A DNA stretch of 64,000 bases, taken from Halocafeteria seosinensis. Taxonomy: Eukaryota. How positions within the stretch are numbered: position 1 is the stretch's first letter; each line of letters opens with the position of its first letter. Below, one piece after another: positions 1 through 64,000 of the stretch. Location: contig LVLI01000005.1 in NCBI GenBank assembly GCA_001687465.1, positions 62,001-126,000 on the forward strand, read 5' to 3'. The notes under the pieces are model-generated. The model was not told the origin of the DNA. It was given only the letters and a program-made list of their open reading frames with translations, and searched no databases. Position numbers and translations under genes: made by a program.

Positions 1-694
1 GAGGCGGACTCGCAACAAGGAGAAATTGTTTAAGGTAAGACTGACATCGTGAAGCATAACGCTGTGCCCGAAGGATATTATGTCAGCTATCTTAATGAGA
101 ACACAGGGCTCCGTTTTTGTGGAATTCGAGAACAAAGATGACGCTCACAAATTCGTAGAGATGGCGACCTCGGAAGACGGCCTCCAATATGAAGGCAAAA
201 AATTAGAACGTGCCATGATGCAGAAAGACTACCTGGAAATGAAGAAGAAAGAAAGATTAGAGCAAAAAGAAAAAAAGTTGGGTTTTAAACGGGAGATGAT
301 CCCAAATTGTATTTTACGCCTAACCGAGGTAGGATCTGGCGCAACTTGGCAAACGCTTCAGAATACTCTTTCCAAGGTAGGAGATGTTAAATTCAGTGAG
401 CTAGATGAGCAAAACCATACAGCTTATTTGCGCTTTGCGGACGCCAACGAGTGTACGCGTGTGAAGGATGCCCTAGATGCTTCTCGCGAACATCCGGAAG
501 CGGAGGACACGAAATTCTCTGCCACCGATCTTGGAGGTGCTCTACCGAAGGCAGATATCCTCCAGGGAGAGGAAGAAAAGCAATACTGGGAGAAAATTTG
601 GGACAAGCAGTCGGCCCGTGTCCGCGAGAGTAGCAAACGTAAGAAAGGGGATAATCCTGGAGGCAGTAGTGCCAAAAGGGGTAGAAAAAACTAA
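1..694 (+). CDS. SSB: La (lupus autoantigen)-like RNA-binding protein, 5' truncated (end of RRM1 plus C-terminal RRM2)
   Basis: Removing GT-AG intron 35..106 joins RRTRNKEKLFK to GSVFVEF (La RRM1 RNP1-like). A second RRM ends in LQGEEEKQYWEKI, typical of the La-family RRM2 helix, followed by a basic NLS-like tail. Stop at 692-694. Confidence 0.85.
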
Positions 695-778
695 TAATCC
701 ACATGCATCCATTCATGTCACCGTATCCAATGCGCGTCTACTTGCGAGCACAAAGCGGCGTTGATTTGCGTGTAGATA

Positions 779-2323
779 TCAATAAGCTGTCGGTTGAGCG
801 ATTGGCTGTTTCCTTGTCCGGCCGCTATATTGGGCCACCAGGGAGAGGAGAAACCCAACAAATACTAAAGAGCATCCTGCTATCCGCCATTTGGTGAAGG
901 AGACGTCATTGAGTACTAGGTCAATCAATGCGTTTATTGGAATCCCTAGGGCTGTTCCCAGGGATATAAATATCGGATGCACGTACGCAATGCCAAAGTT
1001 GATCAGGAAGTTCGTCAGTAGCGCAAACACGGCAGATAGAGACATTATCAGCCAAGGCAACTTTCCGTAAGAGTAATCCTTTTCAATATCCAGTTCAGCC
1101 GCTCCAACAGAAAGGCCTACACCTATAACGCTGTTGACAAGTCCAAGCGCAGTGAGAAACCAAGAAACCTGCAGTACGTTAGCCCTGCCTAGGGCAAATT
1201 TACTCAGTGTCTTGTAGAGGGCTACAGAGCATGCCGCACCAAGACTTAAGAGGATCGGTTTCCATTCATATTTTTCGCTATCAACTTCCCACGGCGACAA
1301 CACTCCGACTACCCCCGCTAGGGTCACGATAACAGAAACCAGAAACATCACGGGATGTGGAATGCGAGACTTGATTAGTAGCATAGAGAAAAAGTAAACC
1401 CATAACGGACTTGTTGCAAACATCGAAGATGCAACAGTAGCGGATGTTGACCTCAGCGCTGTCGTATATAAAACGTATGTCGTAAACCATAGGACGTAGA
1501 AGGGAACGATGACCAATATCCAGCGAACCCACGGAGAGACTTCCCAGAACCAGGTTTGCTCCTCGAATTGCCCTAGAACAGCGCATTGACAGCACGCACA
1601 TGTTGTTCGAATACCAGCGGACCTTTGAAACAAGAGTGGGGACCGTTCTTTAGACGACGAATTCTGCCTATCCGTGCTGCTGTTTATCCAAGATCCCTGT
1701 AGTACAGCAAGCATCCTTTCTGAGAGAGTACTCGAAGAGCCTCCATCATTCACGCTAGCAAATGAGGTTTCATCCGCTGTGTATCCTAGAGAAGTATAAG
1801 TAGACTCGTTATGATTTGTTCGTTCAAAATAAAACATGGACGAGAGTATGCATGTCGGAATGAGAAGCAAGATATTCCAACTTGTGACGAACCACGCTAT
1901 GATTGTAGCCGGAGCTTCGTCCAAATCTTTATCTCCTGGAAATCTTTCCGATTCTTCGGAAGTCTGCAGAGAAAAAAAAATGACATCAATGATCATCTGA
2001 TATAATACGTGTGGTTCACTGTGTTTCCATCTCACCTGGAGGAGTTGTGTACTTGCCGCCCACGAGCATCCGATTGCAACTACAATGAATCCCTGAGCAA
2101 AGAGTTTGCCACATGATCTGGCATCATCTGGCAAGTATTTTTTAGTCTTCTGTGAACTCATTTCGTTATGAGGCGTCTTTGGCATTCGTCGGGAAGCATA
2201 CTGGGAATGCTGACCAAAGTCCTCCTCCTCGACTTCAAGTTTCTGCGTCGACCAAAACCCAGCATTGTCCTCATCGAACGCGTTTATGGAAGACTCACGC
2301 CTAAGGCCATTTTTGGATTCCAT
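779..2323 (-). CDS. EamA/DMT-superfamily (SLC35F-like) multi-pass transporter
   Basis: About 10 hydrophobic segments; motifs YTTALRSTSATVASSMFATSPLWVYFFSMLL and PIFISLGTALGIPINALID resemble SLC35F members. Probable in-frame 72-nt intron at 1964..2035. Confidence 0.8.
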   Translation of the reverse strand: MESKNGLRRESSINAFDEDNAGFWSTQKLEVEEEDFGQHSQYASRRMPKTPHNEMSSQKTKKYLPDDARSCGKLFAQGFIVVAIGCSWAASTQLLQVRWKHSEPHVLYQMIIDVIFFSLQTSEESERFPGDKDLDEAPATIIAWFVTSWNILLLIPTCILSSMFYFERTNHNESTYTSLGYTADETSFASVNDGGSSSTLSERMLAVLQGSWINSSTDRQNSSSKERSPLLFQRSAGIRTTCACCQCAVLGQFEEQTWFWEVSPWVRWILVIVPFYVLWFTTYVLYTTALRSTSATVASSMFATSPLWVYFFSMLLIKSRIPHPVMFLVSVIVTLAGVVGVLSPWEVDSEKYEWKPILLSLGAACSVALYKTLSKFALGRANVLQVSWFLTALGLVNSVIGVGLSVGAAELDIEKDYSYGKLPWLIMSLSAVFALLTNFLINFGIAYVHPIFISLGTALGIPINALIDLVLNDVSFTKWRIAGCSLVFVGFLLSLVAQYSGRTRKQPIAQPTAY

Positions 2324-2878
2324 CTTTGGCGTTTTGTTGTAGTCTTGTCGCGGCGGGGCTGCAGCATTACGGAGCCTCCGGCCTCACAAAACAAACGCAC
2401 ACGAGCTGCCACAATCTCCATAAGGAAAACGTTAAAAAAATGCAAAGTTTACTTCATCGTTACACAGCAAGATGACTATTCAAGAACGAGCATGCTCCAC
2501 ACGGACAACACGAATTCTTATGTGTATAACCCCGACAAAGTTACGCGCTGTGGACTACTTCACAGAAATAGGAGCTTCGCCAGGTGTACTCAACTTCGCA
2601 GTGCCAAGTTGCAATGCATTAGCGTTGCGGCATAACTCTTGGATTACGGTATTTAATCAGTACGAAGTGAGTGTTGCAAGTGGGTATTTAGTACTTTCTA
2701 GAGCATGTGGAACATTGACTCGTTGCTTGGTTTCAACTTTTCTGGAGGGTGTGCAGCTTCTACTGTGTTCAGCGAGAGCAGGGAGACAAACGGGATGACC
2801 CTATTCGTAAAGCAGTTATTTTATGATTACACTTCAAAGAAGGAATCCGAGCATTCGAAGGGAAAATTCCACTCCATA

Positions 2879-4302
2879 CTATTGACCTGCTCGCTGCTGA
2901 GAGATAGTGCGTTTCACGTGTCGCTGTTCTGCTGAACGTCCTGCCCATGAAATTAAAGGTCTTGTAACTAACGCCAGTACAGCTAAGTATAAAAAGTATG
3001 ATAGACTTCGCAAACACGAATCTGCCTGTTCCCGCTGGTCCTCTGAGCACGTGATGGATAAATAGGAATCTTGATCATTCCCGAATATTAAAGTACCAAA
3101 TCCAAAAGGCGCTGAAGATCTCCAAGCTGCTGTAGACCCACACTTCAATTCGGTCGAGAGCTCACACAAACCCGGAGGAGTTATCCCAAATAGAAGAATG
3201 GTTATGTAGATAATGACCGATACCACCCCAACGTACTTCAGCGCGCCATGTATCATGGAAAATCGTTGTTGCTCCGGTATTTGGTTCAGTTGCGCTGACG
3301 AAATTGGAATGGAACGATAAACGCATAATTTAGCCTTAGTCTTTGATAAATTTCGTTGTGAGAGCATCGATATCGGGAATAGTCCTACAGAAGCTTGCTC
3401 GGAGGTCTGTGACGAAACAGCATGCTCTAGCAATGGAAGAGCCTTCTGGTCTGAACGACGATCACAGCTATTTGCAGATGGACACGAAACGACAAGGTGC
3501 CATGTACTGCCATAAAATGTAGTCAATATGGTTTTGACTCGGCCAGCAACGATTTGAGCCCGGGATAAGCTGTCGTCTTCGTTCGAATCTTTGACGGTGA
3601 CCTGAGCAAAACCATCATCTGTCTCGAGCCGTGCAATTGCAAACACAGTCTTGGTTATTGTACGCATCTGCTCGTTCATCTCGCTGTCATCAATTTCTAC
3701 AGAATTAAATATTGTATCGAAATCCTGATTGTTGACCGTCAACATTCGGGGTTCATGTGTACCTTCCGGAAGACGTTGATCCTGTGTGCAGTACCCCAAT
3801 GCCAGTAAAGCGTCGCCCCACGTAGTGCCCTGGAAGTTTGAGGATTTTTCGGAGGGATGCTGTGTTTCTGAATCCTCACAATTTCTCCACACGATCAACG
3901 ATAGCGCGTCGGAGGCTGTGTTCGGCTCCGACTCGGAGGTGAATGTCACCTGGAAGAGGGCATAGCTATGCGGCTGGTATCGTGCTTGCATGGCAAGGCG
4001 CCTCGCGAGGAACACGTTCCACCCAGGACCATACTGCAAACATCATTACACATCTCATGCGAGTCTCACTGCGGTACCTTGTGAATGTCACATACCGTTC
4101 GTGTCAGAAGTTGCCGAAACGAAACCACCAAGTGACGAGTACTGGTCGCATGGGGAAGCACAGCCTCCATTGCAGACTTCACGGCTGTGCGCATTAGTCT
4201 GGACATATCAGAGCGAGCCAACGTGGCGGTCGCGAGACTGCCAAACGTTGACGCATCGTTCTCTTTATTTTGCTGCTTGCGTTTTCTATTTTTCGCCGGC
4301 AT
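2879..4302 (-). CDS. Protein with two dynein light chain (LC8-type)-like domains and two C-terminal transmembrane helices
   Basis: Exons 4302..4096 and 4033..2879 (62-nt intron 4034..4095, GTATGT...TTGCAG, phase 0) give SDMSRLMR...LLTRT|YGPGWNVFLA. Second copy is DSEMNEQMR...VKTILTTFYGSTWHLVV. Both resemble LC8 ADMSEEMQ...IKKEFDKKYNPTWHCIVG. Hydrophobic helices YVGVVSVIIYITILLFGI and LSYFLYLAVLALVTRPLI. Confidence 0.6.
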
Positions 4303-4690
4303 TCTTCCCACTGTACACAGTGCTTCTACAAATGAAACAACTCTACTAAGAACGGTGGTTGGTCGGCAACATCGACAATTCTACGAAGGACAAGTGGCTG
4401 ACACCAGAACCCTGATTCCTGGTTACCTTCACAGACTGTTGACGAGAAGCGCGAAGATGGTAGAGTGACCCGGTATGCAACCCCGGCATCGCGGACGGAA
4501 TCTCTTAGCAGAAAACGCTGAACACGAAAATGCACACACAAGAACAACAAAGTATAAAAATAAAGAAGGCTACAAATGTTACAAGTTGTATATTCCCTCA
4601 AACAAATCTAGAAGCTGGGGCGAAAGTCTTCAGTACGAATTGCGGGAACTACGTCTCACATTATGTCTTGATGCACTACTCTGTAGCCTT

Positions 4691-7600
4691 TCACCGAGTT
4701 GTTGTCTGCAGTGGTTTAGGAGTAAAATGGTAACTGTACGCATTCCGAATTTGCTCCAGGAGCTTCAGTATTACGGCCGTGTTACCAGAATGGATCTCAT
4801 TATCCGACCATAGGTAGTCCAGCGGCATTCGTTTGTTCTGACGAAGTACTCCCAGAACTCGATTGATGTTCTGTAACTTTGCGGCAGTGGTACGAGGATT
4901 CTTTGTGAGTCCCCTTATACCACCCTTCATCCTCTCACAGGATTCTACAATATGCGCCAAGAGCAGCCCGTCGGAGAACTCTCCAGGAATGGAATCGGGC
5001 CAAGAGTCAGTGGAAATACCGTTTTTCCTAAGCCACATTTGAAGCTCTGCTATAGCATTCATGTCCAATGGCAAATCCTCAATAGAAACTTGCTCATCAT
5101 CTTGCTGCTGTTGGTCGCCGCCATCTCGCCTCTCGGTTTCATCCTCCTCGTTTTCAGAAGTGTCAAGCTCAGCTGGCTCCGCTACCTGCCCGTAGTTGCT
5201 GATACTACCAAAACCACCTAGCCGTGGTTGTTCATTCTGAGTTATGCTATGATTAGCTACGGGGGCCTGGACCTGGGGCTGAGCGAGAAAGGCCTTCCTC
5301 CGTGCAACTCTCCTTTTCAGTGAAAACCACCGAGAATCGTCGCTCTTATTCACGCCCACTGAGTGCGCCATGCTTTGGACAGAGAATCCATTTACTATCT
5401 TGAAGAGGGTTGCTAGCAACGCGCAAACGTATTCCATACTGGGGAAATTAATAAATCGTACCGCCCGCTCATGAAGCGCGTTCCGTTCCTTTTGACTAAT
5501 TATACCCTCGTCAGCAGCTCGATTGATCAAAGTACTGAGCCTCAATGATTCGCTGAACTCGTGGTGATCAAGGTACCTATCTATACCAGACACAAACGTC
5601 CGCGCCGTTGATTGCGACGCTAACTTCGCTAGCGCAGTCTGAATACATTGCTCTAACAGTGGAGACTCGTTCACCACTTTTTGGAGTATATCATGGGGCT
5701 TGTCTTCTTCCGAAAACTGATCAGAAAACTGCCTCAACCAGTTTGATAACGTAACAACAGTTTCGTCGTCCTGTGCTTGGATTCCCTCAACAGCTTGCCC
5801 TTCCCTAGATGGTATTTCGGTTCTATCTTCTAGCATTTGGTATTGACCCACACTAGGCCATGTTTCGCTCAAGCCAACCAAAACTAGCCAAAGCGCCGTA
5901 TTATTTCCTCTCAGGATATTCTCTCCCACATTAGCCTCTATTCCTCTCTGAAGTGTCGATATACGATCTATGTCGAAACCACAGAGCGGGTATTCGGTAC
6001 CAGCATAGAGGGACTTAGAAAACAGAAGCAATTCTCGGCATCGCCTCAATGCAAAGCAAACATTTGCTCGCGCGGTAGATACACTCTTAGGGCGCTTAAA
6101 ATATTTCACTTTCCTTTGGAAATAATGAGCGGCGTCTCCAATGGTTCGAGCACTTAAGCCATGGTCACAGGTTTCTCTTGGAAGCAAGTGATCCCTTGAG
6201 TTGGAAAGAATGTGAGGAGGCATGTTCGCGATTGCTTGTTGAGAAAACCTCGTCACGATGAATGCAAGCAGTTCACCATTAAAAGCACGGTTGTCTAGCA
6301 GCGAAAGCTCTTTGTTCATATCCTCAAGGTGATAAGAAGCACTGTTCGTATCTATGCCCAGACCTTGAAGCCACGCGTACACCTGCTCCTTTGAATTTTC
6401 CGTTGGAGAATCAAAGTCCACAGCCGTGCAATCGCAAGCAGGCTTTGTCAAGGCCTCCAAGCGAATAAACTTGCTTTCCTGAGATTCGATGTCCTTTTGT
6501 TCACCATGCCCCCTTCTAGAGGAGCCTTGGGGGCTCTTAGATCGCTCAGGAGAGAAAATCTTAGTAAACTTCTCCTTTCTGGAATACACAGCTATGCTGT
6601 GCATGATGTCCATTATGAGCTCCCAAGCGATCCGGTTGTCTGCGCCGACAATATGCTTCGCAGACTGTTCATCTATGTGGCGAATTCGAAGGGTCTCTCC
6701 ACTAATCGTTGTCAAAGATTTTAGAACCTCAAAACAATCAAGTACGTTCTGCTCCCAGGTACGTAAAACGGCAGCATGTTTGGGCGAGCTCGACGACAGT
6801 ACTTTCGTGCGCTGGAGCAAAATTACGTCACATAGTTTAATGTAGCCAATTCTACCCTTCAAGTGTTTCCAGAACTTTTTCTCTTCAAAATATCGCCTCA
6901 TTGATTGCTTAGATACATTTCTAGTCTGTCTTGGATATCCGCTCAGAGATGCTAGGAGAGCTGAAAGCTGAGAGAGAAGTACACCATCTCTCATCAATTG
7001 ACCGAGATGCCCTTCCCAACGAGAGGTTGTTTCATTCGCTTCGGGTCGATTTGGATAAGTCGCATCTGCAGCCTTTCCAAGTTCCTTGATAGAGATTCCA
7101 CCAAATACACCAAGTTGCAGCAGCCAATCAGAAAGGAATTCACAGGCTCCCTCTCTGAACGGATATTCCATTGAGGCACTCTTTCGATGAGAGGAGCTCT
7201 TTGTTGGACTCGCATTGCCTTTTGTTGATCTCCCCAAACTTTGGTGAGGTACGCTGTGGCTTAAGGCGCTGGCTTGTGTTTCTTGAACATTTCTTTGCGC
7301 ATGCTCTTGCTGATGCTCGAATTGCTGCCGCAGGAGGTGAGAGTGGGCAACAGTACCTTCATAATCCGGATCGTATAAGTCACCAATCATGAAACCCCTA
7401 GAAGGTTGAGAAGGAGGAGTAGGAGGCCGGAAGTACTTCATAGGCTTCTCTTGTGATTTTGCTCGTCCTGATTTTGCAGAAGTGCTTCGTGGTCTTTGGT
7501 CACGTCTGTAATTTGCCTCTCGGTTTCTGCTGTTATTTTTCATGGTGGTTGTATGTTCACGAGACGTCTTCCTCCCGGCATTTTTCACACTTTTTTTAGA

Positions 7601-8388
7601 CGTTGTTCTTCCTCTAGGGCGAGCGGGAATCTGGGACGAAACAGCGGCGCGGGAGTCTTCCCCATTTTGACTACTACTGACGGCACCTGCCGGATGGCCG
7701 TTCCCGGAGCGTTGGGGAGACTCCCGTTTCCGAGTGGAACGAATACTGACAGCATTTCTCTGTTGTGTGCTGCTTAAAGGCTTGCTGGGCTTGCGTTGAA
7801 GGGAGTCAAGGACATCTTTCAAAAACCCAATCAGAGAACATATTGTGAATCGATCCCCAACCTTGATGAGTTCCACGCTGAAGTTGGATTGCAATGTTAC
7901 TGGCAGGTTGCTTGTCCCGAACGCTTCCGAGAGCCACTGTGGACAAATCGGGGGGAATGGTGGACGTAAGGTAGGATGCAAATCGAAATCGCATCACGCA
8001 CTATCCACAAGTCGTCGCATTAACTTACCTGAATGCAGGACGGTAGATCGTAAGGGTTCGACAAAGAGTGCCCAATCGGATGCCCTATCGAAGATGCATA
8101 GCGCTGCTAACCTCAAACAAAGCATACGTGTATGTTTCTCTAGCAACATAAATAAATATAGGACATGCAATGCTCTGGCAAACGTACAATCACGTATTGA
8201 GTGAGTTCTGTGATGACTTGGCCGTCCGCCAGATCTGTCCATGAAGACACCAGGAGAGCCGACGGTACTTCTTCCCCCAGTGTATTTAGCCAATATATCA
8301 ACCCCTGCATATCGAGGGAAGGCGATTCCACAAAATAGGCTTCCAGCGCGTGCATTAAGAAGTCTGTGCTACTAACCTGTTCGTCCAT
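4691..8388 (-). CDS. Large protein with several calponin-homology (CH)-like domains, probably cytoskeletal
   Basis: Clear C-terminal CH (ELQMWLRK...FSDGLLLAHIVE...AAKLQNINRVLGVLR...IHSGNTAVILKLLEQI). An N-terminal CH starts in exon 8388..~8190 (LIYWLNTL...WTDLADG). Intron 7937..8028 is plausible; the other 5' exon boundaries are uncertain. Confidence 0.65.
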
Positions 8389-9776
8389 AGCGCTGGAAGA
8401 GGCTCTTCAGGAGTTAACGAACGACCACTTCAGTCCGACTCGAGTCATTTTCGGTTCGATTACTCTCCACTACAGGGTAATACCTATGTTATAAACCGTA
8501 TTCAACATTAATAACACCACACTGGCGTGCTTTGTGGGAAGTGGAATCCTGCGCGCATATCTTCATTTCGCTTGTGAAAGTCGCAGCCGTTAAGTTACCA
8601 CTAACTTACCAGCGCGCGGACTGGAGTGACTGGAGTGACTGGACAGCTCAGCTGTCACAGCTGGCCCGTGGAAATTCCTGTGGGATATAAACGTTTTCAG
8701 ATGAGTACACGCTAGTGGTGTGGATTAATCGCTACATGCAGTGGCCTTCAGACGCGAAGAAAAATTGGAAAGTACTATTGTAATAGCTTCGTTTTGACAC
8801 GAATTCCAATCTGAATTCTGGTTTGTTGTCACACAGTTTCACAGTATCGATTCTCACCCAGCGATTTGACACAGTGCCATTTTTTTAGACTCGTGAGGAA
8901 GCGAAAAATTCCCATTAAACTCTTAATCTCTGAAGTATCTTAATGAGATTATAATCACCATGTTCCTCCCAACAGTCCCCTCGGCTGGCTGGGATTTCCT
9001 GGATCATTTCCATGCCGCAGAATCCCAAACAGCCAAAACGCAAAGAGAGGAGAAACAGAAAAATATACGATGAAGAGATCATTTCGACAATTGATGTTTC
9101 CATTTCATTTACACTCATCATTTGAACAAGTTGTTCTTGAGGAAACCGTCTCGTCATTGGCATGGTGTGACTAATATTACAAACGAGCCGGCATAGACCC
9201 CGACTTTGGTTGGAAAGGGCTTCAACAAGTAGCAAGAAACGAATACTGCGGCCAGTTGCCGGTGGCGGCTCCGTTGGCCAGTCTGAGTCAGTTAGATTTA
9301 CACAGTTACCACTGGTACTACTGTTTGGTACAGTGTGGCTGCTAGCCGAGCAGGATATCTGCGATTCCATCCATTGAATCCTCTCTGCCTGTGTGTTGTC
9401 GTCGGACAGTGTGGACAGTTCATTGCCTGGCTGTTCTCCGTATCTATCAGCACTGCCTTTTTCCCAGATTTTTGGTCTTGGTTTACCAACCAGCAGAAGT
9501 CAACTGGGCACCAGAGGGTTTCCTGTGCTTGCGTGAAGACACGATTGAATCGAAGCAAACTCGCGCTCACTTCCGCGGTCGAAGAATCATCAAGAATTAT
9601 GACTGCTTGACTCGGCGAGCACACTCCCTTGGAACTCACACAGGATAGGCAATAGTCACCTTGTCGAGAATTAAGGACGACTTGGCCTCAGATCATATGT
9701 CATTAGTCGACGATGCATTCTGGACACCAGAGGATCGTTTAGCTACAACCGAAATAGGTAATCCTTTTCGATATCA

Positions 9777-10496
9777 CTAGATCTGCTTCGCTCCTTCTTT
9801 CGAAGGGCCTTCGAGTTCAAAGTATTCTCTCTTCCCCTCAATATCGAGATCTGGGAGAATGCGGAAATCACTTGAACATACTTCAGGAGAGGCACCAATA
9901 GGTTTGCTCACCTTTTACATCCTCCATCATTTTTGTGCACACTAGGTATAGAAGCCACTTGTTGTCCAAGTAATTGGCCGCCTGAATTCGCAGGTTAGCA
10001 CAACTGCATACTCACCAGGTAGTTCAGCACAAGTCGGTGACTTACCAATTGCAGATCGAAAAGGGTGTGCTTGTCGACATTGAGGAACTCATTGTCCCAA
10101 CGATTATTTGCAAATTTATTTCCCTCGTCCTGAGTACGAAAACATAGAAGAATAGACAATGTGCAGCTATCTGACTAGGAGTTCTGGCCGACTTACGTCA
10201 GTGAGGAAGGATACGGGTTCTGATGAATGATACTTGCACCAATCTACAACTTTTCTCAAAATATTGTCAGATAACTCTGGAAGAGGAACGACCGACTTCG
10301 TGTCTAAACTCTTATTGGCCGATGGACTCTCGCAGGTCTCCTCTTCCGCTCCACTACTGTCCTCCTCATCGTCGAGCATCATCTCCAGCAGTCCATTCAT
10401 GAGGGCTGCTTCACGAGAGATCTCATAGACAGATCCTTCCCGCGATTGTAGGTACAGGATAGACTGTCCCATCTGCTTCGTTTCTTCTTTCTCCAT
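9777..10496 (-). CDS. SKP1: SKP1-like protein (divergent), 4 exons
   Basis: Introns 10130..10196, 9982..10045 and 9851..9911 (all GT-AG) give LQSREGSVYEISREAA...VPLPELSDNILRKVVDWCKYH...WDNEFLNVDKHTLFDLQL|AANYLDNKWLLYLVCTKMMEDVK|DLDIEGKREYFEL..., i.e. the SKP1 POZ plus C-terminal domain. Stop at 9777-9779. Confidence 0.85.
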
Positions 10497-10591
10497 TTTT
10501 TGTGTGTAATATCTCAACCAATGGCTTGTTCCGATTCTGGGTTCACAGCTGTCAACACCACGTTTTTACATCTTTAACTTCAAACACCCAG

Positions 10592-10640
10592 TCATTCAAT
10601 TTGGATAGCACGTCTTCATTCAAGTTGGATAGCACGTTTT
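10592..10640. repeat. 24-bp tandem duplication in the divergent intergenic region
   Basis: tcattcaatttggatagcacgtct followed by tcattcaagttggatagcacgttt. Confidence 0.85.
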
Positions 10641-10913
10641 CAAATGCTCCACAATGCATGCATCCATATTGAACTATGTCAATAAGAGCTGGGTGTCGAA
10701 AAGATCACAGTGTAAGTTCACAATCTACAGAGTGTGTGAAGTTGGCGCGAGAAGCAAGCGCAGACTGCGCAGTCGCAAATCAGAGCCTTCAAGGATGATG
10801 GTATACAGCACACTGCTTTTTTTTTTTTTCCTGCTGGTATGGTATGACTCCTCAAGACACGGTGGACGCCGGAGCACAGGTTTCTTCACGATGTTGCCTT
10901 CTTCAACGCAATA

Positions 10914-13900
10914 ATGGAGCTGCAAGAAAACGGGGAGAATGAAGGGCCAGCTGCGCGCAGTTCGCACGCAGCGGGTGGCGACCAACAATCTAGCAATGCT
11001 CCTCTCCCGGCGTCCCACGACGACACCGTCCCGAATACGGCGATGGGGAGTACGGGTGGCCAATCTACTGAGGGGGAAGAGGGGGATTTGGATTTGGAAT
11101 TCCTCGCAGCTCGAGAGCATAGCATAGGCACCTCAACGGACGATGATTCAGAGGTCGAGGAAGAAAGACTGGGGGGAGCAAACTGGCCGAATACTCCCAC
11201 GTTGGATCAAGGCGCTGCCAGTTACGGCAGAAGTGCTTTTCCCCTGTCAGAAGGTCACGTAAGAGATAACGCAGCGTCAGCTGTTACAAGTGAAGAAATA
11301 AGCTCGGCGCTCGCTGGTGCCGATGACAACTCTCATACGTCGGGAGATGGAGCTGGGGACACATCTCCTGCGACATTTGCAACACAAAGCTCGACTGGGA
11401 AAAGAGTTGCTGATGCCTTGGCGGCAAATGCGGAAGGAGAGCTAGAGGAGCAGCGGGAGGAGCACACCGTCGAGTATCAGGGGAACCCCGACCTGGAAGG
11501 GGAGGAGTGTGGCACAAGCGCAACTGGGAGCGACTCCCCAAGCGATCAACATGGTCCTAAATTCGCAACTCAAAAGGAGAGAGAGGAATCATCTCAGGAG
11601 ACACAAAGCACTCAATGCCGCGAGACATGTTCTGATGAACGTGCAGAAGCCGAGACCGACGGTGACCGGCAGTATCGCCAAACCGCCTCCTCTGACGGTG
11701 TAGCAGCTTCTTCTTGTTGTAACGTTTCAGATAGGCAAGAGGAGGAAGATATGGTAAATGGAAATGGGATAAGTGAGAAAGATCAAACTCCTGGCATTAC
11801 TGCCTTTGCCCATTCAACGCCAACCACCGGTATCCGTAACATATACTCAAAACGGAATACAGCTGGAGAGCTCTCAGAAATAGAGTACAAGGTTGTCGGA
11901 TCTCATCAAGATGAAGAAGAGATCAATCAAGTGATGAGTATCCCAAACTCACTTGTTGGTGGTCCCACGTCGTCCCAACAGCATCAATCCAAGCTTAGGT
12001 TTGCCTCGGGTTCCAATTCGACGACTCCTACTTCCAGCGGAAACAGTTCCGCGGCTGGATTCGACGCAGTGGTTAAGGGAAGGATTAATATTATACGGAC
12101 CGGCTCTCAGGCTCCGCGACTTACTTCGCCGTCTAGCTGGGAGGGGCGGGAAGGCGCCGAAGATGACTGGTTCTATGATCCTCCTCCGAAGCAGGCCTGG
12201 CCGACACCTAAGACGGATACAGGAATCAAGTCTCCTCCATGGCCGGATGTTCGAGTAAAGACGAGTCCGGCTACTTCTCCCACTAGACAGATATCGTATC
12301 CATACTCTTGCAGAAACTCGTGGGCTAGTCCACATGGTGCTCAGGCTTCCAGGCTTGGCGACTACCTGCTATCCGCACGTCGGCATTCAATGCCGGAGAA
12401 TGATCTTGAAAGACCATCAAGGCATTTCTGCTTTGACACGGAAGAACAGAAAACTACGAAGTATCGCAGAAGGAGCGTTGCGCTAGGTACTATGAGCCCC
12501 GGAACACTGAAGTATGAGATCCCTTCCGCAGTAGATTCCCAAGGGAAGCTCCACAGGTTACCGGGAAGTGAAGGATACCATGGTGTGTATACTCGTGGAA
12601 TGGAGCTTTTGCAAAAGCGCTCGGATACCGTTTCACGGCACGTGGCGAAGCATGAGGAAGCTTTGAAGAAAGAAACCCCATTCAAACCGGAGTTCTTGTC
12701 TAGGAGCTACGATGCGAGTTACACCTCAAGAAAGAGATGGAGTATCTTCCGGCACTGGAAAGACATTCTGGAGGATCACCGGAGAAGGTTAGCTGATTTC
12801 TGCTTATGGAGAAGCACTATTACTCACCGTATGCATGTGCCGGCTGCAGATTAGAACGCTTAAGGGAAGAATACCGCCAGAAGGAGAACGAAGAGATGAC
12901 TTTTCGGCCGCATGTTGGCAAACCTCCAAAAGACTGGGATAGCAGGAATCTACATGATAAGCTTTTCCAGGAAGCGGAAGAGTTTAAAAGGCGTAAGAAG
13001 CAACTCGAAGAAACTTACTACGAAAACGAGGAAAGATTAGCAAAGGGGAAGCATGAGGAAATCTTGAAGAAGTCCCGGCGTCACTCATTAGAAGAAAAGC
13101 TAGATTCGTCCAAGCCCAGGGCTCTGCTGCTGTATGAAAGATCTCTTGAAAAGTAAGGATATGCGTATACAAATATGTAACTGAAACCTCGATGCCTATA
13201 CTATGGGGTTGCAGAATGCACGAAAAATCCGATGCCGCGAATCATGAGAAGGGCGAGTCACCGCGCCGTGTCGCTCATTCGGAACGACTCGCCAAACTGT
13301 CTGAGCCACGATCTAAAGCGGAACCGAAGAAACCTCGACCTGCATTGAAAGAAGGACCGTCAGCAATTTTGAAAGCTGATGGAGTTGAAAGTGGCAAACC
13401 ATCAGACCCCGCAAAGGTAAAGAAACGACAAGAAGAGGCAAAGGCTGCTTGTATCCGCCGTTTGCGAACGGCAAAATCCAACTTGTATCGAGATGATTCA
13501 GCAAACGCTGAGTCAAGTAGCCCTGGTGAAGGCAGCGTCAAGTTGGATGGCACTCCTCCCAAACCTGGTCTTTTTCAGTGGGAAGGATACACCTGGAAAG
13601 ACGCCCCCGAATCTACTCTTAAGAGGCATCCCTCAAAGTCTTCAACAGCCGCAAGTTCCAACCGAAGAGAAGGTAACTTCGTTAGGCGAGCAGAATTCTG
13701 GGTGAAGGCGTACAATGAGAAGCAACGGAATATTGCCAACCGTCAAGCTGAAAAAGAGTTAGAAGAAGCCAAGAATTGCTCGTTCAAACCGAAAATAAAT
13801 CCAGTTTCAAGGCACCTTACTGAACACCGGAGCAAAGGTGACGGGTCAACTGCGGGTTCGTATGAACTTGAAGAAGGAACTCCACCGAAAGGATATGAAG

Positions 13901-16353
13901 AGTTTTTGGAGCGAATGGGTCATGCACTAGCGTTGCGGGATGTCAATAACAGGTTAGATGTATCGAACGTTCGCCGTGGGGAAGCACCAAGCTCTAGAGA
14001 CGTAGCTGCCAAAGAAAGGATCAAACTTGAGTTCAGCAATCGTCGAAGGCAGTGGGAAGAACGGAAGAGACTGGAGGCCACTTCACGTCGACCATCCAGG
14101 GAAACGACATCGCCTTCCCGTCCTTCTCGAAGCTTTAGCAAGGAGACTTATGGTTCTAAAAAAGGCCAGCATGTGGAACAAGCCATGAATTCGGATTTTG
14201 GGGCCGATGAGGAGGGTACTAACCTGAGAAATGGTTCCCGTTTGCGCACATCTAGCTCAGAGTATGACGCCAGCTGGTTCGTAGACTCGACTCTACCAGA
14301 AAATTACTCGAATACATCTGTTTGGATGTATAGCCCCGAACGGGAACATCATTTTAGGGAAGGGATGTACTATCCTCCCAAACTGCCAGGCACCGCTATC
14401 TTCGAGATAGCGAAAGAAGTCGCCTCCGATCAGGGCCAACGACGAGATTCTTTCCCAGAGGATGTCAAACAATACGTTAAGTTTGGGCACCATGCCGCAT
14501 CTGATTCTGGTGCTTCTATTGCTGGTTCGCTTGGCGATGACTCCGGTCATGTTTCCACTCATCTCGAGTTCTCAGCTGGTATGGACGATGTCCGAAACGA
14601 AGCTCCTAAGCAGGTCTCGTACAAGGAAGGTTCGTCCTCAGAGCGAACGAGTTGGAAGCATATTCTGGATGACATAGAAGCGGACTCAAGGGAAAAGGAA
14701 TACCCTCCTCATGATTTTCCGTCAGAAGATGAAGAAGATGGCACAGCAGAAAATAATGATGGTGGTGCAACCTGGAAGCAGATACTCCAAGAAGTGGAAG
14801 ATGAACGAGCAAGTGCACGAAGGAAGAAAAAGAAGAAGAGAAGTAACGTTGGTAGAAGCGTTGAAAATGCTGCAAGAGTCGTTGATATTGACGACGCGGG
14901 GAAGAACGCTCGAGTTCAGAGTGCCATGAATGACGCCAACACTACAAGAATCGAAACGGTGCGAACGCCGGGCTACCCTCGACTGCCTCAGCGGGGAAGC
15001 AGTATTCAACGGAAACCATACAATGAGGTAATACCAGGAGCTAATGACGCTATTCCGCAACGTTCAGTCATGGGGCGTTTCCCCTACCATAGGGTTACAC
15101 GTGGCGGTATTGATCCACAGGAGGCCTCGCTCTCCTCTGCCCCGTCGGCATTATCCAGCCGCTCACAACTCCAGTCACAAGCAGCCGACCTCCCCCGGCT
15201 GAGTCCCCCGACAGACGCTACGAAGGAAAGTCTTTCCGACCGTTCGCTCCAGCATGCGTCGCCGACTGGTCCTACTGTACTCGAGAAAGAGACGGCAGAA
15301 TCCTCAGGTACACAGGAACGAGCTTCAAGCCAGCGCACCAGAGACGTCATCAACAGCAATACCGCGCCTGAAGAATTGGGAATGCTTGATATGTATGATC
15401 GTCTGACGACACTTCGGAACAGGTTTCGCCATGCAATATCAGCTCCAGAGTCAGGAGAACAGTCACCCAGTTGGAACACCCATCAAGCCGGTTTATCGAC
15501 CAGTAAACACGAGCATCATGCATCTCCAAAGTATGCTTCAAATGACGTCACTCCAGAAGCTCCTCATAGAAACACCATACAAACGCCAGGCACGACTACC
15601 GTAGCAACTGCACCAGCATCTGTCAGAACCAGAGCTGACCACATACAGACAGAGCAGTCAGAATTTCCTGAAGATGAGCCAGAACATAGTGTTGAGAAAG
15701 CGCAAAGCAATATGGATAATGATCATGATGAGTTTCCTTCTGACGATAGGGCAAAGGAAAGCGCAAAGCCAAGTCCTTATACTGAAGCTTCAGAAGGACA
15801 AATTCCCGGGTTTTCTCTTACTGGAAGAAAGGCTAGCAGGAGTAGTAATGACTCCCACCTATATCCTGAAGGAACTGTTTCCAACTTAAAGGAAAGCCTA
15901 TTCAAAATGCGCTCACCATTCCAGCGATATCATGACGCACAACCTACTCCACACAACCGCATAGATCCACGTAATTTCGTAGATTCTTCCGAGCCTCAGG
16001 ACACCGCAAGTCAGTTTCGCCATGAAACTGATGTTCGTGACGCGTCTTCGAATGGCATTGCCACTCGATCTACCGTTAAAGAAAATCAAGAGCAGGAGGT
16101 CCCTAAGCGATCTTCGAAATCATCTATAAAGGCAATCGATTCATTCGACGCAGCCCCTCTTGAAGTGGATTCTGCCGTTGCAGAGAGAAAGTTCCCTCCA
16201 CTACATGCGAACGACTTACCTTCGGATATCATCACAAACAAAGGAGACCTTATGCAGCGATACAGAGAGGAGTATCGATTGCTCAAAGAAGTAATTGATG
16301 GTTGCACAAACGATGAAGATCCATGGCTTGCATTTGAAGAGAAAGGAGTCTGA
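10914..16353 (+). CDS. ~1,770-aa mostly disordered, Ser/Glu-rich hypothetical protein with (T/S/P)F(K/R)P motifs and short coiled coils
   Basis: Three ORFs join in frame through 62-nt introns 12788..12849 (HRRR|LERLR) and 13153..13214 (LEK|MHEK). Motifs TPFKPE, EMTFRPHV and NCSFKPKINPVSRHL. Confidence 0.7.
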
Positions 16354-16391
16354 ACGACACAACGATGATGCTTCAATCGCATTCTTGGTGT

Positions 16392-19300
16392 TCACATCTC
16401 TATGTCTGGGCTCGTTAACCAATTCAACGAGCTCAAGTACGACCGGCGGCGATGATGAACCCACATATAGGGAGAAACCACGAGCATTGAGAGCGCATGA
16501 CGGCGACACCGGCTGATAGTGAATCCATACTGGAACTGCACATAATCCAACAGTCATCGTGCTAAGTTGCATTTGCAGAAAGACGTAGAAGAGTTTCACT
16601 TCAATGAGAGTACTACTTACCAGTCTCGCATCCCAGGGGGCAATATGATATATAGAGCCCGGCACGAATAGTGTTTGAGGAGGAATATCATCCTCGGGAT
16701 TCTCCGATTGAATCGATGTCGGAGAGTTGTCAGTAGCATCTGTAAAGGATACAGTCTGTGGTTTTGCTGATTCATCAGCTCCCCCACCAAGCGTTTGTTG
16801 CCGGTGCTCCACCTCGAGTCGTCTCGATGAATCCATAGCAGTGCACGCGGCTTCTTCATCCTCTTGTCTGAGAGTTGCTTTAGTCGCGTCCATGTCGAAA
16901 GCATACTGGTGGGCATTCGTGCCACCAATTTCACGAGGATAGGAGCTATCTCTACGAACGCCATCTACTGGTGGTGGTAGATCCTCTCCAATCAGCCCTC
17001 GTAATTTACCTTCTTCGTTCATTTGCTGCAGTTCTAATGACATATCGTGTACCATGCCTTCAGTTAAATACACCCAATCCCTCTCACTAAAATCTTCATC
17101 ACTATCACTCTCAGAGTCGCTACAAATGGGTGAACAGTCTGCTTCACTACTATCTGGGGGAGCACTCTGTGAACCGGAAATCCTCCTCAAGGAGTGAGAA
17201 CCACGGGGCATCCACTGGTAGAGCCAATCGAACATAGTTCGTCCGGGTAACGACGACGTGGCAGATTGGTTGGAAGCAAAAGAATTCTCGTTGCTGTCGG
17301 AAGTTTTACTTTCCATTGGTGGATTGCTAGAATTCTTCCACACATACTCGCCAAGCTGACCCCAAAGTTTCCCGAGCACCAAGGTGGCAACGTCTCTACA
17401 AGCTTCCCAACCCACTCCGACGTACTGGAGGGCCCGCGAGCCTATCTTTCCGACTGGATGCCGTAGCAGCTGAGCTCTTAGATCTTCGATCCATACAGTT
17501 CGGCTCATCCTCGCCTGTGAAGAATTGCACAGTAGACAAGCGTCTCAACATTACAATATGTAAGGACTCACTTACAGCTGCGCGGACAGCCGCAACGCTG
17601 TGCAAGGATAGACGTGGCACCATATCGTCACCTAGGACAACTGACGTAATATAAGGTTCAAATAGGTTGCCCAGCTCTGTCGTCCATCAACATATATATA
17701 TATACCCATAACGCTGATGGAGGACCTGAAGCACTCACGGCGGAAACGTACCTTCACTACAGATAGGCGGAACCCCGTAACAGAAGCAGTGGAGCGGGTA
17801 GCTTTGGAAAGGCCAATCTGCTGGAGATTCGTTGGGATCTACTTGCTCCTCGTTGATAGGGGACTGCGCGCACTTTTTGTGAGCTTCTCTCGCAAACTTC
17901 ACGTTCGACGAAAACAAAAGTTTCATTGCTAACAACGCAGCCACTCCGCCACCCAAACTATGTCCTGTCACAATAAGCCTGTAATCTGAAAACTCTGCTA
18001 AGTATTCCAAAGCTATCGCACCAATGCCTCCAAGGCTTTGAAGTTCCTCTTTTTGAAGCTCGTCCCAGTCACTCTCTTGCTCGTATTCACTATCTTCAGA
18101 GACCCCGTCCTCATTGTGGACAGCTTCCGCGTCACAGTATGCATTGCGATTTGCCGAACCGTATGTACGCTTCCATGTATCGCAAAACGGCGATTGAACA
18201 GGGTCCGTCTGGGCAGGTGTACCAGAATTACTGTTCGTCGAATTAGAGTCCGCTTTGGTTGACACGTCATGACCTGCTACGTTTGCCGGGGTCCCGTTAG
18301 AAGCCTCAGCGTCTTGTTTAGACTCGTCTCTTTTCCTGCTAGCAGACTGCTGTGCAAGCCTTCTTTCACGATTTCGTCGCTCTTGCTTTGTTAGCGAAAG
18401 AACTTTTCCACTCTCTTGGTCTACCACAGGAGAGCGACCTAGCAATACGTTAGCACAGTACAGGAACCCTTCATGAACTTTACCATCTTTCAACCATTTT
18501 TGCACTTGTGACCGGGGATACTTCCTGCATATCGCCTCCAGCGGATCGTTGCCCGCCGGTGCCGCCTCCTCCTTGTCTCGAGTAGTTTCTTTCCTTGAAG
18601 TGCTCTTGTCATTATCTGGGATATCAAGATCTAGCTCTACATCCGCACCTGCTAGGTCAGTGAGTATATCGTATCTCGTCCTTGTACCGCGTATAACGAT
18701 CACTATAGCCTCAGCTTGTCGATCGATACAAATTACGTATGCCGGTCTACAGTGGGTGGACTGAAAATTGCATGCAACAACATCCGTGGGAGGTATCCGT
18801 GCCTGCGACCAATTAACTGTTGTGCCAAGTACGCGTAAGCAAGAGATACTTCTTGCGCACACTTACACGGCGTGCGAATTCAACTGAGTCGCCAGCATAG
18901 CCAGCAGCTGCAAATAGTGACCAGTGATGCAATTCGTTAGAAATATTTTTCGCTCCAGGTTGCCTGATCCGTTTAAAGTGAGAGGACTCGTATCGCTTGA
19001 ATGTCATAGTATCTCCTCCGCGCTCGACTGCACTTTAACTCTTCATTAAAGCTTGTCAACGCGTTGGAGGAAAACATGCACACTTACATTGGCTTGAATC
19101 ACTTCCCGTTGGATATTGCGGATATGTGAGTCCAAGAAATTCCTCATCGTAATTTAACTTATCACGAAGCTGTCTTGGGATCACAGGGGCTCCATACTTC
19201 AGACAATACCACAGCCATGCCGCCGTTTCAACGAGTGAGAACGGACCCAAAATTCGCTGAGCGTTCCGAATAGCCGCAAGAATGACCCAACTGCGCATGA

Positions 19301-19990
19301 AAAAGGATGTCTGCATACACTCTAAACCATTTCTTTTTATCATCCCTCGCTGCACTTACATAGACGCTTCCGAGGACTCGATGTCCGCCTGAAGTGGATG
19401 ATATCCCGGCCTCTCATCTTCGTCTGCATCCTCCTCCTCGTTGTCAAACAATGCTCGCTGCTTTGGTTCTTTCCCTCTATCTCCCTTTTGACGCTTCTTT
19501 CGGTGTTTTTTGCGTCTTCGATGGAAAAGCAAAGCTCCTCCATTTGTCGTCGTAACTTTGCTTAGTTCAATCGAATCCTCTGCGCCCGTCGCTCCTGCCT
19601 TCTTATGTCTCCTAACTGTGTTACTATTGCTGAAAGGATACCATGACGCCCAATCGCTAGGTGCTGCTCTATTGACAGCGTCATTCTGCGGAGGATGGTT
19701 GGAAGATGATGCAGTACCTCCTTCAGCTGCCACGTTGTTTGATTGTTCATCATTTGGAGGCTCTTGCCCTTCATCTGAATCGGATAATGAATGCTCTTGG
19801 CGGATCCATGAATGGAATTCGGTAGTTTGCTTTGATTGACGAGTCGTAGGCTCCATCGTATGCAAAGAGGGAGTAAAGCCAGCCCTGCTTCCAGTCAGCT
19901 CCTCGCTTTCGATCAAGCTCTTCAGCACGTACAGGGCCGAATCGAACCCAGCCAAGAGACGCTGAAACTTCTGAAATTTCTCGGGAGACT
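16392..19990 (-). CDS. Class 3 lipase / diacylglycerol-lipase-like alpha/beta hydrolase, multi-exon; start codon uncertain
   Basis: Motifs IVIVIRGT...DILTD, VHEGFL, LIVTGHSLGGGVAALL (catalytic Ser), CFCYGVPP, VVLGDDMVPRLS (Asp), GSIYH and, after intron 16536..16620, LVVSPYMWVHH..SYLSSL (His region). Further introns at 17515..17575 and 17677..17751, plus three upstream. Confidence 0.8.
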
Positions 19991-20254
19991 ATGGAACTTT
20001 GATGGAGTACAGCACCGCGTCAAGGGAGAAATAGAGGAAATAAAACCAAGTATAGTTGTGTTGAAGACTTCTTCAACTGGGGAACAACAGCACGCAATGT
20101 TCGATATTTATCCCTCAGAAGGAGCTCATGGAGCCCGTCCAATGAAGTCAACAAGTTGGAACCCTCTCATACCAAGTGCACACGGATACGATGGTCTACA
20201 GCCCCATGCGTCTGCGGCGGCAGTATAGTGGATGTGACGAAACAATCTTTCTGA

Positions 20255-20288
20255 TCATTGAAGTTGAAGGAACCTTCAACTTCAGTGA
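20255..20288. repeat. Inverted repeat: 12-bp perfect arms with a 2-nt centre, extendable to 16 bp with one mismatch
   Basis: tgaagttgaagg-aa-ccttcaacttca at 20259..20284. Confidence 0.85.
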
Positions 20289-20460
20289 AGTTCAGTCTCC
20301 ATGGGGCCTCATATGATAGGGGTCCAGTTCAGTCTCCATAGGGGTCTGAGTCCATACCAACTGGGAAATGAGAACTGTTGAGTTGTAAGATCTAGCATGA
20401 GTGCATCAGCTGTCCCTCTTTCCCTTCCTGTTTCAGTCATTCACCTCGTCAGAAAGAGAC

Positions 20461-21894
20461 ATGGGTTGTAGAGGCAGCAAACAGGCTAGCCAGTTCGACA
20501 CCATCGAGGGGATTGAACAGCAGAAGATACAACAAGAGACTTCTTCAACCCCGCAAGCAGGGAATGATGGTACCAAGATTGGTAGTAAGGGTACTGCACA
20601 CGCTTGTTCAGATCGGCCAGCGACGACGGCGGTCGCGGCATCTTCGGAAGAATCTGCCAACCTCAACGGCCAGTCGGAGCAGCACAAGGAATATGACCCT
20701 CAAGATTTCATTGTCTCGGAAAAGACAGCAGAATCGATTGTGCGAGAACCAGGCTCTGTGGGTGGTCAACAATTTACCATAAGAGATATGAAGGAGTGCC
20801 AAGTTTTACTCTTCGATCACACGGACCAAATAACAGTTGAACACTGTATAGATTGTTTGATATTCGTCGGCGCATGCTCTTCAAGTACATTCTTAAGAGG
20901 TTGCCGTGGGTGTCGCTTCATTCTAGCCACGCAACAGTTAAGGTTACGGGAATGCAAGGACTCTACGATTGAATTATTTAGTATGGTTCGCCCAATAATT
21001 GAGAACAGTAGGTCTCTCAGTTTCATGTGTCTTCGATGGACCTACTTTGGTCAGGAGGCGCATTTCGAAAAAGCGGGGCTTATTCCGTGGGATAACCGCT
21101 GGAGTGAGGTTTATGATTTCAGTGCTACAGGAGGAGTGTCGACAGATACTCTGGAACGAGGAGAAGCTACGGGTTACTCCGTCAACTGGAGTCCTGTTTC
21201 GCTTGAGGTGGAACTGAGCGACACTCTCGCAGATCTACCTGACGATATCGTGAACCAACAACAGGTCCGCCGAGTTGTGACGTTCGGTGAACGTTCTCTA
21301 TACAACGGGTTTCAGCAAACTCATGCGAAAGAGAAAGATACCGAGGGCTCTGAGGAAGACAGTGTTATTCCGTCAAAATGGATAGACGCAGAACAGCCCC
21401 TTTTCTTACCGCCGACGTTTGGTGTTATAAAGCGAACGTCCGGCGACACGACATTTGATTCTCCCACCTACCCTTGCTATATTGTTGTTGTGCTACCCTC
21501 GCTGCAACAAGGAACTGATGCTCGCCAGATTGCCACTTCTTTGTCGGGTATCAAGGTAGATTCGGAGCATATCTTGGCTTTAACTCGTTCACGACTCGTA
21601 CCCATCACCAAGGACACTCTAGAAAGTTTCAAGAAACCATTAAAGAGTACCTATTCCAAGCAATGGAAAGAGCAGGAGAAAGCTGTGAAGGAGTGTACAA
21701 AAGAGGTAAAAAAGAGAAAGAGAAAGAAGCTGGATATGCCAAAGTGGATAGTCCTTGAGTTTCGCGGGAATGAGGCGAACGAGAAACTATTACTCGAGCT
21801 GAATTCCTTAGGAAGCGTAAATTACAACAGCATGTTAGTGTTCACTGAACCCAGTGCAGTCACTTCAGCCCAAAAGGCATTTCTAACGGACTAG
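20461..21894 (+). CDS. RP2: RP2/XRP2-like tubulin cofactor C (TBCC) domain protein, probable Arl3 GAP
   Basis: N-terminal MGCRGSK (dual acylation motif, like RP2 MGCFFSK). Beta-helix PGSVGGQQFTIRDMKEC...QQLRLRECKD...RPIIENS...WSEVYDFS retains the conserved catalytic Arg position. Confidence 0.85.
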   Translation: MGCRGSKQASQFDTIEGIEQQKIQQETSSTPQAGNDGTKIGSKGTAHACSDRPATTAVAASSEESANLNGQSEQHKEYDPQDFIVSEKTAESIVREPGSVGGQQFTIRDMKECQVLLFDHTDQITVEHCIDCLIFVGACSSSTFLRGCRGCRFILATQQLRLRECKDSTIELFSMVRPIIENSRSLSFMCLRWTYFGQEAHFEKAGLIPWDNRWSEVYDFSATGGVSTDTLERGEATGYSVNWSPVSLEVELSDTLADLPDDIVNQQQVRRVVTFGERSLYNGFQQTHAKEKDTEGSEEDSVIPSKWIDAEQPLFLPPTFGVIKRTSGDTTFDSPTYPCYIVVVLPSLQQGTDARQIATSLSGIKVDSEHILALTRSRLVPITKDTLESFKKPLKSTYSKQWKEQEKAVKECTKEVKKRKRKKLDMPKWIVLEFRGNEANEKLLLELNSLGSVNYNSMLVFTEPSAVTSAQKAFLTD

Positions 21895-22193
21895 GCTCTG
21901 CGTAGTATAAGCTTCTCCAACCCTCCAACCATTAATATCAAACGAGTTGAACAAAAGTTTCCAGTAGTTTGTAGCCCACTTGAAATCGTGCGATGTGTGC
22001 TGTGACTCAGTCAGTTTGTGAAGGTCTTGACGGAGTTGGTTTTGTGGAAAATGTGCACTACGTACTCTAATGAGTATTGACTAAGTGTGTTTTATCTCTT
22101 GTTCATAACGTAGCTAAGCATTCCGTTCTTGTTCTTCTTTTCTTTGACTAGCTTGTCGAGGGGCTCATTCGTGGTAGCGTGGTACTCTATACG

Positions 22194-25100
22194 ATGGGAG
22201 ACTTAAAGAACAAGAATTCCTCAGGCCCTGAGCACTCCGGGAGGAGTGAACAAGGAACACAGAATACCACGAATGATGTAGCAGTGCATTCTAATGCTGA
22301 TGCAATAGCCTCCACGAACGATACCTCTGCCATCGCGGTACCGAAGTCAGGAGTGAACACACTGACTAAAAGTGCTTCTATGAAAGTCCTCGATGTCAAG
22401 CTTCCCCCTGCTGATAGTGATGAGGAGAAGGAAGATGTAGTTCGTGGCTCACGAATTCAACTGCCACAGAAAGCGAAATCAGATGGAGAAGTTCTAAAGC
22501 TGCACAAAGAGGAAGAACCGACAACAGTTGAGGTAGATAATAACCGCGGTCGGTCGATGTCAGAGTTCCACGTGGACACCTTAGACGAGAATGGTGAGAA
22601 AGTAGAGCCGCAAGAGTTAGAAAAAGATGTGAAAGCGTTAGGCATCCCCAACAACAAATCTTGCTACGAGAATATGCGTCTCAAAATACGGCGGCTTGTG
22701 AAGAAGACTTACAAGCATGTTCTGGTTTCGTCGGGCCTTTACCCCTACGCTCGGCAAGTCAACTATATCATACGGCAGATGATTGAGCACATCTTCGCGG
22801 TCGTTCCACTGACCCTATACTTGAGTTTATTTGTGGTTATTTTCTTCCAAGAGGGAGTGGAGGGAGGAGGGCCAATTGCTGGTGGAGTCATTTCCATGAT
22901 TGGCGGGTTGCTTTTGTTTCTCGAAGGAATTAAAATATCGTGCATGCCGCTCGGCGAGATCGTAGGGAGGAGGCTGCCCGAAAAGTACCCTCTGCCAGTG
23001 TTCTTCATAGTATGCTTTTGCTTAGGGGTATTGACGACTTTTGCGGAGCCTGCCATTGCGGCGCTAACTCCTTTAGGGGCACTGGTGAAGGTTGATGAAT
23101 CACCGTTCCTTTTCCACATTCTGAACGATTGGCAGCAGTTTTTAGTCCTGGCAATAGCTTTGGGCGTGGGAACAGCCACAGGTATCGGGGCTTGGCGAAT
23201 GTTAACCAACAGACCATTGCTTCCGCAGGTTTATATTGTTTTTATCCCTACAATTGTCCTGGCAATGTACATGATGTGGGGAGATGAGGATCTTCGCCCG
23301 GTGATCGGTCTTGCCTGGGACTCTGGAGCAATCACAACAGGTAAGCATCCCTGGGTATTGTAACTAAATCTAAATATTGCTTTGACACTGTTGTTGGATT
23401 CGCCTGCAGGGCCCATTACTGCATCTGCTATTCTGGCTGTTAGCTCTGGTATCGGAGAGACATCTGTCGGCTCAAGTTCGGATGCGTCCGGCAGTCTTGG
23501 CATTGTAACCTTGGCCTCTTTATATCCTATCCTTTACGTTGAGATATTAGCCATTATAATGTCAGTGACAGTTGAAAGAGAATCCATTTTATCATCATCG
23601 TCTGGAAGTGGGGCTGACGATGGTGGAAGCGGCGGTTCTTTCAATGCAGCCCTAATGGATACCATTCAGGCTGCTCTCCCGCTTGTGGGTTTCTTGCTGC
23701 TTGTTTTGAAAGTTATCCTCAGGAAGTCAATCCCCAAAGTTACGTGGGAGGATATTCTGGAGGACAAAGGTGATGCGGCAGAGCAGGCCAAGGCTCAAGG
23801 AGAAGAAAGGTCTCATTTAGCTAAATCCTCTAAAGAGGATCATACAGGACAAACTGGAACTAGCTTTGATGCCGCGGTGGCTGACCTCGCGGGGACGGAT
23901 GAAGCCCTAAACGAAGCCCTCAGAAACCACCCTCTACAGGGGCACCAGTACAGTATCAATTCAGAAGAGGAGGGTGGGTCTTATCTTGTACCGTTTATGG
24001 ATCGTTCTGACAAGAGGCGGTTTCGGACACTTTGGCACGTTTTCCCAACGATGCAGAGACAAGATGTCCATCATTATGCGGATGATGGCAGTGTCATAAC
24101 GGATGTCGATGGCAAGTCGGTCGCCGAATTTAAGAACAAGAATGTTCCACAGCAGCAGTATGACAAATCAGAGAGCAAAGCGCAAAGTCGTCATGAAGAC
24201 CAAAACCATAGCAGGCATGCTCCTCCCCCATGCTCACCGACGCATTCTGGTGAGCACTCGTATGAGTCCCCAACCTGGAACACATTGCCCCCTGCTTCGG
24301 CGGAGGCTGAAACCATTCCCCGATGCGGCCGTTCCGATGGGAAAGTCGTCGAAGCTAACGGTGTTTTCCATGAAGATATAGAGGTAGACGAAGATGACAT
24401 TGTTGGTCACAGTTTCAGTTTTCAGTTGGGGGACCCGGACAAATCTGCTCCCGACAAGGACGCGTCAGACACTTCCAAGAGTTCTCCCGCGGATGAGGAT
24501 AAGGAAAAGGGGAAAATCAGATGCCGGAGATGTAGGCCCATAAACGTTCGAAATTGGTTTAGACGGAATATGTTCTTTCTTGTAGGACTGTGCTTCATCC
24601 CTATCGGCTTGTTGTTTATTAACGTGGGTATACAGTTTGCTCTTACCCCACTGGGTGATCAGGTCGGTAGTAAGATGCCCGCTTTGTTTATGTCTGGAGA
24701 AGGCGTTGAAGAAAACAAAATAATGCCACGAGGGATCGGTTTGGTGATAACAGGCATATATATTTTCCTATTGGGGTTCTTTGCCACGAAAGCGGAACCA
24801 GCTTTGGTAGTTTTGGGGATGACCGTGGAAGAGCTTACAGGCGGAGAGTTTGGTCGCCGGAAACTTCAAAATAGCGTTGCGTTTGGAGTGGGAGTCGGTG
24901 TCACATTGGGATTATTCCAAATAATCTTCGATTGGCCTATTTTATACATTCTCCTTGTCGGCTATGCCATTGCATTGTCACTGTCGTTAGATGCTGGCCA
25001 CTCTGTTCGATGTGCGAGTTGGGATTCAGGGTAAGTTTGCTTTGATGACTTCACACGCAGGTTGCGGTTGCTACTCATCCCCGTGTTCACGTTTTGTTGC

Positions 25101-25286
25101 AGGGGAGTAACTACTGGCCCGGTTACCGTGCCGTTGATTTTGGCAATGGGAATCAGTTTTGGCAATGCTGTGGATGCGGAATCGGGGTTTGGAATCTTGG
25201 CATCTGCGTCTATTTCTCCAATTGTTGCGGTCTTGGTAATGAATAGCGGAAGCAAACTCTTTAAGGCCTACAGAGAGAACTCATAA
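22194..25286 (+). CDS. Multi-pass membrane protein with two DUF1538-like domains
   Basis: Two copies of the signature (P.G...G..L/M, T.AEPA, A/S.DSG..TTGP.T, G.LGI...AS..P). Introns 23341..23409 (ITTG|PIT) and 25031..25102 (DSG|GVTTGP) restore the frame. Confidence 0.8.
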
Positions 25287-25400
25287 GTTGTACGATCGAT
25301 TGCGGCATCCTGTGTACAGGTAACTGAAGCATTGGATGTTTGGAGCAGATAGTCAAATTACTTAGAGTATCAAAAGACTGTTCGTTCCATTTATGCAAGA

Positions 25401-26468
25401 TTAAATGTTCGTGAGGTCATCAGAGTGAAGAGCATGGCTAAATCCTGTAGAGCTGTAGTTGAACGTTGCCATCACTTGCACGGGATCTATTAGGGTGGGC
25501 TCCGCGGAAGAAGAGGTAGCAGGTGAAACCTGAGCTGCAGCGGATATATCGTCTGCTAGAGTAGCAGGAGTTGCAGCACTTGTCTTTTCCGATTTACCTT
25601 TCTTGCTAGTCTTCTGTAGCTCAGGAGGTGCTCCTCCCTGTTCCATCGTCTGCTGCATCCGCTTCTGTTTTGCCCTTTCGACAACCTCGGCGGCCTTATC
25701 TTCATCTTCATAATAGCCTAAATGAATGCGCTTTCCTTGGATGCGTAAGTATGCTTGCCATTTCCTTGCATTACGGTTCCAACTTACACAAGCGTATTTG
25801 GACGTCATTTTCTTTCCTTTTTTGTCTTCAACGCCATCTTGTAACCGCGTCTCCACCACACTCGGTAGCGGAGCATTCGATCGTCGTCGCTTATTTTTGT
25901 ACTGATTGTTCCCTTCCGACGAATTGGCAGCACTGGTACTATTGTCTTCCTGTTTCTTCCGTTTTGTTGAACCCGACCGAAGGTTTTTCTCCTGGTTCCC
26001 TGAAGTTGTAGGGACAGCAGCACTCACCATGCCAGGGGAGAACACATTCGTGTTGTCCATACTGAAGGACGATGGGCCTTCGCTCATACTGGAAAGCATT
26101 CTCAGCGAGGTCGCAAATTCGTCTTGTCCAGGGTTACCATAGTTGGCATTACCCGCATTAGGGCTTCCTTGGAACTGCATTTGAGGAAGCGGAAACATTT
26201 GCGGGAGCATTTCGTACTGGTTCGACTCGTTTGTAGGCGGAGGTCCAGAGTAATCAATAGTGCCGACTGTCGCCGAGCCACCAGTACTTGGAGGGAAAAC
26301 AATCATCGGCGTCATCTGATTCCATCCGGGAATTTGCTGGGTGAGTTGAGCCCATTGCTGAGCTGGAATCGGTTGAGCATGGTACGGGCTCCTGATGGAT
26401 TCATTGGCCACAGTAGACGTTGCTGGAGCTTGAGAGCCACCTTCGTGTTGGTTCTTCCTCCGGCTCAT
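25401..26468 (-). CDS. AP2/ERF-like DNA-binding domain transcription factor
   Basis: TSKYACVSWNRNARKWQAYLRIQGKRIHLGYYEDEDKAA matches the AP2 fold consensus. Flanked by Q/P/S-rich regions and basic NLSs (KRKK, KNKRRR). An acceptor-like site just before ATG 26468 suggests a possible upstream exon. Confidence 0.8.
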   Translation of the reverse strand: MSRRKNQHEGGSQAPATSTVANESIRSPYHAQPIPAQQWAQLTQQIPGWNQMTPMIVFPPSTGGSATVGTIDYSGPPPTNESNQYEMLPQMFPLPQMQFQGSPNAGNANYGNPGQDEFATSLRMLSSMSEGPSSFSMDNTNVFSPGMVSAAVPTTSGNQEKNLRSGSTKRKKQEDNSTSAANSSEGNNQYKNKRRRSNAPLPSVVETRLQDGVEDKKGKKMTSKYACVSWNRNARKWQAYLRIQGKRIHLGYYEDEDKAAEVVERAKQKRMQQTMEQGGAPPELQKTSKKGKSEKTSAATPATLADDISAAAQVSPATSSSAEPTLIDPVQVMATFNYSSTGFSHALHSDDLTNI

Positions 26469-27234
26469 TTTGGAGTCTGCAAATAAGATGAAAACACTTT
26501 GTCTAACTCCGGGTTTGCAAGTTGAAGGGCTTCCGGACGTTAGGAACCCCGCCACGCTTTGTACACCGCAGGGAGCAACAAAACTATTGCATCCTTAGGA
26601 ACGATACTATTCACTTGAACATGTATCTTGCATGTAATGAACAGTAGCTTTTTGCGACCTAGGTCAGGGCCTTATCACGTCCGCCTCAGACGTCCATCAG
26701 CTCATCTCTTTTGTCCCCTTTGAAATCCCCTCTGTCATTTCCCCACATGCATGCTCCAGAGGCATGTCGCTCAACTGACATTGTTTCATCAATCCTCGCA
26801 ACTTCATCCACTTGCCCCTTTCCTTTGAAAAGAACTTCCAAGAAAGAGAAACCACACTCTCTTCCCATGCCAGGTCGTACGAAAATGAACGCAAGGCAAA
26901 AGGTAGCAAATATAGGATGTGTGCGAACTCACGTGTTGCGATTGAGCAGCCCCTCTCTGTCTTTTTTCCACACACACAACCTCAAGCTCACGTTATGAGC
27001 CAAGGTATCCGGCCAAACACACAAAACCTCTAAAATAAACGTATCAAATCACGTTAGGAAGCTACAAAGCAGTCTTGTTTGTCATGAATAAAACTCAGTA
27101 GCCTGCGACCGAACGGTGGAAACAAACTGTCCATTTTCCGCACCCGGATGTGGAGACTCTTCCGCTAACATCCAGCTGCCGGTGGGCCATCAGTCACATC
27201 TTCGTCGACGTGAACACGTTGCATTTTCATTCGT

Positions 27235-27486
27235 GATCCCCAAACTACATCTCTGCTTAGCCGGTAGGCCATAAATAATACACACTACGGGCCAATCACT
27301 AAGTGCTATTCATCCCAAGGACTGCAACATAGCGTACTATCTTGACCCTAAAGCAGGCGTTGTAACTTTTGTACAAGTAGTGAAATGGACACAGGGTTGG
27401 ACTCGGAAGCCCGGGAAGATACGACGGCGTGAAGATCCCCCAACCACATTCCACTTAGCCGGTAGGCCATAAATAATATACACTAC
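27235..27486. repeat. Imperfect direct repeat pair (~53 bp, 33-bp near-perfect core), ~198-bp period
   Basis: cttagccggtaggccataaataata(c/t)acactac at 27256..27288 and 27454..27486, with weaker similarity extending upstream. Confidence 0.85.
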
Positions 27487-28050
27487 TACTCCCAGGTTAT
27501 TTGCGAAGGAAGTTGTCTACACGTGTACTTCTGCATCCAAGAGTCTGAAGAATCTCATTAGTAAGTGGACCCACCACTGGCTTGACACGGGTGAGTACTG
27601 CTCCTCGTCAAGAGGATGCTGCCATCTTTCTGGCTGGTGGGCTATCTGTCGTGTTAGGGTTTGTTTGAATAGCTGGTTAGACGTTTAGTTATACGGCTCA
27701 CAACGGGTGTAACTCCTATCGGAGGAAGTCTAGTCTATACGATACATTACAGTTGGTCCTGAGGAGTGTACTCTACCACACACAAATGTGACAGATAGCC
27801 CTCTACCAGGAATCGCTCCAGCATCCTCAATGCTGAAGCAGTGCTGAAGGTACTGGTATACTCGACCGTCACTCACCCTATCACCTCTTGCCATTCCCGT
27901 ACACCATACTACCATATGGTACATTCAGACCACTGCAAGTAGAGAGCCGCATCTCAAAGTACATAAAGCATGTTTTACTTGGAATTGTTATATTTGTCTC
28001 TTTTGCGAGCATTCAAGCGCTAGCAAATCAAAGGCTGAGTACCAGTCATC

Positions 28051-28116
28051 TACCCCTGGGGGTAACTCCAAACTAGGTTACCCGTAGGGGTACTTTCAAA
28101 TCTACCTCTAGGGGTA
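28051..28116. repeat. Three copies of a 14-bp palindrome, consensus TACCCCTAGGGGTA
   Basis: tacccctgggggta 28051..28064, tacccgtaggggta 28079..28092, tacctctaggggta 28103..28116. Confidence 0.8.
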
Positions 28117-28445
28117 ACTCAAATCTGTCCCCAGGAACTACCCCGAATTTCAGTCGGAACATTGAAAGAAATACTAAATATGGTTAAAGAATGTTTAGAA
28201 GAATTAGAATATTGTCCGATCAAGACGTGATGATCTCGAATCTTTTTTTATTCAATTTATTGGAACTGATTTGATACGTAATCAAATATTTAATCTTTTC
28301 ATGTTCTCCTCGTTTAGAAACTCTAATTAATTCAGCTCCCTTTTCAGCAAAATATTTAACAGAAATCTGTGCATCCATTCCGGAGCAGCGCTAGCTTGCT
28401 GCATAACGAAGCACAAATGGAAGCAGGGCTAACTTGCTCATCAGA

Positions 28446-28560
28446 GATGCAGGGGGCAATCCACACTTCATATTACACCTTTAAGAGATTTACGATGGAA
28501 CGATCGTACGGATGCAGGGCGCAATGCACACTTCATATTACACTTTTGGAACGGTCGTAC
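28446..28560. repeat. Imperfect tandem duplication (~64-bp and ~50-bp copies)
   Basis: gatgcaggg(g/c)gcaat(c/g)cacacttcatattacac...tggaacg(a/g)tcgtac occurs twice; the second copy has an internal deletion. Confidence 0.85.
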
Positions 28561-28590
28561 CGGGGTAGTCTAGCACGGTAAAACCGCACG

Positions 28591-28691
28591 CCGAGGTCAA
28601 ACACTCCAGGTAGATGGTGATAATGTTTGTGTGGCCATGTTCCACCACCGAGGTCAAACACTCCAGGTAGATGGTGATAATGTTCGTGTGG
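28591..28691. repeat. 44-bp direct repeat x2 with a 13-bp spacer
   Basis: ccgaggtcaaacactccaggtagatggtgataatgtt(t/c)gtgtgg at 28591..28634 and 28648..28691. Confidence 0.9.
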
Positions 28692-28827
28692 GTGTGTACA
28701 ATTCTTATATTCTTAAAGCGCTAACCATTTCGAATCCAAAGATATATAGTACACCACTTACACTTAGTACTGACCGTGACATCTTTCAGTATATGCCCCG
28801 TGTTCGCCGTCAAAAGCGAACTAGCAG

Positions 28828-31800
28828 CTACGGCGGGCATGGGGGCGAAGGGAAAAATGACCCAGGCTCGATAAAAAACTCGCTCATTCCCTCAGAGTTT
28901 TCAGCTGCCACTCTCACGTAGTATCGCTCTTGAGCCAGATTTTCAACTACCTTCTGTAGCTGTCCGTTGGTTTCAGCATCAATATGAAATTTCATCACAT
29001 TAGAGCTGAAATCAGGTGCTACACTAATGTGAACCTCGTAGCGGATGATTTTGACTCCTCCATCCGCTTGTTCATCCCTACCCATATTAACAGAACAAGA
29101 TCCTGGAACCTCCTCAGTTCCTGAACATGGGATTCCGTGACGCGGTATCAATGGTGGATGTGTGATTACTTTCAAACTCCCCCCACATCCAACATTAGCC
29201 GTGCCGTTCAGCACTGTAACATCAACGGGCCTACCGGGCCTTTGCTTGGCCAAAATAAGAGTTTCCGAGGCATCGGAATACATTCCGAAGCCGATACTGT
29301 TCGAAGCGCTCACCCTTACAAAATATTGCTGTCCTGCACTCAAATTTTCTATTGTATATGACTGAGAGGAGGCTCCCTCGACAGCAGTTACTTCGGCTAT
29401 ACCCTTGTGGGGAAGTCCTCCAAACCCTTCGAATTCTTCATCAGTGTCCCATTCTACCTGAAAGGAAACAATCTTGTCACCTCCCGTATTAGAGGGGGAT
29501 GAAAATCCTACAGTGATTTTCGACTGAGAAGTAACCCCTGCTTTGACGGAAAGCGGAGCTTTCGGTAGAGTGATAGGAGCAAGTTTTGAGGGTGTGGATA
29601 CTTGGCACTTTCCAAACCCAACAGAATTTCTGGCACAAACTCGTATCCAGTAGTCAGTACCTTGAGCCAAACCCGACAGAACTACACTAAACGGGCCCCC
29701 ATCGATAATATTGAAAAAGCTGTTCGAGAGGACAGAATGAAATTCCGAAGTCAAAGAATAGTCAACGCGGTACTCCACAATCACACTCCCCCCATTGTCG
29801 AGGGGCGCACTCCAGCTCACCCGTAGCTGAGATCCAGAGACCACTCTTACAGATACTGCGGTAGGCAGCCCCGGAGTTCTGGTAGGGGCAAGGGAGTCCT
29901 TGCCATCATCGGTTGTAGCTCCTTGGGGATTTCCATATCCGATTTTGTTGTAGGCAGTGACTCTTACGAAATAGGGGATACCCTGGACGAGGGAGGTTAA
30001 GGTATGGCCTTCCATGCAATTAAGCAGGTCAGGGTTTTCTCCCTGTTGCTCCTGGAAAATAATGACCGATGCGTTCGTTCCCGAGGATGTGGTAATCAAA
30101 TTCTTCGCCACCCGCATGTTCCAAGCGTCCCCACCATCTAAAAAGGTAACCCTCCAAGTGAATTCTCCTTCGTCAGTGCCGTCCACCCTCGTCACGTGCA
30201 CTGAATTTATAAAGTTGATATTTTCCAGATGACTTTGCATTGAGCCCGGGAACTCATTTGAAAGTGAGCTACACAATGGTTCTGCTGTGTCACAGAAAAC
30301 GTCGCTGACATTATACGCTGAGGCTTCCAATTCTTGTGTCCTGGACGCAACAGCTAAACTGGATATATCGAACGTTTCTTGTTGTTGGGAGCCCTTTTCC
30401 ACAACTAGCGCAAATGCTCCTCCGTCTATTGTGCCAGTCGAAGCAGAGGTGCGAATTGTCCATATCGCGTTCTCGGCATAGTTGGGACACTTGACAAACT
30501 GTCGGAGTGTCTTCGAAGCTTCGAACATAGCCACTGTACTCCATTCTACACGGAAACCTAATATATCCGTGCCCCCGTTCCATTTTGGAGTCACCCAGTC
30601 GACTTGCAGCGACGTTCCGGAGTTATTTACGGTGCTCATCGTCACGTTAAGAGGGGAGGCTGGTACAGCAAGTGGAAGGTGCACAATGCTGCTATCCACG
30701 CAGTAGTCAGCAGATGTCTCAGCACATTCTGCTATTTCGGACCGTCCGATGCCCCTCTCGTTTTCAGCTGAAACACGGACAGCGTATGAAACTCCGCGTT
30801 CAAACACATTTTCCAGACGACGGGAAGTCGTAGTTGAGTCGAGACGAACAGATGAGAAATCTAGAGGGGCCTCGTGAGGTACACAGCGACGACAGACAAG
30901 TGTACCGAACTGCATTTCGTTAGACGGATCTTCAAATATGTCGTGGTTGCCGTCGAGGGCGGTAGCCGACCCTGAAAGGTACGTGGTGTCAACAGAGAGT
31001 TCCCCGACTGGGAGTCCCGCAGGCAGGAAGTCAATCTCCCATGCAGTGCCCTCGCTGACTGCAGTGCTGGTAACTAATACCTCCCTAACGGATGTGAGAA
31101 AGGCTAATGTTTCTTGTAATACGGTTTGTGACACGTTGTGTGGCATGAAGGCTCCAAACTCGCTTCCTCCAACAGCAAGTCGGAACCATCCTTCCCCTAG
31201 AATGCGAAGATATTTTCTCTCAACCATCCCTTGTTTCCGAGTGCCCCGAGCTACATACGTCTGCTTAACAATGATACAATCTTGTCCTTGTCCATTACAG
31301 TTGCTTTCCGAAACCGAGGACTGATCAATCTTAGCTGCCGCCACCGGGGGATTCGTGCCCGCGTTACTAGTACCATCGAACCTTATAGTCCACTTGATAC
31401 CCGTGGATATTACCTCCGTGGAAACAGATATTTCCCCTGTACCTAAATACATCAAACCCTTTCTAATCGTTTCAGCAGTGGAGCCAACCTTTATTTTCAC
31501 GGATAGCTCGGAACTCTTAGCAAAACGGATCAGTACCTCAGCATCCAAATCCAGATCGTTAAATCCCAACGAAGACAAAATAGACACTTCTTGGACTTCA
31601 TGGCGATCCTGTACCTTCCACCATTCTACTCTATAGCCAGTAAGTGCCGAGCCACCGACATTCTCTGGAGCCAACCACTGCACTTCACCACTCTCCAAAT
31701 CACTATGTGAATCGGTGGTTGTAGAAATTGCCAAATCTTTCACCACACCGGGAACAGCCGTAGGTATGACAAATTCGTCGGCTTCTTGGAAGGGGCTCGC

Positions 31801-34800
31801 TCCGAACGATGTCCATGCTCGTATGCGTGTGTAGACTTTTTCTCCAAGGGGTAAGCTGCATAGATTCAAGATCAGCTGTCCTCCTGCTCCCAGTGTAGGC
31901 AAGTCCGTTACATTACCCGATACTACTAATGAGGAGAACTGTACATCAGAAGCAAGCTGATATTCATACCAAAGTTGGCCCGTACTTCCAGTTCTTCTCG
32001 GAGCATCAAACAAAATTTGAACGCAAGACTCCCTCGAGACTTGGCTCGTAACCGATCTTGGCGCCGAAGGAGGGACCTCTTTGGTTACAGTTGATGGAGG
32101 CATTGAGAACGTCCACCGGCGGTTGGTAACTATTTGGCTACTGTTAGACACCCAGAGGGAATTGTCATCAAAGCTAACCGTGTTTTCAGCACTGACTCTG
32201 ACAAATATTTCCGTCCCATTTTGGATGCCCTCACCTTCATACGGAGAGGCTCCGGGAGAACTAATCCGGCTTATTAAGAAGGTCAAATCTGACCCAGGTA
32301 ATATGTTCTCAGCCGAGAGCGAATTAGATGAAAATTCCGATGTTGTGTCCCATTCTACGCGATAGTTTGTCAAAGAGGAGCCGCCATTTGTTGGTGGTGG
32401 CATCCAAGAGACCAGCACTGCTGACGACGAAAATGGCTCTATGTGCACCGATAGAGGACCATCTGCGATGCCACGAGGAACAGCTTGAATTGTCGAGCTC
32501 CATTCCCCGATTCCTAGTGTATTTTCTGCAGCCACTCTGGAGAAGTATTCTCGCCCAGGCGTTAGATCGCGTATGTGAAAGCAGGAAGCACATGCTTCGG
32601 AAGTTACGCGAACTATTGCCCCACTCAAAGACTCCCCAACGTTAAACCTAAACGCCCTGAATTGAATTGAAGCTTGTCCGGAATATCCAATAACGTCCAC
32701 AGCCCATGTTGGAGCTCCTTCTGGACTATAGAATAGCTCATGTCGGTCTGAGGTATCACCGGTAAAAATTGTAGGCGCATTGTGATCACTTGCTAGTCCA
32801 AGGGAAATGGCAGGAAACTCAAACGAACGCACGCGAAACTGGATACCATCTACTTGAATGAGAAGGCCTTCTGGAACATCGAACGTGAGGTCTCCCCTCA
32901 GATACACAATCGAGTCACCATGAGTTGCATTGACCACCACGTTAGCAGCTGGGACGAAAGTTTGTTGCTTAGTGACGTGTACTACATCGATTCCATCCAA
33001 TGACTCCAACGACATTCTTACTTCCTCTTCGGAGGAGTTGCATGATATGCTAACGGTGTCTGTCTCGGTAAGCCCAACGTCCACGCTACAATTATACACC
33101 CTGGAGAAAGGGGAGGCCTCCACTCGCACCAACTGGGTCATAAGCAGTGAATTAACATTGACTACCATTGCACCTCGGTTGGCCGAGACGAGGGAAGGTG
33201 TAGTATCCCACTCTATCACATAGCTAGCAATATTGCTCCCACCATCCCGTGGGGGCACATTGAAGCTTCCACTAAGTGCATTCTCCGTTTCTTCAATTGC
33301 TGTTTGGACAGTTCTCACAATCCCAGTGGCCCGCAAACCGCGCAACTCGGTGGTATCTATATTCAACTGTCTAATGTTGAGGTTCTCAAACGTTATCCTC
33401 CACGTAGTCTCACCTGTAGACTTCCAGTGCGTACTCGATACGAGTACACTACCGGTATCTAGCTCATCTTCTAGAGCATTTGCCATGTCGGTATCAGACG
33501 CCTGGTGGCTCAACAGCGAGGTGATGCGGTCTCCCAAACTCAATGAAAAGTAACCAGTGAGTTTGGACCCTCGTTGTTTCGTGGTAACGGACATTGCAGC
33601 GCCAGCACCTTCCAGAGAAGACACTGTAGACAGCTGTAAATCCTCACCTGTACCTGGAGGGAATGTTACAGTCCAGTTGTAACCTCCAACCTGGTTTGGT
33701 CCTACTCTGTCGACAAGTATATTCTCCATTCCAGTAACTCTGATAAGCTCCGTCTGTAGCAGGAGCGCAGACGAGTCGGGTGCCAACGAAACAGTACTCA
33801 CTTGAGAGTTGCTTAAGTGGTCCTTGACCCTGAGAAAGAAATGGCCTCCTATAAAATTTCTCCTAACAGACCGCTCAGCTGAGCACCTTCCATTATTTAG
33901 TAGATCGTCCGAACAGGTCATTTCTGCGCTTGACTTTCCAACGACATCGAGCAGGGTAATTGTCCAATCCACGCTTCCACTTGATGACCTCACTGTCGTG
34001 GATACATCCACATCATTGATTCCGTCCAACTGTAGAAGTGATTTCCGTATCACATCACTGGTAGAATTGGAGGCAATCGACACGTTACTTCCGCTGAGCA
34101 CTACCAAGACGCTACCTGAGACACCGCCTGTTGAAAGTGCTTCGATTTGGAGATGGAACACTTCAGGAATAAATAGTGCATCCGTGCTTACAACTTGAAT
34201 AGAGGGAAGCATCGCTACTCCAAGGGAAATCTCTTGGATACCATAGACACGATTTACATGCTTGAGTCGATACTCCAGAGGTGCCGAGGGCTTTCCAAAC
34301 ACAATAATGCTGGCGGGATTAGACCAGTTGCCCTCGCCGACTTCGTTGCCAGCCCTTACTCTAGTGTAGTATCTTGTGCCTCCAACTACATCTTGGACTC
34401 GACTATGCATAGGCAGAAGAGACTCCTCCACATTGTCATGGATGTCCAGAGAAGCATTGGTCGGAGTAAGGTCGACATCCACTGGGTCAAGTTTGTTTTG
34501 GTTGCCCAAGTGAGACTGAAACTTCACTGTGTAACCGAAGCCATTAACAACGAATGCTTCATAGGTGCCTGATGGCAGGGCAACTTCCTCGGTGAGAATA
34601 AGCGTTGAACTGGTGACCAGTGGCCTTTCCATGACAGCATGTTCAACCGAAGTAGTCACTTCGTTTCCAGTTTCACAATCCACAACTGTAACATTGAACT
34701 GTTCGGACAAGAAAGTCAAACGATGCCAAAGGATATCATCCTCTTTAATTATAGTAACGACTATATCTGAATCATTGATAACACTAGAGATCTTCTCCTC

Positions 34801-37800
34801 GACAGATATAGCAGTGGCGTTGATGGGAAAGCAGGAAGTTTTCAGTGAAAGCCCCACAAATTGATAGCTGACATTCAATCCTTCTTGGGCACTCGAGAAC
34901 CCCAAAGCTGTTTGAGCATGTGTTGCTGATGCAAGACATGTAACTTCACTCAGCATCCATAACTTTGTGTCAGATAGTTCACCGTCAAAGCTGGGTCCCT
35001 CGTAGGGTCTATCTACGACGAAGCCGCTGCGCCCATTATCGACAACACTTGTCGCGACTGACACATTCTCGAAGCTGGATAGGTTCAGCAACCCACATTG
35101 TGTAGACAGCGTGGCCGTTAACAGGGATTCACCAGCCATTGTGATTACATTCGTTCCCGTAAACCTTAATGTAAAATAAGTTACATTAGCTTCCGATTCC
35201 TGCGCAACTATTACTTTCCCACCGGTAAGCGACGTAAGTAGTTTTGACAGTGATTGGGATGAGGCATTGGAAGGTATGCAAGGAGATACCACACGCACCC
35301 CCGCCGGAGGGGTCCAGGAGAACACCAATCCTACGACGGTGTCTGCGACAATCGTCACATTTTGGATCAATTCACCCAGATCCACCACAGAGGCACTCCA
35401 GTTGTATATCCGCACATTTTGACCTAGATACAACTGATGCCGCTGCAGATCCTCAAATCGGATAAAGTCGTCACCGGTTCTGACCGTAACCCTCCCGAGC
35501 TCATAATTTGGAACATCCATTGAAAAGTAGCCGCGAGTTGCTCTTGGCTCGAACCTGATTTTCGATTTTGCATCCAAGTAAATACTGCTGTCTGTCATAT
35601 TGTTATCGAATGTAACCTGAGAAGAGCCATGCGCTAGTGTGACATTCCCGAGACTCCAGCCAAAGTGCTCGTTTCTTGTTACCATAACTCTTCCCACACT
35701 TTCCAGGTCTTCTAACCTGGTCGCCATCAAATCTGCGGAGGCAAAGAAGGGAATCTCTTCGGTAGTTTTGTTGTTGAATTTCAACTTGTAGCTTCCATCC
35801 AATGGGTAGGAAAAGTCAGACTCCATAGATACTCTGGCTCTTGCGTTAGAACCTTGAAGTCGTGAAGTTGTCTCGAAAAACCCCACGTTGCTTGTTCCTG
35901 GGGGATAGGCCAATCCCTGAATGAGCCCGGGAACGGATCGTATAATCAGAGTATACCGTATACCTCCCATGGTTGGTGTGAGAACGGGAACTCCTTCATG
36001 TCCAGCACCAAAGTTCGAGTTCTTCCGTACAGAGACATCACCAACATTGCTTAGCGACATGACCGCTATTCTGACTCGTTGAGAGTCCTCATCGAAACGG
36101 AGGACAACAGGACCCCTGTTATTGCCAGCAAGATCCACTTCAAATTCTCCTCCCAGAGCTTGGCTCCCCGACTGTATCTCCACAACTACTGCGTCCCCAG
36201 TGAGCTGCTCTTGAACAATTTCCAACATTTCTCGATTACCCGCTCCTGCAGGTAGCATGCCAGCATTATCTACGAAGGTGACAGTCCAAGTTACTCCCCG
36301 GAATCTTCCCATTAATTGTCTGCTCACAAACGCTTTATTGATGGAGCTGAGTGACGCTAAAGCATTCCGCAACTCCGATGCTGAGGTGTTGACTGTTAAT
36401 GTTCTCTCGGTACTGCTGATTGTGTCGTTTAACCCCCACTTTCCAGACGTAACTAGCCCAGGTTGGATTTCTTCACTGACAATGGAGAAGGCTGTCGTTG
36501 TGGAATTTCCCTCTAACAAGCAAGTGGAGGGGCTACAGACGCAATTTATTCCTCCACAAAACGTGTTGTCAGTAACGACAGAAAGGAGAGGTACGTCACC
36601 TGGGCTATGGCAACTGAGGGGACCAGTAGGGCAGTGGGCAGTCCAAGGATCGCGCTTGAACGTAATACTCCATGTATACGCCCCCGTGAAAGGAGTACTA
36701 CTCATAGCCCTGCTCACCTCTACATCTCCGATATTATCTAGCTCTTCAAGTATGACCTCCACTGAATTCAATGGATCCTCCTCCCTTGTGGGTTTCGCGT
36801 CGTGGCGAATGGCCCGTGTTGTAACTGATTCGCACACCAACGGTAATCCTAATTCGATGGCGGTGTCACAGTCATCGAGAGTAGTGTTGAACCTCAAACG
36901 GAAGTAACCATTCACAGGAGCTACACCGGTTTCCAAAATTTCAGAGGCACAATTTATCATCGAAAAGTCAGAGTTTGTTGTAGACAATGTGGAAGAGCGA
37001 CACGAAATTTCAAACGGTAAAGGGCCAACATTCTCACCCCATCCTCTGCTAAACCCGGAGCTCCAGTCTTCTACGGAATCACCAGAGAAAACATTTGAGA
37101 CAAACGTGACTCTCCAGGTGTATGCTTTTACTGTATTTGATTCCCCTTCCAACAGGATGCTGTCAGTACGAGATACCTCAATGCTGTCTGTAGTCGGCAA
37201 CGCCTCCAAGGCAGCTCTCACGGCAGCGCTACTCGCATCGAACAGAAGAAGAGACGTGACGGCTCCTTTGTAAGACAAACGAAAACCGCCGCTCAATTGG
37301 TTTCCGTTGGTTACCGTATTAATAACGACGTCCGTGGAAGCCTGTGAATTGGTTCCGCGAGTGTTGTCCTCTACCTGGAGCTGCGGAATGTCTCCTCCAT
37401 TCAAATCGTCCTCAAATGTAATCCTCCAAGTGTATCCCTGTACACTGTTCGGTTCAGCATCTACGGAAACCGAAATATTCCCAATAGTAGATATCTTCTC
37501 TAGCTTCTCTTGGATTTGTGAAGTAATGTTGTCTCTAAGGAGGCTAATTCCTTCATGAACTAACGTGATGCTCTCCGTTGATTCATTATCGAAGGTTAGC
37601 TTAAACGACCCCCTTACTGAGTTTCCTTCTTGCACTGTTTCTACTGCTGCAGAAGCATGCAGGTCGGTCTTATCAGACGATGATACCATAAGGGAGGAAA
37701 GGATTTCCATCTCAGGTACGTCTCCGTCACTGCCTTCAAACTCTACCGTCCAGCGATAGCCACCTGTCCAGCCTTCACCCAAGAGGGGAGCTAACTCCCT

Positions 37801-40800
37801 CCTGGTGACAATAACTTCCGGATGAGGGCTCCCATCTTGCTCTGATACCAACTGATGAATAAACTCCTCCATTTCGCTAATTGTAGCGTTTGCCCGCAGG
37901 AATAACGAATCATCTGAGGGAGCATACCCTGGTATCGATATTCGGAAAGTCGAATTTTGATCGATAAATTCTCCCTCCTGGCAACCATAGCCTCCTGTTT
38001 CGCAGAGATTTTCGACAATGTAAATATTGCTGTTCGTCAGATTGCTCGAGACTTCAGTAGGTACCAATGGTCGAAGGTCGCCGTCTGTTGCAAGGAACTC
38101 AATGCTCCACACAAATCCACCTGCGTGATCGGGGCCTTCCCGTGTAACGTTGACGTTATCCAAGTGGGGCAACGCATTCAAAGCAAACTGTATGCTGCCT
38201 GTGCCTGTGGCCGGGCTGTTAAACGCCAGTGTGTTTGTGGAAACAGTGTCGCCTGACGCGAAGTCTGTATAGGTCAGAAAAAAATCACCTTCAACTATTT
38301 GGTTGCCTTTTGTAACCCGGCTAATGCCAAGCGGATCAATGTCTGGACAGCTGTCCGCACCCTCGCAATCCGTACGTGGAATCCTATGATTTTCCGGAAT
38401 TAGAGCACTATTTGGGATTACCCCGTCTACAGCTGACCCATTAAAAACAACTAAATATTGTCGAAAATTGCTGTCGTTTAAGTTATCTACCCGTGATATC
38501 TCCACATGACCAGCCAGCTCACCCTGATTGGAGGAAAAATGGACTTCAAACTCATCCGGGAGAAATTTGGTGGGGAACTCAACGTTATACTGACAACTGG
38601 AGAGCTCCTCCTCTCCCGAACTGGTACCACACTTGCATATTCCAGAGGTTCCCTGAAATCGGCATTCATTTATGTCAAAACGAACAGTCACAGTGACGTC
38701 GTCGTCATCAAACGACATGTCCGTTCTTCCTGAATTGTAAGATATCACAAGTCTATCCTCAAAACTCGTACCGCTCGAGGGGAATTCACCAACCTGAAAC
38801 TCAGAACCACATTCTACTGTCAACTTGTCTCCAGAGACGGATACAGTCGGAGATGCTGTGCCGAAGAACGTCGAAGGATCAGAAAAATAGTCATCAATCT
38901 GTTGCTTAATGTCTAGGATATCAGACGAATTGTCCACAAATATAGGTACCGCTTGCTCAACATCAAAAAGAGTTCCGGAAGCATTGAAGGCAAATGTTAC
39001 TCTAGAACTGTTTGATTGCTCTTCGCCGCAATTCACGAGGAACTCGAGTGAATGCAACATCAGAAGATCGTCGGTAAACAATTCCAGCTCCACTATTGCA
39101 GCTCTACCTGTGTACTCATCCCTTAACGTGATCATCTTGACCTCATCAACATCTTCCGATGTAGTCTGAATTCTTTGTATTTCCCTCCGAGGACCTGATG
39201 GGTCTGCCCCGGAAATCAGGTACTCCGTAGCATTGGTGAACGTTACGATTTGTTGCTGTTCGGTGACAGACTGCCCAGTTGCCGTAACCGACTGGACCTC
39301 ATTTACCCGCTGAGCGAATGTTGAAATAGATTGAACCTGCGGCTCAACAGGATCCGATTGTATTGTAACCGTTTGAATTTCGTCTCTCCCACCTATGTCG
39401 AGCGATATAGCCTGAATCTCATTTAGAACGTCCGTGACGACATCAATGTGCTGTTGCTGAGGCTCGACAGAACTTGTCAGATTGATATACTGGCTCTCCG
39501 GAGATACAGAGAAGAACGAACGACTAAAAGAGTCAAAGGAACTGTCCATTGTGTAATCTAGAGTGAAGCTCTCTAACGTCCTTCCACCATCGTACAAAGG
39601 AAGACTCCACATAGCGTCGAAAGAAGTTGTACTGTGTGGACTCAATTTAAGGTCAACAGGGGCAAATGGCACTCGACGAGTGGGCACTGCCGTCGGAGGG
39701 TCTGTCACTGCAATGGCACCAAATCCCTCCGCGCTTACTGCCATAAGCCGGACCGCATACTCCTTACCCGGTTCCAATGAGGAAGAAACATTACCAATGG
39801 TGATAGTGCGCTCCCCAATAACAGCCTCGAGTGGTTGACTAGCGTTGACAATCATGGACTTCATTGGAAGGTCTGTTACCTTCGAGAATGTCCTTTCCGT
39901 CCACTCGATGACATAATACAGAATAGGAAGTCCCCCGTCTCCCCCAAAGTGAAATCCTTGGTCTGAAGGAGGGTCCCAACTAACCTTCAACTGAACGTCA
40001 CTGAGAACACCCAACTTCGCGTCAATGGGAGCCCCGGGTCTTAGTGTTCGGGGAATAGCAGAAAGAATGTTACTGAACTCACCGAAACCTGCAGCATTGG
40101 AAGCCCTAACACGGAAGTAAGTGCGTTTGCCTGTTTCTAGACCAGCAACATTGTAGAAAGCCTCCTGAGAACCACTCCAAGCCGATATCCGCGCAGAGTT
40201 AAACTTGGAAAAATCTACGGACTGACTCCATTGCACTTCATAGAGATTTATTCCGAAGGCACCCTGGGGTGGCAGTAGCTTCCAGATCACTTTTACCTTT
40301 GACTGAGAGAGGATAAGAGCTGAAAGCAGCTCCACGTCATCTGGAAGGGCGATCACCGTTTGCGGCTGGGTAGCTGCCGAACTTCGTCCAACACCTGCCT
40401 CCAACGAAATCGAGGTGACCCGGACACTATATTCAAAACCGGTGGCCAGCGGACCCACTGTGTATGAGACTCTGTTCCCAGATGTCGATCCTGGAACAAT
40501 CCTGCTTCCGTACTGTGGAGACGTTGCTGCGGACTGGAGCAGGTGGGACTTGGCGACAACGTCCTCACCAATTAGTCCCGCCTGGTGAATGACCAGCGCC
40601 CTCCGTTCGCAGCAAGGAGCAGCAAATGTAATCATCCAATCGAATCCATGCACATTCAGATTACGTGTAACTTTGATCGTGCCAACGGATTTAAGTTCTT
40701 CTATAGAACCGGCCAGAATGGCACTGGAGGCGTTGTGAGGAATGGGTCGTGTGCGCTCGTTCCCTAGACTTAGCCTAAAAGTGCCCCCGATGGCGTACTC

Positions 40801-43800
40801 TCCTTTCTTTACAACAAAAGCTGCTATATTTACGTTCGACCCATCTATTTGAGTAGCATTTGTCACTTCAAACAGTGGTTGGGGACCCACATGAAGCTGG
40901 CCAAGGAATGTAATTTCCCACACGAAGCCATGTCCAGGGAGAAACACGAGGTATTCGGAGAAGGTTGGGCCCATGAATTCTCTGTCAAGGACTAAGTGAG
41001 TTACGTTGTATGACACCACCGCAAATTCGTTGGCATTTTGCACGTCCCCAAATTCGATTTCAGAATATGCTGCCAGACGAATCGTCATGCCATTTATCAG
41101 CTGGGAAGTGATATCCTGTGCGTCACCATTGACTTTGAGGATATTGCTGTTTTGCTCTGCACCAAAAGTCCCAAGCATGCGCACCCAAGAATCAAAGCGT
41201 CGAACGGAAACCTGCCCAATGTTTGGCATCCTAGTGAGAGTATCCCCTAGCTGTGAGGCAGTTGCTTGGAAGCTTATTGGTTCACTTAGCTTGCCTCCAA
41301 ACTTAACTCGGAAGTTACCGGAAATATCGTCTTCTGTGGCAGTTGTCTTGAGGCCAACAACTTCCCTAATTGGGGCCGATGCTCCGATTGTAACGACGTT
41401 TACCCGTTTTTGAGGAGCTTCGTCCCACCATTCGACTTTATACTGGCTAATAACCGCGCCTCCGGTATTTGAAGGAATTCCCCATTCAACTACCACCTTG
41501 TCCAACCCTTCCTTATACGTGGAAACTGACGATGGCTCAGCCGACTTTGTGATGACGCTTTGGGAGGCAGTCTGACTGGGAATACTAAAGCCTTGAGAAT
41601 TCCCAGCGAATACTCTACAAAATTGTTTCTGTCCCAATGGCAGCTCTTCCATCCGTGCTTCTAGAGGACGAGATCCTTTCACAACTCTAAGTGACTGCAC
41701 TTGAGAATTAAAAAGCAAACCTTCGGGATTATCTGACAATTGTAGAACCAATAAAGGAAGTAGTTCTGCTCCGCGTTCGGGGTCATCTGTAGTGTGAGTA
41801 AAAGTGACAAGCCACTCGATTCCAAATCGAAACCCAAGACTAATGTCTGGCTTGATAGCGCGCTCGAAGTCAGTTACCACTCGCTTGATGGATCGGGACT
41901 TTACGCTAACAGTTCGAATCACAGGTATCGACTGTAGTTCTTCTTGGACTTTTGTGTCGTTTACAGGGAGATCAAATTGCACACTATACCCACGGAATGT
42001 TAGGGTAACCGTTGCATTTCCGTCTTCAAGAAGAAACAATGCCTCTTCTTCACTGTTGGCTGACATTTCGATTGATAGTGACTGGGTTTCAAATGTATAC
42101 GCGTTAGGCGAAATGTCCGCATTTCCATTCTGCCTTTTCCAGATGTGAGTGTGCAGCCCTGTCCCTCGAAGACCCGAGGAATCTATTGAAAGTAGCTCCA
42201 GATTACCACGCGGTCGACTGAACGTAACGACCCAGCGGAAACCGTTGTGTCGGCTTGCTCGCGTGACTCCTATGGGGATATCGGCAATTTTGTAGAATCC
42301 CAGGATGTTAGCGAGCTCCGAACCGAGTGACTCAGCTGTCACGTTCCAGGGGAGCCTCCAAGTTTCGGCTGCTCCAAATGATAGTAGAAAGAAGCCGCCT
42401 CTGCCTTCCTGGCTTCGGAAAGTAACATCTATGACCTGTATATCGTCTTCTATAGCATATGTTGAAGAGCGTGTGACGTCATCCCCATAAAAAGGGGAAA
42501 GAGAGCACTCAAGGAGATATTGAGATACTCTTTCGCCTCCTGAGTACAACGGTGGCCTCCAAAAGAAAGTGAGTCCAGCATGCATGCTGTCTTGCACCAG
42601 AACTAGATCTCTTGGACTAGATGATGGTTGTGCAAATTCTGGAGTCTCCACAGAGGCAGTTGCAATTTTTCTCCATGCCTTTTTGCTTCTTGCATACACA
42701 ACCGACTCAAGTTTCTCGTTGTTAGGCAATGCAAGGTATGATCCACTCATTCTCCGCAACGGCACGACGGGTCTAAGCAGATCTACCAACACCACTTCGT
42801 CTACAAAAGGGAATGAACCATTTCCGCACACAACTGGCAGGAGTAAGGGGATAGTTTCAAAATGGTTGCTTTGCCCTAGGAAAGTAACGTAGAAGCTTTC
42901 GTCTTTCTCAACAACTACTGTGTATAGACGACAGTCCGCGGAGGAATTGCGACACCCCCACCTACGAAAGAGTGTAGATAGGTTCTCTTCTAACTCAGAG
43001 ACAGGCAATCCCCAGGAAAGGCAATCCTCCGTAACTTCGTTATCTAGGGAAATTTTGAACGTGATATCATCACCATCTACGGGTGAAGACATCGGCAAAC
43101 GGAGAGAAACTGTCTGAATAACAGCGTTTGTTCCTACAGTTATCGTGTCAGCAGGCTCTTCAGGACCGTCTATCACCAGATGCGACCCAAGTGCAGAGAC
43201 ATCATTTTGCTGAATTCTCAGAGACTCCAAAGGAGCGTCGGTGGAATCAAACGCAAGATACCATTCGTAGCCATCTGTCTGTTTGAAACCGCTTCCTTCA
43301 ACAACTTCCCCAAACGTCCAGATTGCAGGCGAACTCGGATCATCACGATCACAGATGCAATAACCGGGAGAGCAGTCCTGGACATTACAGAATGAGAGTT
43401 TGATTCCATTCAACATTATCATTTTGCCAGCACAATCTCCAAGCTCACTTGTCGAGAACAGCGTAGACGAATTCTGGTGAATGGTTATCCTTCCTCCAAT
43501 TTCTCTCCAGGATACGTCTCTGGCCACGCGCAGTGAGCCGACATGGTTGAAGGATCTCAGTATCCGGGAAACCTCTACTGCCGTATCATCAACATGCAGA
43601 AACTCACTGGTACTTTCCTCCAAAGACAGTGTGAAACCGCCAGAGAGTTTTCCTCCAGAACTATAAGCAGACAACCTCACTACTGGCAGTATGTCGGCGC
43701 GAGCATTAATCCCTCCTAGGGTAGAAAAATCTACCCATGGGGTAGGGTCACTGAAATCGCTCTCAATAACCCACATTCGTCCCTCCAGAGCGGTTTGCTG

Positions 43801-46800
43801 AAACACTTCATCAACTGGGAAGATTTCTACCGACCCAAATACCTCCTGCAATTGGGACTTGATTCTTGACGGAGAATCATTTACAAAAATATGAACTTCC
43901 TCCGAGCTAGAAAACTTCAGCGAAATGCTTCCAGTTAACGAATGACCCGTCGCCACTGACAGCACTATGGCAAAGCTCTTCCTGCCAGAAGGTAGACATG
44001 GAAACGATGAGGCTTCATCTCGTTGAGTGCACCGATTGCGCGTGTTTGCGGGCGGAGTCTTGACTCTAACTCGAAACTCATGGTCTTCTATTGTTTCACT
44101 CAGAATACTAGCTGACACTTGTGGTAGAGAGCCCTCCCCACAGCTCAGGAATGAGCTTTCGACGGTAATATTCGTACCCTCCGGATGAAGGAATGTCCTA
44201 AGCTCAACTGTAGCTTCTTTCCTCGATGAAGTAGCCGTTCCAAATGTCACGGAACTATTGGATACAAAGGAAAGTAACGACAATATACTTGAAATTTCAG
44301 AAGAAGAAGAATTTACATCCAGTAGAGGTGTAAGGAAAGAGTCCTCGTCATTTTGGAACTTTAATCGGTAACTTCCAAATATAAAGCCCATGGAGCACTC
44401 CAGTGAATACGATGCCTGTATCTTACCTTCAGTCAGAGTTTTACCCATTACAACGTCTACCACGCTAATGAAGCTAGATAACGGACTGTTCAAAGTCAAC
44501 TCAGCGCTGTGGGCATTCAAGCTGCCTATTGACGCAGACACTGGAACCGGAGGTGACTCAGCAGTCAGCAGAAATGGGACAACGGGAGTTTGCGGTCTTC
44601 CAGAACCTTGTGAATTAACCATTTTAGGACCAGTTGCGGACCTACCGGTAGAAGCCGCTGTAGCGACCAGATGGTCTTGCGGGGAAAATGAAAACTTTGC
44701 CAATTGGTTAGGTTTAATAGGCTGTTGAACTTCCTCCAAAAACAGATGGACGTCTCCTCCAGTTACCGTGTGGAGATCGATGCCCCTAACCCTGATAGTG
44801 GAAAATATTTCGGAACTGCTGCAAAACGTAACTGTCCAATTGATTTCCGTGCTGGCAGAATTAGCTTCTCGGTGCACTTTCGTTGAGCCGATGGACGGCA
44901 AACCTAGTGTCAGTAAATCTCGTAACTCATCAGCGGATGTATCAGAATATACTGTGAGTATGCTTCCGTTACTAAAATCGGATATGGCAAAGCTTCCTAA
45001 TATTTGGCTCGTCGCTGAAAGCGAGATTCTACGAACAGCAGGTGTCGCGCTATCCAATGTGTGTAACAACGATGAGTTGAAGTCTTCAGGGGAAGAGGGT
45101 CGAACGACAATGGTAGAGACATTTATCTCGGCTGTTGGTGCTACCGCTTGCCCCAAAAGCCCTGTATCGTTTGCGGTCGATGCCTCGTTGCTGCTAGTGA
45201 AAGTTATCAGCCAGTCGTACTCATTGTTTGCCGTAGGTCCAAATCTAGTTACTTGTACAGTTGCAACCCCAGGGAGACTTTGTAAGGCAGCCACTAACTC
45301 AGACCCTGTAACTGATATGGGCACAGTAACCCATGCTCTACTCCTGACAGAGAAGGCCCCCACTAAACTTACGGGCCTATCAAGTTCCACCAGCTGCACC
45401 CTGTCCCCAACAACAGTTATATTTACAGCTGCGGCTACAACTTCGTTGTTAAGTAGCAGGGGATCTTTTAATACGACGTCGGTGTCAGTGTGCAATATAA
45501 TAGTGCGATCTTCTCCAGGTAATAAGACTGCTGGTCCTAACGACGTCGACTCTTGTCTCAGTGAGACCGATTGCTCATTTTCAGGATGCTCCCACTGAAG
45601 GTAAATTCTATCTTTTCCAATCGGTTCCTCGGTATTCTCGGATACTCTATTTAGGTGAGATCCTACCATTACTACATCCCCGGGAGCAAGCACTTCACGC
45701 AGATCAAACCCTCCTACGACGAGATACGCCCTCCGTGGATGGTCAGATAAGTCTATTTCAATACAACTGCCACAGAGCAATCGAGAAACCTCCCCTTGGA
45801 AATTCCAAGAAAGTCTCATAGTTAAGTTCTCATCCAAGCGCTCACCGGTAATGGAGCGTGTACTCAGTTTGGTGACCTCTGGAACGAAGAAAGTTTCGCC
45901 AGGCTGAAGCCGAACAACGTTGGACGTTGGTGATATAACGTTCCCTTCATTATCCTCGAACATGGAGCACCCGTTCTCGGAGAAGATGACTTGAATAAGG
46001 TCAATCGGAGGTTGCACGGATGGATCCATGAAAAGCACCTTAAATCCTAGAGTCGACGGCGATTGATGCTCGAGCTGACTGTGAACGTCATTAGACTTTA
46101 ACATCCACGAGAGAGCTGCATCAAGTTCGGCTTCTGTTGCACTAAAGTCTATGCATGTACTCAATGAACTACCCAGCTTAAGCTGAAATTGACCATCAAA
46201 GACATCACCATTCGTGGTCACGTTGACAAGCTGCTGTTCTTGCTGTCGCGTAGCACGTCCGGCTGTAGAAAAACTATAGGCTACAACCTCGTCGCCACCA
46301 CTTCCAAAAGCAGATAAGGTATGCGGACGGAAGATGCTCAACTGTGCTCTAGAGGTATCAACTTGCTCCAGCTCCGCAAAGGCAGGTGGTCGAGGTGGTT
46401 CCCGCGGAGTAAAAGGCCCCGCAACTTCGGAGGGAGCGCTGTACCTTGAAATGCCTGCGGCAATATCGATGACTCTGACCACTCGAACCCAATACTCGCG
46501 ACCAAACAACAGCTTGTCATTCTGCAAAACTGTTTTAGTTTCAGCTGCATGAATTTCAATCTCAGGCCGATTCATGCTTGCGGTGCAGTCAAAACTAAAG
46601 CGCTCAAAACTATATCCGCGACCGCCTTCGAAAGAGACAGAGCTTGCCAAATCTTGATTAGATGCACGTACTAACATAGAAAAATCCTCAATAAGTTCAT
46701 GGAGATCTTCCGTCTCGATCAAAACATCTGGAGGAAGAGTTGCGTATTCAATCGTCAAACACGCACTGTAATTCCAATGGGGTGAAAAGTCTCCTTGGCT

Positions 46801-49800
46801 TCTGACATTCAGTAACTCGAAGACTCCTTGCTCAGATATTGCGTTTTCAACGACTGCCTCGTCGATTTGGCTATCCAGGGATATGGAGAAAGTAATGCTG
46901 GTATTCCACTCGGCAATGCTAGAGCTCCAATTAAGAGTTATGTTTCGCTCCCCACTTGAGGACAGATCCAGTTTCGAAAGCTTCAGTTGAGTTGTGAGGG
47001 GTTGCTCCCCACAACGGCTTGAGAAAGTGTCGAATGAATCCAGTTGTAGAATGAACTCCTGAGATGACTCCATTGTATCGCTGGACCAACTGATCATTGT
47101 ATCTCCATTTTCCTCTTGCTGAATTCCTATAGCACTAGGTGGGGTTACAACGGTGCTCACCGGCACCAACGCCACCAATGGGTGCGCAGAAAGTTCTGGC
47201 CACTCAATTAGATGCATCTGATCCCTCACTCCAGCAACTACAAATTCTCCGATTCCCACATTGTTTGCCGCCGCGACCCTGGCGAAGAATTTTCCTGTAA
47301 CAGCAAGATCGGTAACCGTTTGCGAAATCATCTGCATTCCGTCCCGTAAATGGTTAGTCCCTTTGATGACTTCGAATACAGTTATTCGTGGATTGTCAAT
47401 ACGCATCAAAGGAACGTCGCCTACATGTGACTCATACCGGATGAGCAACTCCTCTCCCTGGCATATTTTGCTCCCATTATTCAACGGCGTTATATCACCG
47501 ACAAAAGTGATAGACTGTAACAGTTCTACAAACGCGTTGACGGAGATGTTTACTGGAACGTGCTGGAGACTGCGTCCGAATATCTCAACGTTGAAGTACG
47601 AACCTTCTTGCTCGTAACCAGAAAGGCATTTGATTCCTTGAACTTCCCGCACGGAGCCGCTGGAAGCAGAAACAGGGCTACTTGTTACGGAAAAGAGACC
47701 CGTTGCGTCTACAATCAGGTCATGTACACCCGACCGCAGGGCACTGACAAATGTTATAGTCCAAGTATAACCATGAAAAGGTCCGGCATTCTCCATCAAG
47801 TAGGAAGATCCTCGATGTCGCCTCCTTTGGACTGATACGTCTATCACGTCAGGTAAAGACTCCAAGGCGCTCTCTACTTCGCTCGCCCCAGCATTCCAGT
47901 CTAACTGTGGAGTTCGCTTTCCATAATAAATTAAGGAAAACGTTCCGCCAATGCCAGTTGAAGGGGAAGTAACAGTGAAAGACTGGATATCAGGCTGGAC
48001 TATCATCTCTGGGCGGACGAACTCGGAGCGCAGTGGCTTTCCTTTTCGCGAGTCAAAGCCCAGAGAAGAATCGACTTCCAGCAGGTAGTGTTGCACGGGA
48101 GAACCTCCATCTCGCAGAGGAGAGTCCCATTGGATTTCGATTTCACCCGCCTCGAGCGGCCGCATGTGCACCTGCAGTGGGGCTGATGGTGGGACAGTGT
48201 GAACGTGAAATGGTGATGGGTGACCATCGACCACCTCGGAAAACCCAAACCTGTTCGCTATCTTGACTTCTGCGGTGTACAACACGTTTTCGCGTAGACT
48301 TTGCAGTAATACCTCCGTCACCAACGAGATGAGAAGTGAGGCCCTGCTGGCATCTGTAGCAAGCACTGTATTGCCGGCAACAAGTAAGGGGCCTGGAGGA
48401 GCTGAAGCAAATGTGATACGCCATTTAAACCCGGAAGAGGCCAGGGATCTTCCAACGTGGACCAAAGATACGGATGGCAGTTTTTCTAAGAGATGTTTGA
48501 TCTCCGCCGCGGTAGCGGTTGCACGAATTGGCGAAGTGAACTCTGGAACGTAGAGAGGAGCAAAAAACGCTTCATGGGCGGGAAAAGTTGCATGGCCCAT
48601 ATCTTCATCAAATAAAGCAATAACGAGATCTTCTACTTGGGATACCTTGAAGATTGTTTCCGAGTCATGTCCTATGCGGACGAACAAACCATCAGGGATA
48701 CTCGCTCGAGACACTTCGCTCACTACGGAGAGGTCGTGGGCATTACGGGAAACATTGATGCAACCCCAGAGCGTTGATTCGCGGAAAACAGGTTGCAATA
48801 TCAGTGAAGTTCCCTCATATGTGGCAGGAACTCCCGTACCGGGATGCCCGAGCGTAATCGATCGCGAAGTGACATTGAGTACTCGAAACATTTGATTGTT
48901 CACTAGGATCCGCTCAGTGGGACACATGACTTTGTCCAGATTGTTGCACCCATTCTCGGAACTAATAATCATGCTTCCGTGATCGAAGTCGAAGAGGCAA
49001 ATGTTACTACCACTCTCAACTTTGTTGACGAAAGTGCCATTGAAGGCACCGATAGCTAAAGTGAAATGACCACCAGTTACTGGTGCAGCGTTGGTTGAGA
49101 TCTTGACCTCATGGATGTCATAGCGCAGCTGCTGTTCTATCCTAGATGTGACTGTACTGCTGTCGGAGACTTCAACAACCAAAGAAGTGGCATCTCTTGC
49201 TGGCGTGAATCCATCCATCGGGTACAGAATGTCCATTTTTGCAGTCCGAGTATCAAGAACTTCCACTGTTGGGACTTCTGGAGTGATCGGGAACTTGCCA
49301 AGAAGTAGCCCATTATCCAGATACGTCCAATTGCTGATGCCTAAAGGGGTTCGACTTGATAACCGGACCCGGTACCGTATGCCTTGGACCAAACCATCTA
49401 GCTGGTGGCTGTGCAAGTCGGTGGCCGAGCTTGAGTTGACTACATCTAGCTGATAATTGTTGGGCCAGAACCCCTTATCTCCTTCTTCCGCGTAGAGGAC
49501 ATCCACTGACAGCGTCGGGAGCGAGAAGTAAGTATTTGTTATAAGCAACGGCTGCGTCGAATTGGTAATGAAAAAATCATTGAAGGAGACTCTGAACTCC
49601 CGCGTGAAGTTAGATGGTACTGTTTCCGAAACAACCACCCGTCCAAGTCCAGGAAGGCGTCTTAGAGAACTTTCAAGATAGTCTACAGTAGCATTTGGTT
49701 GAATCCATTCGGTTGAACTCACTCTTGAAATCCTCAAAGCTGATGAAAAGGAGGGGAACACAAAATCGACATCTTTCGAACAGTTGCGGTAATCTGCTAA

Positions 49801-52800
49801 TGGCACATTCCGGGCATCAAACTTCATAAGACCACTAGCGTGGACAGAAAATTGCTTATTGTCAACGAGAATTAGGTCACACCGATCCAAAACAGTCGTT
49901 AAGTCTTCTTCAGGTAGAAGCAGAGTCTTGGTGGTGACAGTGGAATCCACAGTGCTGTTGGAACGTAAGGAAGTAGTGTCTAGAATCAGAGGCCGAATTG
50001 GGTGGAGTTTGGAGCCCATGGATGGTGCCGTAAAAACAGCTTTGAATAGTATCTCGCTTGTTCCTGTTCTCAAGTTATTGCTAACATCAATCTTAACGGA
50101 GTGAACATTGTCGAGTGACAAAAGGGCATCCTGGATACCCATTTTTGTGGCGCCAACGGGTATTCCACTGGTCGTGGAAACTACCTGAAACTCGCAATCT
50201 GTACAATGACTTGTATCGAAAGACAGCCGAAAAGTCCCCTCCATAGGACTATCACTCCAGATGCGGACTTCCTGAACCACAGCGGCAGAAGCTTCGCCGA
50301 CTCGCTCATTCGGTTTTCCGCTTTCACTGTATCCTAACTTGAAATAGCCGGCACTGGACCATTGAGTATCATCTTCCAGTGACAACAACAAAGTTTGAAC
50401 AGCATACCGCCCAAAATGCGGAAAAAAACTCCTTCTGCTGAACCGTTCGATGAGAGTCTCAACCGTTCCCCCGTGTTTTGGGAAAGAATTTAGTACCCAG
50501 GTCAAATTGACGGATGAGGCAGTAGTTCGTTCGTAGGAGACACTGCTAGGGGGAAGGACTGCTCGCGGAACCAACAAAACCGCAGGTACTGGCAGCGCGT
50601 ACGGGCCGAAAAGAGCGGTAGGATTATACGCCGCAAGGCGGACATAATACTCCCGCCCAGGCATCAACGATTTCCCGGTCATTGGAATGTTATATATCAA
50701 GGGGAAAGTTGGCTCACAATTATCCACGACGACAAATCCACTTGTGCTTGACAACCCCTTCGTAGGGGAGCTAAAGTTCAAGAAGTCAGCATTATCATCC
50801 CATTCTATTTTAAATTTTGTAACTCGATCCCCTCCATCAAATGGTGGAGAACCCCATCTTATCTGTAAGAGATTGGGCCCTGCAAGTTGCACAACGGGTG
50901 GACTGTTTTGATCGTACAAATTGGTTGGCTTTGACGGATGGACTACTGGCGGTGCTAAGTAGCGAGGTTGAGACAATTCAGCAGGGCCAAACCCAGCTGC
51001 ATTGGCGGCGGTAACTCTGATGTAGTACCGCTCTCCTGGAGTTAGTCCACTTATGGTCGTTTGTACTTCATTCGTGTCCTCCGCTTCGATAAGAATACAG
51101 GCAAGTCTGTCAGAGCATAATCCTTCAATGATCTCGTCCTCATTTTGTCTACTGATTGTCCAGCCCCCATTGGTACTTAGAACACTTAATGAGATGTTTG
51201 GTCCTGAAAGAGCACTCGCAAAAATGATTTCGAGATCGAAACCGTTATCTACGACGTGAACGACACCAGAGTTGGGTAAGCCCGACAAGGCCAACTCTAT
51301 GTCAGCGGCAGTAGCGTTCTGTTCTAAGGCGGAGCTCGTATAGGCTCCTTGCATGGCACATCGTCCGCAAATTGATGTATCCAGGAGTAATGCAAATCGT
51401 TCGAGAGGTCCATCACTCCGCGTCAAAGTAAAAGTTGGCTCAGTGTCCTGTAGAAAAGGATTTGATAGGGAATTTTTCAATGCGGGAGCCCACTCGATAT
51501 AGTAATGAGTGACAGAGTCTCCTTCATCTGACAGTGGCGCATGAATTCTCGTTGCGATAGTTGTAGCTAGTTGAGCCTTGTCTCCCGTTCTTGTCAGGTG
51601 TATTGCCACGCGCTGAGGTGCTAAAGGTGCAGAGAACGCCTTTACAGAAATTGGCGTGGTGAACAAACCGTTCCCCGCTTGGTTAACTCCTCGCACACGG
51701 ACAAAATACACGACCCCCTGACGCAGGTTACTCAGCTTGAATTGCTTTACCATATCAGGCAGTTCATCCGAACTGACATTGCGTTGATGTGCCGGATGAC
51801 CATTTGAGGAATTGAAGTTGCTTGACGTGTCCCATTGAATTTCGTATCTCCGAATAGAGTCCCCTAACAACGACGCAGTGTTGTGCTCTCCGTCAACCCA
51901 ACTTACCCAAACAAAGGACGAGCCAAAAACTAGCCTCGATCCCACAGCAGATCCTTCGAATTCTGTCAATGTACCGGGTGTGGCAGCCGGTAGGATGCAC
52001 TGCGAGCACCCAGGGACATCAGCAATACAACCTGAGGTGGTGACATTGCACACGGGTCTGGCAATTGCAGCGGGGCCAGTTCCTCTTTCGTTCACCGCAA
52101 ATATACGAAAAACTAGGGGCTGTCCGGTATGACATATCGGAATTATAGCTTTAATAACTAGGGACGTTGCGTCCGGGCTAATCTCGCTACAGTTTCCGCT
52201 GAGTTCACAGCGTGAATTAGCTTCCGGGAAGAAGCCGAAGATTTCCCTCCATTCAACCACATAAGTTGTAGTATTGCCTCCATTTGAATCAGATGGTAGC
52301 CATTCTAGGGTCACTAGGCTTTTGTTTGATGCGACTCCAGCAACCGTCGGCGCTAAAGGCATTCCGGGGGTGGCCTTAGGTGCAACCGACAACGGATTTT
52401 TACTATCAGAACTCCTGAGCGTGCTGAAAGAGCCAACGCCTTTGCTGTTAACACCAGCACCTTTCAAAAAGTAGTGTGCACCTGGCGTTAGAGAGAAGTT
52501 ATCGTTCAGCGATGTAAACTTAACCGACGCTGAAGGTAGTCCATTGAAAGAGCTAGGGTTACAGTCTTCAACGGTAACACTTGCCGGGCCCACATTAGAA
52601 AATTCGGAGCCAATAAAATTAACATAAAATAGTGTGGATTCTGTCCCGATCGCATTGGTTTCCCGCGAGTTTGCAAAATTGGCATTTGCTCCCGCGCTCA
52701 CGTTGTAAAGTTCTTTTATTGCAGACGTGAAGTTTCCAATGGTTAAGTAACTACTCAGACACTGAGACTCTTGCATGCCGTGCCGCAATTTGAAGTGAAA

Positions 52801-55800
52801 CTCGTCGATTCCATCTATTTTTGTAATGTTTAGAAGAAAAACTGGAGATCCTAGTTGTATGCGGCAAGGATTACAGACCCGGAAATTACTAAATCCTTCA
52901 AGAGCAGTAGGCCACTCGTATTCGGATACGACTTTGCTTTGGAATGAAGGTGACGCTGATAGTTGGAACCGGTACGCGACAATAGGCTGACTCTCAACAG
53001 TAATATCAAATCCATTCTCATCTTTTTGCGGTCTCCAAAGTTCCACGTCGATTTGATTGGCAACATCTTTCCCACTGGGACTGGCATTGAACGACGGGGC
53101 AGGGACCCGCTGCTCAACAGGAGTTATTGCTGCGGGGCTTGAACTAACGAAGTCACTCCTTAGACTATTTTGCACGGCAGCAACGCGCAGGAAATGCGGT
53201 CGCTCAGATAGGAAAAACAATTGGTGTTTGCACACGAGACTCGGGTTACAAACAGAGGAGCTTACCACCTCAGCTCCCGAATCCGCACTTGCAAAGGTGA
53301 ACTTACGGTCTACGTCCCATTGCACAAGATAATAAACAGAGCTGCTGTTACCCAGCGGTTCAGAAAATTCTTCTCTCTTCCAAATCAAACCAACACTAGA
53401 GGAAGCCACGGGTACAGCAACGACATCTCCCGGCCCACTTGGTATAACTGGACTACCAAGCAAAAGAACGGAACTTGACTTCACGATACTAGGGTACTTG
53501 CGGTCAACGATCTGAGCCGTGGTAGGCACGGAGAAGCCAATGTTATTCAAAAACAACAGGCGAATTTCAATACCGGAAAGATTTTGCGCATCAATTGTGG
53601 TCGACTTAGTTCCGGAATCGCACTCCGTGCTTATAGCTTGTGTCGATTGTTCCCAATCCGAACTCCTTCTGGAAGCGTCTCTCCATTGGATCACCGTTTT
53701 GTACGAGAATTCGCCCGCAAAGCACGAAGGAGCGTTCCACCATATCGAGAATATTCCGGAATTCATGGGTGTGGCAAATACATCTGTTGGGGACTGAGGT
53801 ACTCCCCTTTCCGGAGACACTGCCTCCCTTGCCCGCAGGAATTCGCTTCTGCTCCGGCTTTGTGACTCTAACGCAACTCTAAGGAAATACGACTCCCCCT
53901 CAAGCAAGCCATCAACTATGGCGTTGCTTGGCAGCCCCCCTCCAATTATGACAGAAGACTGCAGTAGTAAATCTGTTCCTGACAGATTGGATTCGTTGGA
54001 TGGTTTCAAGGAGTCAACAAACGTATTCCCATCACCACTCAGGAGAAGCTGAGGAATGTTAGTGGTCTGCTCGATGAAACGCACGACCCACTTTATGCCA
54101 TATCGTCTTAAGGGAGGACTTGCGTGCTGACTTAGGTTAACTTTCTCCACCTCGACAACCCCGATGGAGATGATTGACTCCAGTTTCGACTTGACAATGT
54201 CTGCACTGTCGGAGAGGTATATAGAGGGAGATATAAAATTATTGTAAGACACCCAGAAGTGAGAATCAAAGCAAATGTCCTCTGCGGCGGAGGTGATTAC
54301 AATCTCTTGAACCGGAGTCGCTGTTGCAATCTTTTTCTCGCCAAGTGGCCTTACGAGGAGACCGAAGGAGCCACTATCAAAAGCGGGAGGCATACCTTCC
54401 TCCTTCACGACCACAGAAGACGATACTCTTCTACCTGACAAACGAGAAATATCAATGGATACTTCCGGCAGACTATCCCGGAAAGCAAAAAACGTAACAT
54501 CCCATACATACGCTGCTGCAGAATGAGAACTAGATACGCTTACTCTGCCAAACTGCTCCATTTTACTCAACAGCTGCTGGATTGTGGAAGAGGATGCATT
54601 TACCGGAAACCAATCCGATCGCTGTCTGTCAATTAATATTCTAACGCTGCCAGTTATTATGGACTTTGAAGTGAGCTGCAGCTGCAGACGAGGAGGAACT
54701 CCAATGTCATTATCGTACTGGATAACTGCAGATTTCGCCAAGCGTTCATAAAGGGTGCCCGCTGTATTCCAAGATACCGACACTGCCGAAGCGTTCACAC
54801 TAGCCGTATCGATTTTGACTGGAGAAGGAAGAAATTGCTGAGGTGAGATAATTCGAGGAAGCGCAATCGTCGATGCTCCCCACTTGTTGCCAACTCCGTT
54901 CCAAGAGGACACTCTGACGTGATAGTGCACATTTCCCTCTAGCATAGAAATGTTGCTTTCGATGTGCTTACCTTCGGCTTGCACTTCAAACTCGCGTAGA
55001 TGTCTTGTCGCAATAAAGTTATCAGAGGCTCTACTGAATTGAACTGTGGTGGCGGTTGGTGCCATACCGTCCTCGCTTTGCACTTCGTCAACCAAAAGCT
55101 GGAGACTGGGGCAAAATGATGTTCTGTCCAAGAAGACAATAGTAATTTGTAGCGTATCGTCTTCTCGATGAGTTAAGACTTTAGTTTTACCGACGTTTGG
55201 AAGTTGCAACAGGGCCATCGAAATGTTCCTACTGTTTTCGAAGATTCCAATTCCTCTGGTTTGCCACCCATCAGCACTTATCGAATAGCGTCCACTCTTT
55301 GCATTCACTACATTTAATTGTTGGATTTCAAATCCTTGGAAAGCCTGTACAGCACGGAACACACGAATCGATTCTCCCCCAGGAGCGTTCACAGACGCCA
55401 GCTCCAGAAGAGGTAGCTTTTTCGCCGGGACCGAGTTTGCAATAAACGTTATAGCATAGAAAGTTTCAAAGACGCCATCTTTCGTCCTTCTACGAATTTG
55501 TACGTCCACCATTCCAATCGATGAGAGTGCTTCAATTTGTTTTCGCAATGTCGTACAATCCACTTCAAAAGGCATCATATCCGTAGATGCATTCACATAT
55601 CGGAGACTTGCATTAAAATTGCTAATAGGCTTATACGAGCTTACGTGCAGCACCTGAACTTCGTATGGAAAGTGGGTAATGTCCCGGGACTTTTTCCCTG
55701 CCAACCACGCATCAAACCCAGCGACGTCATACTCGATCTTGTACTTGGACACAGCAACGCCCCCTGTTTCCTCAGACGAATCAAACCTGACTGATATGCT

Positions 55801-58800
55801 GTCCCAGCTGGTGGCACTGACTTCAATGTTACGGGGAGGAGGAGCCGTAGTCCTAGGTATTTCCGACTCAGGAACGGAAGAGCGCGCATCTCTCGAAAAC
55901 CCAAACGAATTAAAACTGAAAATCCGAAAATAGTACTGTACTCCCGTTTCTAAACCTGCAACATCATGTATACATGGCTGTTGACTGCAGTCGCCTTGCC
56001 GAACTTCGCGTTCATGGTGGCCCAAACACCGGCCATCTGCAGCGCTACTAAAATTAGAATTCGTGTCCCATTCAAGTCGATATTTCTTCACGTAATCCCC
56101 CCCGTCACTGGTGGGTCCAAACCAACTAACACGGAGCGAGTGCTGAGAATTTACCAGGAGACGGAGAAGTCGAGGAGCTGCGGGTTTTTGCTTAGGTGGC
56201 TCCAACGTCTCTGGATCCGAAGGCGTTGCAAAGCTTATCCCTAGTTCATTAAGCGCCGATACTAGAACTCTAACCTGTACACCAGGAGCAAGCTCTCGCA
56301 AAACAACGCTCTGAAGCGTTGACGACCCACGAGGTACGAGCTGTGACCTAGCTCCCGCCGGTGCTCGTCCTTGTTGTATCACGCTAATTACGACTCCAGA
56401 GTCATCAGAAAACGAAGACTCTGCGGAGAGCATCGTTGGTTGCTGGCCTAGTTTCCCGACAAACGTTATTTGGTACCTTGTATATCCTCCGTCTGAAGAA
56501 TTGCTCACCCTGACCTGCTGAATACTGCTTAAACTATTCAAAGCATTTTCAAGTATCTGTGGGGACACATGTCCTGGGAGCCACCTCGTTGTGTTTCCGA
56601 GGAATTGGAGTCTAAACACTCCTTCAACAGAAAGTGGGAACGAAACCTCCTGCACCTCCTCCTTGACAACTCCAGTGTAAGATTCAACGAGAAAACTGGA
56701 TATCGGGAATCCATTTGTCTGGGCGTCAGTCTTCCATATAACCTTCAAGGAGCTCGATGACTCAGATATAGAAACACCACTGGTAGCTTCTCTTTGCACG
56801 AGGAAGACATTGTTTTTCCCCAACGGACCTGGCTTTCCTCCAGGTTTAATCGTCAGTATTGGTGACCACAACGAGCGACCCGCTGCATTTACAGCAGCTG
56901 TACGAACAAAAATCGGTGCTCCGGGCGTTAAATTTCGCAGAGTATGAGCAAATGAATCCGGAACGTTGGTTAACACCATCAACAGTTCCGTCTCCATTTC
57001 TGCACTTGAAACGTTGTTGCTGAAGTCAGGAGAAGAGCCCCACTCTATGCGAAAACGCTCAACGTTCAATCCGTTTAACACAGTGGGCATGCGCCAATGT
57101 ACTTCAACAGAATCGGCCGCGAAATCTGATCTTCGCAGAAACGGAGAAATTACCCTTCCGGGGGCGCCTACTGGGGTTAAGGTTTGCCTATCAGACGGTG
57201 GACCTAGCCCCTTGTTGTTTTCGGCCAAAACGAGAATAGTATATTCAGTGCCTGGAGTCAAATCAGTAAGCAGAAACTGGTAGCGACCCGTAGCTGTATT
57301 AATTTTCGTGGCAGACACTACAGGACAATTGCTGTGTCGGGTGCACAGATCCTTAACATCCCCTCCGATATGGAGGTCCAACCCATCACATTGATCGTTC
57401 GCCGAGTCTGCTCGACAGACGACAGGGAGACCTGACCCTGAAAAGTGAGAGATACCAAGAGGAGGCAGTTCTGCAGTTCCGAAACTACCATTTCTTTCCC
57501 TAACTAAATCTTTGAATTCAACAAGATACTTGATGGTAGTTTCCCCATCTCCTGGAAGACAAGAGCTTTGCCTAGCTCCTGGGGACGCTACACATTCAAC
57601 AAGGACTCTCCCAACATTATCGAAAGCATTTTGCAATTCCGTTTCAACTTGGGCAGGGGTAGCTCCAATGCCCAGATTGTTCGTTTCTCTACCTTCCAAC
57701 TCGATCTTAAATACTGAACCTTCCTCGAAGGGGATGATTAATCCTTGAACTTCAGTAGCTGTGATATCTGTAAAATATTGAATTGTGTACGACACGATGT
57801 CCGACCCACCGTCGTTCTCTGGTGGCAGCCATGTAACACTCAAGGAATGAGGAGAAATAACGGCAGTCCTCACGTCTTCAGCAGTTTGCGGGATGACCCC
57901 AAATGGCTTCAAAGGGAAAGGAGAATCTTGTATATGCATCAGTTGGTTCGACAAGCTAACCGCAGGAATCTCTTGAAACGGTAACACGCTAGATTCCCAG
58001 AACAGTTTAATCATGGCAAATCCCGTGTTTGCGCGGTACTCAACGGTGATGTCATAGAGGGCACCTTTTGACAAAATCGACGTATTGCCGCTGAAAGCCG
58101 TGAACTCCTCTTCTGGAGAAGGAAGGTGGTCAAACTCATCGATGATCAACGAGTCTTGAACCCATATTCTCGCTCCATCCCTGACTTGAACGGTAATCGT
58201 GTGAATCCCGTCAACAAGCGGCTTGAGGAAACCTGTCCAGCGGATGGAGACGAAATCCTTGGCAGACTCCGTAATGAATGAGGGCCACTCGAAATCAATG
58301 CGGGGATCAGACCTGGAAAATGCAGGTGAGCCGTGCAACCATCTGTTGTTAAAGTAGTCGCCCATAAGACCCTTGCTCCCAACTTGAGCTACATTGAGCT
58401 GGTAAGTTCCTTGACGCGGAGTAAAATAACTAGCTTCATAGATACCTGCTGCGTCATGCTTCACTGTTCCTATAACTTTCTGAGGACCATCCAACCGCAG
58501 CACGAAGTTTTGTTCTGGGATCCCAAACGCCGACTCGATGCTCGCAAAAGGCGAAGACGGGCACAACTCCTCTACAGTGACCTGTAACCTGGTTCCTCCT
58601 AGAGTGAATGTTTCTAACGAGAATGGCTGGCGATCTCCTTCAGTCGATATTAAATCAAGCACAAAAGAGAAACCAACGGAATCTGGCGCCAATTGCAGAT
58701 CCTCCACCCTTAGGTAAATTAGATGACTTATTCCGTTTAACGCCTGGAGGATAGTGTCTTTTGTAGGGGGAAACAAAACGGTTTCGGTAAATTCTCCACG

Positions 58801-61800
58801 GTACCCGATTTTAAAACTACCGTTGATTGGTGTTGCCGAGTGCACTTGTAGTTGCTGCATCTTGAATCTTGAACATGAAGTTATCATCACCTCTTCTGAG
58901 TCGTCAACCTGCAGTGCAGCAACGTCGCCCTGTTCGGTATCGAAGAACACGAGAAACTCCACACCATGGCCTGCAACGACACGCTTTTCTACAGTGACTA
59001 GACCAACCGATTTTATTTGCTCCAATTCAAATTCTATTTCGGCGGGATTGCTTGCTGAACTCATAGTTCCGGTTGTCTCTGAGGCAGCACTCACCCGAAA
59101 ATCAGTTTGAAAACTCTCCGGAACGCTGATCACTTGTAACTCTCGTCGTGGTTCCTCGTATATTCGGTTACTAAATCTGTCCCTCATTTCTATAAAGAAA
59201 CGAGAGGTTTGCTGAAACTCTGCGGTTACTAAAGAACTCGGGATGGCATTACTAAATGCTGTGCTATGGGGTCCACTCAATTCTGCTGGGGAGACGGTCA
59301 TCGAAAACGGAGTGTATCCAAGTACCAATATTTCACTTGAAACGGTTCCCAAACTCGCGTTGACTAGAGTGGCTCCAAAAACTGGAAGCTGTCCAATCGT
59401 AGAGGGAGAGATTATCGTTCCATTGATTTGGGAGAGGAAAGTTACTCTGGCCTCAACAATTGTGGAATTTTCCAATATGTCGGTACTAACACTAGCAGAG
59501 ACTGCTCCAATGCTTTCTAAGTTACTTACGCTCTCGAGGGAATCAGAGGTTATTCCAGACACCTGAATGGTCCTCCCGCGAAAGGATATTTGTACAGGAA
59601 CTGTGTCAACCTCTACGGAATCAGAGAACACAAATACAAGGCGGTTCGTCTGGGGTATCAGTTCCTTTCCAATATGTTGTCGCTTTAGGGGGGATACAGA
59701 GTACGTCAGGTTTGCGTTGTCAAAGTTGTCCACAAGGGATACTTGAGGCATTTTGGAGGTAGCCCTATTGAAGACTACCGTAAATGTCTTGCTCGTCAGC
59801 GTCGATTCTACTCTAATATCGACAGAATCAACGGAAGGGGATGATTGATAGATTCGACGAAGCACTTCCGGGGAAACACTGAACCCTAAGTTTCCAGATT
59901 CGATCCCGCCAATGATTACATTGAAACTTCCAGCCACCCTTTCACCTTCATTATGAGCAATTACAAGTTTATGCACTTCTCGCTCGGAAATGTACATTAT
60001 GGCTACGGAATACTCTCCCGAAAACGTTGGAAGCACGGTAGCTACGAAAGCTCCGTCGAGAGACTTCGACACAGTACCTTGCACTTTGACAGGTGAGGAC
60101 GCTGGGCTCAAATTGTTTCCGCGGACATCTAAGGTATCAGCAGGAATTGCCAGATATGCCTCCACGATGAAGCGAGATGGATCCCCACTAAGCAATAAGT
60201 TGTTTCCAAACTCGTCCTTGGTTTGGATTGTGAAACTGGAAGCTATACCTGCTTTCCCAACGAATAAGCCTGGTCCCATAGCGACCATTTTTTCTGCATT
60301 GATGGGACCAGGGATAACGTCAACAAGGAAAGGGGAATCTCCAATGTTTCTTGCCTCTTTCCCCGCCACAAGAACTTCCACAGTCGCCCTCCTATTAGAA
60401 CCAACAACATTAGAGATGTCCATAACCACAGGTGGGACTACACCATCTTCTTGGCCAAATTCAATTATGTAGACAACGCTCAACAAGCTTCCGCCAGGAC
60501 CGGTCTCCTCCGATATATCCACAGTAACGTTCAGCGCACGTGCTGGGTCAGCAAAGGAGGAAAGTTTCTCCTCAACCACAGGTAAACTGTCGGTAAAAAA
60601 GATACGCTGGAGCTCCGGAGCTTCTTCGGATAGTAATGGTACCCAATACCCTTGCAGCTCTGAATCGGCTGAGACTTTCAGTTTCTGTTTGGTTGCTATC
60701 GGTTGTGCTCTAATTGACACTTCGTATGTCCCCCTCACTTCGGGAAGGAAATTGACATGGTACTTGCCTAAATCATCACCAACGAGGAAAATGGGTACGT
60801 CTTCCGCGTCCTTCACACCGACACGAGAGTCCAGTGGAATTCTTGTTGCATTGTACACACCAGAGTGGGATACCGTAAAGACTTGTGGCCCGACAGCTAT
60901 TTGTGCGCCCCGTTTAAGGACTGACCTGAGATCCACGTCAACTGTGATGTAGCTGGCAAATTGGGTGACGGTAGCCCTGGCCAACTCTTCTGAGTTGTAA
61001 CCCAACGCAGTTACACCAGCTTCAAGAGCCAAAGGAGAACCAGTCACCTCCTCATTAACTCGACCCTCCCCAGCCCATCCTGCTATGCCTCTTACCGAAA
61101 CCAAAAATTTCTCACTTCCATCGTTAAAACGTAAATTGCCATCGCTGTCTCTGCTCAAAATTGTGACTAAAACTTGAGTGCCTGCAATAACAGGGTCTTG
61201 AGGTATTCCCTGGATTTCCGTCTGACTCGCGCTCAATGCACCCGGTACTACGGTCACTGTATGTGGACTGTTCATTAATTCCCTTGTAAAAAATAAGTTC
61301 GTTGAAGGGATCGGCTGCTTTTCTAGATCACCTAGGGACCAAAATAGGGAGACGAACGCGTTCCCTGTGGTCTCTACATACTCAACCCTAAGAGTATAAA
61401 ATCGACCCGGTTCAACGTTTATCTGTCCAACTACCTCCTCCTCCGTAGAATTGACATTGCTGAGGAGAACCGACCCGTTGAAGAATAGGGAGGCTTCGGA
61501 ATCCGCCTTCAGAAACAATGATACTGTGTCAGACGTTGGGATCAGGATTTCACCTTCCCAAATCACGCCGAAAAAGTCGGTAGGAAACTGGAAGGCAGTT
61601 AGTGGACCACCGGTGCCCCAGTCAAAGTCAATAGTGGCGTCGATGCGTGTCGAATCACAAGCCACCATTTCTTCAGGGCAATGCGACAAGTCCCCCGTTT
61701 CGGACGCAAGTAATGGTCCAGAGAAATCAGTAAATCGATAGTAGGTGGCTAAGAGACCACCCCTTGATCGCAGTGTTGCTCGAAGTTGATACTGCCCCGC

Positions 61801-64000
61801 AACGGAGGGGGTATATTGTACAGGATGGACTCCATTACCCACAGGAGAAGTGGTGTCGACACCAGCGGATATTTCGGGAGGTCCTCGCGGTAAATCGGTC
61901 CTTTCAGCTCGATCATCGATCACACCTCGCAAAGTAACAGACAAGGCGTCGTCAAAGTCTAAATCAGTGTCCAAGGGGTTCCCAAAGATATCAACCACTT
62001 GGATAGAAAAGCGCTCTACGACCCCCTGAACTGCAACACCACGCGCATTGTGAGAGCTCAGTGGGCCATCGACCTCTTTAGAGTCAGACGCTATTTGGAC
62101 GCCACTTCGTAGATCTGTTGCTATGTGCTCGCCTCTTACGGCGACAAAAATGTCGTAACTTCCACTTAATGTTGGAGTATAACTAACTGTATACTTTCCG
62201 GGGGAAGGCAACGCCTTAATTGTGACTCTGGAATTGTTCAGTGTCAGCTCTGCCTCTGTACTGCGATGAGACAACCGTACATCGATTGCGTGAATATCCA
62301 CTCCGGATGGTCTCAGATTTCCCGAGGTACCGTGAACAACTATTTGGCTTCTAACAAAAGGCGAAACATTCAGAGAATCACTGGACAAGTCAGTCTCTTC
62401 AAATAGAGGAGTAAGCAACGGCTGAGGGCCGAGTGGTTTTGGATGGTCACCCCTCCCGCCATTAACGAAAGTAACTAGCCACATGCGCTCAACGACGGTT
62501 GATGAATCGGCTAGATTTGGACCAAATACGTTTTTTTCAACCTGTACTTTGCCGATAGAGGGGAGCTGTTCTAGTAGAGTTTTCATTTCCTCTGCTGAGG
62601 TGTCTTGGCTGAGAAGTTCCGTAACTTCACCCTTGAAACGCAATCTGAAAACACCCGTAACTTCACAGTACATCAAAGGTTTCTCAGGACAGTCCAATAA
62701 AGGCATACTTATCGCCTGCACTTCTTTTCGAGGCATATCTCGAACCGTAACATTGAAGGATAATTTGTCGCCTGCTAAACCGCCTTGGAGTCCGATACCT
62801 TCCGCTGTGGATGCAGCGCCACTAGGCCCTGAAACGTTCACTTCTATATGAAACGGACTGTGCTTGATCGTGTCTCGACCAATTGCTCTCACTTGCATTT
62901 CCCATGATCCAGCTTCAAAAACTGTATAGTCCATAAGGTAGGTTCCTAACGTACCGGACCGTCTCGCTTCAATTGAGGCGCCCGAAAGGGGTTTCAGTTC
63001 GTCTTTGAATCCAGTCGCGACCGGGGAGTCCACACGGATAAAAAATGTATCCCCATCACGAGCTACACTGGTAAGCAAATGGTCCGGCTGTACAGACGTC
63101 CCACTGAATAATCGTTGTAGCAATAGTCTAAGTCCCTGAGCACTAGAATTTGAGAACAATTCTAGCGTATTTTCCTCAAACCGTAGACTGATAACACTAC
63201 TTGTAGGAATCATATGTAGCACAATCGTACTTGAATTTAAGGATGCCTCTTGGGGGCCTTTCATCGAGGCAAAAAAATAGTCACTCACTCCATCCCCCTC
63301 ACCTTCCCCATTTCGCCTGTTTGCGAACGTGTCTCGTCCAACTATTTGTACTGTTTGTTTACTACCAGATGTTGCTTCCCTTAAGCCTTGACCAGAGGCT
63401 GTACTACTTGGCCCATGTAACAAACCATGTACCAGCTTAATAACTTTCTTCGATCTGTCCATTGTCGCAATTGGCTGACCAGCGAAGGACTCAGACAATA
63501 TCGTGCTGTCCCCGAGGTAGATACCAATTTCGTAGTCGCCAGCAACCAGAACCGTATAAGTGACAGCGTAGGAACCATCCCCTCTATCTTCAACATTGGC
63601 CTTGATTCGTTCGCCACAACCAGCAGAAATGCACGAAACTTCTACAAGAAATTCGTCTCCTCCTGAGTTACGAACGTTTCCGAACGTGTCTCGAGAGGTG
63701 ATAACGAAATGCTGTGTCTCCCCCACAGTGCCACCATGCAAACCGTTGCCCATTGCAAAAGACGTCAATGCCACTGCTTGCCCCGGACTGACAACCACTT
63801 GAAAGGGGGAGCAAGCATCTAGATCACCGCGGCCGCATTGGATGTGACTGCGGCCCAGCATCAATGAGTCTCCACTGGCACTAGTCTTTACTTCTATGTC
63901 GTAGTGTCCAGACTTCCTAATAAGGTAAGACACCAAATATTGTCCGCTCCCTATATATTCTGGCGAGACGGCGTATTCCTCCTTGTCAAGTGACCCTCTT
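28828..64000 (-). CDS. Giant (>11,700 aa) filamin / PA14 / fibronectin type III repeat protein, 5' end beyond window
   Basis: Single stop-free frame from 63999 to the stop at 28828. N-terminal filamin/ABP280 repeats (e.g. TSRDTFGNVRNSGGDEF...EDRGDGSYAVTYTV), two PA14 domains, ~30 FN3 domains (WxxPxxDGG...Y.IEW...L.PG..Y..RV.A.N..G) and many N-glycosylation sequons. Confidence 0.9.
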   Translation of the reverse strand, partial: RGSLDKEEYAVSPEYIGSGQYLVSYLIRKSGHYDIEVKTSASGDSLMLGRSHIQCGRGDLDACSPFQVVVSPGQAVALTSFAMGNGLHGGTVGETQHFVITSRDTFGNVRNSGGDEFLVEVSCISAGCGERIKANVEDRGDGSYAVTYTVLVAGDYEIGIYLGDSTILSESFAGQPIATMDRSKKVIKLVHGLLHGPSSTASGQGLREATSGSKQTVQIVGRDTFANRRNGEGEGDGVSDYFFASMKGPQEASLNSSTIVLHMIPTSSVISLRFEENTLELFSNSSAQGLRLLLQRLFSGTSVQPDHLLTSVARDGDTFFIRVDSPVATGFKDELKPLSGASIEARRSGTLGTYLMDYTVFEAGSWEMQVRAIGRDTIKHSPFHIEVNVSGPSGAASTAEGIGLQGGLAGDKLSFNVTVRDMPRKEVQAISMPLLDCPEKPLMYCEVTGVFRLRFKGEVTELLSQDTSAEEMKTLLEQLPSIGKVQVEKNVFGPNLADSSTVVERMWLVTFVNGGRGDHPKPLGPQPLLTPLFEETDLSSDSLNVSPFVRSQIVVHGTSGNLRPSGVDIHAIDVRLSHRSTEAELTLNNSRVTIKALPSPGKYTVSYTPTLSGSYDIFVAVRGEHIATDLRSGVQIASDSKEVDGPLSSHNARGVAVQGVVERFSIQVVDIFGNPLDTDLDFDDALSVTLRGVIDDRAERTDLPRGPPEISAGVDTTSPVGNGVHPVQYTPSVAGQYQLRATLRSRGGLLATYYRFTDFSGPLLASETGDLSHCPEEMVACDSTRIDATIDFDWGTGGPLTAFQFPTDFFGVIWEGEILIPTSDTVSLFLKADSEASLFFNGSVLLSNVNSTEEEVVGQINVEPGRFYTLRVEYVETTGNAFVSLFWSLGDLEKQPIPSTNLFFTRELMNSPHTVTVVPGALSASQTEIQGIPQDPVIAGTQVLVTILSRDSDGNLRFNDGSEKFLVSVRGIAGWAGEGRVNEEVTGSPLALEAGVTALGYNSEELARATVTQFASYITVDVDLRSVLKRGAQIAVGPQVFTVSHSGVYNATRIPLDSRVGVKDAEDVPIFLVGDDLGKYHVNFLPEVRGTYEVSIRAQPIATKQKLKVSADSELQGYWVPLLSEEAPELQRIFFTDSLPVVEEKLSSFADPARALNVTVDISEETGPGGSLLSVVYIIEFGQEDGVVPPVVMDISNVVGSNRRATVEVLVAGKEARNIGDSPFLVDVIPGPINAEKMVAMGPGLFVGKAGIASSFTIQTKDEFGNNLLLSGDPSRFIVEAYLAIPADTLDVRGNNLSPASSPVKVQGTVSKSLDGAFVATVLPTFSGEYSVAIMYISEREVHKLVIAHNEGERVAGSFNVIIGGIESGNLGFSVSPEVLRRIYQSSPSVDSVDIRVESTLTSKTFTVVFNRATSKMPQVSLVDNFDNANLTYSVSPLKRQHIGKELIPQTNRLVFVFSDSVEVDTVPVQISFRGRTIQVSGITSDSLESVSNLESIGAVSASVSTDILENSTIVEARVTFLSQINGTIISPSTIGQLPVFGATLVNASLGTVSSEILVLGYTPFSMTVSPAELSGPHSTAFSNAIPSSLVTAEFQQTSRFFIEMRDRFSNRIYEEPRRELQVISVPESFQTDFRVSAASETTGTMSSASNPAEIEFELEQIKSVGLVTVEKRVVAGHGVEFLVFFDTEQGDVAALQVDDSEEVMITSCSRFKMQQLQVHSATPINGSFKIGYRGEFTETVLFPPTKDTILQALNGISHLIYLRVEDLQLAPDSVGFSFVLDLISTEGDRQPFSLETFTLGGTRLQVTVEELCPSSPFASIESAFGIPEQNFVLRLDGPQKVIGTVKHDAAGIYEASYFTPRQGTYQLNVAQVGSKGLMGDYFNNRWLHGSPAFSRSDPRIDFEWPSFITESAKDFVSIRWTGFLKPLVDGIHTITVQVRDGARIWVQDSLIIDEFDHLPSPEEEFTAFSGNTSILSKGALYDITVEYRANTGFAMIKLFWESSVLPFQEIPAVSLSNQLMHIQDSPFPLKPFGVIPQTAEDVRTAVISPHSLSVTWLPPENDGGSDIVSYTIQYFTDITATEVQGLIIPFEEGSVFKIELEGRETNNLGIGATPAQVETELQNAFDNVGRVLVECVASPGARQSSCLPGDGETTIKYLVEFKDLVRERNGSFGTAELPPLGISHFSGSGLPVVCRADSANDQCDGLDLHIGGDVKDLCTRHSNCPVVSATKINTATGRYQFLLTDLTPGTEYTILVLAENNKGLGPPSDRQTLTPVGAPGRVISPFLRRSDFAADSVEVHWRMPTVLNGLNVERFRIEWGSSPDFSNNVSSAEMETELLMVLTNVPDSFAHTLRNLTPGAPIFVRTAAVNAAGRSLWSPILTIKPGGKPGPLGKNNVFLVQREATSGVSISESSSSLKVIWKTDAQTNGFPISSFLVESYTGVVKEEVQEVSFPLSVEGVFRLQFLGNTTRWLPGHVSPQILENALNSLSSIQQVRVSNSSDGGYTRYQITFVGKLGQQPTMLSAESSFSDDSGVVISVIQQGRAPAGARSQLVPRGSSTLQSVVLRELAPGVQVRVLVSALNELGISFATPSDPETLEPPKQKPAAPRLLRLLVNSQHSLRVSWFGPTSDGGDYVKKYRLEWDTNSNFSSAADGRCLGHHEREVRQGDCSQQPCIHDVAGLETGVQYYFRIFSFNSFGFSRDARSSVPESEIPRTTAPPPRNIEVSATSWDSISVRFDSSEETGGVAVSKYKIEYDVAGFDAWLAGKKSRDITHFPYEVQVLHVSSYKPISNFNASLRYVNASTDMMPFEVDCTTLRKQIEALSSIGMVDVQIRRRTKDGVFETFYAITFIANSVPAKKLPLLELASVNAPGGESIRVFRAVQAFQGFEIQQLNVVNAKSGRYSISADGWQTRGIGIFENSRNISMALLQLPNVGKTKVLTHREDDTLQITIVFLDRTSFCPSLQLLVDEVQSEDGMAPTATTVQFSRASDNFIATRHLREFEVQAEGKHIESNISMLEGNVHYHVRVSSWNGVGNKWGASTIALPRIISPQQFLPSPVKIDTASVNASAVSVSWNTAGTLYERLAKSAVIQYDNDIGVPPRLQLQLTSKSIITGSVRILIDRQRSDWFPVNASSSTIQQLLSKMEQFGRVSVSSSHSAAAYVWDVTFFAFRDSLPEVSIDISRLSGRRVSSSVVVKEEGMPPAFDSGSFGLLVRPLGEKKIATATPVQEIVITSAAEDICFDSHFWVSYNNFISPSIYLSDSADIVKSKLESIISIGVVEVEKVNLSQHASPPLRRYGIKWVVRFIEQTTNIPQLLLSGDGNTFVDSLKPSNESNLSGTDLLLQSSVIIGGGLPSNAIVDGLLEGESYFLRVALESQSRSRSEFLRAREAVSPERGVPQSPTDVFATPMNSGIFSIWWNAPSCFAGEFSYKTVIQWRDASRRSSDWEQSTQAISTECDSGTKSTTIDAQNLSGIEIRLLFLNNIGFSVPTTAQIVDRKYPSIVKSSSVLLLGSPVIPSGPGDVVAVPVASSSVGLIWKREEFSEPLGNSSSVYYLVQWDVDRKFTFASADSGAEVVSSSVCNPSLVCKHQLFFLSERPHFLRVAAVQNSLRSDFVSSSPAAITPVEQRVPAPSFNASPSGKDVANQIDVELWRPQKDENGFDITVESQPIVAYRFQLSASPSFQSKVVSEYEWPTALEGFSNFRVCNPCRIQLGSPVFLLNITKIDGIDEFHFKLRHGMQESQCLSSYLTIGNFTSAIKELYNVSAGANANFANSRETNAIGTESTLFYVNFIGSEFSNVGPASVTVEDCNPSSFNGLPSASVKFTSLNDNFSLTPGAHYFLKGAGVNSKGVGSFSTLRSSDSKNPLSVAPKATPGMPLAPTVAGVASNKSLVTLEWLPSDSNGGNTTTYVVEWREIFGFFPEANSRCELSGNCSEISPDATSLVIKAIIPICHTGQPLVFRIFAVNERGTGPAAIARPVCNVTTSGCIADVPGCSQCILPAATPGTLTEFEGSAVGSRLVFGSSFVWVSWVDGEHNTASLLGDSIRRYEIQWDTSSNFNSSNGHPAHQRNVSSDELPDMVKQFKLSNLRQGVVYFVRVRGVNQAGNGLFTTPISVKAFSAPLAPQRVAIHLTRTGDKAQLATTIATRIHAPLSDEGDSVTHYYIEWAPALKNSLSNPFLQDTEPTFTLTRSDGPLERFALLLDTSICGRCAMQGAYTSSALEQNATAADIELALSGLPNSGVVHVVDNGFDLEIIFASALSGPNISLSVLSTNGGWTISRQNEDEIIEGLCSDRLACILIEAEDTNEVQTTISGLTPGERYYIRVTAANAAGFGPAELSQPRYLAPPVVHPSKPTNLYDQNSPPVVQLAGPNLLQIRWGSPPFDGGDRVTKFKIEWDDNADFLNFSSPTKGLSSTSGFVVVDNCEPTFPLIYNIPMTGKSLMPGREYYVRLAAYNPTALFGPYALPVPAVLLVPRAVLPPSSVSYERTTASSVNLTWVLNSFPKHGGTVETLIERFSRRSFFPHFGRYAVQTLLLSLEDDTQWSSAGYFKLGYSESGKPNERVGEASAAVVQEVRIWSDSPMEGTFRLSFDTSHCTDCEFQVVSTTSGIPVGATKMGIQDALLSLDNVHSVKIDVSNNLRTGTSEILFKAVFTAPSMGSKLHPIRPLILDTTSLRSNSTVDSTVTTKTLLLPEEDLTTVLDRCDLILVDNKQFSVHASGLMKFDARNVPLADYRNCSKDVDFVFPSFSSALRISRVSSTEWIQPNATVDYLESSLRRLPGLGRVVVSETVPSNFTREFRVSFNDFFITNSTQPLLITNTYFSLPTLSVDVLYAEEGDKGFWPNNYQLDVVNSSSATDLHSHQLDGLVQGIRYRVRLSSRTPLGISNWTYLDNGLLLGKFPITPEVPTVEVLDTRTAKMDILYPMDGFTPARDATSLVVEVSDSSTVTSRIEQQLRYDIHEVKISTNAAPVTGGHFTLAIGAFNGTFVNKVESGSNICLFDFDHGSMIISSENGCNNLDKVMCPTERILVNNQMFRVLNVTSRSITLGHPGTGVPATYEGTSLILQPVFRESTLWGCINVSRNAHDLSVVSEVSRASIPDGLFVRIGHDSETIFKVSQVEDLVIALFDEDMGHATFPAHEAFFAPLYVPEFTSPIRATATAAEIKHLLEKLPSVSLVHVGRSLASSGFKWRITFASAPPGPLLVAGNTVLATDASRASLLISLVTEVLLQSLRENVLYTAEVKIANRFGFSEVVDGHPSPFHVHTVPPSAPLQVHMRPLEAGEIEIQWDSPLRDGGSPVQHYLLEVDSSLGFDSRKGKPLRSEFVRPEMIVQPDIQSFTVTSPSTGIGGTFSLIYYGKRTPQLDWNAGASEVESALESLPDVIDVSVQRRRHRGSSYLMENAGPFHGYTWTITFVSALRSGVHDLIVDATGLFSVTSSPVSASSGSVREVQGIKCLSGYEQEGSYFNVEIFGRSLQHVPVNISVNAFVELLQSITFVGDITPLNNGSKICQGEELLIRYESHVGDVPLMRIDNPRITVFEVIKGTNHLRDGMQMISQTVTDLAVTGKFFARVAAANNVGIGEFVVAGVRDQMHLIEWPELSAHPLVALVPVSTVVTPPSAIGIQQEENGDTMISWSSDTMESSQEFILQLDSFDTFSSRCGEQPLTTQLKLSKLDLSSSGERNITLNWSSSIAEWNTSITFSISLDSQIDEAVVENAISEQGVFELLNVRSQGDFSPHWNYSACLTIEYATLPPDVLIETEDLHELIEDFSMLVRASNQDLASSVSFEGGRGYSFERFSFDCTASMNRPEIEIHAAETKTVLQNDKLLFGREYWVRVVRVIDIAAGISRYSAPSEVAGPFTPREPPRPPAFAELEQVDTSRAQLSIFRPHTLSAFGSGGDEVVAYSFSTAGRATRQQEQQLVNVTTNGDVFDGQFQLKLGSSLSTCIDFSATEAELDAALSWMLKSNDVHSQLEHQSPSTLGFKVLFMDPSVQPPIDLIQVIFSENGCSMFEDNEGNVISPTSNVVRLQPGETFFVPEVTKLSTRSITGERLDENLTMRLSWNFQGEVSRLLCGSCIEIDLSDHPRRAYLVVGGFDLREVLAPGDVVMVGSHLNRVSENTEEPIGKDRIYLQWEHPENEQSVSLRQESTSLGPAVLLPGEDRTIILHTDTDVVLKDPLLLNNEVVAAAVNITVVGDRVQLVELDRPVSLVGAFSVRSRAWVTVPISVTGSELVAALQSLPGVATVQVTRFGPTANNEYDWLITFTSSNEASTANDTGLLGQAVAPTAEINVSTIVVRPSSPEDFNSSLLHTLDSATPAVRRISLSATSQILGSFAISDFSNGSILTVYSDTSADELRDLLTLGLPSIGSTKVHREANSASTEINWTVTFCSSSEIFSTIRVRGIDLHTVTGGDVHLFLEEVQQPIKPNQLAKFSFSPQDHLVATAASTGRSATGPKMVNSQGSGRPQTPVVPFLLTAESPPVPVSASIGSLNAHSAELTLNSPLSSFISVVDVVMGKTLTEGKIQASYSLECSMGFIFGSYRLKFQNDEDSFLTPLLDVNSSSSEISSILSLLSFVSNSSVTFGTATSSRKEATVELRTFLHPEGTNITVESSFLSCGEGSLPQVSASILSETIEDHEFRVRVKTPPANTRNRCTQRDEASSFPCLPSGRKSFAIVLSVATGHSLTGSISLKFSSSEEVHIFVNDSPSRIKSQLQEVFGSVEIFPVDEVFQQTALEGRMWVIESDFSDPTPWVDFSTLGGINARADILPVVRLSAYSSGGKLSGGFTLSLEESTSEFLHVDDTAVEVSRILRSFNHVGSLRVARDVSWREIGGRITIHQNSSTLFSTSELGDCAGKMIMLNGIKLSFCNVQDCSPGYCICDRDDPSSPAIWTFGEVVEGSGFKQTDGYEWYLAFDSTDAPLESLRIQQNDVSALGSHLVIDGPEEPADTITVGTNAVIQTVSLRLPMSSPVDGDDITFKISLDNEVTEDCLSWGLPVSELEENLSTLFRRWGCRNSSADCRLYTVVVEKDESFYVTFLGQSNHFETIPLLLPVVCGNGSFPFVDEVVLVDLLRPVVPLRRMSGSYLALPNNEKLESVVYARSKKAWRKIATASVETPEFAQPSSSPRDLVLVQDSMHAGLTFFWRPPLYSGGERVSQYLLECSLSPFYGDDVTRSSTYAIEDDIQVIDVTFRSQEGRGGFFLLSFGAAETWRLPWNVTAESLGSELANILGFYKIADIPIGVTRASRHNGFRWVVTFSRPRGNLELLSIDSSGLRGTGLHTHIWKRQNGNADISPNAYTFETQSLSIEMSANSEEEALFLLEDGNATVTLTFRGYSVQFDLPVNDTKVQEELQSIPVIRTVSVKSRSIKRVVTDFERAIKPDISLGFRFGIEWLVTFTHTTDDPERGAELLPLLVLQLSDNPEGLLFNSQVQSLRVVKGSRPLEARMEELPLGQKQFCRVFAGNSQGFSIPSQTASQSVITKSAEPSSVSTYKEGLDKVVVEWGIPSNTGGAVISQYKVEWWDEAPQKRVNVVTIGASAPIREVVGLKTTATEDDISGNFRVKFGGKLSEPISFQATASQLGDTLTRMPNIGQVSVRRFDSWVRMLGTFGAEQNSNILKVNGDAQDITSQLINGMTIRLAAYSEIEFGDVQNANEFAVVSYNVTHLVLDREFMGPTFSEYLVFLPGHGFVWEITFLGQLHVGPQPLFEVTNATQIDGSNVNIAAFVVKKGEYAIGGTFRLSLGNERTRPIPHNASSAILAGSIEELKSVGTIKVTRNLNVHGFDWMITFAAPCCERRALVIHQAGLIGEDVVAKSHLLQSAATSPQYGSRIVPGSTSGNRVSYTVGPLATGFEYSVRVTSISLEAGVGRSSAATQPQTVIALPDDVELLSALILSQSKVKVIWKLLPPQGAFGINLYEVQWSQSVDFSKFNSARISAWSGSQEAFYNVAGLETGKRTYFRVRASNAAGFGEFSNILSAIPRTLRPGAPIDAKLGVLSDVQLKVSWDPPSDQGFHFGGDGGLPILYYVIEWTERTFSKVTDLPMKSMIVNASQPLEAVIGERTITIGNVSSSLEPGKEYAVRLMAVSAEGFGAIAVTDPPTAVPTRRVPFAPVDLKLSPHSTTSFDAMWSLPLYDGGRTLESFTLDYTMDSSFDSFSRSFFSVSPESQYINLTSSVEPQQQHIDVVTDVLNEIQAISLDIGGRDEIQTVTIQSDPVEPQVQSISTFAQRVNEVQSVTATGQSVTEQQQIVTFTNATEYLISGADPSGPRREIQRIQTTSEDVDEVKMITLRDEYTGRAAIVELELFTDDLLMLHSLEFLVNCGEEQSNSSRVTFAFNASGTLFDVEQAVPIFVDNSSDILDIKQQIDDYFSDPSTFFGTASPTVSVSGDKLTVECGSEFQVGEFPSSGTSFEDRLVISYNSGRTDMSFDDDDVTVTVRFDINECRFQGTSGICKCGTSSGEEELSSCQYNVEFPTKFLPDEFEVHFSSNQGELAGHVEISRVDNLNDSNFRQYLVVFNGSAVDGVIPNSALIPENHRIPRTDCEGADSCPDIDPLGISRVTKGNQIVEGDFFLTYTDFASGDTVSTNTLAFNSPATGTGSIQFALNALPHLDNVNVTREGPDHAGGFVWSIEFLATDGDLRPLVPTEVSSNLTNSNIYIVENLCETGGYGCQEGEFIDQNSTFRISIPGYAPSDDSLFLRANATISEMEEFIHQLVSEQDGSPHPEVIVTRRELAPLLGEGWTGGYRWTVEFEGSDGDVPEMEILSSLMVSSSDKTDLHASAAVETVQEGNSVRGSFKLTFDNESTESITLVHEGISLLRDNITSQIQEKLEKISTIGNISVSVDAEPNSVQGYTWRITFEDDLNGGDIPQLQVEDNTRGTNSQASTDVVINTVTNGNQLSGGFRLSYKGAVTSLLLFDASSAAVRAALEALPTTDSIEVSRTDSILLEGESNTVKAYTWRVTFVSNVFSGDSVEDWSSGFSRGWGENVGPLPFEISCRSSTLSTTNSDFSMINCASEILETGVAPVNGYFRLRFNTTLDDCDTAIELGLPLVCESVTTRAIRHDAKPTREEDPLNSVEVILEELDNIGDVEVSRAMSSTPFTGAYTWSITFKRDPWTAHCPTGPLSCHSPGDVPLLSVVTDNTFCGGINCVCSPSTCLLEGNSTTTAFSIVSEEIQPGLVTSGKWGLNDTISSTERTLTVNTSASELRNALASLSSINKAFVSRQLMGRFRGVTWTVTFVDNAGMLPAGAGNREMLEIVQEQLTGDAVVVEIQSGSQALGGEFEVDLAGNNRGPVVLRFDEDSQRVRIAVMSLSNVGDVSVRKNSNFGAGHEGVPVLTPTMGGIRYTLIIRSVPGLIQGLAYPPGTSNVGFFETTSRLQGSNARARVSMESDFSYPLDGSYKLKFNNKTTEEIPFFASADLMATRLEDLESVGRVMVTRNEHFGWSLGNVTLAHGSSQVTFDNNMTDSSIYLDAKSKIRFEPRATRGYFSMDVPNYELGRVTVRTGDDFIRFEDLQRHQLYLGQNVRIYNWSASVVDLGELIQNVTIVADTVVGLVFSWTPPAGVRVVSPCIPSNASSQSLSKLLTSLTGGKVIVAQESEANVTYFTLRFTGTNVITMAGESLLTATLSTQCGLLNLSSFENVSVATSVVDNGRSGFVVDRPYEGPSFDGELSDTKLWMLSEVTCLASATHAQTALGFSSAQEGLNVSYQFVGLSLKTSCFPINATAISVEEKISSVINDSDIVVTIIKEDDILWHRLTFLSEQFNVTVVDCETGNEVTTSVEHAVMERPLVTSSTLILTEEVALPSGTYEAFVVNGFGYTVKFQSHLGNQNKLDPVDVDLTPTNASLDIHDNVEESLLPMHSRVQDVVGGTRYYTRVRAGNEVGEGNWSNPASIIVFGKPSAPLEYRLKHVNRVYGIQEISLGVAMLPSIQVVSTDALFIPEVFHLQIEALSTGGVSGSVLVVLSGSNVSIASNSTSDVIRKSLLQLDGINDVDVSTTVRSSSGSVDWTITLLDVVGKSSAEMTCSDDLLNNGRCSAERSVRRNFIGGHFFLRVKDHLSNSQVSTVSLAPDSSALLLQTELIRVTGMENILVDRVGPNQVGGYNWTVTFPPGTGEDLQLSTVSSLEGAGAAMSVTTKQRGSKLTGYFSLSLGDRITSLLSHQASDTDMANALEDELDTGSVLVSSTHWKSTGETTWRITFENLNIRQLNIDTTELRGLRATGIVRTVQTAIEETENALSGSFNVPPRDGGSNIASYVIEWDTTPSLVSANRGAMVVNVNSLLMTQLVRVEASPFSRVYNCSVDVGLTETDTVSISCNSSEEEVRMSLESLDGIDVVHVTKQQTFVPAANVVVNATHGDSIVYLRGDLTFDVPEGLLIQVDGIQFRVRSFEFPAISLGLASDHNAPTIFTGDTSDRHELFYSPEGAPTWAVDVIGYSGQASIQFRAFRFNVGESLSGAIVRVTSEACASCFHIRDLTPGREYFSRVAAENTLGIGEWSSTIQAVPRGIADGPLSVHIEPFSSSAVLVSWMPPPTNGGSSLTNYRVEWDTTSEFSSNSLSAENILPGSDLTFLISRISSPGASPYEGEGIQNGTEIFVRVSAENTVSFDDNSLWVSNSSQIVTNRRWTFSMPPSTVTKEVPPSAPRSVTSQVSRESCVQILFDAPRRTGSTGQLWYEYQLASDVQFSSLVVSGNVTDLPTLGAGGQLILNLCSLPLGEKVYTRIRAWTSFGASPFQEADEFVIPTAVPGVVKDLAISTTTDSHSDLESGEVQWLAPENVGGSALTGYRVEWWKVQDRHEVQEVSILSSLGFNDLDLDAEVLIRFAKSSELSVKIKVGSTAETIRKGLMYLGTGEISVSTEVISTGIKWTIRFDGTSNAGTNPPVAAAKIDQSSVSESNCNGQGQDCIIVKQTYVARGTRKQGMVERKYLRILGEGWFRLAVGGSEFGAFMPHNVSQTVLQETLAFLTSVREVLVTSTAVSEGTAWEIDFLPAGLPVGELSVDTTYLSGSATALDGNHDIFEDPSNEMQFGTLVCRRCVPHEAPLDFSSVRLDSTTTSRRLENVFERGVSYAVRVSAENERGIGRSEIAECAETSADYCVDSSIVHLPLAVPASPLNVTMSTVNNSGTSLQVDWVTPKWNGGTDILGFRVEWSTVAMFEASKTLRQFVKCPNYAENAIWTIRTSASTGTIDGGAFALVVEKGSQQQETFDISSLAVASRTQELEASAYNVSDVFCDTAEPLCSSLSNEFPGSMQSHLENINFINSVHVTRVDGTDEGEFTWRVTFLDGGDAWNMRVAKNLITTSSGTNASVIIFQEQQGENPDLLNCMEGHTLTSLVQGIPYFVRVTAYNKIGYGNPQGATTDDGKDSLAPTRTPGLPTAVSVRVVSGSQLRVSWSAPLDNGGSVIVEYRVDYSLTSEFHSVLSNSFFNIIDGGPFSVVLSGLAQGTDYWIRVCARNSVGFGKCQVSTPSKLAPITLPKAPLSVKAGVTSQSKITVGFSSPSNTGGDKIVSFQVEWDTDEEFEGFGGLPHKGIAEVTAVEGASSQSYTIENLSAGQQYFVRVSASNSIGFGMYSDASETLILAKQRPGRPVDVTVLNGTANVGCGGSLKVITHPPLIPRHGIPCSGTEEVPGSCSVNMGRDEQADGGVKIIRYEVHISVAPDFSSNVMKFHIDAETNGQLQKVVENLAQERYYVRVAAENSEGMSEFFIEPGSFFPSPPCPP
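57955..58375 (-). other. PA14 domain 2 of the giant protein (approximate bounds)
   Basis: GLMGDYFNNRWL...DPRIDFEW...DFVSIRWTGFL...VRDGARIWV...LYDITVEYRANTGFAMIKLFWES...EIPA. Confidence 0.8.
61290..61765 (-). other. PA14 domain 1 of the giant protein (approximate bounds)
   Basis: GGLLATYY...RIDATIDFDWG...DFFGVIWEGEI...ADSEASLFFNG...FYTLRVEYVETTGNAFVSLFWS...QPIPSTNLF. Confidence 0.8.

Follow-up and report, generated by a model that had tools for sequence, protein, structure and literature searches.

Nesting of a small domain in its own copies inside a host domain is described for Si3 of the cyanobacterial RNA polymerase β′ subunit (RpoC2), a six-level recursive insertion with branching nodes; the source paper, which surveys 2.7 million classified domains, presents six levels as the showcase of nesting (PMC13114784). 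Likewise, contractile tail-sheath proteins are reported to follow a "Russian doll" scheme in which up to four different domains are nested out and back in a polymerizing subunit (PMC6088184), and flagellin D5 of Geovibrio thiophilus is reported to be a D4 duplicate that sits in one of the D4 loops (PMC11532411), so that the outer domains D2–D5 of this filament subunit comprise two self-nested copies among mixed folds. The C-terminal-extension (CTE) domains of mycobacteriophage Bxb1 (capsid 9d9x/9d9w 305–397, 9d94_Jh 192–283 and the tail tip cage protein gp23, 9d93) are virion surface domains present in one or three copies, and three CTE-like domains are mentioned in PMC13252515. Profile matches within gp23 occur in the order N-part, N-part, whole, C-part, C-part, a sequence pattern which suggests that gp23 is a three-level nest.

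The locus described here lies in a window of 64,000 nucleotides of the stramenopile Halocafeteria seosinensis (contig LVLI01000005.1, positions 62,001–126,000; all coordinates below are those of the window). An open reading frame (ORF) of 11,723 aa occupies 28828–63999 on the minus strand, with its 5′ end open and running past the window edge; residues are numbered by this ORF, and all features below lie on the same strand. Filamin, PA14 and FN3 domains alternate in it with approximately 50 EVQ/CTE-like modules, and a Pfam search of the in-window part of the ORF recovered FN3, filamin and PA14 families and no I-set or kinase family. By inspection, the gene neighbourhood is eukaryotic, and the orthologues are from stramenopiles. 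Signal-like N-termini were seen by eye in the orthologues P0002, P0007 and P0051, and in the ORF no 19-residue window reached a KD value of 2.0, the N-terminus of the ORF itself lying beyond the window; the giant protein is likely secreted.

Using a separate profile for each half, one FN3 domain in this ORF was found to be split, with its halves 1,700 aa apart, in agreement with the original prediction, whose quoted motifs are all present at the given positions within a single minus-strand open frame. The N-half (39514–39669, aa 8111–8162; profile match aa 8111–8149), which touches the C-half in a structure model, and the C-half (34300–34413, aa 9863–9900) presumably correspond to strands A, B, C and C′ and strands E, F and G, respectively, of the standard FN3 layout. 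Within the insert, nine EVQ-type strands are followed by a tip insert and then by nine bodies devoid of a strand of their own, the ninth of which bears a side branch. The outgoing strands, S1–S9 (39127–39498), start at aa 8168, 8181, 8193, 8206, 8220, 8233, 8247, 8272 and 8285, with spacings of 13, 12, 13, 14, 13, 14, 25 and 13 aa, i.e., approximately 13 aa apart. The longest run of EVQ-like motifs no more than 45 aa apart was eight in the ORF, as against at most two in 500 shuffles. Approximately ten strands with one longer gap had been proposed; nine strands and the 25-aa gap were recovered, and the putative tenth strand, AAIVELE, was rejected, as it opens the tip insert. The tip insert itself (38710–39126, aa 8292–8430), between S9 and the hairpin of B1, is lineage-specific, has no similarity to the module (0.5 bits; 12 of 60 shuffles scored as high) and was modelled with low confidence.

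The nine bodies, B1–B9, follow in the order B1 (38296–38709), B2 (GDFFLTY; 37957–38295), B3 (STFRISI; 37618–37956), B4 (GSFKLTF; 37297–37617), B5 (GGFRLSY; 36916–37296), B6 (GYFRLRF; 36451–36915), B7 (GKWGLND; 36160–36450), B8 (GGEFEVD; 35803–36159) and B9. A profile of the bodies, derived from the modules of this protein and from its relatives, located the bodies separately from the strands, as the original prediction had suggested for the halves of the modules. It matched at aa 8571, 8684, 8797, 8903, 9031, 9196, 9283 and 9402, and no strand motif was found upstream of the seven bodies scoring at least 14 bits (all except that at 9283). The innermost body, B1, is divergent (approximately aa 8430–8566; 7.9 bits, with no score above 2.7 among 60 shuffles). 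B9 is divided into a first part (GSYKLKF; 35656–35802), recognized by the body profile, and closing strands (34414–34554; aa 9818–9854) by the side branch (34555–35655), which in this species comprises two divergent modules together with a beta-rich segment, and in the orthologues of oomycetes has approximately five modules. The two modules of the present protein, near aa 9550 and 9700, had been counted among approximately ten nest bodies; each has, by eye, its own strand-like motif ahead of it, leaving nine bodies and no tenth. The proposed depth of about ten levels is nevertheless retained, since nine strands and nine bodies plus the FN3 host make ten. In the next FN3 domain (33202–34299), the stretch from the first strand to the PPRDGG motif holds, as judged by sequence and motif tokens, three strands followed by three bodies, and four of each in orthologues.

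No Pfam family exists for the module. A profile built from 12 intact modules matched Bxb1 gp23 (9d93_Ma) with an E-value of 1.4e-18, and the Bxb1 capsid protein 9d9w_Aa with only 0.057. In PHROG, a match to the major tail protein family 10909 had an E-value of 1e-4; two intact modules used alone gave no PHROG match. A module rebuilt from S5 and B5 superposed on contiguous residues 305–397 of 9d9x_Ha, first strand included (Z 9.9, rmsd 2.3, 90 aligned), and on 9d93_Ma (Z 13.6, rmsd 2.8, 117 aligned), and Bxb1 CTE domains as a group resembled it by profile and fold (Z 8.9–13.6). The module is therefore predicted to have the CTE fold; the fold alone is shared, and a role in a phage particle was rejected given the eukaryotic gene neighbourhood and the stramenopile orthologues. 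Foldseek with an 869-residue model returned nothing at E ≤0.001, the best matches being FliD 6iwy (1.2e-3) and 9d93_Ma (1.4e-3), and the ESM Atlas gave clusters at 0.93 that were unnamed and for the most part eukaryotic; the recognition value was under threshold, which makes this result uninformative. Tail-sheath segments also superposed (8kee_C 91–186, Z 7.3, rmsd 3.0, 90 aligned; 8fvg_A 87–210, Z 6.5), which at Z <8 may reflect merely a common arrangement, and the weak superpositions on flagellin 9au6 (Z 6.2, rmsd 7.2) and FliD D2 5h5w (Z 4.8) do not establish homology to the module. No hybrid-motif (SBHM, HABAS) entry occurred among the superposition matches listed; the module contains a helix, and its best match is a CTE domain. 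The module profile also matched weakly to the OCM protein OCM6 of tubular mastigonemes, the flagellar hairs (9ufe_FA, E 0.48), a tentative lead for which the literature search listed no paper.

The order in which strands and bodies pair was addressed with AlphaFold2 (AF2) models; no solved structure of the nest region was present among the PDB matches. In a truncation model of aa 8160–9028 containing S1–S9 and B1–B5 (alignment of 37 sequences), S5–S9 formed strands with block pLDDT values of 82–90, and S1–S4 formed none and were extended at 61–70, with the first block at 38. That truncation leaves S1–S4 unpaired argues against forward pairing, which predicts the opposite. In a rescue model of aa 8178–9377, to which B6, B7 and most of B8 had been added, S2, S3 and S4 became strands (block pLDDT 71–88). 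The register was taken, with no contact map, from the first and last aligned residues of superpositions of 72–118 residues each. These begin in one strand and finish in one body, and yield six distinct pairs, all of the form S(i)–B(10−i): S9–B1 (124..408) and S8–B2 (108..518) in the truncation model, numbered from aa 8160; S7–B3 (67..613) and S3–B7 (15..1100) in the rescue model, numbered from aa 8178; and S6–B4 (72..741 and 54..723) and S5–B5 (59..868 and 42..850) in both, respectively. Three low-Z rows of the rescue model (13..1156, 14..1156 and 15..1167; Z ≤4.9) have no clean assignment. By exclusion, S4, which is strand-like only when B6–B8 are present, is predicted to pair with B6, and S2, a strand in the larger model, with B8. 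The pTM values of the two models are 0.45 and 0.41, and the angle between modules and the rigidity of the arm are consequently not fixed by them.

Closure at the base was modelled, with no alignment, from three pieces: the FN3 N-half with S1, the first part of B9, and the closing part of B9 with the FN3 C-half. This model closed both S1–B9 and the FN3 domain (0.75; best control 0.00), with runs agreeing in at least 87% of contacts, a partner pLDDT of at least 76, and a confident interface that includes S1 residues, the B9 closing strands and the B9 hairpin. Among solved pairs, 51 of 78 attained the pass mark, and among mismatched pairs, 2 of 108. The closure may derive from remembered FN3 folds and may not discriminate S1 from S2. 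Together with the AF2 models, in which pairing was reverse and never forward in six of six assignable ranges, it supports the proposal that the modules are nested in reverse order.

The nest is kept in all 16 aligned orthologues, from oomycetes, Cantina and metagenomes, with position-specific sequence and nearly constant strand spacing, and in most of them S9 continues directly into B1, as in an intact module. In 65 proteins of at least 1,000 aa, 57 of which supplied 401 closed FN3 pairs, 174 pairs were empty and 227 occupied. Strand and body counts were equal in 137 of the occupied pairs and differed by at most one in 210 (rho 0.90); the counts take in many orthologues and hence are not independent, and token calling misses divergent units, such that 33 of the 227 are scored 0/1 or 1/0 and large nests are off by up to six. 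The running body count never exceeded that of strands in 136 of the 137 equal-count pairs, compared with a mean of 46 and a maximum of 63 in 1,000 shuffles, a test that intact strand–body modules pass trivially. The orthologue P0074 contains 13 strands and 13 strand-less bodies, with four extra strands after S9 and four extra bodies before the body adjoining B2 (the count of two of these strands was made by eye, and scores are only 11 and 13 bits for two of the bodies). Strands and bodies thus rise and fall together, as had been anticipated. A Chloroflexi protein, MBI3979136.1, has eight strands (a divergent first unit and seven near-identical 13-aa units) and eight bodies (seven near-identical 87-aa units and a divergent last body), the nest spanning approximately aa 785–1590. 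When this stretch was used to scan 185,579 prokaryotic genomes, 154 matches resolved to three loci, all with plain tandem modules and no arrays, and in these three bacterial proteins most bodies have a strand immediately ahead. The strand profile gave 33 pattern matches in viral contigs, none of which was confirmed. The cadherin-domain protein P0109 of Christiangramia gave 30 strand-like matches and zero bodies; it was set aside as an unrelated repeat.

The FN3 domain is split by nine first-strands and nine strand-less bodies of approximately 100 residues, and the counts, spacing and conservation of these units are direct properties of the sequences. We consider it highly probable that strands and bodies pair in reverse order within the chain to form an out-and-back arm, likely a spacer: the models predict that strand i completes body 10−i and that the FN3 domain closes across the insert. 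Inter-chain strand donation is the principle of chaperone-usher pili, and the strands here could instead pair with the bodies of an adjacent molecule, giving a polymer or cross-link; the pieces do assemble as separate chains in the three-piece model, single-chain models are blind to a swap between chains, and a giant protein that is secreted and lacks a membrane anchor might form a lattice. This reading is nonetheless unlikely: the direct junction of S9 with B1 in most orthologues reproduces an intact module, FN3 halves flank the insert on both sides, and equal counts, bracket-like order within each FN3 and the tip-side gain in P0074 all follow from nesting within the chain.

Pairing within one chain in forward or promiscuous order is very unlikely. 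Sequence alone need not set the register, because the strands are alike and, in the Chloroflexi protein, near-identical, yet every assignable superposition is reversed, truncation unpairs S1–S4 and not S6–S9, and the Chloroflexi divergent strand comes first and the divergent body last. It is more improbable still that the array is a Thr/Val-rich low-complexity linker or a self-pairing beta repeat beside self-folding tandem bodies. The repetitiveness of the array and the extended S1–S4 at moderate pLDDT in the truncated model would fit such a linker; against it, S2–S4 fold only once more bodies are present, sequence and spacing are kept position by position across the aligned orthologues, most bodies of the array-less bacterial proteins are directly preceded by a strand, and the solved homologous domain contains its first strand.

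In the reverse-order nest, the first loop of every module would accommodate the module that follows, so that, according to the models, the inserted domains are themselves hosts that close in reverse order, with bracket-like counts in the sequences. Because the ends of the module would lie side by side, it could be inserted in an FN3 loop or in a loop of its own copy. Folding would begin at the tip, where S9 meets B1, and zip toward the base, with the FN3 domain closing last. The resulting arm would measure approximately 40 nm (9 levels × 13 residues × ~0.33 nm), with two chain crossings per junction, and would hold the variable tip insert off the FN3 backbone; levels would be gained or lost at the tip. 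The apparent nesting in gp23 uses a later loop, the one that splits B9 here, whereas the protist nest uses the loop after strand 1. Compared with Si3, which has the hybrid-motif fold, spans approximately 550–690 aa and belongs to a cytoplasmic enzyme, the protist nest has another, beta/alpha fold, belongs to a likely secreted eukaryotic protein, has ten levels including the FN3 host, and has an outgoing arm with a single strand per level. The claim that no example this deep had been described holds for depth within the literature searched, given the six levels in print (PMC13114784), and not for nesting as such, which was already described. The literature covered on nested or recursive insertion contained no description of nesting in this family, and deeper cases may exist in the supplementary insertion tables of PMC13114784.

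Several oomycete and algal proteins that are annotated as "titin" or "FN3 domain-containing" (Albugo F0VYU3, Saprolegnia SPRG_03974 and SPRG_04153) are orthologues or paralogues that have the split FN3 domains and nests in common with this protein, the label being based on FN3 content and size; no description of their architecture was found in the literature. Animal muscle titin is intracellular, with Ig and FN3 super-repeats and a kinase domain. Identity with it was rejected, given the Pfam result for the in-window part and the signal-like N-termini of orthologues.

The predicted nest has ten levels, compared with six in the published survey showcase (PMC13114784), in a eukaryotic family ranging from oomycetes to Cantina. 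It escapes domain databases because Pfam offers no family for the module and as many as 1,200 residues separate a body from its first strand. The nest makes a folding question testable, since nine strands are predicted to wait unpaired for up to 1,700 residues and then zip from the tip, and natural variants with depths of 2, 4, 8, 9 and 13 levels are available as a series. The nest also connects a surface domain of a mycobacteriophage with giant proteins of bacteria and protists, may offer a design route to single-chain spacers of set length, and gives initial structural access to the oomycete and algal "titin-like" proteins, which are unstudied. More speculatively, stramenopiles might share an ancient, titin-sized secreted scaffold with a bracket-like grammar, in which a phage-type module nests in FN3 loops and in itself to build single-chain, branched arms of 2, 4, 9 or 13 levels (14 in a related FN3-free protein); growing at the tip by approximately 4 nm per level, such arms could provide a surface structure, e.g., the flagellar hairs that define the group, with a molecular ruler.

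The window is eukaryotic in its gene content, and its right half is filled by a giant open reading frame (ORF) on the minus strand (28828-63999; 11,723 aa, to which all amino acid numbers of this ORF below refer) that runs without a stop and is open at the window end; the full-length protein probably exceeds 14,000 aa. By eye, five neighbouring genes were taken to encode a nucleotide-sugar-type transporter-like protein (779-2323), a lipase class 3-like protein (17735-18862), a tubulin cofactor C/RP2-like protein (20401-21894), a DUF1538-type membrane protein, apparently across two ORFs (22179-25034), and an AP2-like DNA-binding protein (25401-26555). A Pfam search identified filamin, PA14 and FN3 domains in the giant ORF, and sequence searches found relatives in Pythium, Albugo, Phytophthora, Aphanomyces, Saprolegnia, Thraustotheca, Thalassiosira, Ectocarpus, Choristocarpus, Aureococcus and Cantina, together with many metagenome proteins, a spread that makes a stramenopile the most likely source. 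On sequence comparison, the first ~3,500 aa resemble a filamin/PA14-type group of these relatives, and the part from aa ~5,500 on resembles a second, FN3-type group, whose members are ~7,500 aa each and have signal-like N-termini. At the junction (aa 3500-5530; window ~47400-53500, minus strand) one frame unites the two types of giant, and the relative P0022 likewise crosses it; in oomycetes the two are separate entries, the FN3-type with its own signal-like start. The filamin/PA14-type paralogues P0013-P0019, P0047, P0123 and P0158 start with two FN3 domains, each containing a four-strand nest.

As originally noted, one FN3 domain is split by a long insert, its halves being located at aa 8111-8162 and 9863-9900 (both minus strand). 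The N-half is followed by nine EVQ-type first strands (S1-S9), separated by successive gaps of 13, 12, 13, 14, 13, 14, 25 and 13 aa; a strict strand pattern gave a longest run of 8, compared with a maximum of 2 over 500 ORF shuffles. Starting from ten modules of the giant ORF itself, an iterated body profile matched eight module bodies from aa 8571 to 9470; the seven that score at least 14 bits showed no upstream strand motif. A ninth, divergent body lies at ~aa 8430-8566. The bodies are numbered from the innermost, B1, to B9, which is itself split into a hairpin, a helix and one strand (aa 9402-9448) and closing strands (aa 9818-9854), with two divergent modules forming a side branch between the two parts. 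The nest is therefore an FN3 host with nine modules: of the ~10 strands and ~10 bodies originally predicted, the strand-then-body layout stands, with the count corrected to nine and nine. The proposed tenth strand opens a tip insert, between S9 and B1, that is absent from most orthologues and bears no resemblance to the module.

When 12 intact modules were combined into a profile, it matched gp23, the tail tip cage protein of mycobacteriophage Bxb1 (E 1.4e-18). A module rebuilt from S5 and B5 superposes on gp23 with Z 13.6. It also superposes on two C-terminal domains that are contiguous in sequence, those of the Bxb1 capsid protein (Z 9.9, rmsd 2.3, 90 aligned residues) and 9d94_Jh (Z 8.9), as well as on a protein of phage Patience (Z 9.1); superpositions of the module on tail-sheath segments, flagellin and FliD are weaker (Z 4.5-7.3). 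The name "CTE-like" is taken from the C-terminal-extension domain of Bxb1 (PMC13252515). Along gp23 (PDB 9d93_Ma aa 280-608) the profile matches are ordered N-part, N-part, whole, C-part, C-part, and this order suggests that the solved gp23 structure may contain three nested levels of this module, built via a later loop.

Two AlphaFold2 models, one serving as a truncation test and the other as a rescue test, were built from 37 aligned sequences apiece, with several near-redundant or very long orthologues omitted. In the truncation model (S1-S9 with B1-B5 only; mean pLDDT 71.7, pTM 0.45), S5-S9 form confident strands and S1-S4 none; in the rescue model (S2-S9, B1-B7 and most of B8; mean pLDDT 70.0, pTM 0.41), S2-S4 turn into strands (block pLDDT 71-88). 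Pairs were read from superposition ranges on solved single domains, in place of a contact map: superpositions of 72-118 residues start in one strand and finish in one body, giving S9-B1, S8-B2, S6-B4 and S5-B5 in the truncation model and S7-B3, S6-B4, S5-B5 and S3-B7 in the rescue model. Three low-scoring rescue-model rows finish inside B8 and are not assignable to one pair; S4 would pair with B6, and S2 with B8. Three separate pieces (FN3-N with S1; B9-N; B9-C with FN3-C) assemble with a score of 0.75 against 0.00 for the best control. The pass mark was cleared by 51/78 solved pairs and by 2/108 mismatched ones, and two halves of a known fold can clear it through the model's memory of such folds. 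Contact agreement is at least 87%, with a partner pLDDT of at least 76; the interface includes S1, the B9 closing strands and the B9 hairpin, the tightest contacts being between the two FN3 halves. Both models and the six superposition pairs agree with the reverse-order nesting originally proposed, and a nested arm is considered very probable.

In alignment A7 (16 long orthologues, picked among those found by coverage and a size limit), all nine strands are kept at near-constant spacing in 16/16 and all nine bodies are spanned in 15/16, P0053 stopping early. When each of the 65 proteins of at least 1,000 aa was reduced to its order of FN3 halves, strands (S) and bodies (B), the resulting strings were bracket-like: (SB), (SBSB), (SSBB), (SSSSBBBB), (S9 B9...). 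Among 401 closed FN3 pairs, 174 were empty and 227 filled; S and B counts were equal in 137 of the filled pairs and differed by at most one in 210 (rho 0.90), which is to be read as a pattern and not as a p-value because many orthologous copies are included and token calls are imperfect. More telling are two depth variants. In the marine transcriptome protein P0074 the nest consists of 13 strands and as many strand-less bodies, every addition being tip-side (two strands were counted by eye, and two bodies are weak, yet above 60/60 shuffles). The Chloroflexi multicopper-oxidase-like protein MBI3979136.1 (P0136) contains eight strands and the same number of bodies, near-identical save for the first strand and last body, a divergence expected of a host module around seven copies. 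Strand and body counts thus co-vary, as the original prediction had required, and its nesting interpretation is supported by models and counts alike, minus the tenth strand and the rigidity.

Related arrangements were observed elsewhere. The eight-level nest of MBI3979136.1 occupies aa 785-1590 of a surface protein, and in three further bacterial proteins the module occurs in simple tandem arrangement. P0050 (JGI; FN3-free, 7,591 aa) has 14 consecutive strands followed by branched sub-nests (aa 233-4100) and an additional 7-strand run near aa 5331, and is the deepest and most tree-like case among the proteins examined. In the giant ORF, the FN3 directly after the main nest (window 33202-34299, minus strand) contains three strands then three bodies, four and four in orthologues, inserted between its first strand and a PPRDGG motif, a second FN3 insertion site. 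Another FN3 (aa 7488-7985; window 40045-41538, minus strand) holds a two-level (SSBB) nest that recurs in most type-B orthologues and whose first body is split by a beta-rich insert. Beta-rich inserts break up module bodies at aa 4980-6360 (window ~44900-49100, minus strand; for example aa 5020-5060, 5100-5140 and 6100-6140) and look like a second repeated unit, with similar segments in the B9 side branch.

Recursive insertion is known in principle: Geovibrio flagellin shows a single self-insertion (PMC11532411), tail sheaths have up to four nested domains (PMC6088184), and cyanobacterial Si3 reaches six levels (PMC13114784), compared with a predicted ten here. The claim that no example this deep had been described holds for depth in print and not for the principle; a search largely confined to non-subscription papers found no literature on this family's nesting or on deeper nests. 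New here are the conservation of the nest in a eukaryotic family, a predicted depth of ten levels that exceeds what was found in print, the identification of the module as phage-type, and naturally occurring variants in depth, which put the mechanism to the test.

In the proposed mechanism, the first strand of the module would adjoin the end of its last strand; with its ends side by side, the module could stand in for a loop and leave its host unbroken, which would explain why it is found within loops of FN3, within its own first loop (as in the main nest) and within a later one (as in the B9 side branch and, it seems, in gp23). Repeated first-loop insertion would place a single strand for every level on the outward path and the bodies on the return, giving an arm ~40 nm long that crosses each junction twice and folds from the tip inward. 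The distribution and a single non-significant match (mastigoneme protein OCM6, E 0.48) prompt no more than a guess at a link to stramenopile flagellar hairs. The arm may be stiff, and it probably acts as a spacer that keeps a variable tip off the FN3 backbone in what is likely a secreted scaffold.
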